DNA from: Pseudomonadota bacterium
GTDB lineage: Bacteria > Bdellovibrionota > UBA2428
Direction: 5' to 3'
Assembly (NCBI GenBank): GCA_018001635.1
Contig: JAGNHS010000006.1
Coordinates: forward strand, 2,905 to 66,904
Length of the DNA stretch: 64,000 nucleotides
Shown here: positions 1 to 64,000 of the stretch, in pieces
How the letters are laid out: each line of letters begins with the position of its first letter
Numbering within the stretch: position 1 is the stretch's first letter
Translations under genes and position numbers: made by a program
The notes under the pieces: model-generated
Databases searched by the model: none
What the model saw: only the letters and a program-made list of their open reading frames with translations
What the model was told of the DNA's origin: nothing

Positions 1-441
1 TTTTTCTAAGCTTCCTACGAGGTCGCTTTCAGAGTTTTCATAAAAATAACGAGTGCTTTCTTCGCAAAGAATTTGAAGATCGTTTTGCGTTTTAAAAAAA
101 TCTAAAAGAAGATCAAAAAGTTCCTTAGGGTAAAAGAAGCCATCGCAGATATTGGGATTACTGAGCCATACGGCTTTGAATTGATTTAAATTTAAACTTA
201 CAATTTGTTCGGGGTCTCTGGGAATTTCGATGAGTTTGATTTTTAGGGCTTGGGCAGCTTTCTCGAATATTTCGGGGTAGGGAGCAATCACTCCAACCAC
301 ATCATTTTCGGATATATTTTTAACTTTTGCCCAAGTCATTAAAGCTTCTACAGGTGTTGAATAAAAATAAACTTTTTCAGGATTTTTAACCCAGATAAGT
401 TTCTGCAAATTTTTGAGGTCCGTTGGCCATGATTGTTCCAT
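1..441 (-). CDS. N-terminal part of a PLP-dependent aminotransferase-like protein (continues beyond window start)
   Basis: Open minus-strand frame from ATG at 441-439 to position 1 (MEQSWPTDLKNLQKLIWVKNPEKVYFYSTP...AVWLSNPNICDGFFY...). The ATG directly abuts the stop of the upstream gene (TAAATG). The AVWLSNPN block resembles the class I/II aminotransferase hhhxNPxNPTG region, but NPTG itself is absent. Confidence 0.35.
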   Translation of the reverse strand, partial: MEQSWPTDLKNLQKLIWVKNPEKVYFYSTPVEALMTWAKVKNISENDVVGVIAPYPEIFEKAAQALKIKLIEIPRDPEQIVSLNLNQFKAVWLSNPNICDGFFYPKELFDLLLDFFKTQNDLQILCEESTRYFYENSESDLVGSLEK

Positions 442-1362
442 TTAGCGATACCCCGTTCTTTGTATAGTAAATTGTACATTTTGATCAGCGTCGGCCACAA
501 GGACAAAGTCCCAACGAATACTCACTAGTCCATCGTCTCCAATCATACCTTGAGGCGGGTTGGGGAAGGGGGCAGATTGTCTGAACGCATCTGTGGCTGC
601 TCTATCAAGTCCAGCTAAGCCAGAGCCTTCAAGAATTTGTATTTTTTGGAGTTGGCCTGAAGGAGAGAGAAAAACTCGAATGCTAGTTTTACGAGTTTGA
701 TTGGAGATGGGGTGTCCTTGAGATTGGAGCAGGGGAATTTCCTCTCTGAGTTTGACTTGCCAAGTTTCGCTAAGTTTTTCGCGGATGCGAGCGTAAAAAC
801 TATAATATTTAAACTCTTTGGCGTTCAGCAGAGTTTGAGCTCCAATGGCGACATCTTGGAGATAGTCGTCAGTGGCTGATTCACCCTCGCCTTTGGGCCC
901 ATCTTCGCTAGCAGGTCTTCTTAATCGACCTGTTGGGGCGCTCGCGGGTTCGCGTCCTTTAGGAGGACTTTCAGTGCTGTCTGTGATTTTTAAAAGTTGA
1001 GAGATCTTTTTTTGATCTCCCCCATTGGGATTTCCTTGATTGAATATATTTTTAAATTTTCCAAATTTAGCGGCACGAGTTTCGTTGTCGGCAATTTGAT
1101 TATGACTCGATAAGTATTTTGCCTTTTCACTTGGGGCTTCTTCACTTTTAAGTGAAGGGTCTATTTGTACAATTTGTTTTTCTTTTGAGTTCGCTTCTAA
1201 TTCACGTTTAAGAGCTTTTTGAAAATCTGCTTCACTGACTGATTTGACTTCGATAGCAGATGCAGGAGCATAATTTTCTTCATGCTTTATGAGTGATTGA
1301 ATCACTAGCAAAAGAAATAGAATTAAGTGGCCAACAAGTGACCAAAGCAGGGATCTCTTCAC
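442..1362 (-). CDS. TonB C-terminal domain protein (energy transducer TonB-like)
   Basis: N-terminal TM helix (LLWSLVGHLILFLLLVIQSLI), a Pro/Glu/Lys-rich middle, and a C-terminal TonB_C-like block (IRVFLSPSGQLQKIQILEGSGLAGLDRAATDAFRQSAPFPNPP). Confidence 0.6.
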   Translation of the reverse strand: MKRSLLWSLVGHLILFLLLVIQSLIKHEENYAPASAIEVKSVSEADFQKALKRELEANSKEKQIVQIDPSLKSEEAPSEKAKYLSSHNQIADNETRAAKFGKFKNIFNQGNPNGGDQKKISQLLKITDSTESPPKGREPASAPTGRLRRPASEDGPKGEGESATDDYLQDVAIGAQTLLNAKEFKYYSFYARIREKLSETWQVKLREEIPLLQSQGHPISNQTRKTSIRVFLSPSGQLQKIQILEGSGLAGLDRAATDAFRQSAPFPNPPQGMIGDDGLVSIRWDFVLVADADQNVQFTIQRTGYR

Positions 1363-1425
1363 CTAGGCTTATTCGGCAGCCTAGCTTAGGAATTAGAGTA
1401 GAAATGGCGTCAATAAATTAGGGGT

Positions 1426-2013
1426 CTATTTCTTGACGTTAGTGGCTTCAACACCGCTTACAATGGCCGTGGCGACTAAAACTTTAACAATTAGACCCGG
1501 AACAAAGGGGTAAAATCCCATAACAAGTAGGCTTTTCATAGGAACAAAAAAGCTTAGGCCCACTAAGCCGAAGCTAAAAATTATAGCTTTTCCTATTAGA
1601 GACGCCATGAGTGTGGAGCCAATGTTTTTAGTCCATCCACGATCGGCAAGAAGACCCACGACATAAGAAGCTGCAAGCATGCCCACTAAATATCCAGCAC
1701 TTGGAAACACTAAACCGCTTTTGAATTCAGCAAAAATAGGAAGTCCCGCCATACCCAAGCCTAAATAGCTAAGTGTGGTAGAAGTAGCTAAGCGTGAGCC
1801 ATAAAATAGTGCGATGAGAAGAACTCCCAAAGATTGACCTGTAATGGGAACAGGCGTGAAGGGAAGTGGAATGGAAACTTGAGCTAAAGCGCTGAGAAGA
1901 ATCACACCGCTTATGACAAAAGCAAGATTTAATAGTTTGAGTTGGCTAGCTTTTCGATTGAAAGCAATTCGTTGAATAAGAGTTTGGGGTTGTGCTTTGA
2001 CTTTGCTAATCAT
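1426..2013 (-). CDS. bioY: Biotin transporter BioY
   Basis: Polytopic 195-aa protein with BioY hallmarks (VSIPLPFTPVPITGQSLGVLLIALFYG; GLPIFAE; GYLVGMLAASYVVGLLADRGW). Confidence 0.85.
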   Translation of the reverse strand: MISKVKAQPQTLIQRIAFNRKASQLKLLNLAFVISGVILLSALAQVSIPLPFTPVPITGQSLGVLLIALFYGSRLATSTTLSYLGLGMAGLPIFAEFKSGLVFPSAGYLVGMLAASYVVGLLADRGWTKNIGSTLMASLIGKAIIFSFGLVGLSFFVPMKSLLVMGFYPFVPGLIVKVLVATAIVSGVEATNVKK

Positions 2014-2033
2014 GAACTTAATAAAGTCGATCC

Positions 2034-3176
2034 CTAGATTTTTGGCAAGCTTTGAAGATAGTCTTGTAATTCTTTGAAGGCTCCTGCCATTTGAAGAACT
2101 TCTAAAAGCCGTGTTCTAGCAATGGGAATGTATTGGGCATATTCAGGCTTGCCGCCTTCCGTCGAAAGTCTTCCGTAGGCGCCTAAGGCCTGCATGAGTC
2201 TTTGACTTGCTGCAGGGGCAAAATAGTCGTGCTTCCAATCTGAGTAATTGAGATTTTGAGGAAGCACTTTGATTTTTTTTAGGCGCTCAAAGGAGTTTTT
2301 TAATAAATTTTCGCGAATATTTGGCGCTATCGAAACGTATGGGTCGTAAAGCAAAGAAGCAATGTCGTATTCGGGGCGTCCTAATCGCATGCCTTGATAA
2401 TCTATAAAGCCAGGAGAACGAGGTGTGGGAAAAAGTATATTCTCGGATTGAAAGTCTCGATGTAAAAGAAATCGTTCTTGGGAAGCAATTTTTTCAATAA
2501 AGGATTTTTGTTCAGCTTCGGGTAAAAGTTTGCGGGCTTTTTCTGAGCTTAAGCCCATATCTTTTTCTAATAGTTTTTCGCGAAATAAATCCTGTTCCCA
2601 GAGGTAATAATCAAAGTTAAAGGGGGGTTCCAGCGGGGCTCCTGCTAATTCACTTTCTTTGAGTTTATGCATTTTTGCCACTTCTCTTAGGACGGCCTTA
2701 TAATCGCGCTCAATGTTTTGAGGGCTTTCTTCGACTCTACGTTTGAGAAGTTGATCGCCAAAATCTTCGAGCAAAAGAAATTCTTCGCTTCCTTCTAGTT
2801 TTTCGTGGGCAAAAACTTTTGGGACTTTGACTCCATGGCTTTGGAGAAAGTCTGTGGCTTTTACAAAATTGAGATTGTCAGCACGACTGTCATTAAAGCG
2901 CATCACGATGTAGGACTTAAGCTTTCCGTTTTCACGACGTGTGATTCTATAAAATCTTCGTCCAGAGCCGCGTATGTCCATAACTTCTTTTATGGTCCAG
3001 GGAGAATTGTTGTCTTTATTGAGATTGGGGATTTGCTTGAGTTTATCGAAAACTAAATTGAGTTCTCCGTTTTTTTGACAAGCGAGTGTGAGGGCACGAA
3101 TAGCGCTATTATTCTCGGCATGACTTAATGGAATGAGGAGAAATGCAACTAAAAGAAATAAGCCTTCCAATGTCAT
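2034..3176 (-). CDS. Aminoglycoside-phosphotransferase-fold kinase, AmgK-like (anomeric MurNAc/GlcNAc kinase family), with hydrophobic N-terminus
   Basis: SGRRFYRITR...YIVMRF...FLLLEDFGD N-lobe pattern. Catalytic/brace region HRDFQSENILF...GFIDYQGMRLGRPEYDIASLLYDPY is typical of AmgK-type APH kinases. N-terminus is MTLEGLFLLVAFLLIPLSHA. Confidence 0.7.
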   Translation of the reverse strand: MTLEGLFLLVAFLLIPLSHAENNSAIRALTLACQKNGELNLVFDKLKQIPNLNKDNNSPWTIKEVMDIRGSGRRFYRITRRENGKLKSYIVMRFNDSRADNLNFVKATDFLQSHGVKVPKVFAHEKLEGSEEFLLLEDFGDQLLKRRVEESPQNIERDYKAVLREVAKMHKLKESELAGAPLEPPFNFDYYLWEQDLFREKLLEKDMGLSSEKARKLLPEAEQKSFIEKIASQERFLLHRDFQSENILFPTPRSPGFIDYQGMRLGRPEYDIASLLYDPYVSIAPNIRENLLKNSFERLKKIKVLPQNLNYSDWKHDYFAPAASQRLMQALGAYGRLSTEGGKPEYAQYIPIARTRLLEVLQMAGAFKELQDYLQSLPKI

Positions 3177-3240
3177 AGTTTTATTTTGAGCTATGGCAAA
3201 ATTAACTACAAGTACGAATTTAGAAGTTTTTCACTTAAGA

Positions 3241-4209
3241 CTACTTATACAAACCAATTTCACGAAGTCTTTGTGCCAAATATTCGCCTGCAGTGGTGGC
3301 GGGGTCTTTGGGGGGATTCTCGGCACTTGTGCAAGTGTCGAGAGCTGCTAATGACATGTCCGAAATGGGGTGTAGAAAAAAGGGAATAGAAAAACGAGGC
3401 TTGCTCATAGCAGAGCGATCTGTTGGATTCACGACTTGGTGTGTGGTGCTTTTAAGTCTGTAATTAGTGAGACGCTGAAGCATGTCGCCCACGTTAACTA
3501 CGATTTCATCGCGTCCACTTTGAAGTGCGACCCATTCGCCTTTGCGGTTTTTAACTTGGAGGCCGGGTTCAGATGCGCCAATCAAAAGTGTGATGAGGTT
3601 GATGTCTTCATGTGCAGAGGATCTGTAGGCTTTGGGTTCTTCATCACCCCTAAGTGGAGGGTAGTGAATGGGGCGAAGTATAGAATTTCCGTAACGGACT
3701 TTTTCAGTAAAATAATCTTCTGGAACTTCAAGTATGATGGAGATAGCTCTGAGCATGTCGATGCCAAGTTCCAGTAAACCACTATAGAGATTTCTAAGTG
3801 TTTGATCGAAGTCTTTCACATCGGATACGGAAACGTTTTTGGGATAAACTTTTGATAGTGGGTTGCTTTCGGGAACCTCAACACCAACATGAAAGAATTC
3901 TTTAAGATCAAATACAGGATTGTCTTTGGCGTGCTCTGTTTTAAAAGGTGTGAAACCTCGGGCGCCACCAGTATTTGGAATGTGGTATTTCATTTTTGTC
4001 TCATTGGGGAGAGCAAAAAAGTTTTGAACCACTTCATAACTTTTTTCTTGCAACTGTGAACTCACCTTGTGACCTTTGATGATCACAAAACCAATGTCTT
4101 CGTAGGCCGTTCGTAATCCCTGAACAAAGGCCTTTTTATCGCTAGAATTATTAGAATAAAATTGGTTGATATCGAGTGTAAGAATTTGGCTCATAGGCCT
4201 CGAATACAT
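3241..4209 (-). CDS. 2-oxoglutarate/Fe(II)-dependent oxygenase (isopenicillin N synthase-like family)
   Basis: N-terminal DIOX_N-like region (FVQGLRTAYEDIGFVIIKGHKV) and 2OG-FeII_Oxy core (AHEDINLITLL...GDMLQRLTNYRLKSTTHQVVNP) with the HxD...H triad pattern. Confidence 0.8.
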   Translation of the reverse strand: MYSRPMSQILTLDINQFYSNNSSDKKAFVQGLRTAYEDIGFVIIKGHKVSSQLQEKSYEVVQNFFALPNETKMKYHIPNTGGARGFTPFKTEHAKDNPVFDLKEFFHVGVEVPESNPLSKVYPKNVSVSDVKDFDQTLRNLYSGLLELGIDMLRAISIILEVPEDYFTEKVRYGNSILRPIHYPPLRGDEEPKAYRSSAHEDINLITLLIGASEPGLQVKNRKGEWVALQSGRDEIVVNVGDMLQRLTNYRLKSTTHQVVNPTDRSAMSKPRFSIPFFLHPISDMSLAALDTCTSAENPPKDPATTAGEYLAQRLREIGLYK

Positions 4210-4292
4210 GGCTTCAAAGATTCTGGCAACTCAATAGCCCTTACATCCTGGACCCAAGGCCGCTGCCTAATAAATCTACGAAATTTAACCCT

Positions 4293-6071
4293 TTATAAAA
4301 GCTTTAATGGCCCCGCGACGAGCTCTCCACCTCTGTGAATACTCGCTTGGTTGGGGTGATTCAGAGCGATTCCTGGTGAAAGCTGTGCATAATTTTCAAC
4401 GCTAGTCATTGTTGCGCGAGTTTCATAGAGCGCTTGAATGGGCAGAATGAGGTCGGCTCTGTCTGTGTAAATGCTTTGAAAAGAATCAGCCACTATAACG
4501 AGAGGGGCGCTGGCAAGATATTGTGCGAGAGCTTCAGAGCGTTTTCTTTGCGTGCTTTGAGCAAATAAAAATATGGGGCCCTTAGCTTTTTGCCCTTGAA
4601 GAGAATTTTCCAAGTACTCAATAGGGGCGAGACCTTCATTTAGAAGTCCTCGAGAATTAGTGCCAGTCCAAAGCACAAGCTGTTGGCATTGTGCAGAGGC
4701 TTGAGACATGGCCTTGAGGTCAGTATCATTTTTAGGAGCTGATAAAAGCAATAAGTCTTCTGCGCCAAGTTTAGAAAATTCAGAAGAGTCTTTGTATTCA
4801 ATCCACTGCAATTTAGATTCTCTAACAGCTTGGGCAATTTTTAATTTTAAAATTGGAATGAGTTTTTCAAGTGTGTCTAAGGAAATTGGAGAATGAACTT
4901 TTTTGACTTGAGCCCAGTTAATTTGACCGGCACCTTGTGGAGTGGCGGCCAGAGTTTTCCAATAATTTAAGAGACTCGCCGAAGCTGGGCTCGGATTGAT
5001 GACTTCAACTTTTCGCCCTCGAGCGATCCAGGAATCTCTTAATTCTTTGGCCCAAGAAATTTCTTCGTGGGGGGCGGTGTCTTCTATCCAAAATTCCCAC
5101 GCATTTTGATTGGAGTATTCTTCAATGTTTCTTTGAATCTCTTTTAATGAAACTTCTTCGAGAGCTCCATTTTTTGATCGGCGTAACATTGGGGATTGAA
5201 GTCGAAGTTCGTCGTTATTGTGAAAGTGATATCCCCATCGTCCTTCGTCACACATCCACCAACGATTGATGTTTTGATTTTTGCGAGGAGTGAGTCGTAC
5301 AATTTTTGGATTAGGTGGAGCTTTGTCGGGGCGAACGATTCCAGGGTGGCGATGCTTGGTGTCGATTTCAACGTTGCAACCCATTGAGCATCCTGTGCAA
5401 ATAGCATCGTGGCTTTTAAGTTCCCAAGGACGCGCGGCAAATCTAAAATCCTGAGCTGTTAAGGCGCCCACAGGACAGAGATCGACGACGTTTCCTGAAA
5501 ATGCGGATTTTAAGGGAGCGTTGTTAAAGACGTCTATGACGTTGGAATTACCTCGGTTGTTGACAACAAGTTCTGCTTTGCCGTCAATTTCAGAGGAGAA
5601 TCGTACACAGCGAGTGCAGAGAATACATCGTTCTTGGTCGAGAACGATTTGGTCAGAAATGCTTTTATGTTTATCTCTCAAAACTTTTTCGTCTTCCATT
5701 CGAGAGAGTGGGGGGCCATATTGATAAGTGTAGTCTTGAAGTTTGCATTCTCCACCGCGATCGCAAATAGGGCAATCTAGAGGGTGATTGAGCAGTGTGA
5801 ATTCTAAAGACGCATTTTGTCCGCTTTGAACTTTTTCAGATTGAGTGATGACTTTCATGCCTTCGGCAACAGGGGTCGAGCAGGCTGTAGCCAATTTAGG
5901 CATGCCTTCAACTTCTACAAAACACATTCGGCATTGGCCCACTACCGTGAGGCCTTCATGATAGCAAAAATAGGGAACATGTTGTCCCGCTTTTTTGGTA
6001 GCCTTAATGATGTTGGACCCCTGGGGAACGCTAACTGGGATTCCGTCTACTGTAAGATTTATATCGCTCAC
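4293..6071 (-). CDS. nuoG: NADH-quinone oxidoreductase subunit G-like (short form, 592 aa)
   Basis: 2Fe-2S ferredoxin start (INLTVDGIPVSVPQGSNIIKA...CYHEGLTVVGQCRMCFVEVEG...ACSTP). His/Cys cluster HPLDCPICDRGGECKLQD. 4Fe-4S motifs CILCTRCVRF and DLCPVGAL, then CTGCSMGCN. The C-terminal molybdopterin-like region is short. Confidence 0.85.
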   Translation of the reverse strand: MSDINLTVDGIPVSVPQGSNIIKATKKAGQHVPYFCYHEGLTVVGQCRMCFVEVEGMPKLATACSTPVAEGMKVITQSEKVQSGQNASLEFTLLNHPLDCPICDRGGECKLQDYTYQYGPPLSRMEDEKVLRDKHKSISDQIVLDQERCILCTRCVRFSSEIDGKAELVVNNRGNSNVIDVFNNAPLKSAFSGNVVDLCPVGALTAQDFRFAARPWELKSHDAICTGCSMGCNVEIDTKHRHPGIVRPDKAPPNPKIVRLTPRKNQNINRWWMCDEGRWGYHFHNNDELRLQSPMLRRSKNGALEEVSLKEIQRNIEEYSNQNAWEFWIEDTAPHEEISWAKELRDSWIARGRKVEVINPSPASASLLNYWKTLAATPQGAGQINWAQVKKVHSPISLDTLEKLIPILKLKIAQAVRESKLQWIEYKDSSEFSKLGAEDLLLLSAPKNDTDLKAMSQASAQCQQLVLWTGTNSRGLLNEGLAPIEYLENSLQGQKAKGPIFLFAQSTQRKRSEALAQYLASAPLVIVADSFQSIYTDRADLILPIQALYETRATMTSVENYAQLSPGIALNHPNQASIHRGGELVAGPLKLL

Positions 6072-6086
6072 TTTTTAAAAAACCTC

Positions 6087-7793
6087 TTACCTATCAATTT
6101 CGCCTAAAACGGGATCGAGACTTGCAATGGTTGTGACCACATCGGCGATGAGTTTTCCTTTAACGAGTTCGGGAATAATTTGTACGCTTCTATAAGAAGG
6201 ACTGTGTATACGAGTGCGCACGGGTTTGTTGCCGCCATCACTTTTAATGAAAAATCCAAATTCTCCTTTGGGATTTTCAATGGCGGAATAAATCTGGCCC
6301 ACAGGAGCTTTGAAACCCTCGGAGATAATTTTAAAGTGCCAGATTAGAGCTTCCATTTGAGTGTAAACTTGATCTTTTGTTGGAATCACAACTTCAGGAA
6401 CATCGGCATTAACAGGGCCAGTAGGAAGATTGTTAATGGCTTGTTCGAGAATTTTGATACTCTCACGCATTTCAAGTTGGCGTACGAGATATCGATCGTA
6501 AGCATCGCCGTTGTCACCTAGGGGAACTTTAAAATCGAAATCTGAATAGGCCAAATAAGGCATGTTTTTTCGAAGATCCCAATTGATGCCAGTGGCTCTT
6601 AAGTTCGGACCACTAATTCCGTATTGCAGAGCTAGTTTTTGGCTTATGGCGCCTACACCGCTAGTGCGATCAATCCAGATACGATTGTTAGTAAGCAAAT
6701 GCTCCATGTCGTCGAGTGTGGCGGGTAATTGCTTTAGAAACGCTTGTAGTTCAGTAATGAATTCTTTGCTGGCGTCGCGAGCCACTCCACCAATGCGTGT
6801 ATAGCTTGTCGTGAATCGATGCCCAGCCAGTTTTTCAATGAGATCGTAAATTTTTTCACGTTCATCGAAGGTGTGGAAGAAAACTGTGCCGGCTCCAACG
6901 TCGAGAGCGTAAGTTCCAAGAGCCAATAGATGGGAACTAATTCTTGCTAATTCACAGGCGATCACTCTTACGTATTGAGCGCGTTTTGGAAGTTCAATTC
7001 CAAAAAGTTTTTCAACAGCCATGGCGTAGCTCACATTGTTAGAAAGCGGCGCTAAGTAGTCGAGTCGGTCAGTGTATGGAATAAATTGATGGAATCTTTT
7101 ATTTTCAGCAATTTTTTCGAAACCGCGATGGAGAAATCCAATATCGGGAATGCATTGAATCACTGTTTCGCCATCGATTTCTAGAATCATTCGGAGCACC
7201 CCGTGAGTGGAGGGGTGTTGTGGGCCCATGTTTAAAATTAAAGTGTCGTTATGCTTTTTTTGTATAGGAGTGCTGAGTTTTGGAAGGCTTAGCTTAACGG
7301 GTTCGTCGGATCGACTGATGGGATTTAATCCATGACTGCGCTTAATCTTTTTTTGCACCGTAAATAGAGCTTGCATGAGAGCTTCGGGACGGGGGGGACA
7401 ACCCGGAACATAAACATCTACGGGGAGAATGTGGTCGAGGCCCTGAACTACGGGATAGCTATCGAACATTCCCCCAGTGCAAAGACAGGTGCCCATGGCG
7501 ATGACCCATTTGGGTTCCATCATTTGCTCGTAAACACGTCGAACAACGGGCGCCATTTTGTATGTGAGAGTACCAGCCACGATCATAAGATCGGCTTGGC
7601 GCGGAGAGAATCGAAGCACTTCGCTTCCAAAGCGTGACATATCAAATTTAGGACCAACGGTGGCCATCATTTCGATAGCGCAACAAGAAATTCCCATAGG
7701 CATAGGCCACAGACTATTGGCCCGACCCCAATTGATGAGATCCTCCAAACGAGTTGTGATTATGGATTCGCCTAGTTTTGACTCAAGACCCAT
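6087..7793 (-). CDS. nuoBD: Fused NADH-quinone oxidoreductase subunits B and D (no NuoC segment)
   Basis: Residues 1 to about 160 are NuoB ([19 protein letters not shown]; [12 protein letters not shown]; [10 protein letters not shown]). After a roughly 40-aa linker comes a complete NuoD ([16 protein letters not shown]...GFLHRGFEK...[13 protein letters not shown]...[10 protein letters not shown]). Total length (568 aa) leaves no room for a NuoC domain. Confidence 0.9.
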
Positions 7794-7795
7794 TT

Positions 7796-8164
7796 TTACA
7801 AAGTCTCCTCAAGATGTTCGTCTGCATCATCTTCTTCGCTCAAAGCGGCAGGTTTTTTCTTCATATCTGACTTGGATTGAAACTGTCGAATAAGGTGTTC
7901 TTCTCTTTGAAGAAGTTTGTCGATATTTTCAATTTTAATAATGAGGCGATCGATTTGCAGATCGGATATTTTGCCCTCTTTAGTGTGTTGAACTGCAATC
8001 TCACCAATTTTTTGTAAAAATTGAAGGCGCTGTTGCTGAAGTCTGGTCGCGTCATAAAGAGTTTGTGCAATTTTTCCGGTTCTAGAGAGTTCTTCGGCCG
8101 GACGAGCAAAAAATCGCCGAAAAGCATTGCTGATACTACGGGTAAAACTCTTTGATGTGCTCAT
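7796..8164 (-). CDS. Hypothetical coiled-coil protein (122 aa), immediately upstream of nuoBD
   Basis: ORF ends 2 nt before the nuoBD start. Heptad-like, charged sequence with an acidic tail. No family recognised. Confidence 0.45.
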
Positions 8165-8260
8165 AGGATAGGATAGTTATACCCAGACTTGAAGCATAAC
8201 TCCAGACCAAGCTAAAATTGCTCTTAGATCTAAGATTGTCTTTAGTTTTCATCGTAGCTC

Positions 8261-8291
8261 TTGATAAAATTGAGGCTTCCACTTAGATAAT
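8261..8291 (+). promoter_or_regulatory. Candidate sigma-70-type promoter for tRNA-Leu
   Basis: TTGATA (8261-8266), a 17-nt spacer, then TAGATAAT (8284-8291), ending about 13 nt upstream of the tRNA 5' end. Motif match only. Confidence 0.3.
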
Positions 8292-8303
8292 ACTTTCCAA
8301 TAC

Positions 8304-8387
8304 GGCTCTTTGGCGGAACTGGTAGACGCAGTGGACTCAAAATCCACCGCCTTCACGGGCGTCCGAGTTCGACTCTCGGAGGAGCCA
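8304..8387 (+). tRNA. tRNA-Leu (anticodon CAA), class II with long variable arm
   Basis: Acceptor GGCTCTT pairs with AGGAGCC (one G-U). D arm is GCGGAACTGGTAGACGC. Anticodon stem GTGGA/TCCAC carries loop CTCAAAA. A long variable arm is present, and the T arm is CCGAG-TTCGACT-CTCGG. Discriminator is A. CCA is not encoded. Confidence 0.9.
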
Positions 8388-8389
8388 TT

Positions 8390-9256
8390 TTAATGCAGTG
8401 GTCGCTTTTTAATCATTCCACCTCGGGTGTCTTTAATTGAATGTTGAATAATAAAAGCTTCTGGATCGATCAATTCAACTGCACTCAAAAGTTGAGTGAC
8501 CTCGAGTCGAGTGACGGCACAAAATAGAGCTTTGCGTTCTTCGGTGTCGTGACCTTTTTTTCCATAGCCACCTTCAGTTTTATAAACGGTGACGCCTCGT
8601 TGAAGCTCGTTCGTGAGCATCTTTCTAATTTTTTCAAACTTGGGCGAAATAATAGTAACCCCTATGTATTCTTCTATTCCGTTTAAAACGAAATCAACAC
8701 TTTTGGATGCGGAAACATAAGTGAGCATGGAATACATGGCTGTTTCAAAATTTAGTAAGAACGCTACGCCAATAAATAAAATAAAATTAAACAAGGCTAT
8801 AAAATCGCCAACTGAAAGGCTCGATTTTCGACTTATTTGAACTGCAAGCACTTCGGTGCCGTCAATAACAGCACCACCGCGAATAGTGAGACCTATTCCA
8901 AGTCCCAAGAAAACTCCACCGAATACAGCAATAAGTAATTTATCTTGAGTGAATGCAGGTATGTGAATTGAGTGAACGGCCAGAGCCAATATCACAATGG
9001 CGATGGCGCTTTTAAGGGCAAACTCTAATGAAATTTGTTTAATACCCATGAGTACAAAGGGAATATTCACAAGCACAATAAAAATAGAGAGATCAATATT
9101 TATAAAGTGGTTGAGTAATAGAGATATTCCCATGGCGCCACCATCAAAAAATCCGTTAGGCAGGAGAAAGCCCTTAAGACCAATAGTGGCAAAAATTATT
9201 CCTAATAAAATTAAAATATTTTTAGAAACCCATATAAATTTAAGAGGCTTAGGCAT
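8390..9256 (-). CDS. YitT family membrane protein (with C-terminal DUF2179 domain)
   Basis: Polytopic N-terminal part (GFLLPNGFFDGGAMGISLLL) and C-terminal soluble DUF2179-like block (GVTVYKTEGGYGKKGHDTEERKALFCAVTRLEVTQL). Confidence 0.8.
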   Translation of the reverse strand: MPKPLKFIWVSKNILILLGIIFATIGLKGFLLPNGFFDGGAMGISLLLNHFINIDLSIFIVLVNIPFVLMGIKQISLEFALKSAIAIVILALAVHSIHIPAFTQDKLLIAVFGGVFLGLGIGLTIRGGAVIDGTEVLAVQISRKSSLSVGDFIALFNFILFIGVAFLLNFETAMYSMLTYVSASKSVDFVLNGIEEYIGVTIISPKFEKIRKMLTNELQRGVTVYKTEGGYGKKGHDTEERKALFCAVTRLEVTQLLSAVELIDPEAFIIQHSIKDTRGGMIKKRPLH

Positions 9257-9365
9257 AGAGATTATATTTTATCAAAAATAATAATAGAGCAAGGCTCACT
9301 TTAAATTTAAGCCTTTTAAGAGAATTGCCGAAGTCTTCTTGATTCATATGAGTAGGAGACTTCAG

Positions 9366-10040
9366 ATGAGATTTATCAACTTAAATTTAAAAACCTTTGG
9401 ATTTGTCATGCTAGGCTTTCTAGGTCTGTTTCAGACTCCATGGGTGCATGCGGGAAAACCTTCAAAGTCTCCTGTTGTTTTGTCTATGGATCCTAGGAAA
9501 TGGAATTTTTTATACAGTGTGGGAATGCCACGAAATCCGAGAGCAAGCTCATCGAATTCTTGGATTTTTGATTTCCCCGATATTAGCCAAGGGGAAATTG
9601 ATTATATAACTCAAAGCGTTTCTGGTGCAATTATGGGCACTCTCTTGAGAGCGGATATCAAAATTACAACTTTAGGGAATCCGGTGTTTGACTATAAAAC
9701 TGAGAGTGGAAACACGTGCGATTTTCCCGCTCATGCAAGATTCTACATTCAGCGTGCGTGGACAAATAATAATTATGATCGATGGTGGGCTAATCCCATT
9801 GCTTTCAAATTAGAATCTGCTTCTGCAACTTTGAGTGTGCCTTTAGATCCTAGCCAATGGACAGACACTTGGGGACATCGCGGAAGCGAAGATCTAGCTT
9901 CAGTGGCTGGTTTTAAGAAAGCTCTCAATGAGGTGACTCAAATTGGTTTAACCTTTGGTGGAGGTTGTTTTTTTGGACACGGGGTTAGAGTTGTTGGTGG
10001 CACCGCTGATTTTGAAGTGACTCAATTTAAAATTGAATAA
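9366..10040 (+). CDS. Exported hypothetical protein
   Basis: ATG at 9366 is preceded by AGGAGA, 6 nt upstream. It gives signal peptide MRFINLNLKTFGFVMLGFLGLFQTPWVHA|GK. The track ORF begins at an upstream TTG (9339). No family recognised. Confidence 0.6.
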   Translation: MRFINLNLKTFGFVMLGFLGLFQTPWVHAGKPSKSPVVLSMDPRKWNFLYSVGMPRNPRASSSNSWIFDFPDISQGEIDYITQSVSGAIMGTLLRADIKITTLGNPVFDYKTESGNTCDFPAHARFYIQRAWTNNNYDRWWANPIAFKLESASATLSVPLDPSQWTDTWGHRGSEDLASVAGFKKALNEVTQIGLTFGGGCFFGHGVRVVGGTADFEVTQFKIE

Positions 10041-10042
10041 CT

Positions 10043-12979
10043 TCAATTTAGAGGTAGAACTAAAACGACCCAGTCTTTATCGAGGTCATTGGGTGGATTG
10101 CCCAGGTCTTTACGGGCTCCCTTAGTTTTAATTTCTCGAATGCTACCATTTTCGAAATTTCCACCACTTCGAGGATTAAACCAGAGCACTCTATATTTTC
10201 CTTCGTAGAGTTCTAGGGTGATTTTCTTAACTTTTGAGTCTTTGTAAACTACATGTTCATTGTTTGGAGTAGTTGCAATTCTAATGGGGGGATCATTTCT
10301 CTCATTTGTTGTAATTCGTAAATCCCAAAATGGGATTTTAAATTTCACAAAAAAATCATGGGCGATCTTAACTTGTTTCCAGAGCTTTTCACGTGTTCGG
10401 AAATCTTCAAGAGATAAAGATCCATCACTACCATTTGTGATTAATTCAAAGCCAGCTCCACCGGCAATGAGAGTCGGCCAAATGAATTCCTCTCTTTCAA
10501 CGTTATGGTCGGGATCAAGGCTGTCGGCAAAACCTGTACGAACAGCAGTCCCAGGTTCGTCGAGTGTTACTACCCATGGATGCTGATTTTTATTGGACCA
10601 ATATATCCATTTATAAACACTGTCAGAGCTTGAAACAGAAATTTGTTGGTTGCGATAACCTACATCGAATTCTTCAACGTTGTTTTGAAGGGAAGCTCCG
10701 TCAATGTTTTTATCTCCGAGTAAGCCAGAGTAAATTTTGTTTTTTTGCTTAGGTCCTGTGTGCACCACAATTGGGTGTTTGTAGGGATCTAAATTTTTAA
10801 TATAAGCAGCGAATTCCTTCAGGCGATCTGTTTTGTGATTAGTTTCTTCTCCTAAATTCCAAAAGAGTGCTGGATGATGAGCGAATCTTGCGATGAGTTC
10901 TCGATAATAAAGTTTTCTTTCGAGTGCTAATTTACCTGAATCAAGAACTTGGTCGACTTCACTTTCTTCAAGAACAAGATGTTGGGCGACTCCCATTTTA
11001 TCCATATGATTAAAAACTAGGTTCCATTGGGAGAGTTTACTTACGTCAAATCGAGTTTTTTCATCGGGGTTTATCCAAGGGAAAACGTCGTTGCCGTCGC
11101 CCCCATCAGAGTTATAAGTGAGAAAGTATTGAGTGTTTATTCCTTGGGAAGAAAGATAATTGATAGCGCCTATAATTCCTTTTCCTTTGCCATCGTCCCA
11201 CGTGGGGTCGCTTTCTTTCCAATCTTGAATATGGGCAGAGTAGAGGTGAGTTCTGTCTCCAGAGTTTTTCAAGTTTGGAACATGATAGGTGTTGTCGAAT
11301 TCTTTATAGGCTAAAAAATTTTCAGGATCGCTCGTGCCTGCTTTTAGAAAATATTTACCATTTGAGAATTTAAAAGCATTTTTTCCTACATATTTCAGAA
11401 ATCCATAATTACTAAAATCTAAGCTGCTATCGGTTTGTTGAGGAGTGACTAAAAATTCTCCTTTGTAGCCATGAAAGGCGAGAGTCTGAGATGGATCTTT
11501 GCTGAGTGCTTGGTCGAATTCATGAGTCAGAGCAATATTGTTTCCATATCGGAAAGTGACTGTAAAAGAACAGTTTCCTTGTATCTCTGGGCGATAATAG
11601 GCACGCCAAATTCGCCCACTGCTGGAATGAGAATTTTCACTATATCCATCGGCCGCATAAAATCCAGGGATGAGTAAATTTTGACCGCTGCAATTCATGT
11701 AGACATCCATACGATAATTGCTAAAGGGATTGTCTTCGGATTTTTCATCTAGATTGGGTCCCTGACAATCCACTTGCCAAGTTTGCCATTTCTTAACAAC
11801 TTTGGCGGCTCTGCAAAGTTTTTGTCTTTCCTCTAAATAAACTTTTGGAAATACTTTTTTAGTTTTAACTAATGTTTTTATGGGCATTGAGTGATTGAGT
11901 TTTTCAAAAAATCTATTGAGAGCTTTAGAGGCAGGAGCTTCAGTGACCTGATTTATTCTGGCGATAACCATTTTCCATTCAGGAATCACAATACAGAGAT
12001 TGTTGTTGCTTCCCATGGCCGCAAACGTTTTGGCTGGAGCTTTGTCCCATAGGGGTTTTTCTAAGCCATTAACCCACCATAGATATCCGTAGTGGCCCGG
12101 CCCGCTATCCCAATCACCCTTTTCGCTCTGTAGATGCGGTGATATCTGATTCTTTGTAGCCGCTTCAATCCAAGTTTTTGAGAGAATTTGTTGGCCTTTC
12201 CAAACTCCTTTATTTAAATAAAGGTGGCCCAGTCGAGCCAAATCCAAGGCACTGATTTCAAGCCCACGATTATTTCCAGAGGCAGAAGAAACCGGAAAAT
12301 TAAAGCCATAGTTGTCGTCTGGGGTCCAGGCGGTTTCCCAGTTAAAATTTTGCATCTCTAGGGGGCGAGCTATGCGATCTATAAAAATTTCTGCAAAGTT
12401 TTTTTGTGCGGCTGCAGAGAGTGCAAAACCCAGTATGTTGACCGAGTCGTCAGAATAAGACCATTGCTCAGCGGGAGAAAACTTTTTTTCAATGGAAAGC
12501 CAAGGGGTTTTAGATCCATCGCCACCTTCATCGACTCTATAACGACTGCCTTCAGCAAGGTATCCGGATTGCATAGTGAGTAAGTGTTCTAGAGTGACTT
12601 CGGGATAATTTTTATTCATCCAAGGCAAAAGCTCTGAAGCCTTTTGATCGATATTTATTTTTTTATCGTCGATGAGAATTCCTGCAACAGTTGAGGTGAA
12701 AGTTTTTGTGGCCGACCAAATTCGGTGTGATTGAGCCGCTTGAGATCCTTGGTAAATCAGGCGCCCATCGACAGCTATAACGGCTTCATCCATGGGAAAG
12801 GATCTTGATAATTCTGAAAGTGCATCTTTAAAAAGAATGGGGCTAATTCCAAATTTTTCCGGTGATTCTGTTATCCAATTTTTTTCTGGATAAACAACAC
12901 TGTTTTCATTGGAGAGACTCTTAGATGAATTAACTAGAAAAATAAAAAATAAGCTTATTTGATATTTTTTCAAATTCAT
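10043..12979 (-). CDS. Exported fusion protein: N-terminal serine beta-lactamase/PBP-like hydrolase plus C-terminal DUF5060/GH5-like glycoside hydrolase
   Basis: Signal peptide is present. The SxxK motif (WSATKTFTS) sits in a class C beta-lactamase-like N-terminal domain of about 360 aa. Next is a DUF5060-like beta-sandwich (NPFSNYRMDVYMNCSGQNLLIPGFYAADG), then a TIM-barrel-like region (FLKAGTSDPENFLAYKEFDNTY; ALFWNLGEETN). Confidence 0.75.
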   Translation of the reverse strand: MNLKKYQISLFFIFLVNSSKSLSNENSVVYPEKNWITESPEKFGISPILFKDALSELSRSFPMDEAVIAVDGRLIYQGSQAAQSHRIWSATKTFTSTVAGILIDDKKINIDQKASELLPWMNKNYPEVTLEHLLTMQSGYLAEGSRYRVDEGGDGSKTPWLSIEKKFSPAEQWSYSDDSVNILGFALSAAAQKNFAEIFIDRIARPLEMQNFNWETAWTPDDNYGFNFPVSSASGNNRGLEISALDLARLGHLYLNKGVWKGQQILSKTWIEAATKNQISPHLQSEKGDWDSGPGHYGYLWWVNGLEKPLWDKAPAKTFAAMGSNNNLCIVIPEWKMVIARINQVTEAPASKALNRFFEKLNHSMPIKTLVKTKKVFPKVYLEERQKLCRAAKVVKKWQTWQVDCQGPNLDEKSEDNPFSNYRMDVYMNCSGQNLLIPGFYAADGYSENSHSSSGRIWRAYYRPEIQGNCSFTVTFRYGNNIALTHEFDQALSKDPSQTLAFHGYKGEFLVTPQQTDSSLDFSNYGFLKYVGKNAFKFSNGKYFLKAGTSDPENFLAYKEFDNTYHVPNLKNSGDRTHLYSAHIQDWKESDPTWDDGKGKGIIGAINYLSSQGINTQYFLTYNSDGGDGNDVFPWINPDEKTRFDVSKLSQWNLVFNHMDKMGVAQHLVLEESEVDQVLDSGKLALERKLYYRELIARFAHHPALFWNLGEETNHKTDRLKEFAAYIKNLDPYKHPIVVHTGPKQKNKIYSGLLGDKNIDGASLQNNVEEFDVGYRNQQISVSSSDSVYKWIYWSNKNQHPWVVTLDEPGTAVRTGFADSLDPDHNVEREEFIWPTLIAGGAGFELITNGSDGSLSLEDFRTREKLWKQVKIAHDFFVKFKIPFWDLRITTNERNDPPIRIATTPNNEHVVYKDSKVKKITLELYEGKYRVLWFNPRSGGNFENGSIREIKTKGARKDLGNPPNDLDKDWVVLVLPLN

Positions 12980-13064
12980 TTCGGGGCGTTTATAGCACGC
13001 CGTGGCAACTTTGTTTAAAATTTTTCAAGGCTAAAGTGATGATATTCAGAATTTTTGTGGAAGT

Positions 13065-14105
13065 TTATGATTTTACATAACTATTAAGCCATAAAGTTTT
13101 GTCTATATTGGGCTGATTGGCCATGAGCATGACTAATCTATCCACTCCAACGGCAATGCCTCCGGAGGGAGGCATACCTTCTTCCAGGGCTGCTAAAAAT
13201 TCTTCATCGATGGGATTTTTAGGAAAGGATTTTCCGTAAACTTGCTCACGCAAATTCATGTCCTCTTCAAAGCGTTTTCTTTGCTCAATTGGGTCGCAGA
13301 GTTCTTCAAAAGCATTTCCAAGTTCAAGCCCGCCGGCATAGGGCTCAAAGCGTTTTGCCCAGAAGCTTCCATCGGAGTTTTGCTCAAGCACACTTAAGGC
13401 CGCTTGAGAGGGAGGATAATGGTAAACAATAACTCCGCGATCATGGGGCAATTTGTTTTCAATAAAATTGAGCCAAATTTTAAAGTAAAGGTCGTCCCAT
13501 GTGTCAGCAGCATCAACATTGAGACCTAGTTTTTTGGCTTCTTCAGCCATGGACTCTTGGGTGCTTGCTTTTTTAATGTCGATTTGGGTGAATTCTAAAA
13601 ATAGATCGTAAACTTTTAAGCGTGTCCATGGGGCTTTGAGCTCAATGGGTTTTCCACAATATCTAATTTGGCTTGAGCCAGTAATTTGAATGGCTAGAAA
13701 TTCCATGAGTTCCTCGAAATCCTTCATGATGTCTTCATAGGAGGCATGGGCGCGATACCATTCAAGGAGTGTGAATTCAGGATGATGTTGAGGAGATTTT
13801 GGCTCGACTCTATAGGCGGGGCAAATCTGAAAAATTTTTTCTAAACCGCCTACCAAAAGCTTTTTCATGGAAAATTCTGGAGACGTGGCTAGATACTCTC
13901 CCGTGTTCAGTTGATAGGGGCGAATGTGGGTTTCCATTCCCGGTGAAACTACGATTGTGGGAGTGCGTACGTGTATAAATTCACGCATTTCAAAAAACTC
14001 ATGTATTCCCTTTTCAACCCTGCGACGAATTTTAGTGGCATGTTGGCGTTCGGGGTCTTGCACATGTTTTGACCAATAAGTGCTTTTGGGGGGCTTTTGA
14101 TTCAC
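13065..14105 (-). CDS. epmA: Elongation factor P--(R)-beta-lysine ligase (EpmA/GenX/PoxA), class II LysRS paralog
   Basis: Class II aaRS core without an anticodon-binding domain (FIHVRTPTIVVSPGMETHIRPY; FQICPAYRVEP...HHPEFTLLEWY; GNAFEELCDP; PPSGGIAVGVDRLVMLM). GTG start. Confidence 0.8.
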   Translation of the reverse strand: MNQKPPKSTYWSKHVQDPERQHATKIRRRVEKGIHEFFEMREFIHVRTPTIVVSPGMETHIRPYQLNTGEYLATSPEFSMKKLLVGGLEKIFQICPAYRVEPKSPQHHPEFTLLEWYRAHASYEDIMKDFEELMEFLAIQITGSSQIRYCGKPIELKAPWTRLKVYDLFLEFTQIDIKKASTQESMAEEAKKLGLNVDAADTWDDLYFKIWLNFIENKLPHDRGVIVYHYPPSQAALSVLEQNSDGSFWAKRFEPYAGGLELGNAFEELCDPIEQRKRFEEDMNLREQVYGKSFPKNPIDEEFLAALEEGMPPSGGIAVGVDRLVMLMANQPNIDKTLWLNSYVKS

Positions 14106-14168
14106 AATTAGGACTTATAAGAGGCTTTAGCTTTATTCAATGTGCTTTGTATCGTATTAAGGTTGGTC

Positions 14169-15353
14169 ATGTATCCATCCCAAAAAAAACATCTTTTAGA
14201 TCTTTGGGTGGAGTATTGGACTCAGTCGGCCTATCAAAAATTTGATTTGTTTTTAGCTCGAGCTTTTAAAAAGCGACCCTTTATGGGGAAGCGCGATAGG
14301 GCTTGGTATTCTGAACAATTATTTACAGCTTTGCGTTTTGGTCTTTTAGCCATGGATTTAAAAACCAGTGATGAAATTTTTAAAGATGCCTCAATGTTGG
14401 CCTCTAAAGTTGCAAAAGTTGATGAAAATTTTTTTGATAAGGTCGAAGAAATTTCAAAAAATTCTCAAAATCACAGTGACTCTTCTTTTGAGAGTTTTTC
14501 TTGGCATCCTGATTGGATTCCTTTTTTTGAAAAATCTGGCTTGGATTTTAATAGACTTTCAAATTTAAACACTCGGGCTCCACTTTGGTTGAGAGCTAAA
14601 AGTCTTGCTGATTTAGAAAATATTAAAAAAGATCTTTCGCAAAGAAACATCGAATTTATAGTGGATGGATTGGCGTTGAAGGTGAGTGGAAACCCAAAAC
14701 TCCATGAGTGGACGAGTTTTAAGATGGGATCCTTCGAAATTCAAGATTGGGCCAGTCAGCAGATTTCATTGCTGGCACCCTTAAAAAAGGATGCTCTGGT
14801 GTGGGATGCTTGTGCTGGGGGTGGGGGTAAAACTTTGCAATTATCCGCGATTTTAGAAAACACTGGCGCAGTGATTGCTTCTGATGTGAGAGCCTTTAAA
14901 TTTGATGAAATTAAAGCAAGGGCCCTTAAAGCTCGAGCTCAAAACATAAGTTGTGTGGCTTGGGATGGCCGGCCTCAAATGCCGAATTTTCCTCAAGCTG
15001 TTTCTGATCATGGTGGATTTGATTTAGTGCTAGTGGATGCTCCTTGTTCGTCTTCCGGAACGGTGAGAAGAAACCCAGAGATTAAATGGCAAAGTCCTCA
15101 TTTGAAGTTGAGGACTCTTTCACAAACTCAGCTTCACATTTTAGAGGCTGTAGAAAAATCTGTAAAAACAGGTGGTCATTTATTGTATGGCACCTGTAGC
15201 TTTTTAAATGATGAAAACGAAGAGATCGCAAAGAAGTTTGCTGAAAAAATGGGAGCTCGTTGGAAGTTTTTAGAATTTAAGAAGCTCGGTTACTCGAAAG
15301 ATAATGATTCTGATTTGATGTTTGCAGCAATTTTTCAAAAGCTGACAAAATAG
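14169..15353 (+). CDS. RsmB/RsmF (NOL1/NOP2/Sun) family rRNA cytosine-C5 methyltransferase
   Basis: SAM motif DACAGGGGKTLQL. Catalytic motifs VLVDAPCSSSGTVRRNPEIKW and LLYGTCSF. ATG at 14169 is preferred over the track's upstream GTG (14142). Confidence 0.8.
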   Translation: MYPSQKKHLLDLWVEYWTQSAYQKFDLFLARAFKKRPFMGKRDRAWYSEQLFTALRFGLLAMDLKTSDEIFKDASMLASKVAKVDENFFDKVEEISKNSQNHSDSSFESFSWHPDWIPFFEKSGLDFNRLSNLNTRAPLWLRAKSLADLENIKKDLSQRNIEFIVDGLALKVSGNPKLHEWTSFKMGSFEIQDWASQQISLLAPLKKDALVWDACAGGGGKTLQLSAILENTGAVIASDVRAFKFDEIKARALKARAQNISCVAWDGRPQMPNFPQAVSDHGGFDLVLVDAPCSSSGTVRRNPEIKWQSPHLKLRTLSQTQLHILEAVEKSVKTGGHLLYGTCSFLNDENEEIAKKFAEKMGARWKFLEFKKLGYSKDNDSDLMFAAIFQKLTK

Positions 15354-15463
15354 ATGTTTTGTTGTCTGAATCTGAATTTAAGTGGAGCAAACTTTTGGAA
15401 TATTTAAAATTCTGAGTTTTGTGCTTTGGTCTAATTTATTATTCAAATCTGCTAACCCCTTAA

Positions 15464-16048
15464 CTATGAAAACCCTGTGGAGCTAAGTTTTGTATTGTTT
15501 TCAATAAATTTAATTCTTTCATAAATTTCTCTAGCAGAAACTCTAGAGATTTTTAGATTAACTTCAATTCTATTAAGTTTTAAGTAATCAACGGCATTTT
15601 TAAAGTGACGTCCCCAGGAAATGATTCGACTCCAGGGCCGGGCGTCCCAGAATCTACGTTTTGAATCTTTCAATACAGCCGAATTTCTGTGAGCTCCTAG
15701 AACTTTTCGAGCTATTAGTGAAGATATAATTCTCAAAAACTTTCTAAATTCTCTGCGATTATGGGCTCGAAGGACCAAATGTATATGATTTCCAGCGTTC
15801 GCAATTTGGTAAATATTTACAAAAAAGCGATTGGCTTGCTTTCGTATTTCAGAATCAATTATTTTGCTTTTTAAAAGAAGTGAATACTTCCCTTTAGCTA
15901 AAGTAGATCTCAACACTACATGTTGTGCGTATTTTGAATGAAAAGGTCGTGCCACTTTGGCGTTGTTGCCGTTAAGTAGAGAGCCTCCAAATCCGTCTTT
16001 AGTCCATTTTTGTTCTTCTTTAATTAAAAAAAGCTTACGGTTTCTCAA
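15464..16048 (-). CDS. IS200/Y1-type HUH transposase-like protein (RAYT/REP-associated tyrosine transposase-like), solitary
   Basis: HUH motif in GNHIHLVLRA. Downstream candidate catalytic Tyr lies in AVDYLKLNRIE. Size (194 aa) is typical of RAYT/TnpA-REP proteins. No IS ends or flanking hairpins were seen. Confidence 0.65.
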   Translation of the reverse strand: MRNRKLFLIKEEQKWTKDGFGGSLLNGNNAKVARPFHSKYAQHVVLRSTLAKGKYSLLLKSKIIDSEIRKQANRFFVNIYQIANAGNHIHLVLRAHNRREFRKFLRIISSLIARKVLGAHRNSAVLKDSKRRFWDARPWSRIISWGRHFKNAVDYLKLNRIEVNLKISRVSAREIYERIKFIENNTKLSSTGFS

Positions 16049-16355
16049 TACGTTTAGTAATAATGTAGCTAATTAAATGTGTCAAATAGAAATTAAAAAT
16101 AGCTAAGGGATTTTTTGGAAGATTGAAAAGAATCGCATGCAAATAGACCCAGAAGTTCTGAGCTGAAAGATGAGCCTAGGGCACATCTATGTAATAAATG
16201 GATCTATCTTTTAGGTTCGGGTATTAGTTTTTAGTATAATCTTCATACAATATTCACATTCAAATGCCCTTATAAGAAATTTAGACAGTTTTTTAACCAT
16301 AATTTAACTTGGTCTTATTGGGCTCTGAACCGATAATAGTAAGTCGGGGGCGTGA

Positions 16356-18068
16356 ATGGGTTATACTTTTAATCTGCGTAAAATTCATGTCTCTTTAATG
16401 GGTGTCTTTTTAGCTTTGTCGACTCAAGCTGAAGTCTGTAAAAATCTGAAAATCACTCCTTCTATTATATCTACATTTAATAAATATAATAGAGCCACAA
16501 AAGACTATGAAAATCTTGGTCCTGAGGCTTTTGTAAATTCCATGGCTCTAACAAAGCTCGATTCAAAATTTATGATTTCCTTATTGAAGGGACTTCCTCC
16601 TCTTCCGAAACTTTCATGGGATCAAAAAGAGTTTTGGGTATTGCGCCTTAGAGATAAAAACAAAACAGCAGTTCTAGATTTTTGTAAAATTGATGATAAC
16701 GAAGTGAGTGTGAATGGGTATAAATTCAAAATATCCGAGAAAATGAGTGTAGAAGAATTGGCTCAGTTTTTAGAACCACTTTTTCCGAAACAAAACAATA
16801 TTGGGTTTCTTTTGTGGATACAAAATCAGATTATACCCTCTGCCGAAGCCGTAACAGTAATGGGCGGAGCCATGATTGGTGCCTTGGCGGGTCTTGCAGG
16901 TATGCTTCTTATGAATGTATTTAACGGAAATTCGTCTAGTAAAACGCAATCTCAACCCGCACCTCACATTACGGTGTCTGATGTGGGTTCAGGAGGCTCT
17001 CTACCTGGGCATACTGGCGCTGGAGCTTCTCCTGCTGGTGGAGCTCCTGCTGGGAGCGCGCCTGGAGAGGCTCCCCCAGATGCTCAAAATCCTGCTGGCG
17101 CAAATTCTGGGGGTGCACAACCTAATGGAGGAGCTGCCGGCTCAGGTGCGGGCGGAGCAAAACCCAATGCCACGCCAAACGCTCCATCAGCTAATAATGG
17201 CGAAACAAAGTGTAGCGATAAAACGACACCTATAGCAGGAGATAGAAAAGCAGAGCTCAGTAAACTTTCAGACGATCAAATCAAAAATTTTCAATGTTTT
17301 TCAAAATATCATGAATTTGGAAATTCAAAACTTCAAGTAGCCCAATGGAATGATGGTGAAGATTGGCTATCTCTAGGGGTGGGTCATTATATTTGGTATC
17401 CTAAGGAGGGAGAAAAAAAATATACTGAGAGCTTCCCGGATCTCATTAAATTTGCATGCAGTAATGGTTACACAGGCAGTCTACCCAAAGAGATTGGATA
17501 TACGGGAGGCAATCCAGTTTTAGGAGTCTGTCCTTGGAATAGCAAAAAGGAATTCGAAGATCCTAAAACTAAAAATTCAGATGAGTTAAAAAATATTCAG
17601 AACTTTTTATTAGGCCAAGATATGCAAAAGCAACAAGCGCTTTTTCAATACAACCGACTTTTAGATTTTATGGATAAGTGGAAACCAGCTAATAAAGTTG
17701 AAGAACATGCAAAAGAGTTTGCAGGTAGACTCATGCAAGATCCCAAAGGACTTTTGCAAATGATCGACTATGTGAATTTTAAAGGAGAGGGAACAGCTCC
17801 TGGTGAATACTATAAAAACAACAAGGGTGAAGTAGATCGGTGGGGTTTGAAACAGGTTTTAGAAACAGCAGTTAATGAAGGTCAGGGATTAACTTTTATT
17901 GAAGCCGCGAAAAGTACATTAAATAGAAAAATTAATACTGATCCCAAGATTTGTGAAAAACATACTAATCCTGAAGAATGTAAAAAAGACCTTAAAGCTG
18001 GTTGGGAAAAGAGAATCAACGACTATTCCAATATTGCTACGGCTCAATCGAAGTACAATTGTAAATAA
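16356..18068 (+). CDS. Exported/membrane protein with Gly/Ala/Pro-rich disordered linker and uncharacterised C-terminal domain
   Basis: Signal peptide (MGVFLALSTQA|EV) and an internal hydrophobic helix (VMGGAMIGALAGLAGMLLMNVF). A low-complexity segment of about 90 aa follows (GAGASPAGGAPAGSAPGEAPP...). The C-terminal domain of about 280 aa (WLSLGVGHYIWYPKEGEKKYTESFPD) was not confidently assigned. Confidence 0.6.
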   Translation: MGYTFNLRKIHVSLMGVFLALSTQAEVCKNLKITPSIISTFNKYNRATKDYENLGPEAFVNSMALTKLDSKFMISLLKGLPPLPKLSWDQKEFWVLRLRDKNKTAVLDFCKIDDNEVSVNGYKFKISEKMSVEELAQFLEPLFPKQNNIGFLLWIQNQIIPSAEAVTVMGGAMIGALAGLAGMLLMNVFNGNSSSKTQSQPAPHITVSDVGSGGSLPGHTGAGASPAGGAPAGSAPGEAPPDAQNPAGANSGGAQPNGGAAGSGAGGAKPNATPNAPSANNGETKCSDKTTPIAGDRKAELSKLSDDQIKNFQCFSKYHEFGNSKLQVAQWNDGEDWLSLGVGHYIWYPKEGEKKYTESFPDLIKFACSNGYTGSLPKEIGYTGGNPVLGVCPWNSKKEFEDPKTKNSDELKNIQNFLLGQDMQKQQALFQYNRLLDFMDKWKPANKVEEHAKEFAGRLMQDPKGLLQMIDYVNFKGEGTAPGEYYKNNKGEVDRWGLKQVLETAVNEGQGLTFIEAAKSTLNRKINTDPKICEKHTNPEECKKDLKAGWEKRINDYSNIATAQSKYNCK

Positions 18069-19174
18069 TGAAAAGTTTATTTGTAAAATTTTTTCTATCT
18101 CTAAGAAATCTTTCTCTTCTCAATCTTATAATTGTTAGCCGTGTTTTTGCTTTCCAAGATGCCAGCGAAGAAGCCGTGCGAGCTTGGTATGTGCAAGGTA
18201 ATCCTTTTTATCCAACAGAAAGCATCAACATTCCTTCAACTGTGAATACGGGGCATCCTGAAGGGCTCGCTGTTTTTAATAATGATTATTATTTAAGTCT
18301 CATGGATGAAGATAAAACTTCTTCAAAAATTGAATGCAAACAATCTCGAATTCTTCATTTTAAAAAATTTGATTCGTCTTTAGTTTTAAAAGACGAAAAA
18401 ATTATTAGCACCAATGAACGTAATGAGTGCCATTTGGGTGGGCTTGTGTGGGGTGCTAACTATAATGAACTTTGGACAGCGTTGGCGCAATTTAAAGCCT
18501 CATCTTCGAGCACTATGCTCGCGATAAATCCTAACGATTTAAGTATTAAAAAAGAATTAAAAATAATGGATCATATCGGCTCCCAGATTTACACTCGTGA
18601 TGCTCTTTACGCTTTTAGTTGGGATTCTAGGAAGCTTTATAAAGCGGATCTCTGTGAGCATGATTTATCTAAGTGTAAGGTGTCGAAAATTTCAGAATCC
18701 AAGGCTCGCTCCAGTGCCTATCAAGATTGCAAAACATTAATCAGTGATGGGCGACCCATCACCGCATTTTGTAGTGGCTTAGACTTTGAGCCCTGGTCTT
18801 GGAACGTGATTGGCTTTTTGCGATGGGATTTATGGTGGAAAAATCAAAAGAGCTGGGAATGGCCTTTAAAATTAGAACGAACGGGCTATTTAGATTGGAT
18901 TGAAATCGACTCTAAGGGGACTCACTTATTAGGCCGCTTTAATTCGCCTAAGGTAGACGGAGTCTTTTTATCTCGCAACCCCATGGCAATATGGGAAGAG
19001 CGAAAAGATCATAAATTTAATTTAAATTTTGCTTTTGTTCCCGACGATCATCCTCGTTCTAAGCTTCTTATTTATGAAAGTGGATGGTTGGAATTTGCTC
19101 CTGTTAAAGAGAGTTCTGGCATGATTCTCCGTAATTTGTCGGGCGATGTCGATAAAATTAACAGCGATAATTAG
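18068..19174 (+). CDS. Exported hypothetical protein (possibly beta-propeller-like)
   Basis: The ATG overlaps the upstream stop (TAATG). Signal peptide ends ...VSRVFA|FQ. Repetitive beta-strand-like sequence. No family assigned. Confidence 0.6.
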   Translation: MKSLFVKFFLSLRNLSLLNLIIVSRVFAFQDASEEAVRAWYVQGNPFYPTESINIPSTVNTGHPEGLAVFNNDYYLSLMDEDKTSSKIECKQSRILHFKKFDSSLVLKDEKIISTNERNECHLGGLVWGANYNELWTALAQFKASSSSTMLAINPNDLSIKKELKIMDHIGSQIYTRDALYAFSWDSRKLYKADLCEHDLSKCKVSKISESKARSSAYQDCKTLISDGRPITAFCSGLDFEPWSWNVIGFLRWDLWWKNQKSWEWPLKLERTGYLDWIEIDSKGTHLLGRFNSPKVDGVFLSRNPMAIWEERKDHKFNLNFAFVPDDHPRSKLLIYESGWLEFAPVKESSGMILRNLSGDVDKINSDN

Positions 19175-19288
19175 ACCGATAGCCTTTAAAACGCATTTAA
19201 ATGCTTATTAAGCCCCGGCACATAGCTTGCTTATGATTCAAGTGGATTTATATATTTGAAATTTTTTTGCCCTAATGGAGGATCGTTT

Positions 19289-19489
19289 ATGGAGTTTTCT
19301 AAATATTTTAGTTTTGTAATTTCAAACACCCTTAATTTTCGAAAAAAGCCTGTAAAAAAAGATGAAAAGCCAAACTCTTCCTTGAGGTTTCATGAAGAAA
19401 GCAAAATCATGCGTAGACCTTCAATCACCGAACAGGTGGAAATATTTCGCCAAAATCTTATAAAAAAATCTACCGAAGACAAATCTTGA
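19289..19489 (+). CDS. Small basic hypothetical protein (66 aa)
   Basis: ATG at 19289 is preceded by a strong GGAGG, 7 nt upstream. The track ORF starts at an upstream TTG (19256). Lys/Arg-rich with no homology recognised. Confidence 0.35.
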   Translation: MEFSKYFSFVISNTLNFRKKPVKKDEKPNSSLRFHEESKIMRRPSITEQVEIFRQNLIKKSTEDKS

Positions 19490-19490
19490 T

Positions 19491-19988
19491 TTATTGATTG
19501 AGTGAAATCAATTTGCCTTGAATGAGTTTGTAGTGAGCGGGGTCTTCTTCGTCGAAGGCCTCGAAGTTAATTTCTTTATTGTTAATTTTAATTTTTCGAG
19601 TTTCATCCAAAAGGGTTTTCTCGCCCTGAAATCTCAAGATTTTAAAAATATGATCATTTCCTACAGAAATCTCGCCTTTGTTTTCTGTGAATAAAAGCAC
19701 TCTTTCAATTTGGTTTTGAATGAGTGTTCCCGCAATTCCCGCGTCGTAATGTAACATGTAGACGCTCTCATCCGGACTAAATGTTTTATTTTCAATTTTT
19801 AAAAGTATGGGTTTTTCTGGACCAATAATTTGCAGGCTTCCTATTTCCTTGCCCTTCCATAACAATTTGCATGAGTTCGAAGAGCAGCTTTCGGCTAAAG
19901 TGAATTCATCAAGTTTTATTTCAGCTTGAGCAAGTGAAATAAAAAAGACTAAAAAAAGACTAATTAATATTAAATTAAAAAACTTCAT
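19491..19988 (-). CDS. Exported hypothetical protein (165 aa)
   Basis: Signal peptide MKFFNLILISLFLVFFISLAQA|E. The start overlaps the stop of the upstream 371-aa gene by 4 nt (ATGA), suggesting coupling. Confidence 0.55.
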   Translation of the reverse strand: MKFFNLILISLFLVFFISLAQAEIKLDEFTLAESCSSNSCKLLWKGKEIGSLQIIGPEKPILLKIENKTFSPDESVYMLHYDAGIAGTLIQNQIERVLLFTENKGEISVGNDHIFKILRFQGEKTLLDETRKIKINNKEINFEAFDEEDPAHYKLIQGKLISLNQ

Positions 19989-21100
19989 AAAATCCCCTGA
20001 AAAAATATAAAGTCTTTAGGGGGAATCTCTTGTTCCATAAAGCTACTGGTGAGTTCTCGTAATAGAATGATCGGGTGAGTGATAAGGGCGTCTTGTGCCG
20101 ACCATCTTGGCACGAGGGCTAGAAATTTTGGTTTCTCCTGAGGAATTCTAAGAACTTTTAATCTTGGATGTTTTTTATAGAGTTCTTTGAGTTCTAATTC
20201 CTTTTTTCGAGAATAACTGAGGAGGCTGGGGGTCATATAATGTCGGGAGTCTTGCTCATTCAGAGGTTTGGGAACTTCAATATCGCCAGTGCTCATTCTA
20301 AAAAGCACTCGGGCTAGAGCTTTTAGCGCGGCTTGATCGTAGACTTTTAGTTTAGCATCATCACCTTTGCCCACCATTTTAGGCCCGAGGGCAACTTCCG
20401 CTAGATTTGGGTCGAAGGGTTCAAAGGATGTGAATTGAAAGCGTTGGGTGGCTACTTGCCATTTAGTTTTATTTTCGCTTAGGGCCTTGTCGACTTCACC
20501 TAGATTCATATTCTTTTGTGTGCGATTTCTAAGAACTTGAATCACGCTGGCCATCTTAGCTTGAAGTAGCAGGGAGTCTTCACTCATGAGTCCCCCAAGA
20601 TTTCGTGTTTCGCCCCAGGCCGTCAAGGCTTCAGGGAGAATGGAGGCATAGGCTGGAAATTTTTCTTGAAAAACAGAAACGAAATTTATGAATTTTTTTC
20701 GTGCTTTAAACTTTTGGCTTCGATTTTGCTCATTGTAATTAGCCCTAAGAGTTTTTTGTTGAGCTGAATTTAATTTTTCTTCGTTGCTGAGATTTTTTAA
20801 AAAATTTTCAGAATCTGAAGTTTCTATTTTGGCCTCTCGGAGGAGCGCATCAGAAGGTTTCTTTCCTTGGCTCATTTGCCAAAAAAGTTTTAAAGAAGCT
20901 TCTATTTGAGCTTCACTTTGAATGGAAGAATTTTTATTGGAATTAATAGAGTTATTGAGATTGGGTAGAGTGCTTTCATTGTTAGATTTTAAAATATTAG
21001 GGCGATTTTCTGTTTGAGCGTTGTGAAGGCTATCGGCGCTTATTGATTGACCCACTAAAAACAATGCAGACAAGGCAAAGTAGGCTTGCTTTTTACCCAT
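19985..21100 (-). CDS. Exported protein with SleB/CwlJ-type (Hydrolase_2-like) cell wall hydrolase domain
   Basis: Signal peptide and an Asn/Ser/Gln-rich linker. The C-terminal half has Hydrolase_2-like blocks (AWGETRNLG...MASVIQVLRNRT; QRFQFTSF; RHYMTP). Confidence 0.5.
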   Translation of the reverse strand: MGKKQAYFALSALFLVGQSISADSLHNAQTENRPNILKSNNESTLPNLNNSINSNKNSSIQSEAQIEASLKLFWQMSQGKKPSDALLREAKIETSDSENFLKNLSNEEKLNSAQQKTLRANYNEQNRSQKFKARKKFINFVSVFQEKFPAYASILPEALTAWGETRNLGGLMSEDSLLLQAKMASVIQVLRNRTQKNMNLGEVDKALSENKTKWQVATQRFQFTSFEPFDPNLAEVALGPKMVGKGDDAKLKVYDQAALKALARVLFRMSTGDIEVPKPLNEQDSRHYMTPSLLSYSRKKELELKELYKKHPRLKVLRIPQEKPKFLALVPRWSAQDALITHPIILLRELTSSFMEQEIPPKDFIFFQGIL

Positions 21101-21165
21101 TTAATAATGATAACGGGAAAGCCTTTTCAAAGCCACCTAGTTGGGATTATTGTCGTTTGGCTAAG

Positions 21166-22239
21166 ATGAAAATTTTACATGTCATGCCTGCGCGATTTCC
21201 TATTCAACTTTACGGTGGCGCGGAGCGTGCTGCCTATAATTTAGCCAAAGGTTTGGCGGAATTAGGCCATGAAAACTATTTTTTGTGTTTAGAGGGAAGT
21301 GAAATTCCTTTTGCTAAAGTTATACCTTGGGATTTTTCCAAGGACTGGCAAAATGCTGTGCCTGATGGAATTGATATTGTTCAAGTCTACAATACGCCCA
21401 ATCGTAGGCCAGAATTTCCTTATTTAGTGTGTATCCAAGGTAATGGACGGCCTGGCGAACGGTTTCATGGCAACACTGTTTTTTTATCCGCAAATCATGC
21501 CAAAAGACATAATTGGACAGAGTATGTTTTTAATGGAATTGACCCTGCTGAATATCCCTTAGGAAAACATAAAAATCCTGGCCAGCTTCTATTTTTAGCA
21601 AAAGCATCTTGGCCCATTAAAAATCTCTATGGAGCTATGGATTTAACCGTTCAGTCTGGATGTCGTTTGGAAGTCTGCGGCGGTAAAGGAAGTTTATACT
21701 ATAAGATTTTTAGACCCTATGTTCATTTTAATGGCATGGTCGGTGGTGAGAAAAAAATTAAAATTTTACAAGAGTCCGAGGCTTTGTTGTTTCCTGTTCT
21801 TTGGCACGAGCCTTTTGGAATTGCGGTGATTGAAGCGATGGCTACGGGTGCGCCGGTTTTTGCCTCTAATCGCGGCAGTCTTCCCGAGTTGATTGATGAG
21901 AGCTCTGGGGCCATTTGTAATACCCGTGAAGAATTTATTGTGGCCATTAGTCGTCGGCATCAGTGGACGCCGGAGCAGTGTAGAGCGCGAGTTCTTAACA
22001 ACTTCACACATCGCCATCAAGCCGAACGCTATTTAGAAAAATACAAGATAATTATGAGTCAGGGACAATTGCGAGAGGGGCAAGCCTATTGTTCGGAAAA
22101 TTTCATTTCAGAAGAAATAAAATTAATCCCAAGACTGCGATCGACTTGGAAAATTGATTATAAATTGCTGAAGCAAAAAGAAGCTAAGATTGTGGCTCGG
22201 CGAAAGCGTGAAGACTTGCGTCTTTTAAAACCAGCCTAA
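21166..22239 (+). CDS. Glycosyltransferase family 4
   Basis: MKILHVMPARFP...GGAERAAYNLAKGLAELGHE N-terminus. The C-terminal GT-B EX7E region is LLFPVLWHEPFGIAVIEAMATGAPVFASNRGSLPELI. The track start at 21043 would overlap the divergent gene, so ATG 21166 is preferred. Confidence 0.8.
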   Translation: MKILHVMPARFPIQLYGGAERAAYNLAKGLAELGHENYFLCLEGSEIPFAKVIPWDFSKDWQNAVPDGIDIVQVYNTPNRRPEFPYLVCIQGNGRPGERFHGNTVFLSANHAKRHNWTEYVFNGIDPAEYPLGKHKNPGQLLFLAKASWPIKNLYGAMDLTVQSGCRLEVCGGKGSLYYKIFRPYVHFNGMVGGEKKIKILQESEALLFPVLWHEPFGIAVIEAMATGAPVFASNRGSLPELIDESSGAICNTREEFIVAISRRHQWTPEQCRARVLNNFTHRHQAERYLEKYKIIMSQGQLREGQAYCSENFISEEIKLIPRLRSTWKIDYKLLKQKEAKIVARRKREDLRLLKPA

Positions 22240-22701
22240 GTTTTTTAAAGCGCTTTGTGTTTCTTGGGCGTAATTTTTCCAAGACAACCATTTTAGAACT
22301 TTTACAATTTTTTGATTTTCGTCGATAAGAAATGTGACTCGATTCGCTTTACCTATGGGAAGTAAAACTTCATAATCTTTAGAAACTTTTTTAGAGTCAT
22401 CGGCTAAAATAGGAAAAGGTATTTTATGGTGCTCGGCAAATTCTGCGTGCTTAATAACGGAGTCCGTGCTGATTCCAATGACGGGAATTTTAGCTGTTCT
22501 AAAGGCTTCGAATTCATCTCGAAAGCTACAAGCTTCAGCTGTGCAGCCCATGGTAAAGTCGGCAGGATAAAAATAAAGAATAATTTTTTGCCCTTTAAAT
22601 TGTGAAAGACTTTGCTCGTGATTGTTTTGATCTTTTAAACAAAACTCAGGAGCTTGACTTCCCTCGGCTAAACCTTGACCTAAGAATGACATCAATCCCA
22701 T
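22225..22701 (-). CDS. bcp: Thioredoxin-dependent peroxiredoxin Bcp
   Basis: AhpC/TSA fold with peroxidatic Cys motif (ILYFYPADFTMGCTAEACSFRD). Confidence 0.85.
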   Translation of the reverse strand: MGLMSFLGQGLAEGSQAPEFCLKDQNNHEQSLSQFKGQKIILYFYPADFTMGCTAEACSFRDEFEAFRTAKIPVIGISTDSVIKHAEFAEHHKIPFPILADDSKKVSKDYEVLLPIGKANRVTFLIDENQKIVKVLKWLSWKNYAQETQSALKNLGWF

Positions 22702-22718
22702 AAGAAAAATCTAGCAAA

Positions 22719-23960
22719 TCATTTATCGTTAGTCGTGAGTATAATTTTAGAAGCAAGCATTATTGTGAGAAGAGCAATAAGTGCAATACTTTGATTCACT
22801 TCAAGCCAATAGGCGGCGTTTGTTCCAATGATAGATCGAGGGCTGAGCGCAAGAAATAAACAAAGTGCCCAGATGTGTTTTGTATATTGAGATTTTTGAT
22901 CACAATAAAACAAGGCCGGTAAAATTATCCAAAAAAAACCATAAATGTGTTGCCATGGAAGTGGATTGATTAAGAGCGATAATAATATCCAAACTAGGGA
23001 GAGCGTGACCATAGAAGTTTGGTGCTTTTTGTATTGGAGGATTTTTAAAGTCCTAAATAATAAAAGTCCAACAAAGGGTAAGGCTAATAATAAAGAAAGA
23101 TTGGATCTTGAAGGAAGTCCTAAAAAGTGGCTGCCCATAGCAAAGAAACCTTGAAAATAAATGGAGCGATCTGAGAATGGAAAGAAACCCGTTGTGCTTT
23201 TAATTTGTTCTAACCAATTTTTCCATAAAATGGGATTTGGGAGGAGGGCCACACAAAGGGCTCCAGCAAAGAGCAACCCATATCTTTTATTTTTAAAGTT
23301 AAGCGATTGAGGGGTTAAGCCCAAGAGAGGAGTGAGCTTAAATATTCCTCCAAACATAAATAAGAATATTCCGAAAAATTCTCTAAAAATATTTTTAGGA
23401 TTTTTTAATAAGACTAAGGACCATACAATCAAGGCATAGGTGAGTTGATTGATGTTCTTGCTGTGAAACTCATTGTCGATAAATCTCAGGCTGGCTATGA
23501 GTCCAGCAAAACTTGTTAAGAGAAATAGTCTTCTTTGATTTGGGTTATTGGGAATAAATTCATTGTTAAACACATAATGAAGGGCCCAAGGAATGCTCAA
23601 GCAAGCGCTTAAATTGATAAGACCTAAGACCCAGCGAGCGTGATCTATGCTGACTAAGGCGAGGGGAGAAAAAAATAAAATTGTGATGGGAGGATATTTA
23701 AAGGGAAAGGCATCGCTGCTTAAGTAAATAGGATCACCCTGAAGCCAGCGGCTTGCGCATAGATAAAAGGCTTCGAAATCATTGTTGGAGGGGTCTTTGT
23801 AGCGACTTAAGAAACTTACAATAATGGGGAGACAAATTAAGGCCATTAGAGCGTAAAAAGGTTTTTCGTTTAAGGCTTTGTAAGGTTTCATTGAAGCAAA
23901 ATATCTCTCAGTCAATTTTCTATCACGAATCGATGGAATTTTGACTTTCTTAAGAAGCAT
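22719..23960 (-). CDS. Polytopic membrane glycosyltransferase, GT87/DUF2029-like
   Basis: About 10 or more TM helices. The N-terminal loop motif DFEAFYLCASRWLQGDPIYL...FPFKYPPITILFFSPLAL is typical of DUF2029/GT-C enzymes. Confidence 0.6.
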   Translation of the reverse strand: MLLKKVKIPSIRDRKLTERYFASMKPYKALNEKPFYALMALICLPIIVSFLSRYKDPSNNDFEAFYLCASRWLQGDPIYLSSDAFPFKYPPITILFFSPLALVSIDHARWVLGLINLSACLSIPWALHYVFNNEFIPNNPNQRRLFLLTSFAGLIASLRFIDNEFHSKNINQLTYALIVWSLVLLKNPKNIFREFFGIFLFMFGGIFKLTPLLGLTPQSLNFKNKRYGLLFAGALCVALLPNPILWKNWLEQIKSTTGFFPFSDRSIYFQGFFAMGSHFLGLPSRSNLSLLLALPFVGLLLFRTLKILQYKKHQTSMVTLSLVWILLSLLINPLPWQHIYGFFWIILPALFYCDQKSQYTKHIWALCLFLALSPRSIIGTNAAYWLEVNQSIALIALLTIMLASKIILTTNDK

Positions 23961-24057
23961 TTTTCAGAGAAAGTTGAGAAAGGGTTTATTTTCCGATGCG
24001 CGTTTAACCTTTTTACGAAGGCTAAGGGTCTACATCAGGAAATAAGGGGGAAGAGCC

Positions 24058-24435
24058 ATGAATGCTCAAAATCTAGCTAAATATAAAAAGTTACTTTTAG
24101 AAAAGCGCGCGCAGATTCTTAACCGCGCTAATTCGAGATTCAAAGAAGCTCTTTCTATCAATCAAGAAGATTTAGTTGACGAGTCTGATCATGCGGCTGC
24201 TTTAATTCAGCAAGGCATGGCTATGGAAGTTCAAGAGCGCGATCGTTATGTTCTCCGAGAAATTGATCATGCTTTATCTAAAATGGAAGATGGCACTTAT
24301 GGAATTTGCGAAGAAAGTGAAGAGCCCATCGATGAAGCTCGTCTAGAAGCTCAACCTTGGACTCGATACAGTGTTGAAGAAGCCGAGAGAAGAGAGCAGC
24401 GAGCTAAGAGATACGTTAATCAAAAAGGTTCTTGA
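24058..24435 (+). CDS. DksA/TraR-family RNA polymerase-binding regulator, Cys4 zinc finger degenerate
   Basis: Coiled-coil tip DxxDxA is retained (DESDHA, about 24178-24195). The C-terminal region GTYGICEESEEPI...PWTRYSVE aligns with the CxxC-x17-CxxC finger, but only one Cys remains. Strong RBS (AAGGGGGAAG). Confidence 0.75.
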   Translation: MNAQNLAKYKKLLLEKRAQILNRANSRFKEALSINQEDLVDESDHAAALIQQGMAMEVQERDRYVLREIDHALSKMEDGTYGICEESEEPIDEARLEAQPWTRYSVEEAERREQRAKRYVNQKGS

Positions 24436-24439
24436 AAAA

Positions 24440-25477
24440 TTACTTTGTAGGTTGATTTTTTAAATGCTCTAAAACTTTATTAATGGAAATGGCTTCGTTT
24501 TCTTTTTCAAGTTTCTTAGTATGACTTTTTTCAGCTAAGTTGTTGAGCAGATAAGCCAGGCGAATTCCAGCTTTAAAGAGTCGCTCTTCAATCACGGGTA
24601 AAACTTTGGCTACGTAGCGTTTATCTAGTGTAGGAATTTTTGATTTTTTGTAATTTGTTTCGTTAATTTTATGAGTGGATGGGTCTACGAATTTGCAATA
24701 AGCACGAAGTTTGGGGTCGGAGATTGCAATTTTGTCGGGATATACAACGGAGTGAAGCGCTTGGGATTCCTCAAACCAAATCTCGGGAGTGGCTGAGGAA
24801 ATTTTGTTGAGTTCTTCTGGGCTAAAAGTCTTTTCAAAGTTTTTTTCTAAATAAGCTCCGAGATATGGATATTGAAAATAACCCATAAGCTTTTTTTCTT
24901 TTTTGGCATTTTCAATGACGAGTTCCTTGAGCTCATCGACCATGGAATTGTCCCAAAGATTATGGAGATTCGTTTCCTTGCTTAGAAAGGAGTTGCGTGC
25001 TCTAAATTTAACGTCGCAAAGGTTGGCGCCACGATCGAGCCCATTGCCAATGTGCAGGGGTTGGTGCACGTCGCCCACTATGTGCACGAGATATCGAAAG
25101 AGCAGGGCTTTGTCGTTGTTGGAGAGGCTATTGTCTAAAAGTAAGTTTGGAACATTTTCAATGATGCTGGCGGCATCCTTTGGAGCGCGCTTTTCTGGGC
25201 TGATATCTTTGAACTTCATGCCTAAGGGAATTTCCAAGTAATGAAAGGGGGCAAAGTCTGCGAAGCGTTCATCAGATCGAACGAGGTCGGGCCAGACCGC
25301 TGATACGGCTAAGGGTTCGCTTCCCATAAAACTATTGATGAATCCTTTGGCTTTTGCTGTGAGGCGAGTTTCGGCTAAATATCCTACGGTAGAGTGACCT
25401 AAATCTCCCCAAGCGAAAATCTTTGCGGGAGCTAAGATTAAAAAACAGAGTGAAAGAATTCGAGTGTTTAGATTCAT
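24440..25477 (-). CDS. Exported S1/P1 family nuclease
   Basis: Signal peptide followed by the mature N-terminus WGDLGHSTVGYLAE. Zinc ligand blocks FHYLEIP, HIVGDVHQPLH and NLHNLWD. Confidence 0.85.
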   Translation of the reverse strand: MNLNTRILSLCFLILAPAKIFAWGDLGHSTVGYLAETRLTAKAKGFINSFMGSEPLAVSAVWPDLVRSDERFADFAPFHYLEIPLGMKFKDISPEKRAPKDAASIIENVPNLLLDNSLSNNDKALLFRYLVHIVGDVHQPLHIGNGLDRGANLCDVKFRARNSFLSKETNLHNLWDNSMVDELKELVIENAKKEKKLMGYFQYPYLGAYLEKNFEKTFSPEELNKISSATPEIWFEESQALHSVVYPDKIAISDPKLRAYCKFVDPSTHKINETNYKKSKIPTLDKRYVAKVLPVIEERLFKAGIRLAYLLNNLAEKSHTKKLEKENEAISINKVLEHLKNQPTK

Positions 25478-25538
25478 TTTTATTGATTATCGATCCGCTT
25501 AATTTTTGTCTATGCCAAGAATCCCTTTGTTCAATGAT

Positions 25539-25730
25539 CTATTGTGCGCGAGGAAACGGGCCTGGCTTATGAGCACCAAAATTTATTAATATCTTTAAAT
25601 TCAAAGACTAGAGCATCTTGGGGTGAGCGATGAGGCAGCGCCTCGAGCTTCAGGGGTCGCCCAAGCCGCTCTAGTTTTTGAATTTAAAGGTATATATAGA
25701 TTTCCAGGCCCGGTTCTTCGCGCACAATAG
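25539..25730. repeat. Long intergenic imperfect palindrome (about 190 bp, composite hairpin)
   Basis: Outer arms are CTATTGTGCGCGAGGAAACGGGCCTGG (25539-25565) and CCAGGCCCGGTTCTTCGCGCACAATAG (25704-25730), with 2 mismatches. Inner arms are CTTTAAATTCAAAGACTAGAGC and GCTCTAGTTTTTGAATTTAAAG. Further pairing occurs near the centre (CTTGGG/CCCAAG). Confidence 0.7.
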
Positions 25731-25748
25731 TTCTAGAGCGGGAGGGGC

Positions 25749-26552
25749 TTAATCCAAAGTCCAGGTGGCGCGGGCTTGCGATTTGCGGATTTGCTCTTTG
25801 GCTTCTTTGAGATAATGCTTCCAAGTTTGCTCCACAATTCTTGCAGCTTCTTTGGGATCATCGGTAACATGGAGATCGTCGAGATCCTTGGGATTGATCA
25901 TTCCATCTTTTACGAGAGTTTCTCGAATGAACTCGAGCAAAGGTTTCCAATATTTTTTCCCCATGAGAATGACGGGGAAGTCGCTGACTTTTTTTGTTTG
26001 AATGAGAGTGAGAGCTTCAAACATTTCATCGAGTGTTCCAAGTCCGCCCGGACAGATAACAAAAGCGTGAGCATATTTTACGAGCATCACTTTTCGTACA
26101 AAAAAGAAATTAAACATTTCGCTATCGTCGAGATAAGGGTTGAGACTGTCTTCGAAAGGCAATTTTATTCCCAAACCTATCGAATTGGCGCCAGCATCTT
26201 GCGCTCCACGGTTAGCTGCCTCCATAACGCCGGGTCCGCCCCCTGTAATTATGGTAAAACCCTTTTTCCCAAGTTCAAATCCCACTTTTCTTGCCATGTT
26301 GTAATAGGGTGAATCTCTTTTGATACGGGCACTTCCGAAGATAGAAACACCTTTTGAAACTCCATAAAGTTTATCTAAACCCTTGATAAATTCAGAGAGA
26401 ATTCTAAAAACGCGCCAAGTTTCTTGCTCGAGCGAATCTTCGCCGGAAAGGAAGCGAAACTCCTCTAATTTGGGTTTTTCAGAGGAGCGAAAATTTTTTT
26501 TTGATTTTTTTTGCATAGAGCTAAGTTTATCAAATGACAATTTTTTTACCAC
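25749..26552 (-). CDS. LOG family protein (TIGR00730; cytokinin riboside 5'-monophosphate phosphoribohydrolase-like)
   Basis: GGGPGVMEAANRGA and PGGLGTLDEMFE signature motifs. Confidence 0.85.
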   Translation of the reverse strand: MVKKLSFDKLSSMQKKSKKNFRSSEKPKLEEFRFLSGEDSLEQETWRVFRILSEFIKGLDKLYGVSKGVSIFGSARIKRDSPYYNMARKVGFELGKKGFTIITGGGPGVMEAANRGAQDAGANSIGLGIKLPFEDSLNPYLDDSEMFNFFFVRKVMLVKYAHAFVICPGGLGTLDEMFEALTLIQTKKVSDFPVILMGKKYWKPLLEFIRETLVKDGMINPKDLDDLHVTDDPKEAARIVEQTWKHYLKEAKEQIRKSQARATWTLD

Positions 26553-26661
26553 AATTAACCTATTTTCTTGGCACCACTGTCAAAATACTTGAGACTCAAG
26601 AATTGACGCCTGAGAGTTTTGACTTTTTAATCGATAGTAGGGGATATCGTTTTCGGGGATC

Positions 26662-26678
26662 GATTAACTAAGTTAATC
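26662..26678. promoter_or_regulatory. Perfect 7-3-7 palindrome upstream of the sigma-54 activator gene (candidate operator)
   Basis: GATTAAC-TAA-GTTAATC lies about 30-45 nt upstream of the candidate start codons. A second palindrome, CTTGAG-A-CTCAAG, is at 26588-26600. Sequence symmetry only. Confidence 0.25.
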
Positions 26679-26706
26679 AAGTAAAACGCCGGTCTCAAGA
26701 ACATCC

Positions 26707-28620
26707 ATGGGGGGGGAACTAGGGATGGCACACGGACACGTGAGTATTGTCTTGGGGGTTCAATCGGGCTTAGGTCCGATTGTTCACATCTTCGAGAGTG
26801 TCAAAAAAGGGATAGGTCTTAATCAGAACCTAAACTTTGCGACAAAAAACCGAAGCAGTGATTTTGACATCCACAACATTTTGGCACAGTTGCTCCAGAT
26901 GGATCAATTGTTGCGTCGTGAAGAAGTCGACGTCAGTTGGTCGCTTTTGGGATCTAATCCAAGAGTGGAACTACCGTTGCTTTTTTCATGTTTAGGAATC
27001 AGTCAGGAGACTGGGAACATCATGGGGCTTGAAAGTATTCAAGACACGCCCACCGATGCTCTCGTCTACGTGCCTGTGGACGTGCTTCAGTCACGTCAAA
27101 TCGAGCAACTGGCTCGTTTGACCATGATTTGTCCGCGCACACGACACGTGACCTTTGCAGCGACTCCACGATGGAATCACATGCAATTGATGGCTCTTAA
27201 AGAAACTTGGGAGTGGGTCGATCCTAAAGCGACTCAAGCCGTAACAAAGTTTGCTGAAGATATTATTCGAGCTAATGGTGGCATCACTCAGAAAGATCTC
27301 GATAAAGTGCAAACATTAATGTCGAATGGTGCTTCAGGCTCGTCTTCTGCTTCGTCTAAAGAAAAGTCTGTAGAACCTAATATCATTATGCACTCACCTA
27401 AAATGAAAGAGCTCATTCATTTGGTAGACGCTGTTGCTGATTCCGATAGCACCATTTTAGTTTATGGTGAATCGGGAACAGGTAAGGAGCTTGTTGCTGA
27501 AAGAATTCATGCACGCTCTAATCGCAATGGACATCCACTTGTGGCTGTGAATTGCGGCGCGATTCCTTCGGAACTACTTGAAAGTGAATTGTTCGGTCAT
27601 GTTAAAGGCGCATTTACTGGCGCTATTTCGAATCGTGAAGGACGTTTTCAAGTGGCAGAAGGTGGAACTCTTTTTCTCGATGAAATCGGGGAAATGGGCA
27701 CTTCTCTTCAGGTAAAACTTTTACGCGTACTTCAAACTCGTAAATTCGAACCTGTAGGTTCGACTCAAGCTATCAATGCGAATGTGAGAATCATCGCAGC
27801 GACAAATCGTGATCTCGAAGAGATGGTTCGTCAGGGCCAATTTCGCGAAGATCTTTTTTATCGCCTCAATGTGATTCCAGTTCACATTCCATCACTCCGA
27901 GAAAAGAAAGAAGATATTCCTTATCTCGTAGAGTATTTCGTGCGGAAGTTTAATTCCGAAAAGAAAAGACGGGTAACCGGCGTAACACGCGCCGCTCTTA
28001 GGGCTATGGTCGCCTACGACTGGCCAGGCAACATACGCGAATTAGAAAATCTAATTGAACGTATGGTGATCTTAAAGAGCTCAGGCATGATAGACGCGCT
28101 GGATTTTCCGGAAAAATATCGAAGGCAGACTTTGTCTGAGATCGAATACGAGGATCTGATGAATCCTCAAAGAAAAGAACAAGCGTTGCATCAAGTTCAA
28201 ACTAAAGCCACAGGGGGGGATATGGCTATGGACGATAATAACACGACCTTTAATTACAATTCTTCGTTGTTCCAAAAGAAGAACATCGAGCAAAGTGCTT
28301 CAAACATTGAAGGCACAGCTTCGATTTCTGCAAACAACGCAAGCACCATTGGTGGAGAAGACATGGTTCGCATCGAAGATGCCATTCGTATGCTTTCTGA
28401 CCGCCTTCATTTTCCTGTTGAAGGTTTAGATTTTAATTCTGTGGTCGATCAATTTGAAAATATTTTGATCCTTCACGCTCTTGAACGTACTGGTTGGAAC
28501 CGTAATCGCGCTGCAGGTCTTTTGCGTTTGAACCGTACAACATTGGTAGAAAAGCTTAAAAAGAAGCAATTGATTCCTCCAATGCATGCACAAGAGGGAA
28601 TGACTAGCGGAAACGCTTAG
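26707..28620 (+). CDS. Sigma-54-dependent transcriptional activator (bacterial enhancer-binding protein) with unassigned N-terminal domain
   Basis: AAA+ core has Walker A (GESGTGKELVAERIH), GAFTGA, Walker B (LFLDEIGEM) and RIIAATNRDL. The C-terminal Fis-type HTH is ILHALERTGWNRNRAAGLLRLNRTTL. The N-terminal 230 aa or so match no sensor domain I recognise. An alternative start is ATG 26725. Confidence 0.9.
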   Translation: MGGELGMAHGHVSIVLGVQSGLGPIVHIFESVKKGIGLNQNLNFATKNRSSDFDIHNILAQLLQMDQLLRREEVDVSWSLLGSNPRVELPLLFSCLGISQETGNIMGLESIQDTPTDALVYVPVDVLQSRQIEQLARLTMICPRTRHVTFAATPRWNHMQLMALKETWEWVDPKATQAVTKFAEDIIRANGGITQKDLDKVQTLMSNGASGSSSASSKEKSVEPNIIMHSPKMKELIHLVDAVADSDSTILVYGESGTGKELVAERIHARSNRNGHPLVAVNCGAIPSELLESELFGHVKGAFTGAISNREGRFQVAEGGTLFLDEIGEMGTSLQVKLLRVLQTRKFEPVGSTQAINANVRIIAATNRDLEEMVRQGQFREDLFYRLNVIPVHIPSLREKKEDIPYLVEYFVRKFNSEKKRRVTGVTRAALRAMVAYDWPGNIRELENLIERMVILKSSGMIDALDFPEKYRRQTLSEIEYEDLMNPQRKEQALHQVQTKATGGDMAMDDNNTTFNYNSSLFQKKNIEQSASNIEGTASISANNASTIGGEDMVRIEDAIRMLSDRLHFPVEGLDFNSVVDQFENILILHALERTGWNRNRAAGLLRLNRTTLVEKLKKKQLIPPMHAQEGMTSGNA

Positions 28621-28663
28621 TCCTTAGGGCTGCAGGCCCTAATAAATTTTGGTTCCTATGGAA

Positions 28664-28706
28664 AAGGGTTTCCAAGCAAGTTGCGCTTGGAAACCCTTAG
28701 TTTTTT
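28664..28706 (+). terminator. Rho-independent terminator downstream of the sigma-54 activator gene
   Basis: 14-bp stem AAGGGTTTCCAAGC / GCTTGGAAACCCTT with a 7-nt loop, followed by AGTTTTTT. It is preceded by a smaller hairpin, TTAGGGC-TGCAG-GCCCTAA (28624-28642). It sits between convergent genes. Confidence 0.65.
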
Positions 28707-29817
28707 ATGAGTCAATGTCGGCCGGGATTAATTCAGAGTCGCAGTGTAGAAGGCTTGGTGCGCTGAGGCGATGCCCGATTTCATTGGGCTTGAGTTTGAC
28801 CTGAAAAAGCAAAAAGTAATTAGGAAAAGGAATTTTTGTAAATTCCATAGTGGCTAAATACGAATCTGTGAGTTGAAAGATGTCGGCTATTTCGACTTTC
28901 ATTCTTTGAAAGAGTTCATGAAGAAAATAAATTCGGTCTCTGAGTGAACGATTGCGAAGTTCATTCTGCCAAATTCGGGATCGGGTTTGTTTAAAGAAAT
29001 TGTCTGAGTCTGTTAAAATCAAAAATCGATTTGGGTTTCTAAAAGAATCTTCAAGGTCGACAAGACCATTTCTTTGCCCGCGATTAATGTCAAGAGTCTT
29101 AATGTTAAGCAGTGCTTGTCCATGTTCGGCGAAAGAAGCCGCATAGAGTTCGGCAAATAATTTACGGAATAATTGCATCACGTGATTGGCTAAATCGTAA
29201 CTATTCATGAGTTCATTGTTTTGTAAGAAGCCGTCTAAAGTTTTTAAATGACGTGATCTTTCTTCTTTGGCAATCGTTAGGTTGGCAATAAGATCGTCAT
29301 TGTCCTCGGGTTTGCCGGGAGCATTTGAAAACAATTTAAAATTTTTATTGTATTCATGTTCTGCCAATCTTAAATTTTGTTGGGCTTTAACAATTTTGTA
29401 GTAACTTTGATAGGTCCTGGAAACTTCAAAGCCATTATTGAGGATTTCAGAATCAAAGAGCGCTTGTCCCAGTGCAGTTAGGTTGAGAATCATTTCTGGG
29501 CTTAAAGCCTTTTCGGCGTTAGGAATTCTGATTTTTTTATCTAGGGTGACCGTTAATTCACCAGGCCTCGACTGAACTGATCTGGGATTGTTCTCAACCT
29601 TTAAATAAAGATTGTTTTTAAGCTTAAAAGGTTCTGAGAGAAATAAAATATGTTCCAGCTGCCGTTGTATTAGGTGGGCTTTAGTTTTGTTGACTTCGTG
29701 AGAGGGGAAGAGAGTGTCGATAAAGGGCCTCGGGTGAGCGCTTATGGCCCTTGGGGCTAAGCAAAAAAGTATTAAGGCGCCTATGTAGCGCAATAAGGGG
29801 GGCTTCCTTAAAGTCAC
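28705..29817 (-). CDS. Exported hypothetical protein (370 aa)
   Basis: Signal peptide (IGALILFCLAPRAISA|HP). Helical, Asn/Leu-rich. No family recognised. Confidence 0.55.
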   Translation of the reverse strand: MTLRKPPLLRYIGALILFCLAPRAISAHPRPFIDTLFPSHEVNKTKAHLIQRQLEHILFLSEPFKLKNNLYLKVENNPRSVQSRPGELTVTLDKKIRIPNAEKALSPEMILNLTALGQALFDSEILNNGFEVSRTYQSYYKIVKAQQNLRLAEHEYNKNFKLFSNAPGKPEDNDDLIANLTIAKEERSRHLKTLDGFLQNNELMNSYDLANHVMQLFRKLFAELYAASFAEHGQALLNIKTLDINRGQRNGLVDLEDSFRNPNRFLILTDSDNFFKQTRSRIWQNELRNRSLRDRIYFLHELFQRMKVEIADIFQLTDSYLATMEFTKIPFPNYFLLFQVKLKPNEIGHRLSAPSLLHCDSELIPADIDS

Positions 29818-29879
29818 TTGGGATCTTTAGCATCCGAGCTCTAGTCTCATCCCCTTAATAAGCCTTAATTATTAAAAGC

Positions 29880-30779
29880 TTATAGTAGTGATATATCGCA
29901 GGCTTCAGTTGGGTTGATGGCTAAATTAATCTCAGATTCTTCATCGGGGCTGATGGGGCGAGTTTTCATGTCTTTTAATAAGAAAAAATTATGATGAACT
30001 AACTCGTTACGTTTGAGGCCTGAATATCTTATGGCGATGTTGACGTTGGGCCAGCGATTCTTTTGAATTTCCGCCATGAGACCTTGAGAGACGTGACTGA
30101 TATAGGCGTAGCTATCGTCGGAGAATTCAAAATAATGCAAATCATTCCATTTTATTGCTTTGCTTTGTGCTTTAAGGGGTTTGGAATTTAAATTGTCGAG
30201 TAAGTCCATGAGAACCCATAGTTTTGCATCTGGAGCCATAAGCTTTGCCGTGGGCCCATATTGATAGGCAATGGTGTGAATGTTTTCTAATTTTGGAAGA
30301 TCCGTAATGATATTTTTATCTAATAGATACTTTAAACCTTCTAGAAATTGTTCAGGCGAATGACCTCTGGAGGTGACGATGTTTAAGGTCTCTAAGACTT
30401 TGGGGTTTTTTAATGCACTATAGAATCTTCGAAATGCAGGGCCCCTAAAGCTTTCATCATCGATATTAGTTTTGAGTAGAGCTTCTAAAAAATAATTTTT
30501 ATCGAGTGCATCCGTGAATCTATAAGATCCGGCAAAAGGATTGTCGGGATCCCTTCTTATTTCGTAGCCAGGATAGGCATCAGAAATTCTATCGCGGTGA
30601 AGGGCCAATTCAGCTGAGCTGATAATTAACTCTTCAGTATGAGAGTTAGAAATAGGAAAAAGAACAACTGGAGCCTCTAAGTGGGCAATGTGCAAATCCC
30701 AATCCATGGCGAGCACAATAAGATTGTCGCTTTGAGCATGGCTATTGCTAAGACTTAGTAAACTCATAAAGAAAGTCAT
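29880..30779 (-). CDS. Exported hypothetical protein (about 300 aa)
   Basis: The internal ATG at 30779 gives MTFFMSLLSLSNSHA|QS. The track start at 30854 would overlap the divergent gene. It contains VLAMDWDLHI and NIVTSRGHS, faintly reminiscent of HAD motifs I and II. Not assigned. Confidence 0.5.
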   Translation of the reverse strand: MTFFMSLLSLSNSHAQSDNLIVLAMDWDLHIAHLEAPVVLFPISNSHTEELIISSAELALHRDRISDAYPGYEIRRDPDNPFAGSYRFTDALDKNYFLEALLKTNIDDESFRGPAFRRFYSALKNPKVLETLNIVTSRGHSPEQFLEGLKYLLDKNIITDLPKLENIHTIAYQYGPTAKLMAPDAKLWVLMDLLDNLNSKPLKAQSKAIKWNDLHYFEFSDDSYAYISHVSQGLMAEIQKNRWPNVNIAIRYSGLKRNELVHHNFFLLKDMKTRPISPDEESEINLAINPTEACDISLL

Positions 30780-30843
30780 TAAGCTTTTGCACACGAGATT
30801 TCTCGTGTATATAGATAAAACTCTTTTCACAAGGAATATTTGT

Positions 30844-31854
30844 ATGAACTTCAAAAAGATTGTTATTATTCTCTCCGTTACTCTAAATTTTCAATCTAAT
30901 GCCGCGCTCCCGATGCCCGATCCTAGTGCTCCTGAGTTTTGTTCTTTCTATTTAGAAGCAGAAACAAGAGAGTTAACAGAAGATGATGCCCCTTTGATTC
31001 AAAGTTTAAAGGCTCAAGTCGAGAGTGTTTGGACAAGATTTAAAGAGCTTCATAAGGGCCCAGTGACTTTTAGTGGTCTTGATCCTGTTTTTAGAGATGA
31101 AGTTAATCAACTCAGTATAAAGTTAATTGAATTAGAGAGCGTCTTTGGTTTTGATAAGGTTGTTGAATTAGGTTTGCATGGAGCCACTCTTGCCCAAATT
31201 TCGAACTATGCGGGATTTCTTCCTACAAAAGACGATCTTATTCAGCTCCAGAGAGATTTTTTTTCAGGTGCGGAAAAGGCCCTCAATCCAAGTTTAAGTG
31301 CAGACAAGGCTTATGATTTGCTGGCTGAGGGGCTTTGGCAAATGGGAGCTCAATTGCAGCAACTTCCTACTCTATATAATGAAGTGTTTCCGGAAAATTC
31401 TTTTGAAAGAGATTATGAATATGAACAAAAAATTATGGGACAACTCATTGCTAAAATGCGATTGAGTGCGATTAAAGAAAATCAGTTAACCAGCATATTT
31501 AATAAAATTTGGAGCGCAGAAACTACAGCTTCTCCTTCTGATTGGACAGAAGAAAATCCTTCTTGGGGTCAGTGTGCAGTGACGGCTTTAGTGGTTCAAG
31601 ACATTTTAGGTGGTGAGATTGTTTGGGCTGAGGCAGAATTAGCCGATGGTCGTAAAATTTCTCATTATAAAAATCTCGTGGATGGACGAGAAATTGATTT
31701 TACGAATCAACAATTCCCGCCTGATACGACAATCCCTGCAGGTGTTCCAAAAACTAAAACTTACTCTAGCACTCGTGACTATGTTCTATCTTACGAGCCC
31801 ACACGAAAGCGTTATGACCTTTTAAAATCACGCCTTATGGAAACATTAAATTAG
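30844..31854 (+). CDS. Exported hypothetical protein
   Basis: ATG 30844 (AAGGA lies 9 nt upstream) gives signal peptide MNFKKIVIILSVTLNFQSNA|A. The C-terminal block is NPSWGQCAVTALVVQDILGGEIVWAE...FTNQQF. The track start at 30745 is rejected. Confidence 0.55.
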   Translation: MNFKKIVIILSVTLNFQSNAALPMPDPSAPEFCSFYLEAETRELTEDDAPLIQSLKAQVESVWTRFKELHKGPVTFSGLDPVFRDEVNQLSIKLIELESVFGFDKVVELGLHGATLAQISNYAGFLPTKDDLIQLQRDFFSGAEKALNPSLSADKAYDLLAEGLWQMGAQLQQLPTLYNEVFPENSFERDYEYEQKIMGQLIAKMRLSAIKENQLTSIFNKIWSAETTASPSDWTEENPSWGQCAVTALVVQDILGGEIVWAEAELADGRKISHYKNLVDGREIDFTNQQFPPDTTIPAGVPKTKTYSSTRDYVLSYEPTRKRYDLLKSRLMETLN

Positions 31855-31860
31855 GTGAAA

Positions 31861-31997
31861 TAGTTGCAAAGGGCCTGAAATAAATAAATTCTTAGCAACA
31901 ATCCGCAGATCCATACCGTTTTAAGCATTTGTTAAAAGTGTATTCTTGGATCGAGGACGTTGCTAAGAATTTGCTTCTTTCAGGCCCCTTGCAACAA
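31861..31997. repeat. Long intergenic imperfect palindrome (about 137 bp) filling a convergent-gene spacer
   Basis: Left arm is TAGTTGCAAAGGGCCTGAAA...AAATTCTTAGCAAC...GATCCA. Right arm is TGGATC...GTTGCTAAGAATTT...TTTCAGGCCCCTTGCAACAA. Blocks of 19/20 and 14/14 pair. Confidence 0.65.
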
Positions 31998-32002
31998 TTC
32001 GC

Positions 32003-33211
32003 TTAAAATGCTCTCCACTGGCTGGCCGAGACTTCCATCACGTAAGACAACGCCAATTTGGCAAACATCGCTGAGTGCTCAAAATTGATTTCCGCAGTGA
32101 TAGTGTCTTGTGGCGTGTGAATGTTGGGATTGTATTCATCCATATGCGATTCAAATGGAATTACAGTAGGAAATCCATTGCGATACCAAGAAGCATGGTC
32201 GCTGCATCCATAACCACATTCACTATGAATAACTTCGCCACCTACATAGAGAGTGTTCAAATCTTCGATGAGCTTGCGAAGAGTGGGCGTTGTGAAATCG
32301 GTCATGTTTGAAAACTTAAATAGGCCACTCCCTGGAAATGAAGTCATATCTAATTGCATAACGGCCACAACATTTTTTCCTTCATTTTTGTAAGACTCAG
32401 CAATTTCCGCAGAACCCAAGAGACCAGACTCTTCTCCAGCATAGAAGAATAAATGGATACTTCTTTCGGGCGTGAATCCTGTTTCAGAGATGACATTAAG
32501 CACTTCAACAATGTCGGCTGAACCAGAAGCATTGTCGTCAGCGCCTGGTGCGTTGCCTCTAAAGCTGATGGAATCGGCGTGGCCTCCAAGGACGACAATT
32601 TCGTTAGGTCGACTGCGACCTGGAATGATCACACGGAGGCTTTTTTGCCCGGTACTATCATGCTCGATAAAGTCTTGAGTCCAGTTTGGGTGCGACACTA
32701 AGACACTATCTTGAAGTCTTTTGGCCAGAGCTTGCATAGGTAAATTTGAATCACGGCTTTTATTGTTTCTATTGGGAAAGCTGCTAAACCAAGAAACAAA
32801 ATCCTTAATACGTTCTTTTTGAACAAGCTTAAGAGCCTCTCGAATTTCTCTTCTTTCAGCGAGATTCTCAGAAATGCCAGGACCGGCTAATTTAATGTCT
32901 TTTTGTAAGAGTAAATCGCGTTTTTGAAAACTTTTAATTTTAGAAAAAATTCCGGCAATTCTATTTTGATTAAAAGTTTCTTTTTGAGAAAGCACTTCAT
33001 AGCCGCCGCAGCGTCCGCGAGCATGGGCTAATTGATGTAACCTCATTTCTTGTAATGGGTTTAAAACGGCATAAGCCACTTTTGCAGAGAGATCTTCGTT
33101 TAGCGCGGCGACTCCCATTTCTTTAAGTAACCAGGGATCGGTTAGAACCGCTGTTTGTGAAAACGCAGAGAAGCTTAATAGAAGTGTTAAACTGGCGAAG
33201 ATGTTTTTCAT
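32003..33211 (-). CDS. Exported M28 family aminopeptidase (bacterial leucyl aminopeptidase-like)
   Basis: Signal peptide and zinc ligand blocks (VVLGGHADSI; APGADDNASGSA; FFYAGEESGLLGS; CGYGCSDHASW). Confidence 0.85.
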   Translation of the reverse strand: MKNIFASLTLLLSFSAFSQTAVLTDPWLLKEMGVAALNEDLSAKVAYAVLNPLQEMRLHQLAHARGRCGGYEVLSQKETFNQNRIAGIFSKIKSFQKRDLLLQKDIKLAGPGISENLAERREIREALKLVQKERIKDFVSWFSSFPNRNNKSRDSNLPMQALAKRLQDSVLVSHPNWTQDFIEHDSTGQKSLRVIIPGRSRPNEIVVLGGHADSISFRGNAPGADDNASGSADIVEVLNVISETGFTPERSIHLFFYAGEESGLLGSAEIAESYKNEGKNVVAVMQLDMTSFPGSGLFKFSNMTDFTTPTLRKLIEDLNTLYVGGEVIHSECGYGCSDHASWYRNGFPTVIPFESHMDEYNPNIHTPQDTITAEINFEHSAMFAKLALSYVMEVSASQWRAF

Positions 33212-33314
33212 ATTAGGTGAGTTTAACGTGGAACATTCGTATTAAATAGCTTGTTAAAAAATCTAAGAGCTTTTAAGGCAGATCATTACGAGAAAGTGTC
33301 AATGCGTTGACGTT

Positions 33315-34394
33315 TTAAGGATGAAGTGAGTTGATAAATCCTTCTGGAATGCCCGTCACTTCTAAAGCCAAAGCTTTTGGACAAGCGGCGAATTCTCCTT
33401 GGCTTAAATTTTTGATCTTTTCGCTATCTGGATTTCCAAAAACTACCGTGAATCGCCAGATGCTTTCTTCGGGTTTTGAAAAGTTTTGAGAAACTAATTC
33501 TGCAAGCACCTTTTGACCTCTGAAGAGTCGGCAATGAGTTTCTTTGATTTTTGGAGCAATTTTAAGCAGCTTTCTTTGCTCTTCGTTTAAATTTCTAATT
33601 CGAATGTTTATGAAGTTAGCGAAGATTGTATAAGTTGTTCCACTTTCAAGGCTAAAGTTAGTAGTGTTAAAGGGGTATTGATCGTTGAAAAGTTCAGAAA
33701 ACAAACGGTTGATGAAATATTCGTGGCCGTAAATTCCATTGTCTTCAATTATGGAATATTCAGGATAAAATTTTTCCCAAACTTCTAATAAAAATTTTTG
33801 ATCGCTAAAAATATAATCATCAAATCTTTCATGAAGTTCGTGAGTCAGCGCGTAGGCTGCTTGCATCACTAATGAATACTTTGTTGGGCCTAGGTGGCCC
33901 TGCCAGTCCCAATAAGTTGAGAGCATACTCATAAAAACTTCTTGAACAAGTTCTTTGGGAAGTTTTGAGTCATTGGTGAGGACTTCGAGCCAGTAAATCA
34001 TAGCCACTAGAAAGTGTTGCTGGTCTAAAAGTTGAGTTCCAAAGACTTTTTGAGCATAGTTTTTAGCGCCGTCGCTAATAGTGTTTGTGCCGCGATCACG
34101 CATGAAAAGGCGTGAGAATTTTAGTTCGCGATTAAATATTTCAAGAGCATTTCGTATGAAGATTTGGCGGTCTTCAATGTTGAATGCTTTAATTTTTGTT
34201 TCGTAGATAGTGTCTAAACCCTTGCTTAAAAAACTAAAATCATCCATTTGAGCTTGGCTTAGTGGACCGCCTGATAAATTCATTTCACATTTATCAAAGG
34301 GGCCAAAATCGAAACGGCTTGAGCTATTGGTGTCCTGATTGTCTGCCCAAGTTACTAAACAGCTTAAGGTTAAGATTAGACTTAGAGCACGCAT
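33315..34394 (-). CDS. Exported hypothetical protein (359 aa)
   Basis: Signal peptide MRALSLILTLSCLVTWA|DN. Helical. No family recognised. Confidence 0.5.
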   Translation of the reverse strand: MRALSLILTLSCLVTWADNQDTNSSSRFDFGPFDKCEMNLSGGPLSQAQMDDFSFLSKGLDTIYETKIKAFNIEDRQIFIRNALEIFNRELKFSRLFMRDRGTNTISDGAKNYAQKVFGTQLLDQQHFLVAMIYWLEVLTNDSKLPKELVQEVFMSMLSTYWDWQGHLGPTKYSLVMQAAYALTHELHERFDDYIFSDQKFLLEVWEKFYPEYSIIEDNGIYGHEYFINRLFSELFNDQYPFNTTNFSLESGTTYTIFANFINIRIRNLNEEQRKLLKIAPKIKETHCRLFRGQKVLAELVSQNFSKPEESIWRFTVVFGNPDSEKIKNLSQGEFAACPKALALEVTGIPEGFINSLHP

Positions 34395-34465
34395 CGCGCG
34401 GGACTTTAAAGGTTTTTTGGAGGCTAACGCAAATGCTATTTACTTAAAAAGCCTTACGAAAGAGT

Positions 34466-34494
34466 TTGACTGAAAGGGGTTAAAACGACTAAAT
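34466..34494 (+). promoter_or_regulatory. Candidate promoter abutting the guaB start codon
   Basis: TTGACT (34466-34471), a 17-nt spacer, then CTAAAT (34489-34494), with only 7 nt before the ATG at 34502. No Shine-Dalgarno is visible. Motif match only, and the -10 is weak. Confidence 0.3.
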
Positions 34495-34501
34495 CCTGAA
34501 T

Positions 34502-35992
34502 ATGGCGCTGGAAATTTCACCAACAAATTTCAGTCATTGTTTCGCATTCGACGACGTCTTGCTCAAACCCGGATATAGTGAATTAGTTCCTTCTGAGGTT
34601 AAAGTAGATTCTCGTTTGGGTTTAATCCCACTCAAAGTTCCTGTTTTATCGGCTGCGATGGACACTGTGACTGAGGCTCAAATGGCTATTGCTATGGCCT
34701 TGCTCGGCGGTGTGGGTGTGCTCCACAAAAACAACAGCATCGAAGAGCAAGCTTCTGATGTGAGTCGTGTTAAAAAATTCCAACATGCGGTGATCACCGA
34801 TCCTATTACTGTAAAAGCTGATTTCACTTTAGCTCAGGTCAAAGAACTTATTCGTGAAACGGGTATTACTGGATTTCCTGTCATCGATAATAGCGGGAAG
34901 TTAGTGGGCATGTGTACGGGGCGCGACATTCGTTATGCTGAAGATTCTCAGATTCGTGTTCAGGATGTGATGAGTTCTCCTGTTAAGAGTCTTCCCGAGG
35001 GAAGCGATCATAAGCAGGCCGTAGAATTTTTCCGAAAATACAAAGTTGAAAAGCTTCCTCTTGTTAATAAAGAGGGGCATTTAAAAGGTCTCATCACCTC
35101 TAAGGATTGGCGTCAGCAATCAGATCACCCTTTAGCTCTCAAAGATGATAGCGGAAGTTTGATTGTGGCCGCAGCCTTGGGTGTTGGAAATAAAGACGGA
35201 ATAGATCGAGCCATGGCATTGGTTAAAGCTAAGGTCGATTGTTTGGTTTTAGATTCGGCTCATGGTCACTCCAAAGGAATCATTGAAACTCTAAAAGATC
35301 TTCGTAAAAAATTTCCTGATGTCACTCTGATTGGTGGAAATGTGGCCACAGTTGAAGGCGCTCAAGCGCTTATTGATGCCGGTGCCAATGTCGTTAAGAT
35401 TGGTGTGGGGCCAGGTTCTATTTGTACGACTCGTATAGTGAGCGGTGCCGGAGTTCCTCAGCTCACTGCCATATACGAAATTTGCCAAAACTTAAGAGCT
35501 AAGCACCCCAATGTGAGCTTTATTGCTGATGGTGGAATTCGTTATTCGGGTGATATTACTAAAGCCCTTGCGGCTGGTGCGCACGCTGTGATGTTGGGTT
35601 CGCTTTTAGCGGGGACTGAAGAGAGTCCCGGTGAAACCATAATTTACATGGGTCGTTCTTATAAATTTTATCGTGGCATGGGTTCACTTTCAGCCATGAA
35701 AAAAGGTTCTAAAGATCGTTATCGTCAAGCCAGCGTAGAATCATCTAAATTAGTACCAGAGGGCGTGGAAGCTCGAGTGCCTTACCGAGGTAAGGTTCAA
35801 GATGTGATTTATCAACTCGTGGGTGGTCTACGTTCTGGAATGGGTTATGTGGGCGCAAAAGATTTAGAAGACTTAGTTAAGAAAGCTCAGTTTGTAAGAA
35901 TTTCTCAAGGTGCACTTAAAGAGAGCCATGTTCACGATGTTTCAATTGTGGCGGAGTCTCCTAATTACAGTGGAAGGCCCAAGGAAGAATGA
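34502..35992 (+). CDS. guaB: IMP dehydrogenase
   Basis: Full-length IMPDH with a CBS pair. Catalytic loop is [11 protein letters not shown]. Also has [17 protein letters not shown] and YRGMGS. Confidence 0.95.
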
Positions 35993-37512
35993 TTCTTCTA
36001 TTTGATTTTGGATCTCAATACACTCAGTTAATTGCTAAAGCCTTTCGTCATATGGGTTATCCCTGTGAAGTTGTCGCCGGAAAAACTTCTGCCTCAGCTG
36101 TGGATTTATCAAAAGTACGAGGCTTAGTTTTTTCGGGTTCTCCGATGAGTGTGAATAAAGATTGGACCCCCGATCCTAAAATTCTCGATCTCAATTTGCC
36201 AATACTAGCTATTTGCTACGGATATCACTTTATTGCTTCTCATTTTGGTGGCGACATAGTGTCGCAAAAAAATCGTGAGTATGGAGAAGCCTGGGTTACG
36301 AAAACTTCTTTTGGAAAATCAGATCCCTTGCTTTCAAAGTTTCCCGAGCGTTCAAGGGTCTGGATGAGTCATGGTGACTCCGTAGGAGGATTACCTCCTG
36401 GCGCCCAACTTCTTCTTGAGTCTGGAGATAAACCAGCGGCTTTTTGTCTTCCCAAAGAAAAGGTTTGGGCCCTTCAATTTCATCCTGAAGTGGCGCATTC
36501 TCATGATGGTTTAAAAATCTTAGAAGCTTTTGCCTCTGATATTGTAGGACATAAGCCTGAGTGGAAAATGACCACGGTGCTCGACGATCTTCGTGCCGAG
36601 CTCAAGCTTCAACTTAAGGGAATCGACGAAGTTTATTGTGGCGTTTCCGGCGGTGTGGATTCAACGGTGATGGCGGCTTTGCTTTCTGAGTTCTGCAAAG
36701 TTAAAGCGCTTTTTGTGGATCATGGATTTCTACGTGAATATGATTGGTCGGATTTGCAAGGGTATTTCGCCAATTTTAAAAATGTTGAACTTCAAAAAAT
36801 TGATGCGCGCGATATGTTTTGGAAAGAGCTTAAAGGATCTTTTGATCCCGAAACAAAAAGAAAAATCATTGGGCGACTTTTTGTAGAAGCTTTTTATTCA
36901 AAGATTCCTTCCGATCGTAAAATTCATTTAGCTCAAGGAACTATTTATTCAGACGTTATAGAAAGTGCCTCTAATGAATTGGGTCCTGCTCATAAAATAA
37001 AAAGCCATCACAACGTGGGTGGATTGCCTAAAGATTTAAAATTTCATTTGCTCGAACCCCTTCGAAAATTCTTTAAAGATGAAGTTCGAGAAATTGGAAA
37101 ACTATTAGGACTTGGCTCAGAACTTTTAGATCGTCATCCCTTTCCTGGTCCTGGACTCGCCATTCGATGTTTGGGTCCTTTAGAACCTGAGCGCATTGAA
37201 TTGCTGAGGCGGGCTGATACTGTATTTCATAGAGAATTAAATAAGCGCGATCTTTATAAAAAAACTTGGCAGGCCTTCGTTGTGTTGCTCCCGATTTCGA
37301 GCGTGGGAGTTATGGGTGATGAGCGGACTTATGAGTCCACCTTGGCCATACGCGCAGTTTCTTCTCGAGAAGCCATGACCGCAGAGGCCACGGAATTTCC
37401 ATGGGAAGAACTCAAGGGAATAGCTTCAATTATTATCAATGAAGTGCGGGGAATTAATCGTGTGGTTTACGATCTGACCAGCAAACCCCCAGGAACTATT
37501 GAATGGGAGTGA
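35989..37512 (+). CDS. guaA: GMP synthase (glutamine-hydrolysing)
   Basis: GATase domain (ILAICYGYHF; QFHPEV), ATP-PPase P-loop (GVSGGVDSTV) and C-terminal GTIEWE. ATGA overlap with guaB. Confidence 0.95.
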   Translation: MILLFDFGSQYTQLIAKAFRHMGYPCEVVAGKTSASAVDLSKVRGLVFSGSPMSVNKDWTPDPKILDLNLPILAICYGYHFIASHFGGDIVSQKNREYGEAWVTKTSFGKSDPLLSKFPERSRVWMSHGDSVGGLPPGAQLLLESGDKPAAFCLPKEKVWALQFHPEVAHSHDGLKILEAFASDIVGHKPEWKMTTVLDDLRAELKLQLKGIDEVYCGVSGGVDSTVMAALLSEFCKVKALFVDHGFLREYDWSDLQGYFANFKNVELQKIDARDMFWKELKGSFDPETKRKIIGRLFVEAFYSKIPSDRKIHLAQGTIYSDVIESASNELGPAHKIKSHHNVGGLPKDLKFHLLEPLRKFFKDEVREIGKLLGLGSELLDRHPFPGPGLAIRCLGPLEPERIELLRRADTVFHRELNKRDLYKKTWQAFVVLLPISSVGVMGDERTYESTLAIRAVSSREAMTAEATEFPWEELKGIASIIINEVRGINRVVYDLTSKPPGTIEWE

Positions 37513-38129
37513 AGCAGCCTTGGTTTGTGTTTTCTTCTTCGTCGGGAGAAACTTTTGAGAAACTTTATAATTCTTTAAGTCATGAGGCTAAAAACTCGCT
37601 TCAAGCTTTTTATGTGGATCGTGAGTGTGGAGCTTTTGAACGAGCTCAAAAGATTTTAGGCTCCGATAAAGTTAAAAGTTTTTCTAAAAAAGAATTTGAA
37701 GCTTCGGTTTTAAATTTACTAAAAAATTCGGGTCACTCTCAGGCCATTATTTTGTTATGCGGATTTTTTGGAATTCTCACTAAGGCCTTTTTAGATCAAT
37801 GTCCATTTACAGTGCTCAACACTCATCCTTCTTTGCTCCCAGCTTTTCCGGGCTTAGATAAAAAGGTTCATCAAGCTGTTTTTGATCAAGCTCATTTTAG
37901 TGGTTTTACTCTTCATTTGGTCAACGAAACCCTGGATGGGGGCGCCATCGTTTTTCAAAAATCACTTTCGATAAAAGAAACGAAAACTTGGGAAGAATGT
38001 CGCGATAAGGTTCGCGATTTGGAGCAAACAGAGCTTCCTAAAATATGGGATAAAGTCCTAGAATTAAGTTTTCGTCCCGAAGACCGTTACTCAACGGCCC
38101 GACAACTCCTTCAGAAATATAATTTTTGA
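37503..38129 (+). CDS. purN: Phosphoribosylglycinamide formyltransferase-like (PurN family)
   Basis: Formyl-transferase motifs LNTHPSLLPAFPG and GFTLHLVNETLDGGAIVFQ. Overlaps the guaA stop by 10 nt. The N-terminal region is divergent. Confidence 0.7.
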   Translation: MGVKQPWFVFSSSSGETFEKLYNSLSHEAKNSLQAFYVDRECGAFERAQKILGSDKVKSFSKKEFEASVLNLLKNSGHSQAIILLCGFFGILTKAFLDQCPFTVLNTHPSLLPAFPGLDKKVHQAVFDQAHFSGFTLHLVNETLDGGAIVFQKSLSIKETKTWEECRDKVRDLEQTELPKIWDKVLELSFRPEDRYSTARQLLQKYNF

Positions 38130-38142
38130 GAATTTAAATTTC

Positions 38143-39591
38143 TTATTTTGTACCTGCCAGCTTAGGGAGTGAGTCGATTGTGGCTTGTGAAATCGCATAG
38201 CCCCTAGTTTGAGCAAGTCTTGCAGAAAGTGCCGATACGTAGGGCACCATATGTTTTCCAGGGCAATCATGACCATCATTTACGTTGAGGCAAACTCCCG
38301 TTAGGCAATGTCCTTTATCTCTATGAGTTCGTACGTGTTCTATAGGATATTTCATAGCGATTTGATCTTGAAGTTTTGTGAGGAGAGTTACAACTTCTTC
38401 AGGCACGGCATCTTTATCGTAATCTCCTGCAATTGAAACTCCGATAGATCGAGCATTGCAATCAGACGCGTGACAACCGCGATAACCTAATGGAGTTCCT
38501 TCAAAAATTTTCCACTCTCCTCGAGCATCCTTCTTAATCACAAAATGATAACCCAAATCTTTAAAAGGTTTTTGAAAGCGGTGAAACAAACTCATATCGA
38601 CAAGATTGGGTGATTGAGATCCATCGGTGTGGTGAATAACTATTTCATCGTAGGTGAGTTCTTGTTTTCTTTCCTGGAACCATTTTGGGTCCTGAGAGCT
38701 GACAGTCTGAGTGCTATATTTTCTTTTTTTTCCATTCACAGAGGAAAGAGCGCGATACTTTTGTCCATGGGCTTCCTCAGACCACCATTGTGCGCGAGAT
38801 ACAATATTGACATTTGAATTTGGGCTAAATCTTCGAGAGCTCACTTTGCTTTTGGCATTTTTAAGAGCGTTTCTGTCATTTTCAACAAGGGATAGAAATT
38901 TTGAATGCTGATTTCGGTAATCACTACTAGATAAAGAGAGCCATAAACTGTCTTCAACACATTTAAATTTTTTAGAAATATTGGAATTTTTTAAGGCTTT
39001 AATGAGGGCCAATTGAGTCTGCGTGACTTCTTGTTCTAAGGAGTCATTCTTAACAAGGGCTTCTTGGTCCATTCCGTGGGTTTTCATTTTTACAAAAAAT
39101 CCCTTTTGCGAATGACTTAAAAAGAAATGTTCTTGCTTTTGAACGGCATTCAAATAATTTATAAGACTCAAGTTTAAGCTACTAATGGCGGACTTTGTTC
39201 GACTCTTTTGAGGCCCATCGCTGAGCTTAAGTTTGAGTCCTTCGATGAAAGAAATTCTTTCATCAAGGTGATCTTTGTTGATGTATATTGCAAGTTGATC
39301 GAGATCATTGACTAGACTTGAATCAGGACAGGCACCCTTGTTAAAAATAAATTCTATAGGATCTGAATCAGTTTTAATATTATTGTTTGAACTTTGAGGA
39401 GTTTTTGTGTTTTGAATTTCTTCTCTTGAGGTTGCTTTTGTTGTTGTGTTTTTGTTGCTGTTCGCCGGATTCCTGTGAAAAATTCTACTAAAAAAACTAT
39501 CTGTAGCTGAAAAAACTGCTGGTATTGAAATTAAATTCAACAAACCTAAAATAAAAAAAACAAATGAGTACTGAGTTTTTTTCATGCCCAC
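38143..39591 (-). CDS. Exported N-acetylmuramoyl-L-alanine amidase (Amidase_2/PGRP domain) with long N-terminal region
   Basis: Signal peptide is present. The C-terminal amidase_2 blocks are IVIHHTDGS, LGYHFVIKKDARGEWKIFEGTPLGYRGCHA and NARSIGVSIAGDY. Confidence 0.8.
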   Translation of the reverse strand: MGMKKTQYSFVFFILGLLNLISIPAVFSATDSFFSRIFHRNPANSNKNTTTKATSREEIQNTKTPQSSNNNIKTDSDPIEFIFNKGACPDSSLVNDLDQLAIYINKDHLDERISFIEGLKLKLSDGPQKSRTKSAISSLNLSLINYLNAVQKQEHFFLSHSQKGFFVKMKTHGMDQEALVKNDSLEQEVTQTQLALIKALKNSNISKKFKCVEDSLWLSLSSSDYRNQHSKFLSLVENDRNALKNAKSKVSSRRFSPNSNVNIVSRAQWWSEEAHGQKYRALSSVNGKKRKYSTQTVSSQDPKWFQERKQELTYDEIVIHHTDGSQSPNLVDMSLFHRFQKPFKDLGYHFVIKKDARGEWKIFEGTPLGYRGCHASDCNARSIGVSIAGDYDKDAVPEEVVTLLTKLQDQIAMKYPIEHVRTHRDKGHCLTGVCLNVNDGHDCPGKHMVPYVSALSARLAQTRGYAISQATIDSLPKLAGTK

Positions 39592-39759
39592 CCCTACTTT
39601 GTATTTTAAAGTAAATCGCTGAGATCTTGGAATGAATGTTAAGAAATTCTCTCTCAGAAATCGATAACTTATACTTACATCATGTTTATAAGAATGACAC
39701 TTTGTCTAATAGATCTACAATTTTCTTAACAATTGAGATGAAATGAAAACACACCCTAA

Positions 39760-42700
39760 TTATTTTTTCTTCTTATTCTCTGTTTTGAATAGTTTTCTAA
39801 GAAGTTTTACAACATTCACTTTTTCTTCTTCCTCGGAGATGAGTTGATAACCTACAAAGTTATCCATTTTAGCTTTCCCGATGAGGAATTGTCCAAGGGC
39901 ATCTTCTTCGCTGTAAGCTGTAAAGTTTATAGTTCCAAAGAATCGTGAATTGCCCATAACTTTTTCAATATTAGATTGAGCTGAATCGCTAAGATCTGCA
40001 ATGAGGTCGCCAAACATGAATGTGAAACGATCGTATTCAGAATCTGGAAATTTGGCTTGCACCTCTAAGGCTTTAGCCGCGCCCACTCCATAATCTGTGC
40101 CTCCACCCAGTTGGACTTTATAGAAGTCATTTTCATGGGCTTCGTCAAAATCATAAGCCACTCCGTCAAAAGCCACGTAGGTAAAAACGATGTTTTTATA
40201 TTTGTGTTTTAAAAGTGAGCGAATGTTGAAAATGATTTCCTTCATTTTCTCTACATATCCCATCATACTTCCTGATAGGTCAGAGATAATAGTGACATGG
40301 GCAGAGATGTCGGGGTCAGGTTGCTGCCGATGATTTTTAGAATGAATGTTTTTCTTCTGTAAAAAGTCCACGCCAACTTCGAAGGGGTCAAGCTCGGAGG
40401 TATCCTCGCCCTCTTCTTCTCGAAGGTTGATCACGCCGAGTCCGAGTTTAATGGCATCGCGAACAATTTTCTTAGCCACATAGGGTTTACGGTCTAAAGG
40501 TTGAGAGCCAACAAATATTTTACGCATTTGTTCGGTTTGTCCCTTGAGTGGTCTTAGGTTGGGTAACTCAACTTCATCCTTTATGAGGCTTTGATAAAGC
40601 TCTAATGGAATTTCAATATAAGAGGGGTCGCCACCGCCGCAGCCTTGACCATTTGAGGGTTTGCCTGTGTCACTATCCTCATCGCTACCTTCGTCGGGTT
40701 CTCCGTCGCCTTCACCATCACCGTCATTTCCATCGCCAGGCTGGTTTGAGGATTTTTCAACATAGTATTCCTTGTCCTTAAGACCTTGGGGCTGCAAAAG
40801 AAGTCCATCATCAGTTACAAAGGGATTGTTGTCTAAATCATTCACTTTTGAGAGTAATCTTTTTATTCCGTTTTGCGCACGTCGATCGAAGACTATTCCG
40901 CCAACTTCAGGCAGCACTTTGAGGCTATAGCCGCTGCCAGTTCGAGTGAGGCCACCATTGTTGGCCGCTTTTGAGAATGCCGCTAAAAATCTTTCTGCAA
41001 CTTTTTGGTGATATCGATTGAGTGCTTTGAGAATTCCGTGAGGAACTTCATTGAGTGCCATAGAACCTACAACATCGTTGATGTTTTTATAAATACTACC
41101 TAGAGGATCAATTTCAATTCCTTCTTTGTTTTTGAGAGTGCTGACAATTCCCTTTGGAACTTCAGTTTGATCGATATGGTAATCTATTAAAAATTCTCTT
41201 AAATTTTTAAATAGATGACCGTAAATTTCTTTGTCTACTGTAGATTTTTCTGCAGCCTCAGGAGTCCATTCTCTAAAGCTAGGCGTTTGATGAATTTCAA
41301 TTCCTTCTTCCCAAGAAGAATTACTATCCAATATTTCCATTTTTTTAAGAGTTGAGACGTTTATTTGTCCTTCAGGGTTGACTCTTATTTTCGCTCTAGC
41401 CAAGCGATATCCAATGACTTTCATTTTAGGTTTGAAACTAAACCAGTCCCACGTCACTTCTTTTATAACATCGATGATAAGTGTGGCTTCTAATTCAACA
41501 GTTTTCCTAAGTATTTTGGCCCAACTGAGTAGAGTAGGGGCTACAGTTTTTCTATTGATGGGTGTGAAGTAACCCATTTCATTACTCACAGATAATTTCG
41601 CAACATCATCTGTCTGATTGTGCAAATTATTCCAGACAACACGCGGATAGGCGTAGGAGAGGTTCCAGTCCTGTTGCACTTGATATCGAATACGTTCAGG
41701 ATCGTGAGTGATGACCTGATAGAGGGTGCCGTCCATATAATCTTGAGGAAGAGGAGCCCCTTGTTGAGCAAGTTGGAATTTTTCTTCGTTGCTGAATTTT
41801 TTAACTAGGGCTAGGTGCCTGTTTTTGATCCATTGATCAGTCAGCTTAGAAAAAATAAACATGACATTATTGCCAAGGTTTGGATTGTTTATGATTTCTC
41901 TAGCATAATTTATAAATTTTTGATCGCGCTCCATTCCTTCCAATTTAATGTTTTCAGGGCGCCTATTGAATTCTTCTCTAATTTCTCTCCAAATTTCGAG
42001 TCCGAGAAAATAAGGATTTGTGAGTGAGGGTCGCGCTACTCTTCCAGCGAGCATCCCAATTTCAGCAGCGTCACCAAAACTTCGTGCATAGTCGGGGTGA
42101 TGTGAGAAAATAATTTCCTCAACGAGCATGGCAAAACCTTCATTGAGTAACTTTGTGTTAACGGCACCAGGAATAAAGCGATTCATTTTTTCAAATTTTT
42201 TCGCCATTTCTAATTTCCAAGGTGCGATATCGCTTGGTAGTTCACTAACAAAGGCTTGAAGAAGGCTTACCGTTTGCTTTCCTGAACTCTGACTAGTCTG
42301 AACAAGGCCATCGCGCCATTGATTGAATCCTATGGGTCTGTCAGCCTTTAAGTCTTTAGGTTCTACATAGGCACCGCTCCAAACATCTTGTGCCATTTCA
42401 AGCGAAAGTAAATGGAAAAACCAATCCTCTACTTCTCGAGGATCTTCATATTTTCCAATATCTGTCATTAGTTCATCGAGCTCAACAGAAACTCCAACGC
42501 GATCATGGGAAGTTTTGTGTTTAAAGTAAGAATTCACATGGAAGAAATTATGGCCATAGACGTGAGCCAATATGTTCATGAATAATATGGGACTTAAGTT
42601 GCTCAAGTAATAGCTATGCTGTGTGCTGTGGCCCGAGAGTACAAATTCTAAAACCCCTTGAAGATTTCGTGCTTGATTGAAAATTGCGGCCCCGTCACTC

Positions 42701-42969
42701 CAGCTGCCGACAGGGTAACGATTCACCGCCGCCATTCCAGCCACTGAAGACGGATTGAGTAATTCTACAATATGTTTTTTTATGCCATTTAGAAGACCTA
42801 ATTTATCGGCGATGTCATGAACTTCAGCTAAACGTTTATGATATTCCGCTGCGTCAGGTTGGTTGTGCGAGTCCGCTATTAAGTGCTCTTGGCAGCTGAA
42901 AGAGTGTTGGGCAAAGATGAAGCTAAGGATACTGAGAAACTTTAGAGTGTTTAATCTAATAAAGCTCAT
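39760..42969 (-). CDS. Fusion protein: N-terminal SpoVR/YcgB-like domain plus C-terminal YeaH/YhbH (DUF444, vWA-like) domain, with signal-peptide-like N-terminus
   Basis: SpoVR block GVLEFVLSGHSTQHSYYLSNLSPILFMNILAHVYGHNFFHVNSYF (about 42540-42660). A Gly/Asp-rich linker (GDGNDGDGEGDGEPDEGSDEDSD) follows. DUF444 blocks are YIEIPLELYQSLIKDEVELPNL, PDPDISAHVTIISDLSGSM and QLGGGTDY. N-terminus is MSFIRLNTLKFLSILSFIFAQHS. Confidence 0.85.
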   Translation of the reverse strand: MSFIRLNTLKFLSILSFIFAQHSFSCQEHLIADSHNQPDAAEYHKRLAEVHDIADKLGLLNGIKKHIVELLNPSSVAGMAAVNRYPVGSWSDGAAIFNQARNLQGVLEFVLSGHSTQHSYYLSNLSPILFMNILAHVYGHNFFHVNSYFKHKTSHDRVGVSVELDELMTDIGKYEDPREVEDWFFHLLSLEMAQDVWSGAYVEPKDLKADRPIGFNQWRDGLVQTSQSSGKQTVSLLQAFVSELPSDIAPWKLEMAKKFEKMNRFIPGAVNTKLLNEGFAMLVEEIIFSHHPDYARSFGDAAEIGMLAGRVARPSLTNPYFLGLEIWREIREEFNRRPENIKLEGMERDQKFINYAREIINNPNLGNNVMFIFSKLTDQWIKNRHLALVKKFSNEEKFQLAQQGAPLPQDYMDGTLYQVITHDPERIRYQVQQDWNLSYAYPRVVWNNLHNQTDDVAKLSVSNEMGYFTPINRKTVAPTLLSWAKILRKTVELEATLIIDVIKEVTWDWFSFKPKMKVIGYRLARAKIRVNPEGQINVSTLKKMEILDSNSSWEEGIEIHQTPSFREWTPEAAEKSTVDKEIYGHLFKNLREFLIDYHIDQTEVPKGIVSTLKNKEGIEIDPLGSIYKNINDVVGSMALNEVPHGILKALNRYHQKVAERFLAAFSKAANNGGLTRTGSGYSLKVLPEVGGIVFDRRAQNGIKRLLSKVNDLDNNPFVTDDGLLLQPQGLKDKEYYVEKSSNQPGDGNDGDGEGDGEPDEGSDEDSDTGKPSNGQGCGGGDPSYIEIPLELYQSLIKDEVELPNLRPLKGQTEQMRKIFVGSQPLDRKPYVAKKIVRDAIKLGLGVINLREEEGEDTSELDPFEVGVDFLQKKNIHSKNHRQQPDPDISAHVTIISDLSGSMMGYVEKMKEIIFNIRSLLKHKYKNIVFTYVAFDGVAYDFDEAHENDFYKVQLGGGTDYGVGAAKALEVQAKFPDSEYDRFTFMFGDLIADLSDSAQSNIEKVMGNSRFFGTINFTAYSEEDALGQFLIGKAKMDNFVGYQLISEEEEKVNVVKLLRKLFKTENKKKK

Positions 42970-45900
42970 TTTTTCTCCTCAGGAATCAATAAATATTCGC
43001 AACGATCGCCGAATCCAGCATGATTTCTTTCCAATTCCGGAACCTTATCTCTTATGAGATCATTACCTTCTAAAAGTTGTGTGACGTATTCAACAGTAAG
43101 AGGTGAGAGTGGAGATTCTTCAGTTTTAAAGGCAAATTCAGCGAATTCAGCTCGGGTGCTGAGCGCGGGTTCGTCTATGATTTCTTCGAGCATTTTCATC
43201 ATGAAAACGTTGGCATTGTCCCAGGGTAGATTGGCAATGGCTTGGTCTATAGCCCAAAGAAAAATAATCGCTAAATCACTTGAGCTCAAATTTCTGTGGA
43301 GTCCTTTTTGTACTTCTTTGAGTTTGGGATTTAAAAAACCCTGATTAGAGACAAACATTTGAAAGAGGTCTCTTATTTTGTCTGTAGTGCTTGCAAATTC
43401 TTCACGCACTTCTTTTGAGTTTTTCATGGAATCAAGCCAAGCTTGAGAGTTGGATTCTTGAAATCCATTGGATTGATAAAATTTGTAAAACAAATTTTTC
43501 ATGAGCGATTCAATGTTGATAATTAAGCGGCTTATGTATTCACGTTGTCCTTCTTGTTCCTGAATTGAGCCTTTAATTTTTAAAAAATCATCTAGGGAAT
43601 CGCTCTCAAGAACGCTAGACGCGGGAAGTTTGAAAGGAATAACGGGTTTTGAATTATGATGAGCATCCATGAGGTCTTGGAATTCGGAAAGGAAACCAGA
43701 GTGGTTATTTATTTTTAATCGAACTGGGGATAGATCCAAATTCCAAAATCTTAATTCTGGACGATTTCTTAAGTTGAGATAGACTCCCGTGATGAGCGGT
43801 TTGAGGTAGTACATTTCATTTTGAAGACTCGCCCTAAAAAACTTATGATTTTGGATTGAGTTTATGAAATGATTATAAAAATTGATTCTAAAAGAGTTAG
43901 AATTAAATTCTGCGAAATCAAGTCTTCCGCGAAGGTTGTCAAAGGTGACTGGTTTTACAACAACATGTTTCTTAATTTGGTTTCTTAATGTGGTTGAATT
44001 TATAGTGGAACCACCTTCTTCCACTTGATGATCATCATTGTACCATTCATCAACATTCCAATCGTCTTTGAGGTCTTTGCTGTCATGGGTATCGCTTTTA
44101 GAGCTAGTCACATAATAGAGTGGAGCGGGGGCTAGAGAGTCATCTTTAGCTTCTGTGAATAGAGAGTTAGTAACGGGCATTAAAAAGTTTCGCGCGTGAG
44201 CTTTGGGGAAAATTTGTGCAATTTCAGAAAGAATATGTGGATTCACTAAAATCAGTTTGTTTGAAAGAGTTAATTCTTGGAGACTTCGAGCTCTGATTTT
44301 TGAAATCAAACCCGAGGCTTTGGCCTCACGTGGAAAATCACCAAAGTTAATGAGATCAGAAAAACGAGCTAAGATGGAGGGCTCATATTGAGCACCTTCA
44401 ACTTGTGAAAGTGCTGCAATGATTTGTGATTCAATAGAACTAGCATCATCGATATATTGATCTCTAATTTCACGATTGGATGCAGGGTTGATGGTTACAA
44501 ATAAAGAGATATTTCTAACAGGAATTTCGATGGTCATTTTATCTTCAAGACGAGAGACTCTGACCAAGTTGTTGTTCAGTAAGTTTTGGATATAAGACAT
44601 AACTCGACTGAGAACGTTGGCGTTCTTAGCTTTGTGAAGATCGTCAATAAGTATGAAACCTCGGTAGCCGAGAGGAAGTGATAAGAAATTGTCTAAGTGT
44701 TTCAGTGCGTCTTCAACATATAAACTTTTTCCAGTGGCTTCTTCTTTTTTATCTACCAAATCTTCTACTTTTAGGAAAAAGGCTTGAGCATTTTCATCTA
44801 AAGGTCTGTTGAAGTCGTAAACTTTTATATCGAGTAATTGGATGAGCTTCTCAAAGAAAAAAGTTTTTCCTAAACTTGTTTCACCGAAAAATACGGCTGA
44901 TGAGGGAATTTGCTTTGAACTATCGGACCCTTGAGTTTGCGAAAGAATAAGCCTGAAAATTCTTTCTTTGAGATCCAGTTGACCAGCATATCCTAGTTTT
45001 GTGAGATCCACTGCGGCTCGAGCGGTGTCTTTAATTTTATGAAGAACGTCTTCGGGTTCAAGGGATTTATAATTTAAGGGGATGGGGAAAACTTTGGCTA
45101 AAAATCTTTCTACATAGTTTTCGTCAATCACTCGACTTCTTCTGAGTTTATGGTCGTCGACTAATGATTTTCTAAAAATGGAATAGGAGCGTACAAAGGC
45201 TTCGATGGGTTCTTGATTGAGTGAATTGGCAACAGCTTCAATTCGATTGGCTAAAAATTTGGTGATGTTCAAAAACGGAGCGCTGTTTCTTTCGGCGCCA
45301 GATTCGTTTCCATTGTATCGAAATGAGTAATTCAGAGTTCTAATGTCTTCTCGATAGAATAAATTTCTCAAAATGTTAGAGCGGTGCTCTACGCTTGGAT
45401 ATTCAAGTCGAACTATTTCAAAATCTTTTTGAAGATCCATAAAATGCGACTCAAGGCCTAAATCTTTTTCTAAATCTTCGATTTGTTCAGGAGTGGCTAC
45501 AATAATTTCTGAAACGCTTGGGGTAGCTTCATCTCTTAAGCGCCATTGCTTTTTTAATTTAGGTTGGATTCTTCTACCTTCGGAGGCCAACCACCACATG
45601 ATGTGAGGGAAAATTGTATTGGGTTTGTCTATGTCGCTACGAGAAGAACTGTTTCCATCTTTGTCACTGCCTTCGTTGGGGCTGTTGGCGCTCGATTGAG
45701 CCTCGGAAGCCGTTTCAGCTAATAGCTCAGTTTTTTTCATGGCCGCAGGATCGCTAATTCTAAAAGGTTTGATGTCGCTTTTTTCTCCAACTAGTGGACG
45801 TTCATTGCGTAAAAGGTCGCTCGCATCTGCTAAAAGAACAACACTATTTTCTTGGCTGAGTCTTCTCATGGCGTCTAGATTGCCAAAGATTTCTTCTTGA

Positions 45901-48900
45901 TGAACTTTTCCACCTTGTGGATATCTGAATATTGAAAGATGGGGATTTCGAAAATTCCAGGAAGTGTTTAAATTTGGATTTCCATTAGTATCTCTTTCTA
46001 GGGCCACGTTGTAGCGACTCGACCAATGAGTCATTAAAAAGCGAAGCATGAGTTTTTTGATGTTTTCAGGGACAACTATGATTCTATGTTTAGGTTTTTC
46101 AGGTTTTTTAGAGAGCTCACTCAAAATGGGTCTTAAATTTGGGAAAACTTGAAGATCGTCTGAGGTGAGCGCACTCACCGACATTCTTCTGATGTCAGGA
46201 GTGGATCTCGGAGTGTTCGGAGGCCAGTTGTACCATTGTGAGGTTAAGAATCTTGCATCGATTTCAAATAGACCTTTGTCTACTAAGCCTGCTTTGAATT
46301 CATGAGGATGAGCTTCTTGAAGTTTTAAAAGTTTTTTAGGAGTTGTTAGAACAACAGTTGTCACAGATTTGAAGGAGTCTGATGGAGAGCTTAAATCTTT
46401 AAGGTGTCGTCCTTTTCCTTCCGTGGCTAAGAGAAAAAGTCCAGAAAGTTTATGGGGCGAAGAGGGATCGTAAATGTGATCAGACGAGGTTGAGCGTGCT
46501 GATTCGGAGAAGCTTTCTTCATCGAGTTCATCGCCACCTTGGTTTGTTTCTACAACTTCTGGTTCATCTTCTTCATGCTTGTGTTTAGTTCCTTTGTTTC
46601 TGCCGTCGTTCTCTTCTTCATCCTCTTCGTCATCTTCTGTCTTTTTGTTTGAAGCTTTAGACTCGGGATCATTATTAGCGCTTACGGTTTCGATTCCCAT
46701 TTGTCTTTCAGAGTCGCTTGAGGCGTAGTCGAGTATGCTAAACGAGGATGCACTGTCACTATCTTCAGAGTTTTTGCCGTCTGTTTCTAATATGAAAGTT
46801 TGTAAAAGCTCGTCGGAGCCTGCAAATAGTACGTTTTGTGTTGTTGATTCAGAGGCAAGTTTTAATTCCTTGCGCATTTCCCGAGCATCGGATTGATGGT
46901 CAAAGAAGTAGAGTTCAAAATCGTTTCCACCGGGTTTCCATTTAAGGGACCAACCTGTTTTTTTGTTATCGAGTTTAAGGAGCATGAGGTTATAAAAGTT
47001 GGCGTAGTCTTCGTCAGACACTACAAGGAAAGTTTTTTTACCTTTTTTAGAAGGATCTACGACTAAGGAATCTAGGTACTCGTCTAAGAGTGGGTAAAGT
47101 GGTCCTTTCCCCCCAGGTCCGAAATTTAAATCTTTATAAGTTTTAGCTTGCTCAGCTTCATTTCCGTCGAGTGCTTTGGAAAGTGTTGAATTAATTGAGC
47201 GTAATCCAGTGGAGGATGAAATGCTCCATCGACTTCCTATCCAAAATAAGCGACCCTCTTTTTCGTTTTCCTGAACAATTCTTTCTTTAAGGCGAATATT
47301 AATATTTTCTTTTGAGGGAACAACAAGTTTAGAGACGTAATTAAAACATCTCATTTTATATTTTGCAGAAAAATAATCTTCATTGGGAGTGTCAACCCAA
47401 TACAGGGCACCATTGCCATCGGGAAGCACTCGGTCGCTAATGCGATTGGCGGTCACATAACTTTTTGTAAGCCAACCTGAGGAATCTGGAATGTTGTTGG
47501 CTGTGAATTCAATTTTTCCAGCTTTGAGTTGAGATTGAATTTCGTATCCTAGCAGATACACGCCACCCGTGTTCTGACGAGTCCTTTTGAGAAAGAGCAT
47601 AACGTAAATGCTGTTAGCGTGCTTTCTTAAACCTTTAAAAACTCTTACACCCTCAATTTGAGAGAATGAAAATGGAAGCTCTCGTGTGGCGAAGAAAGTG
47701 TTCTTTATGTTTTCTCCAACTCGACCCTCGTAATTAAAAAGGGTCACAAGATTGAATTTTCCTTCTAAATTAGGTTGCTGAGAGTTGTTTGGAAGCATTC
47801 CAAACAAATGGATTTTGAAGGCTTCCAATTGCTTCGAAGATTCGCTGAGTGGAAGATGAATGTCAGTGGTGTATAGAACAGCACGAATGGAATCTTTGGA
47901 AATGGATGTTCTTGAATTTTTCTTTGTCTTTGTTTTTGAGCTATTGGAATAGATAAGCTGTCCGGGAATGAATGATGAATCATCTTTGTTTAAATGCGAT
48001 GTTGAATCAGCAGGTGTTTCGTGTCGATCTGCGGAATGCGTATCCTCAAGATAGACTCCGGTTTTTTCATTGAGTTGTGATTGTTTGTCGTTATTGAATT
48101 CTCGATAAACAACATGGGGGCTCATGATTACGGGAAACTCGTTTTTAGCTTGAAGAAATACTGTTTTCTTTTTGGGGTCGCTTTCAGAGACGTTAAGATA
48201 GGCGGTGACTCGCAGTCCTCCGGGATTTTTTTGAGAATCACTTCTATAGGTTTTGGGCCCCACGCGAGGAGTGCTGTTGTCGAAAACTAAACCAAGGTTT
48301 TCCACATTCTTGATTCGTAATTCTAGTTCTTCTTTGCTGAAACTGTACGTATTCGATATAACCTGCATGTCTTTAACGCTGACGTGACCCATGGATTCTT
48401 CAAGTTCAATCGCGAAAGTTCCCCCTCCAGGATAATATTGAGTTTTTCCTGATAAAATTAAATAATGTTTTTTGTAAACCGCACCAGAAATGAGTTCGTC
48501 ATCAGGGGTGTTGTCTGAAAATCCAAAAATGGGTGCTGATTTTCTTTTTTCGATTTTAGGTTGTGGAAGATCAAAGGACTCTAGAATTATAACGTTGTCG
48601 TTGTTGAAAGGGTCGAATTTGAGTTTGGTAAATTGTTCTTGAACTTCGACAACCTGAATACTTCTGTTTCTGGATTTTAGTCTTAACAGAATGCTTTTAT
48701 CCAATGAGAATAAAACCTCAACAGAGGAATCGTTTGAGAGAGATCGAGTTAAAAACTTTTTATTGTCTTGATCCCAGCTGAGTCTTCCTTTTTGGGGTGG
48801 AGTACCTTCATATTGAAAGGAGAGCCCATCTCCTAAGGGTTCAAAGAATTGAGTGACTCCCGAAATGGCCATGTTAGAAACTTGAGGTTCGGGTCTTTTC

Positions 48901-49844
48901 TCGAGGACATCCACTAAGGGAGGATTAGTGAGCACACTCAGTTTAAGAGATTTTCCAGAATTAATATCGATGTCTCTATATCGACTTGTAAAAGTTTTTT
49001 TATCGATTTTGGAATTGGGGTCGAGATAATCCAATAAAAGCTTCACTTTTTTTAACCAAATATCAACGAGAGGGTGCTCTTTGTCGTTTTTCCATTTTTC
49101 ATAAACTGTTTTTAGAAGATAGGGGGAGTATGCTTTGTCGGGTGAATAGTCGGCAAAAAGTCTTATGAGTCCTTGGTCTGTGGGGTGAAATCTATAATCG
49201 AGGAGCACCGGTTCAGATATTTTAAATTCACCTGTTTCGATGCCTCCGTTTTTAACAATAGCAAAAGTGATTCCGTCAGAACCCATTTGAGGAATGCCTT
49301 GCTTAACTGAGATGATATACATACACGAGTTGTCTACAGGGTATTGTACAATCGTGATGTCTTTGGGGTCCTTTATGTTTTCAAGATAAATTTTACGTTT
49401 CGTGAGAGGATCGATGATTGGGACGGGAGTGGCAAATTTGTTGGGTATTTTTTGGGATTCATTAGCGCCAATAATGAGTGAGCTGGCTGCTTTTTTTTCT
49501 GAAGTGTTTTTGTTAACGATATAAATTTGTCCATCGAGAATGACTAAGGCTTCTTGATTTCCTTGTTGAGTGACAGGAGCTAAGAGTACAAAAGTTTCAG
49601 CGGATCGCTTATTCACGCCAAGCACTTCTTTTTGAATCAGTGGAGTAGAGTTTTCAGCTCCAGTATTAAAAAAATAAATTCCCTTTTTTTTGCCATTGAG
49701 TTCAGTGTTGAATACCAACTCGTATAAGGCTCTTGCATTATGAGGATGTGGAAAAATGAAAGACCCCTCGTCGGCCGCGCGTAAGGCTCCACTTTGTCCG
49801 ACAAGTAGGGCGGCAAGGGCAATATGTTTGAGGAGGTGTCTCAT
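42966..49844 (-). CDS. Giant (2292 aa) protein: signal peptide, unassigned N-terminal region of about 880 aa, acidic linker, and Clp/Hsp100-like AAA+ modules (last one with intact Walker A/B)
   Basis: Uninterrupted 6.9-kb ORF with signal peptide MRHLLKHIALAALLVGQSGALRA|AD. Walker A is FFGETSLGKTFFFE (about 44863-44886) and Walker B is GFILIDDLHKA (about 44641-44665), followed by NISLFVTINPAS. An upstream Clp D1-like block is IIVATPEQIEDLEKDL...FEIVRLEYPSVEHRSNILRNLF. ATGA overlap with the downstream gene. Confidence 0.8.
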   Translation of the reverse strand: MRHLLKHIALAALLVGQSGALRAADEGSFIFPHPHNARALYELVFNTELNGKKKGIYFFNTGAENSTPLIQKEVLGVNKRSAETFVLLAPVTQQGNQEALVILDGQIYIVNKNTSEKKAASSLIIGANESQKIPNKFATPVPIIDPLTKRKIYLENIKDPKDITIVQYPVDNSCMYIISVKQGIPQMGSDGITFAIVKNGGIETGEFKISEPVLLDYRFHPTDQGLIRLFADYSPDKAYSPYLLKTVYEKWKNDKEHPLVDIWLKKVKLLLDYLDPNSKIDKKTFTSRYRDIDINSGKSLKLSVLTNPPLVDVLEKRPEPQVSNMAISGVTQFFEPLGDGLSFQYEGTPPQKGRLSWDQDNKKFLTRSLSNDSSVEVLFSLDKSILLRLKSRNRSIQVVEVQEQFTKLKFDPFNNDNVIILESFDLPQPKIEKRKSAPIFGFSDNTPDDELISGAVYKKHYLILSGKTQYYPGGGTFAIELEESMGHVSVKDMQVISNTYSFSKEELELRIKNVENLGLVFDNSTPRVGPKTYRSDSQKNPGGLRVTAYLNVSESDPKKKTVFLQAKNEFPVIMSPHVVYREFNNDKQSQLNEKTGVYLEDTHSADRHETPADSTSHLNKDDSSFIPGQLIYSNSSKTKTKKNSRTSISKDSIRAVLYTTDIHLPLSESSKQLEAFKIHLFGMLPNNSQQPNLEGKFNLVTLFNYEGRVGENIKNTFFATRELPFSFSQIEGVRVFKGLRKHANSIYVMLFLKRTRQNTGGVYLLGYEIQSQLKAGKIEFTANNIPDSSGWLTKSYVTANRISDRVLPDGNGALYWVDTPNEDYFSAKYKMRCFNYVSKLVVPSKENINIRLKERIVQENEKEGRLFWIGSRWSISSSTGLRSINSTLSKALDGNEAEQAKTYKDLNFGPGGKGPLYPLLDEYLDSLVVDPSKKGKKTFLVVSDEDYANFYNLMLLKLDNKKTGWSLKWKPGGNDFELYFFDHQSDAREMRKELKLASESTTQNVLFAGSDELLQTFILETDGKNSEDSDSASSFSILDYASSDSERQMGIETVSANNDPESKASNKKTEDDEEDEEENDGRNKGTKHKHEEDEPEVVETNQGGDELDEESFSESARSTSSDHIYDPSSPHKLSGLFLLATEGKGRHLKDLSSPSDSFKSVTTVVLTTPKKLLKLQEAHPHEFKAGLVDKGLFEIDARFLTSQWYNWPPNTPRSTPDIRRMSVSALTSDDLQVFPNLRPILSELSKKPEKPKHRIIVVPENIKKLMLRFLMTHWSSRYNVALERDTNGNPNLNTSWNFRNPHLSIFRYPQGGKVHQEEIFGNLDAMRRLSQENSVVLLADASDLLRNERPLVGEKSDIKPFRISDPAAMKKTELLAETASEAQSSANSPNEGSDKDGNSSSRSDIDKPNTIFPHIMWWLASEGRRIQPKLKKQWRLRDEATPSVSEIIVATPEQIEDLEKDLGLESHFMDLQKDFEIVRLEYPSVEHRSNILRNLFYREDIRTLNYSFRYNGNESGAERNSAPFLNITKFLANRIEAVANSLNQEPIEAFVRSYSIFRKSLVDDHKLRRSRVIDENYVERFLAKVFPIPLNYKSLEPEDVLHKIKDTARAAVDLTKLGYAGQLDLKERIFRLILSQTQGSDSSKQIPSSAVFFGETSLGKTFFFEKLIQLLDIKVYDFNRPLDENAQAFFLKVEDLVDKKEEATGKSLYVEDALKHLDNFLSLPLGYRGFILIDDLHKAKNANVLSRVMSYIQNLLNNNLVRVSRLEDKMTIEIPVRNISLFVTINPASNREIRDQYIDDASSIESQIIAALSQVEGAQYEPSILARFSDLINFGDFPREAKASGLISKIRARSLQELTLSNKLILVNPHILSEIAQIFPKAHARNFLMPVTNSLFTEAKDDSLAPAPLYYVTSSKSDTHDSKDLKDDWNVDEWYNDDHQVEEGGSTINSTTLRNQIKKHVVVKPVTFDNLRGRLDFAEFNSNSFRINFYNHFINSIQNHKFFRASLQNEMYYLKPLITGVYLNLRNRPELRFWNLDLSPVRLKINNHSGFLSEFQDLMDAHHNSKPVIPFKLPASSVLESDSLDDFLKIKGSIQEQEGQREYISRLIINIESLMKNLFYKFYQSNGFQESNSQAWLDSMKNSKEVREEFASTTDKIRDLFQMFVSNQGFLNPKLKEVQKGLHRNLSSSDLAIIFLWAIDQAIANLPWDNANVFMMKMLEEIIDEPALSTRAEFAEFAFKTEESPLSPLTVEYVTQLLEGNDLIRDKVPELERNHAGFGDRCEYLLIPEEKK

Positions 49845-49862
49845 TTTCCAGCTTTACTCAGT

Positions 49863-52463
49863 TTATTTTTTGTCGTGCTTGTTGACGTGCTCCACTAAGA
49901 ATCGAAGCGCTTGCACGAAAGATCTCTCGTTGTATCCGTATCTTTCCAAGTTGCTGAGTATCTTTTGCCCAGCCGTTTGAGTTTCAGTGGCCACGGATCT
50001 TCCTTGCATGAAATCAAGGAGGCTTTGGTAGCTGTTAGTTTTTAAGTTCTGACTCATCAACCAATCAGAAATAGCTTTTTCAAGCTTAATCCACATGGGG
50101 AGGGGTGATCCGTCAGTATTATGAAGCGCTAAATTGGCAACATAAGCTTGGAGATCTGGGGGATTAAGATCGTCGCCCCAGCGTTTTCTAAAGGCCTTTT
50201 TAATTTCAGTGAGTCTATCAAAATTGATGGCAGTAGGTATGTCGCCTTTTGATTTAGTGTGGTGTGTGGCTTTAGAGTCTTGCGCTAAGTGTGAAATTTC
50301 CGAAGTGACTGCATCGTAAATACTGCGCACTTTATTGGTGTCGTTAGCAATAATCGAGTTCACATCGTTCATGAGCTTAGGAAGTATGAGCTCTGCTGCA
50401 ATTCTCTCGGCGAGTTCGAGCCATTTAGCGTATTCAGGGCGTTCCTTTTGAAATTGGTTTTCGTGAAGGGTGAGTCTAAAGGCGTCTTTTATTTCTACAG
50501 GAGTTAAAGTGTTTGAATGTCCGGGAGATTGTGCGAGTTCAAGGGCCTTTTTAAAGACCACTTCAATATCGCGTTGTCCAATTCCATTATCGCCTTCATT
50601 GAGAAGAGCTTCCTTTGAGAATTCCGTTAAAGCCGCTAGAACTTCTTGATTCTCAACAACTTCATCTCCTGTGATAATTCGAAGACGGTCAATTGGGTCG
50701 GTGAACCATCTTAGATCGGGACGTGTGATACGAGTGAGAATGTTGGCGTCTTTGAGTTTATCGATATTTGTTTCAAGCGAAGAGCCTGCGGCAATGCATC
50801 CCAAGAAATATAGCGAATAGGGTGAAATATCGACAAAGGAACTTTTGCTAGCGCTGATTTCAGCTGGCGAATCAATTTTAACTCTTACGGCGTAATGACC
50901 CTCAGGGCCTGAAATATTTCCATTGCTGTCGGGTTCTGCATAAATTTCCTTGATGAGGGGTGAATTTGAGCTTTCGTTTAGTGTGGCGAGATTTTTGTGT
51001 TCTGTTGAATCCAATTTGCGTGCACTAAAGTTATTGGGTTTGAGAGTGAGTAAAAGTGCAAGCTCTCTCCATCTTGGATGGAGGAGGTTTTTCATGGCAA
51101 TATGTTGTAAGCGAGATAGAAGAGCGTCGGTGTCCATGCGTTTTTTGGAATCTGCAATGGAACTATAGTTTGCAGAAAACACATTAAAGGTGTCCATCGC
51201 TAAAGCGGGGGTGTCTGAACCTTTGGCGACGCCTTCTTGTAATACAGAAAGTAGGAAGTGGAGAACTACGGGGTCGTTTCGAGTAACGTCGTCCCAAATG
51301 ATCATGGAGCCATCGTTTTGAGAGAGGGGTCCGTTAAAATGGAAGCCGAGAGTGTTATTGGCGCCTTTAATTCTTGCGGCTACGTTGGCAGTTCCAATTA
51401 AAGAAGAGGTGTCGGGGGCTTCTTCCATAGGACGAATAATGGGATCGCGATTGGAGGCAAGGCTGATGTCTTTTCTTGCAATACCCACAAAATTTTCAAA
51501 TATGGCTAAATAGTCAGCTACGGTGAGAGAAGTTGCTTTTGTGGCTTTTAAAATATGTTTTTTATAAAAAGGAATGAGAAATTCTCTTAGGATATCTTCT
51601 GCATGAGAATCGCGGGCGACAGCTTGGCCAGGATTTCTTTCGTAGAAATCACCAATGTCGAAACCTAACATTTTAGAGGCGGTGGCACCTAGAGTTTTTG
51701 CGTAAGCCACTTTGAGTTCGGTGGGAAGTAGGCTGAAGGGACTTCTTTGAAGGCTTGTAACATTAAGGCGATCGCTATCTTTGACTAAGAATTGATCGAG
51801 TCTTTGACCTAATGAAGGATCAGTTTGTTTTATCATGTCCAAATTTTTCCAAAAATAGGTGTATTCCTTGAATAGAGGATCTCGAACTGAGAGGTGGGCT
51901 AGGGCATATCGAATGACGTATTCGAGAACTGTTTTTCCAGTTCCTGGAGGTCCCTTTAAAAGTGGTCCTTTACTTCCGCGCATACCTTGTGCGGCTTCGG
52001 AGATGATTTTTGCCAAGCTCGAGCTAGCTTCATATTGGCCTACGAGAAAAAGTCCGCCAGTTGCGGGCAAGGCATCATGATAGACTTTGGGAACATTATA
52101 ATATTGGTGCTTGTAGACGGGGTCTAAAACTCGGCGATATCCAAAATTATTCAAGACCGCTAATTGTTTTTGATCAGCATTCATTAAAAGTAAGGGATGC
52201 TCTTTTATGAGATCGGGTAATTTTGAAAAAGGATACTCTACGGCGTATTCTTCGGTGCCGGCAATAGCTAGTTGAGCCACTGTTTCGGGCACTAAAAGAG
52301 TTGAGCATAATTTTGGATCAACATGAAAACTTTTAGGAGTGCTAGTTGTTGATTTAGCCGCGGATGCTTTTTTGCTTTCTGCTGCAAATGAAAAATTTTC
52401 TAAGCTCATTAAAAAAATAACGACGTGTGTAATTTTTAGAATTGTAGGTAGGCTTTTTCTCAT
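49863..52463 (-). CDS. PrkA/YeaG-like AAA+ protein (866 aa) with signal-peptide-like N-terminus
   Basis: PrkA-type N-terminal AAA blocks are SLAKIISEAAQGMRGSKGPLLKGPPGTGKT (Walker A about 51932-51955) and DGSMIIWDDVTRNDPVVLHFLLSVLQEGVAKGSDTPALAMDTFNVFSANYSS. A long helical C-terminal region follows. N-terminus is MRKSLPTILKITHVVIFLMSLENFSFA|AE. Confidence 0.75.
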   Translation of the reverse strand: MRKSLPTILKITHVVIFLMSLENFSFAAESKKASAAKSTTSTPKSFHVDPKLCSTLLVPETVAQLAIAGTEEYAVEYPFSKLPDLIKEHPLLLMNADQKQLAVLNNFGYRRVLDPVYKHQYYNVPKVYHDALPATGGLFLVGQYEASSSLAKIISEAAQGMRGSKGPLLKGPPGTGKTVLEYVIRYALAHLSVRDPLFKEYTYFWKNLDMIKQTDPSLGQRLDQFLVKDSDRLNVTSLQRSPFSLLPTELKVAYAKTLGATASKMLGFDIGDFYERNPGQAVARDSHAEDILREFLIPFYKKHILKATKATSLTVADYLAIFENFVGIARKDISLASNRDPIIRPMEEAPDTSSLIGTANVAARIKGANNTLGFHFNGPLSQNDGSMIIWDDVTRNDPVVLHFLLSVLQEGVAKGSDTPALAMDTFNVFSANYSSIADSKKRMDTDALLSRLQHIAMKNLLHPRWRELALLLTLKPNNFSARKLDSTEHKNLATLNESSNSPLIKEIYAEPDSNGNISGPEGHYAVRVKIDSPAEISASKSSFVDISPYSLYFLGCIAAGSSLETNIDKLKDANILTRITRPDLRWFTDPIDRLRIITGDEVVENQEVLAALTEFSKEALLNEGDNGIGQRDIEVVFKKALELAQSPGHSNTLTPVEIKDAFRLTLHENQFQKERPEYAKWLELAERIAAELILPKLMNDVNSIIANDTNKVRSIYDAVTSEISHLAQDSKATHHTKSKGDIPTAINFDRLTEIKKAFRKRWGDDLNPPDLQAYVANLALHNTDGSPLPMWIKLEKAISDWLMSQNLKTNSYQSLLDFMQGRSVATETQTAGQKILSNLERYGYNERSFVQALRFLVEHVNKHDKK

Positions 52464-52469
52464 GACGCA

Positions 52470-52499
52470 CCATTAGTGCTTTGTGAATAAATGTGTCAA
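52470..52499 (-). promoter_or_regulatory. Candidate promoter close to the PrkA-like gene start
   Basis: On the minus strand: TTGACA (52499-52494), an 18-nt spacer, then TAATGG (52475-52470), only 6 nt before the ATG. The -35 is perfect but the -10 is poor. Motif match only. Confidence 0.2.
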
Positions 52500-52573
52500 A
52501 AGCATATTGCATAAAGTCAGGATGTAAGGCGAATTAAGATTTAACGCAAATCGTCACGATGGAAAACAAAAAA

Positions 52574-52602
52574 TACAAAGTGTCATTGATGCCGACTATA
52601 TT
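52574..52602 (+). promoter_or_regulatory. Candidate promoter abutting the DUF3299 gene start
   Basis: TACAAA (52574-52579), a 17-nt spacer, then TATATT (52597-52602), with 6 nt before the ATG at 52609. Motif match only. Confidence 0.25.
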
Positions 52603-52608
52603 TGCGGA

Positions 52609-53148
52609 ATGCGAGTCGTTTTTGTTTTTTCTTTTTTATGGGCTGCGCTTCTTTATTCTGCCACAACGAGTCAAGATTCTGCGAGCACTATATATTTTAA
52701 GGTGCTCAAGGGTTTTGATGTAGAAAAAAAGAAATCAAATGCTGAAGTAGACGCATTAGTCGGCAAAAAAATTCGCATTCCTGGATTTATGGTTCCTCTT
52801 GAATATAAATCTCAAAAGGTGACTGAGTTTTTGTTAGTACAGTCTCTTCCCTCTTGCATTCACGTACCTCCCCCCTCTCCTAATCAAACCATTATGGTGA
52901 AGATGAAGGATAAAAAAACAGTGTCTTTGAGTATGGATCCCATTTGGGTGACAGGAATCTTAAAATTGGTCAAACAAGACAAATATACATTTGGTGATGC
53001 CGTTTATAGCATTGAGGGCGAGTCTTCTGCTCCTGTAGATTCAAAAGACTTTAATAAAGTGGGTTTATTTATGGGAGATCAGGTGGATATGGCTCCTTTA
53101 GAGGAGAATCCTTTTGGTGGTGAGAGTAAAACTAAGAAAAAGAAATAG
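52609..53148 (+). CDS. Exported DUF3299 domain protein
   Basis: Signal peptide is present. The DUF3299-like core is KKIRIPGFMVPLEYKSQKVTEFLLVQSLPSCIHVPPPSPNQTIMVKM...PIWVTGILK. Confidence 0.65.
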   Translation: MRVVFVFSFLWAALLYSATTSQDSASTIYFKVLKGFDVEKKKSNAEVDALVGKKIRIPGFMVPLEYKSQKVTEFLLVQSLPSCIHVPPPSPNQTIMVKMKDKKTVSLSMDPIWVTGILKLVKQDKYTFGDAVYSIEGESSAPVDSKDFNKVGLFMGDQVDMAPLEENPFGGESKTKKKK

Positions 53149-53185
53149 AAATAGTTTAAGAAATAGACTTAAAGGGTACGACATT

Positions 53186-53761
53186 ATGAAAAAGCATTTT
53201 TTAAAATCCCTAACATTAAGTTTGTGTCTCTCAATAACTTTGATGGCCAAAGAAAAACATCATCATCATGAGTCTTTGGCAAAGCATATTCACGGTGAAG
53301 CTAATCTCAATTTGATACTTGAAGATGATAAAAAGGGTGAGCTTGAATTTGAGGCCCCTGGCATGGATGTCGTTGGATTTGAATACGATGCCAAAACACC
53401 CAAGGAAAAAGAGAAGCTCAATCAAGTTTTGTCAGAATTTAAAAGCAAAGCTCAAGAATTATTTGTTTTGGATGCAAGTCTAAAATGCGTTTTAACTCCT
53501 AAAGAGGTGGCCTGGGAATCGGAGGATCACGAAGAGCCTGAAGGCGTTCATAGAGATCATGAAAAACAGCCCGTCGCAGAACATCATGCGATTGAAGCTT
53601 CTTACTCTATAAATTGTCAAAAGCCTCTTAAGGGGACTCGTTTTAATTTGGAGCTTTTCAAAAAATTTAAATCGTTAAAAAAAGTCAATTTTCAGTATAT
53701 GGGCAGCAATCTTCAGCGGGCCAGCGAGTTGTCTGCTGGAAAGTCTAGCATTGAGCTCTAA
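53186..53761 (+). CDS. Exported His-rich DUF2796 protein (ZrgA-like periplasmic zinc-binding protein)
   Basis: ATG 53186 gives signal peptide MKKHFLKSLTLSLCLSITLMA. Then KEKHHHHESLAKHIHGEANLNLILEDD...LEFEAPGMDVVGFEY, typical of DUF2796. More His/Glu lies in the middle (HEEPEGVHRDHEKQPVAEHH). Confidence 0.7.
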   Translation: MKKHFLKSLTLSLCLSITLMAKEKHHHHESLAKHIHGEANLNLILEDDKKGELEFEAPGMDVVGFEYDAKTPKEKEKLNQVLSEFKSKAQELFVLDASLKCVLTPKEVAWESEDHEEPEGVHRDHEKQPVAEHHAIEASYSINCQKPLKGTRFNLELFKKFKSLKKVNFQYMGSNLQRASELSAGKSSIEL

Positions 53762-54455
53762 AGAGTCCATTTCTGTAGAGGCTTTAGAGTTTTCATATGT
53801 AAGAAATTCTAAGCCCTTGTTAAAAATTCCTGATTTAAAAATATTAAATGGAGATAGAGTTTTTTTATTTGGCCCAAGTGGTTCCGGAAAAAGCACCTTG
53901 CTTTCATTGCTCACTGGAGTTTTGAAACCTCAAAAAGGCAAGATAACACTTTTAAATAATTTTGAAATATCTCAGGCTAATACTATGGCGGCCGATATTT
54001 TTCGGGGGGCGCATATGGGGTATATATTCCAGCAGTTTAATTTGCTTCCTCATTTAAGCGTGCGCGAAAATATTTCATTAGTTTTGGATTTAAATCCTCT
54101 CCGATTAAATAAAGTTTTAAAATCAAGCACTGTTGAATTGGAAATTAAAAGATTAGCTCAACATTTAGAGATTGAAAATATCTTAGATCGCTCTGCAATG
54201 GCTATTAGTGTTGGTCAGCAACAACGAGTTGCCGCTGCTCGTGCCTTAATTGGTGCTCCGGACATTATTATTGCTGATGAACCCACATCTTCTTTGGATA
54301 CAGATCGCCGAGATCTTTTTATGAAAATGATTCTTAGTGAAGTTGAATTGAGTCAAAGCACTTTGATTTTTGTGAGTCATGATCAAAGTTTGATGAAGCA
54401 TTTTAATAAGCATTTTTCTATTCTGGATTGGAGTGCAGAGGGAGTCGTGCAGTGA
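53751..54455 (+). CDS. ABC transporter ATP-binding protein (MacB/LolD-type)
   Basis: Walker A GPSGSGKST, Q-loop, signature SVGQQQRVAAARAL, Walker B IIIADEPTSSLD and H-loop VSHD. The TTG start overlaps the upstream stop. Confidence 0.9.
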   Translation: MSSKESISVEALEFSYVRNSKPLLKIPDLKILNGDRVFLFGPSGSGKSTLLSLLTGVLKPQKGKITLLNNFEISQANTMAADIFRGAHMGYIFQQFNLLPHLSVRENISLVLDLNPLRLNKVLKSSTVELEIKRLAQHLEIENILDRSAMAISVGQQQRVAAARALIGAPDIIIADEPTSSLDTDRRDLFMKMILSEVELSQSTLIFVSHDQSLMKHFNKHFSILDWSAEGVVQ

Positions 54456-55711
54456 TTTGGTGGCGTTTGGCGATTCGTTCTCTTGTCTTTCGTTGGCAGG
54501 CTTCATTACTAACTGTAGTTTCTATGGCGCTCAGTGTGGCGCTTTATTGTTCGGTTGAATCTCTGCGGTTGGGGGTTCATGAAACTTTTGAACAAACTGT
54601 AAGTCAAACAGATCTTATCGTGGGTGCTCGAAGCTCACCTCTGAATATTATTTTATACACCCTTTTTCATATGGGCGATGCTACGAACAATCTTCGTTAT
54701 GAAACTTTTAAGAAAATTTCATCGCATCCCGTAGTTCGATGGAGCATTCCTTTTTCTTTGGGTGATTCCCATCGTGGCTTTAGGGTGATGGCCACTAATG
54801 AAAGTTTTTATGAGTTTTTTCAATTTCGTGGGAATTGGCATATTGAATTTAATTCTGGAACTTTAGCCAAAGATGTTTTCGATGTTGTTTTAGGTTCCGA
54901 AGTGGCGGCCCGCTTGAATTACAAACTGAATGACAGAGTTGTGATTGCCCATGGAATGAGTTCAGAGAAGGGTGCTTTTTCAGAGCACAGTGATAAACCA
55001 TTTCATGTGGTGGGTATTTTGAAGCGCACAGGGACACCGGTCGATCGGGCTCTTTTTATAACTCTTGAAGGAATGGAAGCTATTCATATTAATTGGAAGG
55101 ATGGCTCAGCAGATGAATCTTCAACTCCTAAAGCGATAACAAAAGATCAGATTAAGGTGACACAAATCACATCTTTTCTATTGGGGCTGAAGTCGCGTGT
55201 TGCAGTTTTACATATGCAAAGGATGATTCAAAATTATGCGGATGAGTCTCTTGAGGCGGCTATTCCTGGTTTTGTACTGAGCCGCTTTTGGGAAAGTCTT
55301 GGAGCCTTTGAGCGCACTTTAAGTTTAATGACTCTAGCTATCTTTATAGTGGGGCTTATAGGTATGTTGATTGCATTGCTGACGTCTTTGGATCAGAGGC
55401 GAAGAGAAATGGCTGTCTTGAGGGCTTTGGGTTCTAGGGCTTTTCAAATATTTATTTTACTTTTAAGCGAAGCTTATTTTTTGATGGCTTCTTCTATTGT
55501 TGCAGGTTTGGGTCTCTATTCTCTTTTGTTCTTTCTCTTTCGTGATTTTGTTGAGTCAAAATATGGTGTGGTTTTAGTCTTGTGGCCCTTTGATTCTGAG
55601 AATCTCTATATTCTTTTAGGTCTCTTTGTGGCGGGAACTATCGCGGCATTAATACCTGCAGCTGTTGCCTACCTTAGAAGTGTTTCAGATGGATTGCAGC
55701 AAAGAACTTAG
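54428..55711 (+). CDS. ABC transporter permease, FtsX/MacB-type
   Basis: N-terminal TM, a large periplasmic domain, and a C-terminal FtsX 3-TM bundle (RRREMAVLRALGSRAFQIFILLLSEA...). The likely true start is the in-frame GTG at 54452, which overlaps the ATPase stop (GTGA). Confidence 0.85.
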   Translation: MECRGSRAVIWWRLAIRSLVFRWQASLLTVVSMALSVALYCSVESLRLGVHETFEQTVSQTDLIVGARSSPLNIILYTLFHMGDATNNLRYETFKKISSHPVVRWSIPFSLGDSHRGFRVMATNESFYEFFQFRGNWHIEFNSGTLAKDVFDVVLGSEVAARLNYKLNDRVVIAHGMSSEKGAFSEHSDKPFHVVGILKRTGTPVDRALFITLEGMEAIHINWKDGSADESSTPKAITKDQIKVTQITSFLLGLKSRVAVLHMQRMIQNYADESLEAAIPGFVLSRFWESLGAFERTLSLMTLAIFIVGLIGMLIALLTSLDQRRREMAVLRALGSRAFQIFILLLSEAYFLMASSIVAGLGLYSLLFFLFRDFVESKYGVVLVLWPFDSENLYILLGLFVAGTIAALIPAAVAYLRSVSDGLQQRT

Positions 55712-55865
55712 TTTAAAAAGTATTTGGTTTAATAGAAAAGCATGTCATAATAATTTTGCTTAGGTTCATAATTACAGGATTTAAATGATATGAAGTTTTT
55801 CATTAATTTAAATAGTGAAATTCTTTTAGAATTTAAAATTGTCTGTTCAAAGTTTTAGGTGAGAG

Positions 55866-57881
55866 ATGAATGTGGGGAGATTGTTGAATTTTAACTTTGT
55901 ATTGCAAGAAAAGTCATTTTCATTTTTAAAAAAAATTGTTTTTAACATCTCCTGGTGTTTATTGTTGACGCTTTCAGCCTCTTCTTTAACCTATTATTGT
56001 CAGGATGGAGTTAATTGCTATTTGTCCGATGGAGCCACTACAACTTTTCATAATTATGGCACAGACTGGAAGGCTAGTGCTAGCACTGGTTATGCCGGAG
56101 ACATCGGTGTCATTTCGACTGACGGAAGCATAAGAGTGACGTCTTCGGTGGCTTTAGCTGGTGCAGTGGCTTCTATTCAGTTCACTTCAGGTTCTTATAT
56201 AGTTGAATTGATATCGAGCGGAGGTCATGGTTCTGCGTTTCAACATGCAGCACATATGTGGGGTGAATGTGGTTTTGCCACTGAATGTGATAATCCAACG
56301 GAAGCAGGTTCGTTGGATGATGACTTCACTAAAGATCCCAGTACTGGGTTAGCCAAAAAAGAAACTTGGGGCGATCCAGTAAAAGCAAATTTATTGTCAA
56401 CGAAAGGGTTTCATGGGGTTGAAGGTTCTACAGATGGCTCGTCTAGTAGCCGAATTCATACATTTGAAGTTTTGCAAAATCCAGATACGGGTGCACAAAA
56501 TAGAATTCACTCTATAGTAAATATGGCTAATTTTGTAGCCCCCGATGGACGATCGGAATATAATTGGTGCAAGCCAAAACATTTATTGAATGTGCCTTCA
56601 ACTCAACCCATGGGGGATTGGTTGGAGAAATGGGTTGATGTTGGTGTGAATTTAAACGGCACACTATACCCTGATATCATTAGAACCAAATCTCGTTTTG
56701 TACCAGGTAGAGGAGCTCCGTTTGCAGATAATCGATTGATTGCTTATTTGAATGCTGGAGTTTTTACATGGCAAGCATTGTATAATCCTCGCACTGATAA
56801 ATATGTTGACCTTTTAGCTATAAGTCGTGACCTTGGATATTATGATTATTTATATAAATTAAATAAAGATTTTCAGGATACAGCACTTTGGCTTTCAACT
56901 GCTGTAGCAAGCGGAGTCAGTGCGGCAGATATTGAACTAGGAAAATCTTATCAAGAAACTCGCATCAAGCAATTAACGGATCTTCATCAAGCTTTCGAAA
57001 CTGAAAAATATGAGCGTATGAAAAAGGCGACACCTCCATCGGAGCTTGATAATTTTATTTATCAACCCTGGGTTGCTATAGCTACCAATCCTGATGGAAA
57101 TGTTGCAATGGGAATGATGGTTATGCCAACGTCGAGAGACGTGAATCATGTTATTTGGCAAGTGTCTTATACCGACGCCTCTTGGCAGATTGCCAATCCC
57201 AACTACCCTTATAGTTATGTTACTTTGAATGCACATGATTTTTACCGTAATGTAAAAAAAGATCAGGAATATATTATGAATTCCTATGCATTTGTTGGAA
57301 CTTTTGATCGTGTTAAAACCTTAGCTAAAGCAGTCTGCAAATCAAAAAATCTTTGCGGTTCAGATACAAGTTTATTGCAAAAACCCCCTGAAGACCCGAG
57401 CTTTTTTACCTCAGATAGTAACACTCTACCAGTTTGTCGGTACTATAGTGTAGATACGGGAAGATATACCGAACTTTCTTACGGGCGATATGGAAGTGGA
57501 AGTTCTTGGTTTGGGGGAAATTGGTATATTGGAATACCTGGAGATATTTACGCTGGAGGTTATTCCATTGCTAAATTGGCAAATCCTGATGATGGTAAAT
57601 TCGCCATTGTTGGTGCAGATATTCCACTTTATCGTTGTCTTTATGGTCATGCAAAAAGTGGGACTTATTTTACATTTGTTTCTAAAGATGAAAAATGCGA
57701 AGGCCAAGTGAAGCAAGATATTTTAGGATATGGCTGGTCCTCCAATACGGGAGGGTTAAAAGAGTTGGCTAGGTGCTTTAGGTCAACGCCTTCACAGACT
57801 TCGATATTAACTACTAACCCCGGATCTGATTGTTCTGGATGGAGTGAAATTATACATTTAGGGGTGTGGGCTATACCATGA
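55866..57881 (+). CDS. Large exported hypothetical protein (671 aa), translationally coupled to a prepilin gene
   Basis: Hydrophobic N-terminus (ISWCLLLTLSASS). Gly/aromatic-rich. The Cys-containing C-terminal part has repeated motifs (VCRYYSVDTGRYTELSYG; PLYRCLYGHAKSGTYFTFVSKDEKCEG). The stop overlaps the next ATG (ATGA at 57878-57881). Confidence 0.6.
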   Translation: MNVGRLLNFNFVLQEKSFSFLKKIVFNISWCLLLTLSASSLTYYCQDGVNCYLSDGATTTFHNYGTDWKASASTGYAGDIGVISTDGSIRVTSSVALAGAVASIQFTSGSYIVELISSGGHGSAFQHAAHMWGECGFATECDNPTEAGSLDDDFTKDPSTGLAKKETWGDPVKANLLSTKGFHGVEGSTDGSSSSRIHTFEVLQNPDTGAQNRIHSIVNMANFVAPDGRSEYNWCKPKHLLNVPSTQPMGDWLEKWVDVGVNLNGTLYPDIIRTKSRFVPGRGAPFADNRLIAYLNAGVFTWQALYNPRTDKYVDLLAISRDLGYYDYLYKLNKDFQDTALWLSTAVASGVSAADIELGKSYQETRIKQLTDLHQAFETEKYERMKKATPPSELDNFIYQPWVAIATNPDGNVAMGMMVMPTSRDVNHVIWQVSYTDASWQIANPNYPYSYVTLNAHDFYRNVKKDQEYIMNSYAFVGTFDRVKTLAKAVCKSKNLCGSDTSLLQKPPEDPSFFTSDSNTLPVCRYYSVDTGRYTELSYGRYGSGSSWFGGNWYIGIPGDIYAGGYSIAKLANPDDGKFAIVGADIPLYRCLYGHAKSGTYFTFVSKDEKCEGQVKQDILGYGWSSNTGGLKELARCFRSTPSQTSILTTNPGSDCSGWSEIIHLGVWAIP

Positions 57882-58525
57882 AATTAAAAACTAATTATTA
57901 CGGATTTACTATTGTAGAAGTTGTTATGAGTGTTGGAATCGGGGCTATTGCTTTGGTTCTTTTGGCGACGATCATAAACAATGGAATGAAATCTTTAAAT
58001 AAGATTGAAGTCAGTCAAGACCGAGATGAGGCTTTACGTTTAGCAAGGTTGGTATTATTGCAGCCAGGCCAATGTCGATGCAATTTTAAGGAATTGGTGT
58101 TGTCTGATACGGCACCAACACCAGTTAGCGCTATATCTCTATTTGCCAACACTCAAACGTGTGCCAATCCTACGGTAATTTTAAAAATAGGGCAAAAAGT
58201 GGGACAAGCAACTAAAAATATTTCTTCGATGGAATTACGTAAAATGGCTAATTTTGGAATTAAATCTACTTTAGCAGAGTTAAATGTTTTAATTTCTGGG
58301 GAATCTAATCCTGATACAGTTTTGTTCGGCGTTGACTATGGACCGTCCGGTATGAAAATTGCTCGATGTTACTTGGATCACCCCGCTACAGTCTCTAGAA
58401 TATGTAATACTTTTGTTAGCTCTACAGTCAACTCAAGCACTTGCCAAACAGGATGTACGCCCTTTGTTACTTCAGATGCCGGTGGATTGAAGTCAGGAAT
58501 TTGCTTGGAAGCTGCTACATTTTAA
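57878..58525 (+). CDS. Type IV prepilin-like protein (canonical class III signal peptide)
   Basis: MKLKTNYYG|FTIVEVVMSVGIGAIALVLLATII has Gly at -1, Phe at +1 and Glu at +5, followed by a hydrophobic helix. The C-terminal domain contains several Cys. Confidence 0.8.
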   Translation: MKLKTNYYGFTIVEVVMSVGIGAIALVLLATIINNGMKSLNKIEVSQDRDEALRLARLVLLQPGQCRCNFKELVLSDTAPTPVSAISLFANTQTCANPTVILKIGQKVGQATKNISSMELRKMANFGIKSTLAELNVLISGESNPDTVLFGVDYGPSGMKIARCYLDHPATVSRICNTFVSSTVNSSTCQTGCTPFVTSDAGGLKSGICLEAATF

Positions 58526-58533
58526 AAAATATT

Positions 58534-59181
58534 ATGAGAATGAAAAATAATTCAGGATCAATTCTAATGGCGGCGATTTTTACGGTAATATTTTTAGGAA
58601 TAATTGGATACACATTGCCCATTATTATTAAAAATTTTTCCACTAATAGATTAAACGAGGTCAAGGTACAGGCAGTAAAAGATTTGCATAGGCAACTCGT
58701 TTTGATCAGTACCTTAAGATCCAGTAAAGATTGTTGGATTAAGGATGTTCCAGATTCAAGCATTTTAAATTGGACCGATTTAAAAATTTACTCAGACAAT
58801 ACGTGTAGCTCATTTCAAAAATTATGGGAAGTTGGAAAAAATATTGGTTACTTAAAGTTAGAAAAAATCCAATGGAAGTTTAATTCTTTAGTCAATGGAT
58901 TTAGGGAAGGTAAATTAGTGCTTTCAGTATCTTCGAGCGCGTCCCCAAACTTGACCAAAACAATTGAATTAGATCTTGTTGCAAGGGTGGTGAGTGCTAA
59001 GTTTGTGTCTCTAAAATTAAAAAAAGCTCCTGATGGAGGTGGTGTTTGTCGAAGCTTCGCGCAAAATGCTTCAAGCCCTTTTACAATTTCTTGCCCCTCT
59101 GAATGCTTTCCATTTGTCACGCAAACAATAAACTCTGGTTTGAGTAATAAATTTTTTCGTGGACTGTGTTTAAGGTTATAG
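58534..59181 (+). CDS. Minor pilin-like protein lacking Glu+5 (PilX/GspK-like N-terminus)
   Basis: ATG 58534 gives MRMKNNSG|SILMAAIFTVIFLGIIGYTLPIII: a short basic leader, Gly at -1, a hydrophobic helix and no Glu at +5. The track start at 58441 overlaps the upstream gene and is rejected. Confidence 0.5.
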   Translation: MRMKNNSGSILMAAIFTVIFLGIIGYTLPIIIKNFSTNRLNEVKVQAVKDLHRQLVLISTLRSSKDCWIKDVPDSSILNWTDLKIYSDNTCSSFQKLWEVGKNIGYLKLEKIQWKFNSLVNGFREGKLVLSVSSSASPNLTKTIELDLVARVVSAKFVSLKLKKAPDGGGVCRSFAQNASSPFTISCPSECFPFVTQTINSGLSNKFFRGLCLRL

Positions 59182-59263
59182 GTGCTACGCGTTAGTGTTT
59201 GTGTTGATGCTTCAGTCTACTTTAAGAAAGATCAGATAAACTGTAATTGAAATTTAGATTAAA

Positions 59264-60385
59264 ATGATAAAAAAAATAGTCAGAAAAAAAAATGCATTTA
59301 CAATAGTACAAGTTATGGTCGCCCTTGCTCTGGCGGGTCTGTTGATGCTCAGTGTTTCTCAAATTGTTAGTTATATAAATAATGCGAGCGTTCAATCGAA
59401 GTCTACAGCGACACTTAATTTTCTTAAAAGCCAAGCTATTTCTATTCAAAAAGATCTTCCTTCATGGTTAGAAAAACTTCGGCTATCAAATTCATTATTA
59501 GCAAATTGCATTCCTTCTGGAAGTGTCACTCTTTTTTCTTGCCCGCCAGGAGGTGTTAATGACCCTCAAATCACGGCATTGTTTTCAGGACAAATTATTA
59601 CAAGTGTTGCATTAGTCGACTTTTTTCAAAAACCCTTAACAGGTACTGAGACTAGTCCACTTTATTTGGATATTTCTGGATCTCCTTGTATGACTACATC
59701 TTGTCAAAAGTTCTCACTTGTTGGATATATGGCTCGCGAAAATACATCTGGTAATCCAGGATCTATTGAATTTGCCTATAAAATCGTAACTTTTAAAACT
59801 CAGGTGAATGAAGTGCCAACAAAAGAAGTTATTGTAAGAATCCCTGTAGGAAAAAACTGGACAGACATGTCGGGACAATGTCCTCCAGCTGGATTCCCAA
59901 AACGAACATTAATGACTGGTATAGATTCTAATAGAATTCCAATTTGTATCGAGCCACCTCCTATTCCTCTGAGTTGTCCTCCTAACCATATATTGGCTCC
60001 CAATGGAAGTGGTGGCTTAATGTGTGCACTAATTCCACTTCCTAAAATAGTATGTACTGTGAGATCTTCTGATTTGTCGGGATTAGGATTTCCGGGCGCT
60101 ACTTGCCAAGCGGGTGAAGTATTAACAGGAGGAGGTTTTAAAGCTCACAATCCTAATGTTGCCTCGGAAACTTTTAGTAATTGTATAAAGACTTATAAAA
60201 CTCCTACAGCAGTAACTTCTGAAACAATTGGTTGGCCACATTCGATGGAGCCCATTGGTAATCAAATATGGGTAAATTTTTGGAGAGGACAGGTTGAACC
60301 AAAGGCTGATGGTGTTGGAAATACTGTTCACGAATATGATACTTGTGGAATTTCTTATGCCATTTGTTGTAAAATCTCACATTAA
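59264..60385 (+). CDS. Large pilin-like protein (373 aa) with variant class III signal peptide (Ala-1, Gln+5)
   Basis: MIKKIVRKKNA|FTIVQVMVALALAGLLMLSVSQIV has the prepilin architecture, with Ala at -1 and Gln replacing Glu at +5. The large C-terminal domain is Cys/Pro-rich. Confidence 0.6.
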   Translation: MIKKIVRKKNAFTIVQVMVALALAGLLMLSVSQIVSYINNASVQSKSTATLNFLKSQAISIQKDLPSWLEKLRLSNSLLANCIPSGSVTLFSCPPGGVNDPQITALFSGQIITSVALVDFFQKPLTGTETSPLYLDISGSPCMTTSCQKFSLVGYMARENTSGNPGSIEFAYKIVTFKTQVNEVPTKEVIVRIPVGKNWTDMSGQCPPAGFPKRTLMTGIDSNRIPICIEPPPIPLSCPPNHILAPNGSGGLMCALIPLPKIVCTVRSSDLSGLGFPGATCQAGEVLTGGGFKAHNPNVASETFSNCIKTYKTPTAVTSETIGWPHSMEPIGNQIWVNFWRGQVEPKADGVGNTVHEYDTCGISYAICCKISH

Positions 60386-60470
60386 ATATAATTGATTTTA
60401 GTCAATTCTGATTTTCATTTGGATGTATTTAGAATAGCTATTTTTGTTTTGTGTCAAATACAGAGAAAGG

Positions 60471-61766
60471 CTAATTAATTTTGTTAGTCTCTTCTACATA
60501 GGAGAGAATGCTCTTTTTAATTTCATTCACATCATCGCTGTCGACAACGTTGTCTAGGGGGTTGCCGGCAATTTCTTTAGTATTAATGTTGCTTTCCTTT
60601 ATGTAAATTTCCCAAATGCTTTGATTTTCAGCGCGGTCTCTATCGATGGACTTTCCTAGTTGATTGATTTTCAGTAAACCAAGTGAGCCTGTGTGATAGA
60701 AAAAGGCATTGTCTTTTTCGTTTTGTGTTTCGTTTGTAAGATCGCCAAGATTTTTAATTCCCATAGATAATATGGTTTTATGTTTTACAAAATCGGCCGC
60801 ACCTTCAGCGTATTCAAGGTGCCGTAGCATCTTATAAGTTTCGGGATATTTTGATTTAAGCTCTTTGAGGCACCACTCAATTTTGCTGAGAGACATTTTT
60901 TCTTCTTCGGGATTGGGTTGCGGGATGGATGTGATTTTAAAAACTTCTTTTTTATAAAGTTGGAGTAACTTGAAAACCTCAGGTTTGTTGTTCACTTCTT
61001 TTAATGTGTCTTCATCGGAATAATTTTCAGTAGTTTTACCAAAAGGTGGATTTTCTTCTCTGTTTCTGTCGCCTTCTATTACATGAAAGCTTTCATGGAT
61101 AAATGTTTCAAAAAAAATATTTCCTGATCCCTTTGGAAATTGTTTTTGATAGAAACTTTCGTTGGGAAAAAGTTTGCGTATAGGAGTTTCGTCTGGGGAG
61201 TAAATCGGCATTGTCTCAGCGCCAAGAGCTACGCGTAGAGGATGTTTTTTGTCGAAGTAATTTTCGTTAAAGGGGAGTGGAACAGGGAATCTCGCCCCTT
61301 GAAGATAAGTGAAGCCTAGAATCTCTCCCGTTCCTTGTTGCGAATCAATGTTTTGAGTGTTGATATTTTTTAATTCGTAGACTTTTCGGCCCATTCTTTG
61401 AGAGAGTTCTGGATTTTCCTTCATTCCAGCAACGGGTTCTTTATCCCAATTGAAAATATAAAGTGTAGCTATACCTTTTTCAGCTTTTCCAACTAAGCCA
61501 ATGGGACTTTTGCTGAGATTAAATTCTTTAAGGGTAGGGCCCATGTAGGCTTCGAGCGGGTGTTCTTGGTGTTCTTTAAGAAGATTTAGAAAATCTTCGA
61601 CTTTTTGATTTTCGTCTTTATTTAAATTCGGAATGATAGATTTATTGTCTGAAGTTTCTTGGCGGGGAGTGCTTTCATTTACATTTTTTGAGCTTTTGTT
61701 TGCGGTGTGTTCAGCCCAAGCGCTTATGTTAAGGATCAGTGAAACAAGTATGGCAAATAGACACAT
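60471..61766 (-). CDS. Exported hypothetical protein with HExxH motif (putative zinc metallopeptidase)
   Basis: Signal peptide MCLFAILVSLILNISAWA|EH. A single HESFH motif (61082-61096) lies in FFETFIHESFHVIEGD. No family assigned. Confidence 0.5.
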   Translation of the reverse strand: MCLFAILVSLILNISAWAEHTANKSSKNVNESTPRQETSDNKSIIPNLNKDENQKVEDFLNLLKEHQEHPLEAYMGPTLKEFNLSKSPIGLVGKAEKGIATLYIFNWDKEPVAGMKENPELSQRMGRKVYELKNINTQNIDSQQGTGEILGFTYLQGARFPVPLPFNENYFDKKHPLRVALGAETMPIYSPDETPIRKLFPNESFYQKQFPKGSGNIFFETFIHESFHVIEGDRNREENPPFGKTTENYSDEDTLKEVNNKPEVFKLLQLYKKEVFKITSIPQPNPEEEKMSLSKIEWCLKELKSKYPETYKMLRHLEYAEGAADFVKHKTILSMGIKNLGDLTNETQNEKDNAFFYHTGSLGLLKINQLGKSIDRDRAENQSIWEIYIKESNINTKEIAGNPLDNVVDSDDVNEIKKSILSYVEETNKIN

Positions 61767-61897
61767 TATTAATGCCTATCGGTAGCCATACTTGCTGTCT
61801 CAATGGCGGAATTAAATTAAATTTATTAGAGGAAAATCCGCGTTAATGTCTTGAGCTTAATAGGAATAATTAATTAATCTTAACTAAGTATTTTTAC

Positions 61898-62040
61898 GGA
61901 TTCTACTGTGCGACGTAAAGAGTGGGGCATGTGTGGGACCTGATCAATTGAGAGGGAGAGTCGTGGCGAGGGCTCGAAGGAGATCTGCATTTTTCCTAAG
62001 CATTTTGCTTCAAACACTCTTAACGTCGCACAGTAGATTC
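61898..62040. repeat. Intergenic element bounded by 26-27-bp inverted repeats (about 143 bp)
   Basis: Left arm is GGATTCTACTGTGCGACGTAAAGAGTG (61898-61924). Right arm is CACTCTTAACGTCGCACAGTAGATTC (62015-62040). They show 1-2 mismatches. The roughly 90-bp interior is not obviously self-complementary. A partial direct copy, GATTCTGTGCGA, follows immediately (62036-62047). Confidence 0.7.
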
Positions 62041-62175
62041 TGTGCGATCTTGATGGATTGGGGTTGAATTATCATGTGATTACATGTGTTTACCGTGAGT
62101 TCATAATCTAATTGTTATCTTGGGTTGAGCGACTTTAGATTGAGACTCTATCTTTAGTCTGCTAAGGCTTTGTCC

Positions 62176-62907
62176 ATGTTTGAGAGTCTTTTTGCCTATT
62201 TATCCTCGGCATTTTTATTGGGAGTCTCTCATAGTCTTCAGCCCGGACATGGTAAAACCACAGCCCTAACTTTCGGAACCGATCTCAAGCGCAATTGGGT
62301 TGATCTCGTGATTTTGTCTTTTTCAGCGGCGGCCTTTCAGTTGGCGCTGCTTTTATTTTTAGGTTTGGTTCTTCAGTGGAGCCTTTTTTCATTCTTTAAA
62401 ACAGAGACTAAAACGATTTTTGCTTTAGGTGCTGCTGGGCTTATGGCTTTATGGGGAATTGTTGAAACCATTAGGGCCTCTTTGCAGTATCATTTTAGAA
62501 ATCGTCATCCCGTGAGTCCTTCTGAGTGTTCGTTGATGAAAAAACCATGGCTTCATAAAATTCTAGAACGATCTGTGATTTCTCGTTCTCGATATTTCTC
62601 AAGTTTTTTGGTGGGACTCAGCATTGGACTTATTCCTTGCCCTGTAGCCTTTAGTGGTTTGATGACCAGTCTTTTGAGTAAAGGAATGTTTGCGGCGCTT
62701 ATTTATTCTTCTATGTTTTGTTTGGGAATCGGTTCTGTTTTGCTTTTTTGCGCGAGCTCATTGCGTTGGCCTTTGCCTTTTACAAAAAAGCTTTATGTAT
62801 CTCTTTTGCACTTTGACGATAGGCATCCTTATGCGTTGTCTTTTATGCGTGGAATTGTCCTACTTTTTACGGCACTTTCACTCTTTTTAAATCTCTCTCC
62901 TGCTTGA
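62176..62907 (+). CDS. NicO/RcnA-family nickel/cobalt transporter-like membrane protein
   Basis: Signature HSLQPGHGKT in TM1 and GLIPCP in a later TM. Six or so TM helices. No His-rich loop. ATG 62176 is preferred to the track's TTG at 62170. Confidence 0.7.
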   Translation: MFESLFAYLSSAFLLGVSHSLQPGHGKTTALTFGTDLKRNWVDLVILSFSAAAFQLALLLFLGLVLQWSLFSFFKTETKTIFALGAAGLMALWGIVETIRASLQYHFRNRHPVSPSECSLMKKPWLHKILERSVISRSRYFSSFLVGLSIGLIPCPVAFSGLMTSLLSKGMFAALIYSSMFCLGIGSVLLFCASSLRWPLPFTKKLYVSLLHFDDRHPYALSFMRGIVLLFTALSLFLNLSPA

Positions 62908-63019
62908 GGAGCGCTACGCCCCGCAGCACTCGGGCTTAGAAAATTCACTCTGAAAAAAGTGTGGTAGAGGATAGTAGTCGTGCATGCTATCTTCGCTGCA
63001 GGGAAAGACACCTCTGAAA

Positions 63020-64000
63020 ATGAGCGAAAAACAAAAAATGACATTTAGTCCCTTGGATGGTCGCTATCGAAACGATTTGCCTTGGGAACTTTCAGAAGAG
63101 GCCTCATTATTTTTTCAACTAGAAGTTGAAAAAGCCTGGTTTAAAATACTTATTGAAAAAGGTTTAACTCCAAAAATTTCAGACTCAGATTTAAATAAAG
63201 TTTTCTCAGCCGTGACCCAAGAGAAAATAGATGAAATTGAAAAGACCACTCGGCATGCAACTCGAGCCTTGGTTGAGGCCATCGCAAATGAATTTAAAGC
63301 CCTTGGACAAGTCGATGCGGCTCGTTGGGTTCACGTAGGTCTTACCAGTTTTGATACGGTCGATACTGCGCAAAGATTGCGTTTACGGGCTTATATGGAA
63401 AAAGCCTTTCATCCCGCCTTGGATTCGTTGAAAAAAACTCTTCGCGATTTAGCTCGAAAAAACAAAGACACACTTCAGTGTGGCCGAACTCACGGACAGT
63501 GGGCCGTGCCAACCTTGTTTGGACTAGTCTTCGCAAAGGCTCACGAGCGAATTAGTCAGATTGAGGAGAATCTTAAAAAAGCTACTGAAAGCCTTACGGG
63601 TAAATCCTCTGGTGCCATTGGTGGCTATCATGCTTCGGGACTTCTTTTTGAAAATCCAATTGAAATTGAATCAGAGTTTTTAAAAAAATTGAGCTTAAAG
63701 CGACATTTGTCTTCAACTCAAATTTTACCACCGGAAGATCTTTTGAGTGTGGCTCAGCTTACTTATCAAATTGGATCGGTCGTGGCTAAACTAGCAGAAG
63801 ACCTGCGCCATCTTTCACGTTCAGAAATTGCGGAAGTTGCTGAGGGTTTAGCGCCGGGACAAGTGGGCTCTTCCACTATGCCGCAAAAAAGAAATCCCTG
63901 GAATTTTGAACATGTTTGTTCGCTTTATAAAATTTTACTGACAAAGCTTCAGCTTTTAGAGCTAGACACCATTAGTGAGCATCAAAGAGATTTAACAAAT
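63020..64000 (+). CDS. purB: Adenylosuccinate lyase (5' part, continues beyond window end)
   Basis: Open frame from ATG 63020 (alternative 63038) to the window end. Contains SPLDGRY, TRHATRALVEA, GRTHGQWAVPTLFG and the fumarate-lyase signature GSSTMPQKRNP. Confidence 0.9.
   Translation, partial: MSEKQKMTFSPLDGRYRNDLPWELSEEASLFFQLEVEKAWFKILIEKGLTPKISDSDLNKVFSAVTQEKIDEIEKTTRHATRALVEAIANEFKALGQVDAARWVHVGLTSFDTVDTAQRLRLRAYMEKAFHPALDSLKKTLRDLARKNKDTLQCGRTHGQWAVPTLFGLVFAKAHERISQIEENLKKATESLTGKSSGAIGGYHASGLLFENPIEIESEFLKKLSLKRHLSSTQILPPEDLLSVAQLTYQIGSVVAKLAEDLRHLSRSEIAEVAEGLAPGQVGSSTMPQKRNPWNFEHVCSLYKILLTKLQLLELDTISEHQRDLTN

Follow-up and report, generated by a model that had tools for sequence, protein, structure and literature searches.

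Canonical bacterial complex I is encoded by 14 nuo genes, a number that falls to 13 where nuoC and nuoD are fused and to 12 where nuoB, nuoC and nuoD form a single gene. NuoC, whose mitochondrial name is NDUFS3, is regarded as a core subunit that cannot be dispensed with and that acts early as a scaffold for the assembly of the Q-module. NuoG normally bridges NuoF and NuoI. Deletion of the NuoC domain abolishes complex I in E. coli (PMC7050243). Two types of fusion that include NuoD serve as reference: the E. coli-type NuoCD protein (~590–600 aa) and the NuoBCD protein (NF009808), which starts with NuoB, ends with NuoD and is characteristic of the ‘NUO12’ operons of Desulfobacterota and their relatives. 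The complex I of Campylobacter and Helicobacter, in which NuoE and NuoF are replaced and a flavodoxin acts as donor, has a NuoG without adjacent NuoE or NuoF (PMC12361115). In Bdellovibrio the nuo genes have been described as ‘split’ (PMC4758237), and according to a paper from 2026 all Bdellovibrionota have a nuoAHJKLMN cluster that covers the membrane arm only, the predatory members of the phylum having a further full nuo set besides (PMC13147790). That paper mentions neither a fusion of nuoB with nuoD nor nuoG, and its wording ‘nuoC and nuoD fused’ is ambiguous. A nuoAHJKLMN cluster also figures in Streptomyces genome papers, where it is a second cluster.

A different fusion, in which NuoB is joined directly to NuoD, is encoded in a stretch of 64,000 nucleotides (the window) from a predatory-type bacterium of the family Bacteriovoracaceae. 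The nuoBD gene (6087..7793, minus strand) codes for a protein of 568 aa, hereafter BD, that reads as a complete NuoB joined through an unstructured linker to a NuoD that is likewise complete and of the complex I type; the coordinates, the Pfam matches and the NCBIfam models TIGR01957 and TIGR01962 agree in this with a preliminary description of the DNA. The NuoB domain (aa 1–152; 7338..7793, minus strand) carries PF01058 at residues 37–144 (E 6e-27) and scores 229.6 bits with TIGR01957 over residues 11–152, above the cutoff of 142.7. It is 57% identical to E. coli NuoB, and Thermus thermophilus Nqo6 matches the fusion with 210 bits. The domain of the quinone-site subunit, NuoD (aa 185–568 and the stop codon; 6087..7241, minus strand), scores 552 bits with TIGR01962 over residues 184–568 (cutoff 459.35), is matched in its C-terminal part by PF00346 (residues 298–568, E 3e-112) and has a pLDDT of ~90 in an AlphaFold model of the fusion. 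Between the two lies a linker (aa 153–184; 7242..7337, minus strand) made up of the C-terminal tail of NuoB and the N-terminal tail of NuoD. With ~30 aa (residues ~153–184) it is shorter than the ~40 aa first estimated; it is modelled as coil, without secondary structure, and its columns are variable in sequence among homologues.

The residues on which the function of both domains would depend are all in place. The N2 ligands Cys37 and Cys38, which form a tandem CC, Cys103 and Cys132 are invariant in an alignment of 60 homologues, and so are His193, His197, Tyr246 and Asp298 of the quinone site, which correspond to His34, His38, Tyr87 and Asp139 of T. thermophilus Nqo4 (numbering shifted by 159, the offset given by the end points of the pairwise alignment with Nqo4). 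BD shares N2 ligands, quinone-site residues and overall sequence with the canonical Q-module (NuoB, C, D and I; Nqo6/5/4/9 in T. thermophilus), and NuoI adjoins it in sister clades. Unlike in that module, B and D form one covalent chain, no nuoC accompanies their gene and the membrane-arm genes are separate.

Among the known fusions, NuoBCD begins and ends like BD, and NF009808 is the best-scoring NCBIfam model on the protein. However, its 713.5 bits fall far below the cutoff of 1156 and are obtained in two segments with the C region left out between them. BD lacks the NuoC segment of ~220 residues (model positions ~175–394) and is not a NuoBCD protein. BLASTP identity to a BCD protein amounts to 53% for the B part and 44% for the D part. 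Residues 1–163 of BD align to residues 1–163 of the BCD protein P0361 and residues ~180–568 to its residues ~384–771, and the NuoC segment of P0361 (PF00329, 231–357) has no counterpart. The genomic setting also differs, since BCD genes lie inside complete A-BCD-E…N operons whereas BD stands alone with nuoG (and nuoI). NuoCD is likewise a NuoD fusion of similar length, but its second partner is NuoC, which has no cofactor, whereas that of BD is NuoB, an Fe-S protein. The NuoCD model NF008728 gives 454.9 against a cutoff of 840 and covers only the D part (model positions 207–598), so that BD does not belong to this family either.

The preliminary description had also noticed that no NuoC-like segment is present in or beside the fusion, and Pfam, a NuoC profile and the BCD alignment bear this out. 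PF00329 has no match on the 568-aa protein. A NuoC profile built by jackhmmer from 85 sequences, which recovered NuoC in 60/60 canonical loci used as control, gave no match in the window and none in 35 BD-type loci; the best noise hit had E=7 even with --max. A NuoC fold hidden in the linker, which had been named as a possible refutation, is excluded by the ~30 aa of coil and the lack of any profile signal. A weak BLASTP overlap between the linker and the C–D junction of BCD was considered as a vestigial NuoC tail and found no support across the many linkers compared.

NuoB and NuoD descend from the small and large subunits of hydrogenases. Together with weak matches to hydrogenase families (E 1e-4 to 1e-5) and the location of the module far from any membrane subunit, this ancestry would be compatible with BD-G being a soluble or hydrogenase-like oxidoreductase, of the group 4 [NiFe]-hydrogenase or Ehr type, unrelated to quinone reduction or to the complex I membrane arm. 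Such an enzyme is very unlikely, because the NuoD equivalog model scores above its cutoff whereas hydrogenase models reach only 15–25 bits, far below theirs, and the best matches among solved structures are bona fide complex I subunits (416 bits for the 49-kDa subunits; 410 bits for Nqo4). Both NiFe cysteine motifs are missing from the D domain, where the sequence reads LHRGFEK at one site and a stretch of 11 residues at the other, with no Cys, while the His/His/Tyr/Asp set of the quinone site is invariant. Without the CxxC motifs and with no hydrogenase as best match, BD falls outside the group 4 [NiFe]-hydrogenases and the Ech-Mbh-Ehr enzymes.

Immediately downstream of BD, in this as in every BD locus, lies nuoG (4293..6071, minus strand). 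Its product of 592 aa contains the Pfam domains Fer2_4, NADH-G_4Fe-4S_3, Fer4_Nqo3 and Molybdop_Fe4S4. Domains for the Fe-S clusters N1b, N5 and N4 and for an N7-type site occupy the N-terminal ~300 aa, and the C-terminal ~290 aa form a divergent, reduced molybdopterin-like domain. PF13510, PF10588 and PF22117, for N1b (2Fe-2S), N5 (His-Cys3) and N4, are all above their cutoffs, and the Cys/His motifs of the clusters can be read directly in the sequence. Solved 75-kDa subunits of complex I are its best structure matches (243 bits, residues 6–300). TIGR01973 gives 408.5 bits against a cutoff of 470.05, and the BD-linked NuoG proteins of other clades give 392–433 bits. The presence and length of this NuoG had been correctly described, but not its shortness as something unusual, since NuoG measures 549–596 aa in canonical Acidobacteriota operons where NuoC is present. 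The same comparison rules out that a short NuoG co-evolved with the loss of NuoC, as the canonical Acidobacteriota proteins are equally short or shorter.

The flanks are, as first described, unrelated to complex I. Downstream there is a 2OG-Fe(II) oxygenase gene (3241–4209, minus strand), and upstream a helical ORF of 122 aa without Pfam match (7796..8164, minus strand). The stop codon of this ORF abuts the start codon of BD with zero bases between them, which makes co-transcription or translational coupling of the two probable. A homologue of ~120–140 aa, with 30–45% identity, immediately precedes BD in every Bacteriovoracaceae locus and is absent from the loci of the other BD clades. The family evolves much faster than BD, and the ORF is a clade-specific accessory gene. 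A scan for promoters and terminators in the region gave counts not above chance.

The conservation of BD bears on whether the fusion is an accident of one genome. More than 120 independent homologues of 527–594 aa, all with PF01058 and PF00346, were collected from NCBI, JGI, ENA and Logan assemblies, and every one examined in its locus is a single ORF. Within the family of the window BD proteins are 76–89% identical, and the whole BD family collapses to one representative at 50% clustering. Values of dN are 0.13–0.17 and dS is saturated, which gives a dN/dS below ~0.06 and indicates strong purifying selection on BD-G. These intact homologues, the invariant N2 and quinone-site residues and the low dN/dS argue that the fusion is real, neither an artefact nor a remnant. 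It had been anticipated that a standard nuo operon elsewhere in the genome would turn the locus into a redundant leftover, and the first half of this expectation is consistent with the second complete set reported for predatory Bdellovibrionota (PMC13147790). The GenBank record of the source metagenome-assembled genome (MAG), moreover, gives the gene as a truncated 429-aa ‘NuoD’ (P0061), as might be expected of a paralogue that is decaying or functionless beside a 14-gene operon. Nevertheless, such a remnant is scarcely credible given purifying selection of this strength, cofactor and quinone-site residues without exception, ORFs intact in >120 sequences, 76–89% identity maintained over saturated synonymous sites, and conservation across phyla together with nuoG and nuoI.

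Analysis of the gene neighbourhoods showed how consistently BD is separated from the remaining nuo genes. Searching the 64-kb window by tblastn with all 13 E. coli Nuo proteins matched only B, D and G, in line with the earlier statement that no other nuo genes lie there. The ~27 BD loci compared, which come from several lineages, all have the fusion in an isolated BD-G(-I) unit, with none of nuoA, C, E, F, H and J–N within 10 kb on either side. The proposal that the nuo genes of these bacteria are scattered is supported by these loci and by the published descriptions of Bdellovibrionota (PMC4758237; PMC13147790). NuoI follows BD-G in Krumholzibacteriia, in other Bdellovibrionota and in Eisenbacteria (TIGR01971, 124–127 bits; cutoff 113). 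No NuoI was found near BD-G in the family of the window, and a NuoI search gave no orthologue on the long Bacteriovoracaceae contigs. One candidate for this family, P0358, belongs to a canonical G-H-I-J-K-L cluster, and a 128-aa 2×[4Fe-4S] ferredoxin just past the left edge of the window was rejected as a generic ferredoxin. A metagenome scan for further BD contexts gave only canonical B-C-D loci among the matches listed. Orphan NuoB genes were followed as possible pointers to a second nuo cluster; they turned out to lie in suf operons, where a NuoB paralogue occurs, in an unrelated setting and, in one case, in an ordinary nuo cluster of 11 genes.

The sets {B, D, G, I} and {A, H, J, K, L, M, N} share no member, complement each other and are both colinear with the canonical A–N order, so that only C, E and F are unaccounted for. 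This complementarity, together with the statement in one paper that the membrane-arm cluster is present in all Bdellovibrionota (PMC13147790), suggests that BD-G(-I) is a candidate for the peripheral-arm partner of nuoAHJKLMN; reports of that cluster, which would be the other half of the split, name no dedicated one (PMC13147790). On this basis we consider it probable, though well short of certain, that the genes of a complex-I-type enzyme are here distributed over distant loci and that BD-G is its Fe-S and quinone-site module. The 122-aa ORF, nuoBD and nuoG would form an operon-like unit that encodes an iron-sulfur ‘wire’ and the site of quinone reduction. NuoG, with clusters N1b, N4 and N5, would be the entry point for electrons, which would pass on to NuoI, which adjoins BD-G in the sister clades and would be encoded elsewhere in the family of the window. 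From NuoI the electrons would reach cluster N2 in the B domain and then quinone, which would be reduced in a pocket to which both the B and the D domain contribute, atop NuoH. The membrane arm (A, H, J, K, L, M, N) would come from the separate nuoAHJKLMN cluster. It is somewhat more likely than its opposite that NuoC, NuoE and NuoF are provided by other loci, either a third part of the split or a second nuo set. Because NuoG bridges NuoF to NuoI, its retention argues for the continued presence of an E/F-like donor module. Against the split complex count the modest support of the tree discussed below and the lack of a NuoI near BD-G in the family of the window.

The absence of NuoC beside BD in 35 BD-type loci of at least three lineages, in which G and I stay adjacent, also counts against a split complex and is what an enzyme devoid of NuoC would predict. 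Under that alternative, which is possible but doubtful, the products of BD, G, I and AHJKLMN would assemble without NuoC, the covalent B–D link taking over its part as clamp and assembly scaffold of the Q-module; if NuoE and NuoF were missing too, a non-NADH donor would dock on NuoG as in Campylobacter. The gene removed by the fusion is exactly the one that ancestrally lay between nuoB and nuoD, and C, E and F are the only ones that the two complementary clusters miss. Ech-type hydrogenases are related enzymes without NuoC, and other C-less architectures were encountered (P0444, P0492 and an I-B-D fusion, P0388). A non-NADH donor would have a possible parallel in the complex I of Campylobacter, with its NuoG without NuoE/F (PMC12361115), although the epsilonproteobacterial operon is unbroken and includes nuoC, whereas the BD loci are isolated and have no local NuoC. 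On the other side, NuoC is a universal core subunit whose domain cannot be removed from the E. coli enzyme (PMC7050243), the further full nuo set of predatory Bdellovibrionota could donate it (PMC13147790), and its absence concerns gene neighbourhoods rather than genomes. A truly NuoC-less enzyme ranks as less likely than the supply of C, E and F from other loci. The more specific claim that in Bdellovibrionota and Krumholzibacteriota BD, NuoG, NuoI and the nuoAHJKLMN products make up the whole of a complex-I-type enzyme without NuoC, possibly also without NuoE and NuoF and with a donor other than NADH, appears unlikely.

As for its origin, the fusion appears to have arisen once and to be common to Bdellovibrionota and Krumholzibacteriota. 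The D domains of BD proteins are monophyletic in a neighbour-joining tree, with a modest bootstrap support of 61% when the Eisenbacteria sequence is excluded, and the closest canonical relatives have the gene order B-C-D-E-F-G-H-I. Within the split-complex reading, the fusion would have formed when nuoC, ancestrally placed between nuoB and nuoD, disappeared or moved elsewhere, and would then have been kept under strong purifying selection in both phyla. No description of a B–D fusion was found in the literature on ‘nuoBD’, and BD without NuoC is a conserved and apparently undescribed arrangement. Because the fusion spans the position where nuoC ancestrally lay, in a widespread and strongly conserved lineage, and because the genes for the Fe-S subunits B, D, G and I are separated from those for the membrane arm, these bacteria provide a natural test case for whether NuoC is structurally replaceable, how a complex assembles from split modules and why its Fe-S-bearing subunits would be regulated separately. 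Cultured carriers of BD, such as Bacteriovorax stolpii, probably exist, which would open the question to experiment. BD proteins are annotated as plain ‘subunit D’, probably because their length resembles that of NuoCD, and with this label and the truncated gene of the source MAG, surveys of nuo subunits misclassify these genomes.

On the reverse strand of the window (6087..7793), a single 568-aa ORF joins a complete NuoB (residues 11-152; TIGR01957, 229.6 bits, cutoff 142.7) to a complete NuoD of the complex I type (residues 184-568; TIGR01962, 552 bits, cutoff 459). The coordinates given in the preliminary description for this BD fusion and for the adjacent nuoG are exact, and its claim of two complete subunits in one ORF is borne out by these scores. 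The linker that it described is present, but it measures about 30 aa (residues 153-184) and not about 40; its sequence varies among homologues and it is predicted to be coil. The top NCBIfam model is that of B/C/D fusions, NF009808, which scores below its cutoff (713 against 1156 bits) and matches in two stretches, skipping the C region. When the protein was compared by BLASTP with P0361, a true NuoBCD fusion of 771 aa, residues 1-163 aligned with 1-163 and residues ~180-568 with ~384-771, leaving the intervening PF00329 domain of P0361 without counterpart. Pfam detected no 30-kDa/NuoC domain in the BD fusion. A NuoC profile built with jackhmmer across all collected loci (85 sequences) recovered NuoC in 60/60 canonical control loci and nothing in the window and 35 BD-type loci, where the best noise match reached E=7 with all filters off. 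The earlier statement that no NuoC-like segment exists in or beside the fusion thus holds. A NuoC fold hidden in the linker was rejected as well, because a variable, predicted coil of about 30 residues has no room for a fold of 150-200 residues and gave no profile signal. Similarly, when the 13 E. coli Nuo proteins were all run against the 64-kb window by tblastn, only B, D and G matched, which confirms that no other nuo genes are present there. No chain in any solved structure covers B and D together.

Among 5.8 billion proteins searched, more than 120 homologues of 527-594 aa carry both PF01058 and PF00346, with 57-100% identity and from independent NCBI, JGI, ENA and Logan assemblies; all loci inspected encode the fusion as one ORF. 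The label 'uncultured Bacteriovoracaceae' is attached to a locus 99% identical to that of the window, and a locus with 82% identity comes from a 'Bacteriovorax stolpii' MAG. The N2 cysteines (C37, C38, C103 and C132) are invariant in 60 aligned homologues, as are His193, His197, Tyr246 and Asp298, which correspond to the quinone-site residues His34, His38, Tyr87 and Asp139 of T. thermophilus Nqo4 (offset of 159, taken from the alignment ends). Within the family, dN is 0.13-0.17 and dS is saturated, which places dN/dS below about 0.06. The fusion lacks the NiFe cysteine motifs found in hydrogenases, and hydrogenase HMMs yield only noise scores. The possibility that the fusion and its nuoG are a redundant remnant was rejected on account of this conservation, the invariant catalytic residues and the low dN/dS. 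The BD fusion is conserved and mis-annotated, and apparently undescribed; systematic surveys record only CD and BCD fusions (PMC12361115, PMC4453560). The gene call deposited in GenBank at 6087-7793 (P0061) begins only at the internal Met140 and yields a 429-aa 'NADH dehydrogenase (quinone) subunit D', so that the NuoB domain is cut and three N2 cysteines out of four are lost. As most homologues simply bear the name 'subunit D', surveys that rely on annotation miss the fusion.

Among 1.84 billion representatives of 50% identity clusters, the whole family corresponds to one, P0112, after which the next-best matches are BCD, CD or plain D proteins. In a neighbour-joining tree of D domains, the fusions from Bacteriovoracaceae, other Bdellovibrionota and Krumholzibacteriia form one clade (61% bootstrap without the Eisenbacteria sequence), and the nearest canonical relatives among the matches listed carry B, C and D as separate genes, then E-F-G-H-I. 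The simplest history is therefore that nuoC was lost once from its place between nuoB and nuoD, which were then joined in frame. A long-read Candidatus Eisenbacteria MAG (L032 10001-12053) carries NuoB (243 aa, with a tail of ~85 aa) and NuoD (460 aa, with an N-terminal extension of ~75 aa) as ORFs in different frames overlapping by 62 nt, then G and I. It represents either a BD fusion with a frameshift error and a spacer of ~145 aa, or two separate genes; the spacer gave no NuoC signal. Public data hold a few distant C-less architectures: the B-D fusions P0444 and P0492, 33-34% identical to the window protein, and P0388, an I-B-D triple fusion of 668 aa (ferredoxin, NuoB and a NuoD-like part) with a weak NiFeSe hydrogenase match. 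These are probably independent fusion events in hydrogenase-like relatives.

About 27 BD loci were compared together with 10 kb of sequence on either side, and nuoG comes directly after the fusion in all of them. In Krumholzibacteriia, Eisenbacteria and a further Bdellovibrionota clade the next gene is a bona fide nuoI (TIGR01971, 124-127 bits, cutoff 113), which in Bacteriovoracaceae, the family of the window, is not adjacent. The flanks contain none of nuoA, C, E, F, H and J-N; each BCD or B-C-D locus among the matches listed in the same scans lies in a full operon. Of the readings offered beforehand, scattered nuo genes or a non-canonical complex, this isolation upholds the scattering. The 592-aa product of the window's nuoG (4293..6071, reverse strand) is a complex I NuoG with Fer2_4, NADH-G_4Fe-4S_3, Fer4_Nqo3 and Molybdop_Fe4S4 domains, whose closest solved relatives are mitochondrial 75-kDa subunits (243 bits, residues 6-300). 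Its shortness, previously regarded as a peculiarity, is not diagnostic: BD-associated NuoG proteins have 570-696 aa and those of canonical Acidobacteriota operons, with NuoC, E and F present, 549-596 aa. The flanking genes were correctly called unrelated, though this is uninformative. A helical ORF of ~120 aa (7796-8164, reverse strand), conserved and fast-evolving in Bacteriovoracaceae, abuts the BD start codon, and the downstream 2OG-Fe(II) oxygenase shows loose synteny. A 128-aa 2x[4Fe-4S] ferredoxin lies 2.0-2.4 kb past the window's left edge (L005 19802-20188), is syntenic in L010-L014 and L018, and follows nuoG at a distance of 6-9 kb in several loci of Bacteriovoracaceae; it was rejected as NuoI, being RnfB-like or generic and without the NuoI N-terminal region. 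In two Krumholzibacteriia loci (L001 14063-19660; L009 14206-18508), a SnoaL-like gene, a complete rnf (RnfA/B/C/D/G/E) cluster and ApbE come after BD-G-I in the same orientation.

According to a comparative study of 2026 (PMC13147790), all Bdellovibrionota, whether predatory or not, have a nuoAHJKLMN cluster for the membrane arm alone at one and the same chromosomal site, and the predatory ones have a further nuo set, which forms one operon in Peredibacter and is 'split' in other BALOs. The Bdellovibrio nuo operon had been termed 'split' in an earlier survey (PMC4758237); neither study mentions a B-D fusion. The sets {B,D,G,I} and {A,H,J,K,L,M,N} share no member and are both colinear with the canonical order, with C, E and F left over. 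This complementarity argues for reading BD-G(-I) as part of a split complex I, rather probably one that obtains a donor module and perhaps NuoC from elsewhere. BD-G(-I) would provide the Fe-S wire and quinone site and would dock on what the separate membrane-arm cluster encodes. NuoG usually bridges NuoF to NuoI, so its retention suggests that an E/F-type donor module is still encoded elsewhere and, by extension, NuoC may be too. NuoC is the sole Q-module gene never beside BD, unlike G and I, as would be expected of an enzyme without NuoC in which the covalent B-D link takes over its scaffold role. This is the less likely reading: NuoC is universal, and its removal destroys E. coli complex I (PMC7050243). 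Its fuller form, in which the enzyme may also do without NuoE and NuoF and use a non-NADH donor, is a little less likely still.

Bdellovibrionota genomes with the BD fusion also encode stand-alone NuoB paralogues of 164-170 aa (L090 10001-10501; L094 10001-10504; L004 16745-17245; L095 10001-10510), which exceed the NuoB family cutoffs and share 51% identity with E. coli NuoB. At two loci the gene lies within an Rrf2 (IscR-like)-NuoB-sufB-sufC-sufD-sufS operon in which start and stop codons overlap, an odd place for an N2-type Fe-S subunit; at the other two it is flanked by a DHH phosphoesterase and an FAD oxidase, with BD-G-I a few kb away. In L095 the paralogue, too, is followed by a SnoaL-like gene. 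In Acidobacteriota MAGs (L029, L030, L033, L035, L037, L038 and L040-L042), whose NuoD is the nearest unfused relative in the genome scan (52-57% identity), the order is A-C-D-E-F-G-H-J-K-L-(M)-N. A is directly followed by C without nuoB, and H by J without nuoI, so B and I are necessarily encoded elsewhere, which suggests that moving Fe-S subunit genes out of the main operon is a wider theme. Two JGI metagenome contigs (L109, L110) carry A-B-C-D-G-I-J-K-L-M-M clusters in which NuoG is present, NuoM appears duplicated, and NuoE, NuoF and NuoH were not detected with E. coli queries. Elsewhere on the reverse strand of the window, a PrkA-like gene (49863-52463, 866 aa) is followed by a 2292-aa ORF without Pfam match (42966-49844) and a 1069-aa SpoVR plus DUF444 (YeaH-like) protein (39760-42969), an unusual PrkA-YeaH-SpoVR triad (39760-52463) with a giant insert and a fusion.

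Follow-up and report, generated by a model that had tools for sequence, protein, structure and literature searches.

A MITE-like palindromic repeat between the LOG and S1/P1 nuclease genes of an uncultured Bacteriovoracaceae lineage

Several kinds of short bacterial repeat end in inverted arms. Mobile insertion cassettes, described in Bacillus cereus, are bounded by terminal inverted repeats (TIRs) and carry a passenger gene without a transposase. REP/RAYT systems have a conserved GTAG/CTAC tetranucleotide at the REP end. MITEs are elements below 500 bp that lack a transposase gene, have TIRs of about 4–30 bp and occur as dispersed copies bordered by direct repeats (PMC10969869). The direct repeats fade in older copies (PMC10969869). 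QMITE2 of Coxiella burnetii has TIRs of 23–29 bp, a core of 113–145 bp and a fold of about -113 (PMC10969869). In Correia elements RNase III cuts at the TIRs, and ERIC alters decay by RNase E (PMC10969869). REPIN hairpins are maintained through compensatory changes (PMC3116915).

Here we describe a palindromic element between a LOG-family gene and an S1/P1 nuclease gene, identified in a window of 64 kb (the whole stretch of DNA that was analysed). It is probably one copy of a non-coding, non-autonomous element of the MITE kind, about 190 bp long, with 27-bp TIRs and a modular palindromic interior; a transposase acting in trans would have mobilised it, and it may now have a role in an operon mRNA. 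The family is a new, MITE-like palindromic one, found so far only in one uncultured Bacteriovoracaceae lineage; we found no description of such repeats in the literature on Bdellovibrio and Bacteriovoracaceae. The assignment accounts for a structure that stands out from its otherwise ordinary chromosomal surroundings, and it brings in a repeat family not described before from a little-studied lineage of predatory bacteria. As an element within a two-gene operon, it is an ordinary kind of bacterial genome feature and will not surprise a specialist.

Architecture and fold of the element

The element is built from nested arms around a GC-rich core and is flanked on both sides by minus-strand genes:

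25539–25730, no strand assigned: whole palindromic element, with termini CTATTGTGCG...CGCACAATAG; the ends are set where the similarity of paralogous copies stops
25539–25565, plus strand: left outer arm (TIR), CTATTGTGCGCGAGGAAACGGGCCTGG, 27 nt with 2 mismatches to the right arm
25566–25578, plus strand: 13-nt one-sided bulge, on the left side only, unpaired and fast-evolving
25579–25614, plus strand: left middle and inner arm, containing the 22-nt inner arm 25593–25614
25615–25667, plus strand: GC-rich asymmetric core of about 53 nt, with the small hairpin GAGGC-AGC-GCCTC at 25632–25644
25668–25703, plus strand: right inner and middle arm, containing the 22-nt inner arm 25668–25689
25704–25730, plus strand: right outer arm (TIR), ending in CACAATAG
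24440–25477, minus strand: S1/P1 nuclease gene with signal peptide (Pfam), the downstream neighbour, with about 60 nt between the element and its start codon
25749–26552, minus strand: LOG-family gene (Lysine_decarbox/SLOG; Pfam), the upstream neighbour, with 18 nt between its stop codon and the element

From terminus to terminus the element measures 192 bp, and weak pairing reaches 25536–25733. A preliminary description of this locus had given its geometry as 27-nt outer arms with two mismatches, an asymmetric internal bulge, 22-nt inner arms with one mismatch and further pairing in the core, and all of this was borne out. It had also placed the element between two genes of the same strand, and Pfam matches confirm a LOG-family gene and an S1/P1 nuclease gene, both on the minus strand. 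When mismatches are allowed, an inverted-repeat search extends the outer arms to 30 nt at 90% complementarity and the inner arms to 44 nt at 84%. The ORF listing of the window has no ORF of 50 aa or more contained within the element.

Both strands, which the same description had proposed to fold, are far more stable than shuffled sequence. The predicted RNA fold of the plus strand has an energy of -113.2 kcal/mol (z = -12.4) and that of the minus strand -94.5 kcal/mol (z = -9.4); in each case none of 200 shuffles folded as well.

Copies in relatives and the LOG–S1/P1 locus

The element is single-copy in the window. We scanned one genome per species for 185,579 species with an exact 22-mer of the arm, CTATTGTGCGCGARGAAMCGGG. 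It was found in seven stretches, all in one uncultured Bacteriovoracaceae metagenome-assembled genome (MAG), CAZSSP01, which shares 92% DNA identity with the window across 7 kb around the element. The seven loci come from exact-word matching and were counted in this relative, so the number is a lower bound. The preliminary description had inferred a mobile repeat and had set against it a single copy without related sequences that was also conserved in position across species; the scan agrees with the former.

One of the seven stretches, L009, is the orthologous LOG/S1-P1 locus, and the element is in the same place there and 90% identical. At unrelated loci of CAZSSP01, full-length copies are 87% (L007), 85% (L010), 83% (L008) and 79% (L006) identical to the window copy. 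L011 consists of the two outer arms alone, a 58-nt hairpin of -32 kcal/mol as DNA. In L012 the arms stand in the correct inverted orientation around about 380 bp with an 85-aa ORF that has a lipoprotein-type signal sequence. The left outer arm, the most conserved block of the family, is thus also present in both the arms-only and the cargo copy. The L006 copy (931–1123) has its asymmetric core the other way round with respect to the bulge and the termini, an arrangement that recombination within the element, from one inner arm to the other, would produce.

The element also lies between LOG and S1/P1 in a third assembly, JGI contig L002. Its presence at the same site in L002 and L009, independently assembled sequences of relatives, means that it is not an assembly artefact. 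We give practically no credence to a chance inverted repeat or a misassembly: palindromes can generally arise through misassembly, and nothing else speaks for it. The fold is unmatched among the shuffles, the site is the same in three independent assemblies, and in CAZSSP01 the element sits inside contigs of 221 kb and 355 kb.

Searches of other collections gave no further copies. A 20-mer of the arm had 13 matches in a metagenome scan, all by chance, in DNA of 58–69% GC and none with a second arm. A scan of viral contigs gave 0 matches, and a blastn search of plasmids and phages was likewise negative. Within the window, 13 nt at 38785 resemble the arm; they are part of an amidase gene and probably a chance match (E = 0.06–0.6).

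Palindromes of this kind break short-read assemblies, can mislead gene callers and can serve as strain markers. Logan contig L001 breaks 72 nt into the element. Logan contig L026 stops 1 nt past a stop codon, where the MAG copy begins, which hints that the 92%-identical heptosyltransferase locus of SRR12901028 also has a copy. At this heptosyltransferase locus, beside the L010 copy, no comparison of a filled with an empty site was recovered between close relatives: the close relative's contig stops at the stop codon, and the downstream genes of a distant relative differ.

An orthologous-site comparison, which the preliminary description had proposed, is available at the LOG–S1/P1 locus, where the element is present in L009 and L002 and absent in L004/L005. 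The latter come from a distant relative (S1/P1 49% identical) that keeps the gene order of sigma-54 activator, LOG and S1/P1, with DksA nearby. In this relative the end of LOG overlaps the beginning of S1/P1, stop and start falling on one coordinate, which leaves no room for the element. By this comparison of sequences, the element is an insertion into a conserved LOG–S1/P1 gene pair, and the overlapping pair looks ancestral. L003, from an 84% relative, has no hairpin and has a different gene upstream of S1/P1. LOG and S1/P1 probably form a two-gene operon with the element inside and, by analogy, co-transcribed with both genes.

The surroundings of the locus vary in how strongly they are conserved between the window and CAZSSP01. 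At the first and second codon positions, 6.5% differ in the S1/P1 nuclease gene and 0.2% in the LOG gene, so the two genes that flank the element are under very different constraint. The divergent spacer between LOG and the sigma-54 activator gene (26553–26706) has 0 differences in 154 nt, against 25% at four-fold sites, and the spacer 23961–24057 has 1 difference in 97 nt. Such conservation suggests dense regulatory sequence, or unannotated functional sequence, in both spacers. At L009 7019–7602 the MAG has an extra 584 bp, missing at about 28706 of the window, with a small minus-strand gene for a secreted protein. Its neighbours are the sigma-54 activator gene and the gene next to that one, and its junctions are clean, without hairpin arms.

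Elsewhere in the window, a minus-strand cluster at 39760–52463 encodes a PrkA-like protein (866 aa), a 2292-aa ORF without a Pfam match and a 1069-aa protein with matches to both SpoVR and DUF444. PrkA-type clusters usually encode SpoVR and DUF444 as separate proteins.

Constraint on the hairpin and candidate mobilisers

Covariation was assessed in an alignment of seven copies (A2) with a consensus structure of 77 pairs, in which 94.4% of alignment cells are paired. Compensatory double changes were found at 12 of the 77 pairs; shuffles gave 6.6 ± 1.6, none of 500 reaching 12, and slid registers gave 0–2. In the middle and inner arms the changes fall at alignment columns 57/160, 59/158, 72/145 and 73/144, and the small hairpin of the core covaries from A-U to G-C at columns 100/110.

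The copy at the LOG–S1/P1 locus can be compared directly between the window and its CAZSSP01 orthologue. At four-fold sites of the five surrounding genes, 25% differ (179/708), whereas the element outside the bulge differs at 7% of positions (13/185; Fisher p = 6e-9 against four-fold sites). The bulge differs at 46% (6/13; Fisher p = 4e-4 against the rest of the element). Eight of the 19 differences are at unpaired positions, two make up one compensatory pair, three turn G-U into G-C, three are mismatch repairs in one copy and three break pairs. The contrast of 7% with 25% indicates that purifying selection has acted on the stems of this fixed copy ever since the window organism and CAZSSP01 split. 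Purifying selection on a fixed copy is unexpected for a purely selfish insertion and suggests some host-level role.

These stems, evolving about 3.6 times slower than four-fold sites and with covarying pairs, are also what one would expect if the sequence were primarily a functional structure of the host that had been duplicated (a structured RNA, a stabiliser of mRNA ends or a signal resembling a terminator) and no transposable element. We consider this reading very unlikely. Several copies do start no more than 18 nt from a stop codon, with the upstream ORF of L008 terminating within the element's terminus, and other long hairpins are similarly placed (E2, E3 and L010 5965–6225, described below). 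However, the copies, all of them intergenic, lie in tandem, convergent and divergent contexts and face both ways relative to the flanking genes, and those of L006 and L011 are in divergent promoter regions. Fold energy shows no strand preference either: three independent loci favour one orientation and two the other, so that no strand is consistently more stable across copies.

Rfam had 0 matches in the window at the gathering score. Relaxed scoring gave two miRNA-hairpin matches of 20–22 bits against cut-offs of 70–107, which is chance level. A terminator consensus scan found no site at the element, and the stem is not followed by a U-tract (minus strand, ATCATTGAAC; plus strand, TTCTAGAGCG). 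The arms-only and cargo variants are a better match to transposon ends than to an RNA gene. With no Rfam match, no strand preference and mixed gene contexts, structured RNA, which the preliminary description had offered as an option, is unlikely as the primary identity.

A mobile element of the MITE kind should have conserved ends, and the arm consensus, ATTGTGCGCGAAGAAACGGGCCTG, is nearly invariant in 16 arms. Paralogues are similar up to ATTGTGCG at the left end and CACAATAG at the right, where the similarity breaks off abruptly. The right end is identical at six of the seven independent loci, that of L008 having diverged, and on the left the dinucleotide preceding ATTGTG is variable (CT, CA, TG, TC). 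The terminal tetranucleotides of the family are CTAT...ATAG, with the left variants CAAT, TGAT and TCAT, and the GTAG/CTAC termini that the preliminary description had in mind are not found. No target-site duplication is consistent across the seven independent loci (nine sequences, of which the window, L002 and L009 are one locus). We rejected an IS630-style TA or CTAG target, which fits the window, L008, L006 and E3 but fails at L007, L010, L011 and L012.

No transposase gene with these termini was found in the approximately 115 kb examined (the window and the relatives' loci), and Pfam searches of 45 window ORFs found no DDE transposase and only a weak Y1 match. The missing duplication and the asymmetric ends make a Y1 or single-strand mechanism possible, though no positive test favours it. 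The orientation of the element relative to GC skew, the same at 5 of 7 loci, is not significant.

Such a mechanism would apply to a REPIN-like element that is transferred as one folded strand of DNA by a RayT/IS200-type Y1 (HUH) tyrosine transposase, for which ORF 15464–16048 is a possible gene. We think this unlikely. The near-constant right end with variable left bases, the lack of a duplication and the compensatory changes that keep the hairpin, as in REPINs (PMC3116915), would fit, and the candidate ORF has some of the expected features. Its translation reads an HIH motif and a later DY-L-LN motif, and many of its homologues carry PF01797 and are named RayT by JGI. It matches NCBIfam REP_Tyr_transpos at E = 1.2e-6 but with 28.4 bits against a cut-off of 80, and Pfam Y1_Tnp with 19.1 bits against 23. 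Because both scores are under the curated cut-offs, it is a distant Y1 relative and not a member by score.

No family arm matches within 9 kb of this ORF, and there are no convincing flanking hairpins around it or its homologues in L030, L032 and L033, where inverted repeats are at chance level. Without flanking repeats it looks like a stand-alone, possibly domesticated, Y1 gene. What had been described as a RAYT-like HUH gene is therefore a weak Y1/RayT relative, below the family cut-offs and unflanked by arms. The ORF is 100% identical to the NCBI MAG protein KA116_02395 (labelled Proteobacteria bacterium) and has relatives of 76–79% identity in four other samples.

The arms themselves differ from REP sequences. 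Folded singly they reach -3.2 and -0.5 kcal/mol (z = -1.2 and +0.9), no better than shuffles, and thus are not REP palindromes. Three of the four REPIN properties tested are lacking (REP units, GTAG/CTAC ends and a flanking RAYT gene), and the fourth, compensatory change, is present. Of the earlier proposal of a MITE- or REPIN-like mobile hairpin, the mobile part is supported, with multiple copies at unrelated loci and absence from L004/L005, while the REPIN/RAYT specifics are not.

Two other long palindromes in the window bear on the ends of the element:

61896–62043, between divergent genes: hairpin E3, with 29-nt arms of 90% complementarity and termini CTACTGTGCGACG...CGTCGCACAGTAG
31859–31999, between convergent genes for a YunG-domain protein and an M28 peptidase: hairpin E2, which nearly fills the spacer, with 41-nt arms of 88% complementarity

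Each is unique in the window. The terminal 10 nt of E3 agree at 9 of 10 positions with the termini of the element (CTAYTGTGCG), and the interior is unrelated. With up to one mismatch, CTAYTGTGCGMS occurs six times in the window against 0.63 expected, and four of the six are the termini of the element and E3. A shared end signal is plausible from this sequence agreement. The resemblance to the palindrome at 61898 that had been noted before thus holds for the terminal 10 nt and does not extend further, since the family profiles miss E3. As diverged family members, E2 and E3 were both rejected: neither is detected by blastn-short or by nhmmer profiles of the whole element or the arms. E3 alone has CTAC...GTAG ends, and it is unrelated to the family. 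GATTCT stands on both sides of E3 and could be a direct repeat, and the arms of E2 (ATTGTTGCAAGGGGCCTGAAAG) loosely recall ATTGT...GGGCCTG of the element's arms.

At L010 5965–6225, CAZSSP01 has a 260-bp near-perfect composite hairpin of unrelated sequence, with -155 kcal/mol as RNA, that begins at the upstream ORF's stop codon. Several families of such palindromes seem to be present in the lineage. One could go further and propose an undescribed REPIN-like system, in which several palindrome families of 140–260 bp (the element, E3 and perhaps E2) would share a CTAYTGTGCG-like end and integrate without duplicating the target. A very divergent RayT-like Y1 enzyme, not flanked by these palindromes, would copy them in the form of folded single strands of DNA, and selection at the level of the host would then keep them vertically as RNA or DNA structures at the ends of genes. 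We regard this more elaborate proposal as quite improbable.

Proposed role and comparison with known systems

Under the preferred reading, that of a MITE-like element mobilised in trans, a transposase encoded elsewhere would recognise the conserved termini ATTGTGCGCG...CGCGCACAATAG. The element would have moved into the short LOG–S1/P1 operon spacer before the window organism, the L002 organism and CAZSSP01 diverged. By analogy with other repeats, it would be transcribed within the LOG–S1/P1 mRNA and form a long, imperfectly paired double-stranded stem of about 95 bp. The stem may serve as a substrate of RNase III or RNase E or as a barrier to exonucleases, as Correia and ERIC elements suggest, and in this way could set the relative mRNA levels or stability of the LOG and S1/P1 halves. 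As an element that separates the members of a conserved gene pair and whose stems evolve under purifying selection, the copy is a reasonable test case for the possible recruitment of a fixed MITE to the control of an operon mRNA.

Intrinsic terminators and SPRITE-like repeats are similar in having a strong hairpin just past a stop codon. Unlike the stem of an intrinsic terminator, that of the element is about 95 bp long instead of 5–20 bp and has no U-tract, and the consensus scan misses it. Mobile insertion cassettes resemble only L012, in which arms surround a small lipoprotein ORF without a transposase; the window copy has no ORF.

The element is roughly twice the usual length of a REPIN. 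In contrast to REPINs, its arms are not REP palindromes and the GTAG/CTAC signature is absent from the family. A RayT-like gene exists in its genome but is not flanked by repeats. Common to both are a long hairpin with compensatory changes (PMC3116915), the lack of a target duplication and vertical persistence at an orthologous site.

Set beside the definition of MITEs, the element is below 500 bp, has no transposase gene, has TIRs whose 27 bp fall within the range of about 4–30 bp, and is dispersed over seven loci in CAZSSP01. Direct repeats were not found at seven loci; since they fade with age, their absence weakens membership without excluding it. The closest likeness is to the palindromic MITEs, namely QMITE2, Correia of Neisseria and the enterobacterial ERIC/IRU and 168-bp RU-2/YPAL. 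The element differs from these in lacking flanking direct repeats, in that no parent IS was found in the window or the examined loci, and in an interior that is GC-rich at the core and not AT-rich throughout. Its known copy number is small, and it has no sequence similarity in the plasmid, phage, viral and metagenome collections searched. It has in common with them a length of about 190 bp, a non-coding sequence and an intergenic location, together with likely co-transcription with neighbouring genes. Palindromic MITEs also occur as size variants and truncated simple palindromes, as does the family in its arms-only copy L011, and with QMITE2 the element is alike in size, arm length and fold energy.

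Follow-up and report, generated by a model that had tools for sequence, protein, structure and literature searches.

The locus described here raises two questions: whether it represents a real, new form of the PrkA/YeaH/SpoVR module, and where its products act. The canonical trio of PrkA/YeaG, YeaH and SpoVR occurs in many phyla and has been connected with sporulation, with survival of starvation and with stress; to our knowledge, it lacks an agreed biochemical mechanism. All coordinates refer to the window, which is the whole 64,000-nt stretch of DNA that was analysed, and the three genes lie on its minus strand. The lengths of the three ORFs, the 18-nt gap and the 4-nt overlap given in a first-pass annotation were exact in the ORF listing (Table 1), and the motifs that it had named were located in the corresponding proteins (GPPGTGKT in ORF1, GETSLGKT in ORF2, DLSGSM, HVYGHN and NEGFA in ORF3).

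Table 1. Features of the three-gene locus. Leaders and cleavage sites are predicted; scores are those of the hydrophobic 12-mer.
Feature	Position	Strand	Remarks
ORF1, 866 aa, divergent PrkA/YeaG-type AAA+ protein	49863..52463	-	Pfam, ortholog and 9xip profile matches
ORF1 signal-peptide-like N-terminus, aa 1-27, MRKS...FSFA, then AE	52383..52463	-	score 2.20 from aa 8
ORF1 post-leader Cys53	52305..52307	-	Cys 8-34 aa past hydrophobic segment in 10/12 orthologs
ORF1 Walker A GPPGTGKT, aa 171-178	51930..51953	-	G176, K177 invariant in 8 orthologs
ORF1 Walker B MIIWDD, aa 387-392	51288..51305	-	D391 invariant
ORF1/ORF2 intergenic gap, 18 nt	49845..49862	-	gaps of 3-61 nt in other loci
ORF2 giant, 2292 aa	42966..49844	-	same-position orthologs of 1796-2291 aa in other loci
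ORF2 signal-peptide-like N-terminus, aa 1-23, MRHLLKHIALAALLVGQSGALRA, then AD	49776..49844	-	score 2.17 at aa 4
ORF2 N-terminal region, aa 24-860	47265..49775	-	moderate conservation; no Pfam match in 9 members
ORF2 variable region with acidic low-complexity stretch, aa 861-1194	46263..47264	-	low occupancy, low identity; D+E 19%
ORF2 D1, degenerate AAA+-like, without P-loop, aa ~1249-1595	45060..46100	-	predicted from AF2 model and Foldseek
ORF2 D2, intact AAA+ module, ClpB-NBD2-like, aa ~1640-1900	44145..44927	-	
ORF2 D2 Walker A GETSLGKT, aa 1654-1661	44862..44885	-	G, K, T invariant
ORF2 D2 Walker B FILIDD, aa 1730-1735	44640..44657	-	D1734, D1735 invariant
ORF2 C-terminal all-helical domain, aa ~1945-2292, including conserved Cys2282	42969..44012	-	secondary structure of the model
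ORF2/ORF3 ATGA stop/start overlap	42966..42969	-	identical 4-nt overlap in 9/12 loci
ORF3 SpoVR::DUF444 fusion, 1069 aa	39760..42969	-	Pfam SpoVR and DUF444
ORF3 signal-peptide-like N-terminus, aa 1-25, then Cys26	42895..42969	-	score 2.09 at aa 9
ORF3 SpoVR part, aa ~30-515	41425..42882	-	profile aligns with canonical SpoVR residues ~70-460
ORF3 inter-domain linker, aa ~516-690	40900..41424	-	outside canonical SpoVR/DUF444; poorly conserved
ORF3 DUF444/YeaH part, aa ~691-1069	39763..40899	-	profile aligns with canonical DUF444 from ~30 to the end

Domain composition of the three products

Profile searches with the window proteins recovered SpoVR, DUF444 and PrkA_C above their gathering scores and AAA_PrkA below it. 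ORF1 is a PrkA-type AAA+ protein: it scored 26.6 bits with PrkA_C (PF06798, gathering score 25) and 20.5 bits with AAA_PrkA (PF08298, below the 25 required), the latter family being matched by 8/8 ORF1 orthologs (best E = 1e-7). The ORF1 family profile matched the solved PrkA structure 9xip_A with E = 4e-25 and was collinear along chain residues 55-687, the PrkA_C part corresponding to residues 459-687. Canonical PrkA is about 170-230 aa shorter than ORF1. Along with the Walker residues, N432 and R451 were invariant in the ortholog alignment.

ORF3 joins SpoVR and DUF444/YeaH end to end, each of them near-complete, and its MIDAS is intact. Pfam scores were 46.6 bits for SpoVR (PF04293) and 60.7 bits for DUF444 (PF04285), with a gathering score of 27 in each case, and both domains were present in all ORF3 homologs found. 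The match to TIGR02877 (NCBIfam) had E = 5e-17, yet was far under the equivalog cut-off. The SpoVR motifs HVYGHN (aa 136-141) and NEGFA (aa 276-280) were recognized, with H136, H140 and N276-A280 invariant, as was the vWA MIDAS (DLSGSM, aa 897-902; GGGTDY, aa 955-960), the invariant residues of the DUF444 part being D897, S899, S901, G956, G957, Y960, G987 and D988. The two domains share one frame in reversed order, as had been proposed: in non-clade loci, a separate DUF444 gene is followed by SpoVR. SpoVR::YeaH is a natural Rosetta-stone fusion, and the covalent joining of the two proteins argues that both act as one physical unit.

The nature of the giant ORF2 was less apparent from its sequence. 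Pfam gave a weak AAA_22 match only, the Clp families AAA_2, ClpB_D2-small and Clp_N had no Pfam match in 9 giants, and no significant match was obtained between PDB sequences and the profile of the giant or that of the SpoVR::DUF444 fusion. An AF2 model of the C-terminal half of the giant, built on a 33-row alignment, reached a pLDDT of 83.6 and a pTM of 0.75. When this model was submitted to Foldseek, the best 50 matches were all ClpA/ClpC/ClpB/Hsp104, and the alignments to double-ring Clp/Hsp100 proteins extended over 700-800 columns. Within D1, P-ENIKK stands after the beta1 strand in place of GxxGxGK[ST], and VLLAD and ATPE are kept. According to the model, the C-terminal half of the giant is a ClpA/ClpB-like tandem AAA+ unit composed of a predicted pseudo-ATPase (D1) and of a D2 with all catalytic motifs; the earlier suggestion of an inserted 2292-aa protein with Clp-like AAA+ modules is thus backed at the level of the predicted fold, with a D1 that has no P-loop. 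The recruitment of such a Clp-like unfoldase by the module speaks for a role in protein remodelling and not in kinase signalling. Another AF2 run, on a two-row alignment, gave a pLDDT of 40 and was set aside. The giant was also considered as a PrkA paralogue. This was not shown, since the profile-profile comparison with the PrkA-like family aligned the Walker A region only (43% probability). No clpP gene was found in the neighbourhood of the operon.

Recurrence of the operon

Word-index homolog searches returned 1 match with the whole giant and 0 with its C-terminal half, and so missed a family whose clusters at 50% identity number over 150; an exhaustive HMMER search recovered 207 cluster representatives. 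Four of the four distant family members that were sampled lay within the same operon. A survey of gene neighbourhoods found the fused and inserted architecture again, with identical gene order and tight junctions, in at least 14 independent loci of 21-50% identity with unrelated flanks, a recurrence which indicates that the arrangement is not due to chance. The three genes make up one conserved operon, and what it encodes is a derived paralogue of the module formed by PrkA/YeaG, YhbH/YeaH and SpoVR/YcgB. The giant is not obligatory, since one locus (L009) carries a two-gene version without it. Promoter and terminator scans at the operon yielded chance-level results only. A strong Shine-Dalgarno sequence (GAGGAG) was seen upstream of the ORF3 start, and those of ORF1 and ORF2 were weak.

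Named carriers were Bdellovibrionota MAGs and one Bradymonadales MAG (Bacteriovoracaceae, Bdellovibrionales, Pseudobdellovibrionaceae, Oligoflexia, Bradymonadales), and all carriers were uncultured MAGs or metagenome contigs. We know of no established predators among the Oligoflexia, which speaks against a prey-directed role of the operon. In a metagenome pattern scan, almost all of the matches listed were canonical SpoVR genes. The literature searched held no description of a SpoVR::DUF444 fusion or of an exported module. The first-pass annotation knew of no described equivalent; this holds for the literature searched, but the locus is not singular, given the 207 giant clusters and the two-gene version. 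Taken together, these results identify the operon as a real, new form of the known PrkA/YeaH/SpoVR module, carried here by a predatory-type bacterium, and as a member of a conserved family that is undescribed in the literature searched, not a one-off.

Leaders, cysteines and site of action

Leaders were scored with a hydropathy heuristic based on a hydrophobic 12-mer and inspected, and cleavage sites were predicted, that of ORF1 via the -3/-1 rule. By this heuristic, a short single N-terminal hydrophobic segment was present in 27/28 clade proteins versus 3/94 canonical SpoVR/DUF444 proteins (median leader hydropathy 2.43 and 0.9, respectively), in every complete ORF1 N-terminus examined and in 87% of 114 full-length giant representatives. 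Hydropathy revealed no TM-like segment beyond the leader in the proteins of the operon, up to 2292 aa in length. Leader substitutions between the window and a 96%-identical relative (L008) kept charge and hydrophobicity. The leaders of neighbouring genes in the window were of the same style, and cytoplasmic enzymes scored low. Judged from hydropathy and conservation across orthologs, all three products start with a conserved Sec-type signal-peptide-like leader, in agreement with what had been noted at first, and the three-protein family appears to be exported.

An error of gene calling, in which wrong starts yield spurious leaders or the long ORFs are decayed and non-functional, might account for such N-termini, and the weak Shine-Dalgarno sequences of ORF1 and ORF2 as well as a few database gene calls with wrong starts (for example ORF3 of locus L003) would fit it. 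Comparison among loci effectively refutes this explanation: leaders that differ by conservative substitutions are found in at least 14 loci sharing 21-50% identity, downstream starts of the operon ORFs would delete conserved residues, 6.9-kb ORFs stay open across more than 100 cluster representatives, and the GAGGAG sequence of ORF3 is strong.

Cysteines were also distributed in a conserved manner. Cys26 of ORF3 was invariant in a six-sequence alignment (A1), a post-leader Cys was found in 15/15 ORF3 orthologs, and the C-terminal Cys of the giant was kept in 11/12 loci and in 102 of the 114 representatives. ORF1, the giant and ORF3 are otherwise Cys-poor, and lone conserved Cys residues in such proteins would fit inter-subunit disulfides formed in an oxidising compartment. 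Low Cys content in itself was dropped as evidence for export, since it is not shared by the exported proteins of neighbouring genes in the window. ORF3 was likewise not retained as a lipoprotein (SFS/C, the slash marking the predicted cleavage site), the Cys lying 6-16 residues beyond the hydrophobic core in orthologs and the lipobox not being conserved.

In mechanistic terms, it is awkward that the Sec route should deliver an ATPase of 2292 aa to a periplasm free of ATP. This difficulty vanishes if the hydrophobic segments are uncleaved anchors or non-functional, and the module is a membrane-bound form of the canonical stress module that works on the cytoplasmic side of the inner membrane, where ATP is available as usual. 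Canonical homologs are all cytoplasmic and AAA+ proteins normally depend on cytosolic ATP, in line with this proposal. We nevertheless consider it improbable. The hydrophobic cores span no more than about 9-15 residues (such as IALAALLVG of ORF2), Lys/Arg residues precede them and small-residue sites followed by acidic residues come after (A/AE, A/AD, S/CQ), and the leaders look like those of obviously secreted neighbours. From the flanking charges and the positive-inside rule, an N-in, C-out topology, i.e. export, is predicted.

The grouping of AAA+ and vWA proteins with a partner of very large size also recalls NTPase-vWA conflict or defence systems, such as the MoxR-vWA ternary or other NTP-dependent conflict systems, and weak matches were obtained for one ORF1 ortholog to bpMoxR (E 0.0015) and for one to BrxC/BrxD (E 0.0085). 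A relative of these systems is nonetheless very improbable here: PADLOC gave no match for any of the three proteins, whose closest relations are PrkA, SpoVR and DUF444 and not MoxR, the operon is flanked by housekeeping genes and not by defence islands, and cytoplasmic anti-phage systems are not expected to carry signal peptides.

If the complex is exported, it may serve the envelope of the producer itself, through peptidoglycan or envelope assembly in the predator periplasm, the P-loops binding nucleotide without turnover or using a minor periplasmic pool. The leaders speak for this as much as for a prey-directed role, and a secreted Amidase_2 peptidoglycan amidase is encoded 168 nt downstream of the operon on the same strand. 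Moreover, canonical SpoVR (Bacillus) and CbgA (Myxococcus) have been connected with spore cortex formation, as cited in PMC5430801, and an envelope role would parallel these phenotypes. Such an envelope role can be entertained, but strikes us as unlikely. The amidase neighbour is kept only in the near-identical L008 and is absent from the other loci, no ATP supply is known for the periplasm, and the invariance of the Walker B, sensor-1 and Arg-finger residues across the two ATPases speaks for hydrolysis and not for binding alone.

With the hydrolysis motifs of both motors intact and with no ATP supply in the bacterial periplasm, the site of action would most likely be a nucleotide-containing compartment, and it is on this ground that we infer a prey-directed function of the operon. 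Our leading interpretation, to which we assign a probability of about 40%, is an exported three-protein, ATP-driven remodelling or unfolding machine, acting most likely in the prey cell or bdelloplast during predation. The three proteins would leave the cytoplasm of the producer and assemble outside it into a protein-remodelling or unfolding machine. AAA+ rings would drive it, an adaptor role would fall to the MIDAS/vWA half of ORF3, docked on the AAA+ ring as in MoxR-vWA pairs, and SpoVR would be held permanently beside this adaptor through the fusion. In its most explicit version, which we regard as doubtful, predators would secrete into prey a self-contained unfolding and remodelling machine in which disulfides join the PrkA-type ring, the Clp-like giant and the SpoVR-vWA adaptor, and the ATP of the prey would drive the dismantling of prey proteins or complexes. 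Export would make this a highly unusual example of AAA+ motors that bacteria use outside the cytoplasm and the operon a candidate for a new class of predation effectors in Bdellovibrionota. A prey-directed machine, if true, would also provide the first direct biochemical handle on the enigmatic PrkA/YeaH/SpoVR module.

Comparison with known systems

The operon shares with the canonical module the same three families, their association in one operon, and the Walker A/B, HxGHN, NEGFA and MIDAS motifs. It differs in several respects. The canonical order is prkA, DUF444, spoVR as separate genes, DUF444 preceding SpoVR in the non-clade loci where both halves were found, whereas here it is prkA, giant, spoVR::DUF444, with a Clp-like protein of about 1800-2300 aa inserted between prkA and the fusion. 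Canonical SpoVR is a stand-alone protein of about 450-510 aa, whereas it is fused with DUF444 in all clade members. All products of the operon carry predicted leaders, in contrast to 3 of the 94 canonical SpoVR/DUF444 proteins, and the PrkA Pfam scores of ORF1 are near threshold. Cofitness among the genes of the canonical module has been reported for six bacteria (bioRxiv 10.1101/072470). In Bdellovibrio bacteriovorus the canonical module corresponds to bd0228-bd0231 (PMC5430801). The activity of canonical PrkA is disputed, since the B. subtilis protein has been reported to be an ATP-dependent protease (PMC9512850), whereas that of B. anthracis displayed negligible protease or kinase activity (PMC13001217).

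Like the class I Clp/Hsp100 proteins (ClpA, ClpB, ClpC, Hsp104), the modelled giant would possess two tandem AAA+ modules. In contrast to them, it has no Clp sequence signature, no P-loop in D1 and no nearby ClpP. Its first 850 aa or so are unrelated to these proteins, and it further includes a variable region with an acidic low-complexity stretch, some 350 aa of helical domain at the C-terminus and a predicted signal peptide.

Partnership between AAA+ and vWA proteins has a precedent in MoxR-type pairs, including NorQ-NorD (PMC9976466). RavA-ViaA, NorQ-NorD and CbbQ-CbbO rely on MoxR ATPases, whereas PrkA-type and Clp-type proteins are found here and the vWA protein is a DUF444 fused to SpoVR, so that these pairs offer an analogy of mechanism only and not membership.

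Clp-like AAA+ proteins that work outside the cytosol are exemplified by HSP101 of the Plasmodium PTEX translocon and by TorsinA, whose partner LULL1 is degenerate. No specific relationship in sequence could be detected between these eukaryotic proteins and those of the operon, and their compartments (parasitophorous vacuole and ER) have ATP supplies, unlike the bacterial periplasm. If true, a prey-directed machine would be the equivalent in bacteria of exported AAA+ machines, of which Plasmodium HSP101 is one.

Architecture of the operon and homologies of its products

The ORF listing gave three minus-strand genes at coordinates identical to those of the first-pass annotation, which had read them as a rebuilt, apparently exported PrkA - giant ATPase - SpoVR::DUF444 operon. 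The gap between ORF1 and ORF2 is 18 nt, ORF3 overlaps ORF2 by ATGA, and a strong GAGGAG Shine-Dalgarno sequence lies upstream of ORF3. The GC content of the region (~40%) is ordinary for the window, and simple promoter and terminator scans of the operon region were uninformative, giving chance-level signals only. An N-acetylmuramoyl-L-alanine amidase (Amidase_2) with a textbook signal peptide is encoded on the same strand 168 nt downstream of ORF3; this neighbour is kept only in the near-identical locus L008 and is absent from the other loci. Divergent from ORF1 lies a DUF3299, ZrgA, ABC ATPase and MacB/FtsX permease cluster, which looks like Zrg-type zinc uptake. In a Bradymonadales locus (L015), homologs of three zinc-cluster genes follow the operon at a distance of ~1.6 kb, and this proximity in both may be a coincidence or a metal link.

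Features of the operon, its surroundings and selected comparison loci (window positions unless a locus is named)
Feature	Position	Strand	Remark
ORF1 (PrkA-like)	49863-52463	minus	866 aa
ORF1 C53	52305-52307		shortly after leader; conserved in 10/12 orthologs
ORF2 (giant)	42966-49844	minus	2292 aa
Giant variable region	46263-47264		aa 861-1194; separates two halves; acidic stretch, e.g. EDDEEDEEENDGRNKGTKHKHEEDEPE
ORF2 C2282	42999-43001		near C-terminus of giant
ORF3 (SpoVR::DUF444)	39760-42969	minus	1069 aa
ORF3 C26	42892-42894		shortly after leader; 15 orthologs compared
Amidase_2 protein	38143-39591	minus	482 aa
DUF3299/ZrgA/ABC cluster	52609-55711	plus
Other signal-peptide ORFs (examples)	2034-3176, 19491-19988, 24440-25477, 32003-33211, 33315-34394
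Zinc-cluster homologs	L015:14602-16759
PrkA-like gene and fusion	L009:848-6453
Four genes downstream of fusion	L001:13459-20915, L006:11371-18542
Long SpoVR homologs	L017:9485-11734, L018:9482-11734

ORF1 matched PrkA_C in Pfam at 26.6 bits (gathering score 25) and AAA_PrkA at 20.5 bits (below 25); among its orthologs AAA_PrkA was matched in 8/8 and PrkA_C in 4/8. The family profile matched the solved 'Serine protein kinase' (PrkA) structure 9xip (E = 4e-25) in a collinear alignment running from the pre-Walker-A region to the C-terminus, and G176 and K177 of Walker A, D391 of Walker B, N432 and R451 are invariant in the ortholog alignment. These matches and the invariant Walker residues indicate that ORF1, initially typed as PrkA/YeaG, is a divergent but genuine PrkA relative.

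ORF3 matched SpoVR (46.6 bits) and DUF444 (60.7 bits) in Pfam, so that profile searches recovered all three domains of the known module in the operon. NCBIfam returned YhbH-type matches far under equivalog cut-offs, and the cluster annotation of ORF3 reads 'SpoVR family protein'. The family profile covers canonical SpoVR residues ~70-460 and canonical DUF444 from residue ~30 to the end, with a linker of ~175 aa between the two parts; this near-full coverage shows that ORF3 unites two complete proteins, one after the other. Family-wide, HVxGHN and NEGFA of SpoVR do not vary, and neither do the core residues of the vWA MIDAS elements DxSGSM, GGGTDY and GD. Among 80 loci surveyed in species-representative genomes, SpoVR followed by DUF444 in a single frame occurs in the fused clade only, and every other locus with both halves has DUF444 before SpoVR in separate genes. 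Together with the profile boundaries, this bears out the fusion in reversed order.

Cyanobacteriota and Vampirovibrionales MAGs (L017 and L018) encode SpoVR homologs of ~750 aa, ~270 aa above the canonical length, with neither a hydrophobic leader nor a fused DUF444. In seven Armatimonadota/Capsulimonadaceae loci (L027, L028, L043, L052, L061, L064 and L079) DUF444 and SpoVR are not adjacent, and their spacing of 1.3-3.4 kb suggests an extra gene between them in an operon of canonical order.

The giant protein and the distribution of the family

In the ortholog alignment, the giant starts with ~850 aa that hold no known domain, passes into a variable region of low occupancy (aa ~860-1195) with an acidic low-complexity stretch, and ends in a well conserved C-terminal half. 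Sequence methods revealed a single P-loop in the family, AAA_22 being matched in 8/9 members (weakly, and as the only Pfam match, in ORF2 itself), and no Clp family match in the 9 members. A profile-profile comparison with the PrkA-like family matched the Walker A region only. As AlphaFold with a two-sequence alignment reached a pLDDT of 40, 33 homologs were used instead, and the C-terminal 1098 aa were then modelled with a pLDDT of 83.6 and a pTM of 0.75. The top 50 Foldseek matches of this model in the PDB were all class-I Clp/Hsp100 proteins (ClpA, ClpC, ClpB, Hsp104), with E ~1e-13 over 700-800 aligned columns corresponding to two tandem AAA+ modules. The first, D1, is degenerate: it has no P-loop, with 'P-ENIKK' after the beta1 strand, and is a pseudo-ATPase. 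The second, D2, is intact, with at least 80% conservation in each of five motifs: Walker A (G.Ts.GKT), Walker B (iL.DDlH), sensor-1 (TlNP), Arg finger (Sfl.Rw) and sensor-2 (AR.FL). The Clp-like AAA+ modules first proposed for the giant thus hold at the level of the fold, with the refinement that D1 lacks a P-loop.

Word-index searches recovered six fusion clusters and one or zero giant homologs; the variable region may have swamped the search with the whole giant as query. Exhaustive HMMER with the giant C-terminal profile against 1.84 billion representatives recovered 207 at E <=1e-3 and 154 at E <=1e-30, mostly of 1750-2330 aa. Rarity judged from the word-index search alone (6, 1 and 0 homologs vs >150 clusters at 50% identity) is badly wrong for this family. 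Where sampled database giants carry an annotation, it is 'hypothetical protein'.

Four distant giants sampled across the E-value range all had a PrkA-like gene (811-867 aa) on one side and were followed, with an overlap or directly, by another gene. This downstream gene encodes a full-length SpoVR and DUF444 fusion in two loci and a 1068-aa protein matching DUF444 only in another, and is interrupted by the contig end in the last. Recurring in 14 or more independent loci whose flanks are unrelated, with a 4-nt giant/fusion overlap in 9/12 loci, the architecture forms a conserved family, and a gene-calling artefact is effectively excluded. The family is taxonomically restricted, its named carriers being Bacteriovoracaceae (including the nearest relative of the window, at 96% identity), Bdellovibrionales, Pseudobdellovibrionaceae, Oligoflexia and one Bradymonadales MAG. 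On L009, from a Bdellovibrionales MAG, the fusion follows the PrkA-like gene after 2 nt and no giant was found on the sequence examined, so the giant looks like an add-on inserted into a two-gene core; that contig ends 847 nt upstream, and a giant may lie elsewhere in the genome. Outside its species, the window is most closely related to L001 and L006 (45-46% identity), which share four further genes on the downstream side of the fusion and in its direction (321/343, 941/936, 487/471 and 715/601 aa), none with a Pfam match or a counterpart beside the window operon.

Conserved leaders and cysteines

All complete N-termini examined show positive residues, a hydrophobic core, then a small-residue site and acidic residues, the ORF3 homolog of L003 fitting once an upstream TTG start is taken. 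Using the best 12-residue hydropathy within the first 60 residues, 27/28 fused-clade proteins scored at least 1.6 (median 2.43), vs 3/94 canonical SpoVR/DUF444 proteins (median 0.9), in line with the signal-peptide-like N-termini noticed initially; 87% of 114 full-length giant representatives also did so (median 2.22). Within the window, the scores of the operon proteins are matched by those of neighbours with textbook leaders, and low values were obtained for cytoplasmic enzymes (GuaA, formyltransferase, ABC ATPase). Leader substitutions between the window and L008, its relative at 96% identity, are conservative. Export of the three proteins is strongly suggested, though not proven, by this hydropathy heuristic and the conservation. 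The rival reading of cytoplasmic, membrane-tethered proteins would require uncleaved cytoplasm-facing anchors; cores this short (~9-15 residues in the proteins of the window) and the distribution of charges speak against it. No further TM-like segment was found anywhere in the operon proteins despite their length. Signal-peptide ORFs are unusually frequent in the window, which fits a predatory Bdellovibrionota genome with a large secretome.

The operon proteins are Cys-poor (0.13-0.23% vs a window median of 0.87%), but in each of them a single Cys is conserved, with a similar surrounding motif, C-[E/D/A]-x-x-[L/F]. Across the window, L001-L016 and L088-L092, the ORF3 Cys lies 6-16 residues past the leader core in 13/15 orthologs; in the exceptions, L015 and L016, the first Cys is inside the core and the motif Cys ~10 residues further on. 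The giant Cys lies 6-21 residues from the C-terminus in 11/12 loci; in 102/114 representatives it is among the final 30 residues. L092 is the single case in which both the ORF1 and giant Cys are missing. We infer from this pattern that, in an oxidising compartment, the subunits may be linked by disulfides or share a metal site.

Site of action and relation to known systems

Hydrolysis residues are invariant in both motors, ORF1 and giant D2, and the periplasm, to our knowledge, is without ATP; the most economical reading is therefore that the exported proteins would act in the prey cell or bdelloplast. In a rival reading they would serve the producer's own envelope or cortex. Another, an NTPase-vWA conflict system, found no PADLOC support. 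Taken together, the results support the first-pass interpretation: the operon is a real, conserved family and a new variant of the PrkA/YeaH/SpoVR module, with a function that we infer from sequence. The fusion links SpoVR and YeaH physically, the giant ties the module to Clp-type unfolding, and the leaders imply a predicted extracytoplasmic AAA+ activity in predatory bacteria.

A full-text literature search found no description of a SpoVR-DUF444 fusion, an exported version or a giant partner, in agreement with the first-pass annotation. Canonical YeaG, YeaH and YcgB are mutually cofit in six bacteria and were proposed to act in one pathway (bioRxiv 10.1101/072470). In B. subtilis PrkA was reported to be a Lon-like protease that depends on ATP (PMC9512850), and in B. 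anthracis to belong to clade III of the AAA+ proteins, with negligible protease or kinase activity (PMC13001217). Since B. bacteriovorus HD100 carries the canonical operon bd0228-bd0231 (PMC5430801), the fused family is best seen as a derived paralogous system, not a replacement. Canonical SpoVR and DUF444 are separate proteins with DUF444 first, whereas the fused clade carries them in one frame with SpoVR first. For exported Clp-like AAA+ machines, the precedents among the closest folds are eukaryotic: PTEX Hsp101, and TorsinA with its degenerate partner LULL1.

Follow-up and report, generated by a model that had tools for sequence, protein, structure and literature searches.

The protein families PrkA/YeaG, YeaH/YhbH (DUF444) and YcgB/SpoVR make up a trio that ranks among the most widespread in bacteria, and their biochemistry is poorly understood. 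The genes yeaG, yeaH and ycgB show conserved cofitness, with r>0.7 in six bacteria (10.1101/072470), and Bacillus subtilis PrkA depends on its Walker A motif and was reported to degrade casein slowly and in an ATP-dependent manner (PMC9512850). Bdellovibrio bacteriovorus HD100 has a separate canonical operon, bd0228-0231 (PMC5430801). In a preprint of July 2026 (10.64898/2026.07.20.739708), YeaH and YcgB are still described as uncharacterised, and our structure searches found no solved structure of any PrkA/YeaG, YeaH/YhbH or YcgB/SpoVR member. In the canonical arrangement, 38 of 57 loci have the DUF444 and SpoVR genes side by side, often with an overlap.

Here, we analyse a gene cluster in a 64,000-nucleotide stretch of a bdellovibrionotal contig (the window) that appears to combine the same three families as the canonical trio of Escherichia coli (yeaGH and ycgB), B. 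subtilis (prkA-yhbH and spoVR) and B. bacteriovorus (bd0228-0231). As in these systems, SpoVR and DUF444 are full-length, the MIDAS and the E/H/H/E/Y residues of SpoVR are present, and a probable PrkA-family gene lies in the same row. The cluster differs in that SpoVR and DUF444 form a single chain, in reversed order and with a 140-aa connector, and in that the PrkA protein is very divergent, scoring about the Pfam cut-off. A second AAA+ protein of 1800-2300 aa usually stands between PrkA and the fusion, the partners carry signal-peptide-like N-termini and a terminal Cys, two SpoVR His are lost, and in the sampled set the fusion clade occurs in Bdellovibrionota and Bradymonadales only. The fusion gene is organized as follows.

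39760..42969, minus strand: fusion ORF, stop codon at 39760-39762, NCBI MBP7843660.1 'SpoVR family protein'
41455..42864, minus strand: complete SpoVR/YcgB module with a predicted zincin-like fold, residues 36-505
41035..41454, minus strand: inter-module connector of 140 aa, residues 506-645, outside both hhalign matches
39763..41034, minus strand: complete DUF444/YeaH module, residues 646-1069, from hhalign to E. coli YeaH
40624..40737, minus strand: Gly/Asp-rich disordered loop native to DUF444, residues 745-782, pLDDT <50 at 741-778
40555..40569, minus strand: ELPNL motif, residues 801-805
39763..40362, minus strand: vWA domain, residues ~870-1069, with complete MIDAS (D897-x-S899-x-S901 at nt 40267-40281, T958, D988)

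A sequence-only reading had proposed one ORF at 39760..42969, and these coordinates proved exact: the minus strand holds a single, uninterrupted frame of 3210 nt encoding 1069 aa. The motifs quoted at the time are all present, with ILAHVYGHNFFHVNSYF at residues 133-149 and PDPDISAHVTIISDLSGSM at 884-902, alongside ELPNL and GGGTDY (residues 955-960). A Pfam profile search, suggested as a check, placed PF04293 SpoVR on residues 100-397 (46.6 bits, cut-off 27) and PF04285 DUF444 on residues 867-1064 (60.7 bits, cut-off 27), both above their gathering scores; both families were also matched by 45/45 members of the fusion family. Profile-profile alignment (hhalign) matched residues 36-505 to positions 18-500 of the 510 residues of E. 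coli YcgB (probability 100%, E 2.4e-40), a shorter SpoVR part than the first ~690 aa assumed initially, and residues 646-1069 to positions 15-426 of the 427 residues of YeaH (E 6.5e-42). The DUF444 module is thus full-length: it has the helical part at its N-terminus, the Gly-rich loop, the ELPNL helix and the vWA domain with MIDAS. TIGR02877 scored 62 over residues 745-1059, far under its equivalog cut-off of 468, which marks the fusion, as judged by profile score, as a DUF444 family member and not an equivalog of sporulation YhbH. That the two proteins are usually encoded by separate genes agrees with the 58 unfused loci examined, and the DUF444 gene comes first in 57 of these, so that the order in the fusion is indeed the reverse of the usual one.

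A Gly/Asp-rich segment at about 40640-40750 had been taken as the fusion linker. Its position was close to the observed 40624-40737, but its role was not as supposed: DUF444 homology begins at residue 646, and the segment therefore lies inside DUF444. Residues 745-782 align to YeaH's own Gly-rich stretch GGGGGSGSGQGQ, and a comparable stretch stands just before ELPNL in seven of the ten canonical DUF444 proteins that we inspected (no LPN match was obtained for the remaining three, and these were not displayed). The alignment within DUF444 and the presence of the same stretch in canonical proteins rule it out as the linker. In the AlphaFold2 model, the connector at residues 506-645 consists of a long beta-hairpin sheet that begins within the SpoVR end (strands 490-508, 513-530, 536-547 and 564-567), followed by helices at 573-635; most of residues 500-550 have a pLDDT of 82-97, and the rest of the connector ranges lower, at 52-96. 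An HMM built on the connector ('mid') matched fusion proteins only, which makes it specific to the fusion clade, and the connector is a conserved junction that is predicted to be structured.

Adjacent SpoVR and DUF444 genes could have been merged artificially by a missed stop codon or frameshift in the low-complexity region, as the Gly/Asp-coding DNA at 40624-40737 is of an indel-error-prone kind, and a related fusion has, in a cluster at 90% (cluster 7), split members of 616 aa and 546 aa on one contig. Yet this stretch is internal to DUF444 anyway, and the actual junction is a conserved, folded segment. Comparison with independent assemblies, which had been proposed as a check for a stop or frameshift in the linker, revealed neither and confirmed a natural fusion. 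Full-length copies of the 1069-aa ORF number at least four and come from NCBI, JGI and Logan. An orthologue in an independent Bacteriovoracaceae assembly (L007) shares 91% DNA identity with no indel over 3210 nt, and the codon changes between the two show a strong synonymous excess (231 synonymous, 39 non-synonymous) that includes the Gly/Asp region (9 and 2, respectively). Diverged full-length homologues are numerous: at 50% identity, over 100 clusters share the ~1000-1280 aa fusion architecture, 128 of 232 representative matches have E<1e-30 and most matches are 1000-1280 aa long, and six fusion clusters occur in the 90% database. The number of homologues, the repeated 1069-aa copies and the synonymous-biased comparison lead us to reject an assembly or sequencing artefact, for which we see hardly any chance, and the full-length SpoVR-DUF444 fusion is almost certainly genuine.

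Fusion genes were found in Bacteriovoracaceae, Bdellovibrionales, Pseudobdellovibrionaceae, Oligoflexia and Bradymonadales, with all loci deriving from MAGs or metagenome contigs. Each half forms one clade in neighbour-joining trees, which carry no support values, and the two topologies are congruent. The fusion clade appears in these trees as a deep, diverged paralogous clade. The fusion would have arisen once, in the ancestor of the clade now present in Bdellovibrionota and Bradymonadales, and it has since been under purifying selection.

AlphaFold2 modelled the whole chain with a pLDDT of 86.2 and a pTM of 0.85. This confident model fits a packed two-module unit and makes the Rosetta-stone argument of the sequence-only reading, that SpoVR and DUF444 proteins associate physically, a reasonable one. 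The SpoVR module was assigned a zincin fold from the predicted model, in which three elements stand out.

42646-42648, minus strand: invariant E108 of the SpoVR module
42550..42564, minus strand: HxxxH motif H136-V-Y-G-H140 on helix 127-146, invariant in 70/70 sequences, putative metal ligands
42130..42144, minus strand: N276-E277-G-F-A280 on helix 273-289, with an invariant Glu as candidate third ligand

All 70 fusion-family sequences, down to ~23% identity, retain E108, H136, H140, E277 and Y320, and the equivalents of these residues are also invariant in canonical SpoVR, where the full set of invariants is E95, H122, H127, E283, H290, H315 and Y335 in E. coli numbering. The fusion clade lacks two of these canonical His, with H290 replaced by Q/M/E and H315 by hydrophobic residues. 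In the DUF444 half, D897, S901 and D988 are invariant in the fusion family. The SpoVR module resembles zincins (DUF885, M32, M1, M4 thermolysin, YbeY) in that a long helix carries two His spaced by one helical turn and a later helix an invariant Glu; its LLNEGFA may resemble the 'WLNEGFA' motif of M1, and its GVLEF may resemble 'GAMEN'. It differs from them in that HVYGH is without the Glu that follows the first His in HExxH (the canonical SpoVR motif is HxxxxH) and in that the candidate Glu lies 137 residues downstream. Sequence similarity of the fusion to zincin metallopeptidases was not detectable, and neither a Pfam scan of 45 members nor a PDB profile search linked it to a peptidase family.

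From the predicted fold and its conserved residues, we lean, by a narrow margin of confidence, towards the SpoVR module being a metal-dependent hydrolase. The missing HExxH Glu and the loss of two His mean that it could also be non-catalytic or act on a non-peptide substrate. A non-catalytic pseudo-zincin scaffold, with the fusion serving AAA+ motors as a large adaptor or as their receptor for substrates, would agree with these same features, with the absence of sequence matches to peptidase families and with the report that B. subtilis PrkA degrades casein slowly on its own (PMC9512850). We consider such a scaffold rather unlikely, as five residues invariant in 70 sequences as well as in canonical SpoVR are more than a scaffold needs.

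The fusion gene is the last of a cluster that starts with a divergent PrkA AAA+ gene, followed by a gene for a giant AAA+ protein of 2292 aa.

49863..52463, minus strand: divergent AAA+ protein of probable PrkA/YeaG family, 866 aa, signal-peptide-like N-terminus, Cys53
51930-51953, minus strand: Walker A GPPGTGKT of the PrkA-like protein, residues 171-178
42966..49844, minus strand: giant protein, 2292 aa, AAA+ core, signal-peptide-like N-terminus
44862-44885, minus strand: Walker A of the giant AAA+ core, G1654..K1660-T1661
44640-44645, minus strand: Walker B of the giant AAA+ core, D1734-D1735
42999-43001, minus strand: invariant terminal C2282 of the giant protein

The end of the giant gene and the start of the fusion gene share 4 nt (ATGA), and the cluster is translationally coupled. 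The window's PrkA-like protein scored 26.6 bits with PF06798 (cut-off 25) and 20.5 bits with PF08298 AAA_PrkA (below the cut-off of 25); 8/8 of its orthologues matched PF08298 at E<0.01 (best 1.1e-7), and BLASTP against E. coli YeaG returned colinear pieces. Its invariant residues are G176, K177, D391, N432 and R451, and the Walker A/B, sensor and Arg residues are intact in both AAA+ partners. One PrkA-like orthologue weakly matched the bpMoxR model, and matches to AAA_5 were faint. The order PrkA-like, giant, fusion recurs in ten loci (the window, L001, L003, L006, L007, L012, L014, L015, L089 and L091), and in two others (L008, L090) the PrkA-like gene directly precedes the fusion gene with no giant in between. 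At L089, a gene for an AAA plus Peptidase_M41 protein with a signal peptide directly follows the fusion gene. Among the sampled genomes, the cluster was found only in MAGs of Bdellovibrionota and Bradymonadales. The fusion probably works with the PrkA-like AAA+ protein.

MoxR-type AAA+ proteins are known to pair with vWA-MIDAS proteins, as in NorQ-NorD, CoxD-CoxE, CobS-CobT, RavA-ViaA and CbbQ-CbbO, where the vWA domain serves to dock clients or effectors to the ATPase. The cluster likewise has an AAA+ gene adjoining a gene for a vWA protein with complete MIDAS, and Pfam matched VWA_CoxE in 14/45 and CobT_C in 5/45 fusion-family members. However, the AAA+ protein appears to be of the PrkA family and not a MoxR in the strict sense, the vWA protein is a DUF444 that has the ELPNL helix and a long N-terminal part, and the vWA domain is covalently joined to a zincin-like module. 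FtsH-type AAA+/zinc-peptidase machines also combine an AAA+ motor with a zincin-type module, whereas here the motor and the zincin-like module sit on different proteins, which the vWA domain presumably bridges. We propose a polypeptide in which a predicted Sec-type signal peptide is followed by the SpoVR/YcgB module, the structured 140-residue connector and the YeaH/YhbH (DUF444) module. The vWA domain of DUF444 would dock onto an AAA+ ATPase through its complete MIDAS, and the SpoVR module, zincin-like and with invariant HxxxH and Glu, would be the likely effector. With adaptor and effector in one chain, the fusion would hard-wire the one to the other, and AAA+ motor(s) and zincin-like module would act as one machine. 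We give this reading as a whole, a fused vWA adaptor and zincin-like effector that serves AAA+ motors and is exported, a probability of roughly 65%.

Export is suggested by the N-terminus of the fusion.

42895..42969, minus strand: predicted Sec-type signal peptide, residues 1-25, with R5/K10, FLSILSFIFA and small residues SFS at -3/-1
42892..42894, minus strand: Cys26 directly after the signal peptide, Cys in 66/70 family members

By a hydrophobicity and charge heuristic, 86/110 fusion-family members have signal peptides, as against 1/64 canonical SpoVR and 0/54 canonical DUF444 proteins, and E. coli YeaG, YeaH and YcgB are negative. The same layout, with a K/R n-region, a hydrophobic core of 10-15 residues, small residues at -3/-1 and then acidic residues, is found, across 13 loci, in 11 PrkA-like, 9 giant and 12 fusion sequences. 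The cluster proteins are extremely Cys-poor with one conserved terminal Cys each, and no such terminal cysteines were present in six canonical homologues examined. Together, signal peptides and terminal cysteines suggest a machine assembled outside the cytoplasm, possibly disulfide-linked.

The periplasm lacks ATP, which fits poorly with two AAA+ ATPases that seem active being exported by Sec. The hydrophobic N-termini could instead be uncleaved membrane anchors or buried, in a complex that functions at the cytoplasmic face with ATP, like canonical YeaG/YeaH/YcgB. The intact Walker A/B, sensor and Arg residues in both AAA+ partners imply ATP use, we know of no periplasmic AAA+ machine, and the signal-peptide call is heuristic. 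A cytoplasmic complex nevertheless seems doubtful to us. The N-termini are classical, and the positive-inside rule places the body of the protein outside; their layout is common to three cluster proteins and most of the fusion family but nearly absent in canonical homologues. Single terminal Cys in Cys-poor proteins are typical of an oxidising compartment, and AlphaFold2 modelled the first 20-30 residues of the fusion as a detached, low-confidence helix. By its N-terminal features, the fusion is likely exported. It is a bolder and speculative step, which we think improbable at present, that Bdellovibrionota and Bradymonadales Sec-export the complete ATP-dependent machine of PrkA-type AAA+, giant AAA+ and zincin-like/vWA fusion, with its subunits joined by terminal disulfides and at work beyond the cytoplasm of the producing cell, for instance inside prey with ATP. 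If true, the PrkA/YeaH/SpoVR module would have given rise to an extracytoplasmic AAA+ system, and SpoVR would be the long-missing hydrolytic partner of PrkA.

The Rosetta-stone argument also applies, indirectly, to the canonical YeaG/YeaH/YcgB system. The transfer to cytoplasmic proteins is indirect because the fusion clade is diverged and has signal peptides, an altered site and an extra AAA+ partner. The fusion might even be a lineage-specific accident, and YeaH and YcgB elsewhere might not touch but only share PrkA. Such an accident would suit a deep diverged paralogue that has signal peptides, an added connector, a changed site in SpoVR and one more AAA+ partner, and a species, B. bacteriovorus HD100, that keeps its separate canonical operon bd0228-0231 (PMC5430801). 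We judge it quite unlikely, however: both modules are complete end to end, the two halves co-diverged in the neighbour-joining trees, the whole-chain model is confident at pTM 0.85, and the canonical genes, adjacent and often overlapping in two thirds of loci (38/57), are tightly cofit (10.1101/072470).

Bdellovibrionota include lineages known for predation. In such predatory-type bacteria the fusion is conserved beside a divergent PrkA ATPase, and its partners, to judge from their N-termini, look exported. With export signals on every partner, the ATP source of an exported AAA+ machine becomes a question in these lineages. For the trio at large, an ancient, selected fusion would be direct genomic evidence that YeaH and YcgB function as one unit, and it offers a single-chain template for the YeaH/YcgB interface. 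A zincin-like SpoVR together with a vWA/MIDAS DUF444 would lead to a scheme of motor, adaptor and metallohydrolase, which could bring together the conflicting accounts of PrkA as a kinase and as a protease.

The gene under study encodes SpoVR/YcgB and DUF444 (YeaH/YhbH) in a single chain. Its limits had been placed exactly by the sequence-only reading: the ORF is one unbroken frame, and every motif quoted in that reading is found in it.

39760..42969, minus strand: fusion ORF, 1069 aa, uninterrupted
Fusion residues 133-149: SpoVR hallmark, ILAHVYGHNFFHVNSYF
Fusion residues 801-805: ELPNL
Fusion residues 884-902: PDPDISAHVTIISDLSGSM
Fusion residues 955-960: GGGTDY

Both expected domains exceed their Pfam cut-offs of 27 bits, SpoVR (PF04293) with 46.6 bits over residues 100-397 and DUF444 (PF04285) with 60.7 bits over residues 867-1064. 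The NCBIfam YhbH model also aligns, to residues 745-1059, with a score far under its equivalog cut-off. By profile membership, the fusion is a member of the SpoVR and DUF444 families. An identical protein is deposited at NCBI as 'SpoVR family protein' (MBP7843660.1), and the JGI label of the fusion carries the names of both COGs.

Judged from sequence comparison, the fusion gene is genuine and not an assembly artefact. A frameshift or stop in independent assemblies had been named as the mark of an artefactual merger; the orthologue in L007, a separately assembled MAG of a close Bacteriovoracaceae relative, lacks any indel across 3210 nt at 91% DNA identity. Codon differences between the two genes are 231 synonymous and 39 non-synonymous, with ratios of 30:13 in the connector between the modules and 9:2 in the Gly/Asp-rich stretch. 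The 90% cluster of the fusion holds at least four full-length copies of 1069 aa from NCBI, JGI and Logan. HMMER, run exhaustively over 1.84 billion representatives, recovered 232 relatives (128 with E<1e-30), mostly 1000-1280 aa long, and both Pfam families were matched in all 45 family members scanned. A profile of alignment A1, searched against a 5.8-billion-protein database, returned nothing beyond the same six proteins at E<=1e-5, a threshold that we judged too strict for a database of this size.

Module limits were derived by profile-profile alignment of 70 fusion-family sequences (alignment A3) with canonical-protein alignments. Fusion residues 36-505 correspond to E. coli YcgB 18-500 of 510 (probability 100%, E 2.4e-40) and residues 646-1069 to E. 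coli YeaH 15-426 of 427 (probability 100%, E 6.5e-42). Each canonical protein is matched nearly end to end, and the fusion therefore joins two complete proteins. Two details of the sequence-only reading have to be revised accordingly: the SpoVR part, put there at about 690 aa, has YcgB homology over residues 36-505 only, and the Gly/Asp-rich segment taken for the fusion linker aligns instead to YeaH's own GGGGGSGSGQGQ stretch.

Fusion residues 506-645: true junction (connector)
Fusion residues 745-782, nt 40624-40737: Gly/Asp-rich stretch, by alignment a native DUF444 loop

A Gly-rich stretch lies just ahead of the ELPNL helix in seven of ten canonical DUF444 proteins inspected from several phyla, the other three having no LPN match and not being displayed. 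On this alignment evidence, the stretch is a loop belonging to DUF444 and not a fusion linker. Conservation of the connector is confined to the fusion clade. In the AlphaFold2 model the connector folds into long beta-hairpins and, after them, helices; pLDDT is mostly 82-97 for residues 500-550 and lower, 52-96, for its remainder. The whole-chain model reached a pLDDT of 86.2 and a pTM of 0.85; pLDDT fell below 50 in three segments only (residues 20-31, 616-619 and 741-778).

For the distribution scan, one genome per GTDB species was taken and all ORFs were scanned with HMMs. Single-ORF fusions occurred only in Bacteriovoracaceae, Bdellovibrionales, Pseudobdellovibrionaceae, Oligoflexia and Bradymonadales MAGs and in one unclassified MAG. 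Separate SpoVR and DUF444 genes were found at 58 loci of other phyla, with DUF444 first in 57, which bears out the earlier remark that the fusion order is the reverse of the usual one. The lone exception comes from two Vampirovibrionales-like MAGs (L016/L017) with the order PrkA, SpoVR, DUF444, which matches the order within the fusion; here the genes are unfused and the proteins lack signal peptides. In neighbour-joining trees calculated without support values, each half of the fusions, SpoVR or DUF444, falls into a single clade separate from all canonical sequences, and the two clades share their inner branching order. Monophyly of each half and the matching topology indicate, at the level of these trees, one ancient fusion event followed by co-divergence of the halves. 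Bdellovibrio bacteriovorus HD100 has an unfused canonical operon, bd0228-0231 (PMC5430801), which suggests that the fusion cluster is a paralogous system and not a replacement of the canonical one.

The row at L016:6746-17097, also present in L017, comprises PrkA, SpoVR (749 aa), DUF444 (474 aa), a second PrkA paralogue (890 aa) and a ClpP-family protease (404 aa); the position of the ClpP gene beside this paralogue could be relevant to the debate about PrkA as a protease. In cluster 7 (P0161, P0162), a related fusion, a 40-kb JGI contig encodes split products, a 616-aa DUF444 and a 546-aa SpoVR protein, in place of one protein of about 1140 aa, the cause being a frameshift in the sequencing or a secondary split.

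Two ORFs on the same strand precede the fusion gene.

42966..49844, minus strand: giant ORF, 2292 aa, upstream of the fusion
49863..52463, minus strand: PrkA-like ORF, 866 aa

The ATG of the fusion overlaps the stop of the giant ORF by 4 nt, and 18 nt separate the PrkA-like ORF from the giant ORF downstream of it. The order PrkA-like, giant, fusion is seen at ten loci; in two others (L008, L090) the PrkA-like gene directly precedes the fusion with no giant between. The PrkA-like protein matches PF06798 with 26.6 bits (cut-off 25) and AAA_PrkA with 20.5 bits, below its cut-off of 25, the latter profile being matched by all eight PrkA-like orthologues, and BLASTP aligns it with E. coli YeaG in pieces of colinear order. 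Walker A G176 and K177, D391, N432 and R451 are invariant. From these matches the 866-aa neighbour can be classed as a divergent PrkA/YeaG, a borderline member of the family. The giant has an AAA_22-like core near residues 1650-1890, with invariant Walker A, Walker B and Arg residues, and a start resembling a signal peptide. No Pfam family matches it above cut-off, and a homologue search in the 5.8-billion-protein database gave a single match (P0152) and no deeper alignment; where found, the giant always adjoins the fusion gene. We also considered the giant as a PrkA paralogue and rejected the idea, since hhalign against the PrkA-like protein revealed generic AAA+ similarity only (probability 24.6%). 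PADLOC found no defence-system match among the three cluster proteins, and promoter and terminator counts were not above those of shuffled sequence.

Other AAA-domain proteins occur near related fusion genes. L090 encodes a 1545-aa AAA-domain protein (659-5296), 2.3 kb upstream of the PrkA-like/fusion pair, whose sole Cys lies 7 residues from the C-terminus, a pattern as in the giants. In L089 the fusion gene is followed immediately by the gene (13360-17181) of a 1273-aa protein whose domains are AAA and Peptidase_M41 (FtsH-like); its N-terminus resembles a signal peptide, and it has a Cys 6 residues from the C-terminus. Downstream of the fusion in the window (38143-39591, minus strand), a gene conserved beside it only in L007 encodes a 482-aa protein that looks secreted and has an Amidase_2 (N-acetylmuramoyl-L-alanine amidase) domain. 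Divergent from the PrkA-like gene (52609-55711, plus strand) are genes for a DUF3299 protein, a ZrgA-family zinc-uptake protein, an ABC ATPase and a MacB/FtsX-type permease, a row resembling a ZrgABCDE-type zinc import system; its position beside a cluster with a putative metal-dependent module may be coincidence.

Whole-chain fold searches, with Foldseek concordant, found the vWA domains of the C-terminal part only and nothing on SpoVR, for which a separate model of residues 32-645 was needed. The MIDAS is complete, with D897, S901 and D988 in 70 of 70 sequences, S/T899, and T958 in 62 of 70; the VWA_CoxE profile matches 14 and CobT_C 5 of 45 family members. In the whole-chain model, the long helix 127-146 carries H136 and H140, a later one (273-289) carries E277, and E108 sits on a strand, 28 residues ahead of H136; all four residues are invariant. 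Three points qualify the zincin reading. The HVYGH motif lacks the catalytic Glu, no peptidase profile matched any of 45 members, and of two His invariant in canonical SpoVR (E. coli numbering), H290 is replaced by Q, M or E and H315 by hydrophobic residues in the fusion clade (fusion positions 284 and 308; site listed with window 42130-42144). Since these two His are replaced and the canonical HxxxxH is shortened to HxxxH, the putative metal site is remodelled. No solved structure of SpoVR, DUF444 or PrkA came up in PDB sequence searches, which matched only 3rag, weakly, as a vWA-like protein, and generic Walker A sequences.

In the AAA+/vWA pairs NorQ-NorD, CoxD-CoxE, CobS-CobT and RavA-ViaA, the vWA/MIDAS protein docks onto the AAA+ motor. 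By analogy, in the best-supported model the vWA/MIDAS end of the fusion would dock onto one or more AAA+ motors, the zincin-like SpoVR module would be the effector, and the fusion would unite adaptor and effector in a single chain. This model fits the tight cofitness of yeaG, yeaH and ycgB (10.1101/072470) and the weak proteolysis of Bacillus subtilis PrkA, which requires ATP hydrolysis and has no recognisable protease domain (PMC9512850); a B. anthracis study calls PrkA an AAA+ ATPase (PMC13001217). Compared with the canonical unfused YeaG/YeaH/YcgB trio, the window cluster differs in the fusion itself, its gene order, the connector, the extra giant AAA+ protein, the apparent signal peptides and terminal Cys of its proteins, and the altered SpoVR site. 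Fused proteins are already in databases under automatic names; in literature searches, neither the fusion nor a complex of YeaH with YcgB nor a zincin-type fold of SpoVR was mentioned in any paper.

The N-termini of 11 PrkA-like, 9 giant and 12 fusion sequences have a basic n-region, a hydrophobic core of at least 10 residues, small residues at -3/-1 followed by acidic ones. Scored by a simple hydrophobicity and charge criterion rather than a trained predictor, 86 of 110 fusion-family members passed, as compared to 1 of 64 SpoVR and 0 of 54 DUF444 proteins of canonical type. Across the window, L001-L015 and L089-L091, the cluster proteins are strikingly Cys-poor (three Cys per 2292 residues in the giant), and each keeps one positionally conserved Cys.

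42892-42894: fusion C26, shortly after the signal peptide, in 66 of 70 members
52305-52307: PrkA-like C53, shortly after the signal peptide
42999-43001: giant C2282, 6-18 residues from the C-terminus across orthologues

The C-terminal Cys is present in nine of ten giant sequences examined. It is absent in L091, where the N-terminal Cys of the fusion is also missing, the single case of joint loss. Cys26 was considered as a lipoprotein Cys and rejected: in most orthologues it lies 5-25 residues past the likely cleavage site and there is no lipobox. The terminal Cys pattern suggests intermolecular disulfides, and together with the N-termini we read it as pointing to export of the cluster proteins. 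The main difficulty is that two apparently active ATPases would carry Sec signal peptides, with no obvious ATP source in the periplasm. Possibly the N-termini serve as anchors and are not cleaved as signals; the proteins might also act where ATP is present, e.g., in the prey cytoplasm, or their nucleotide sites might serve another role.
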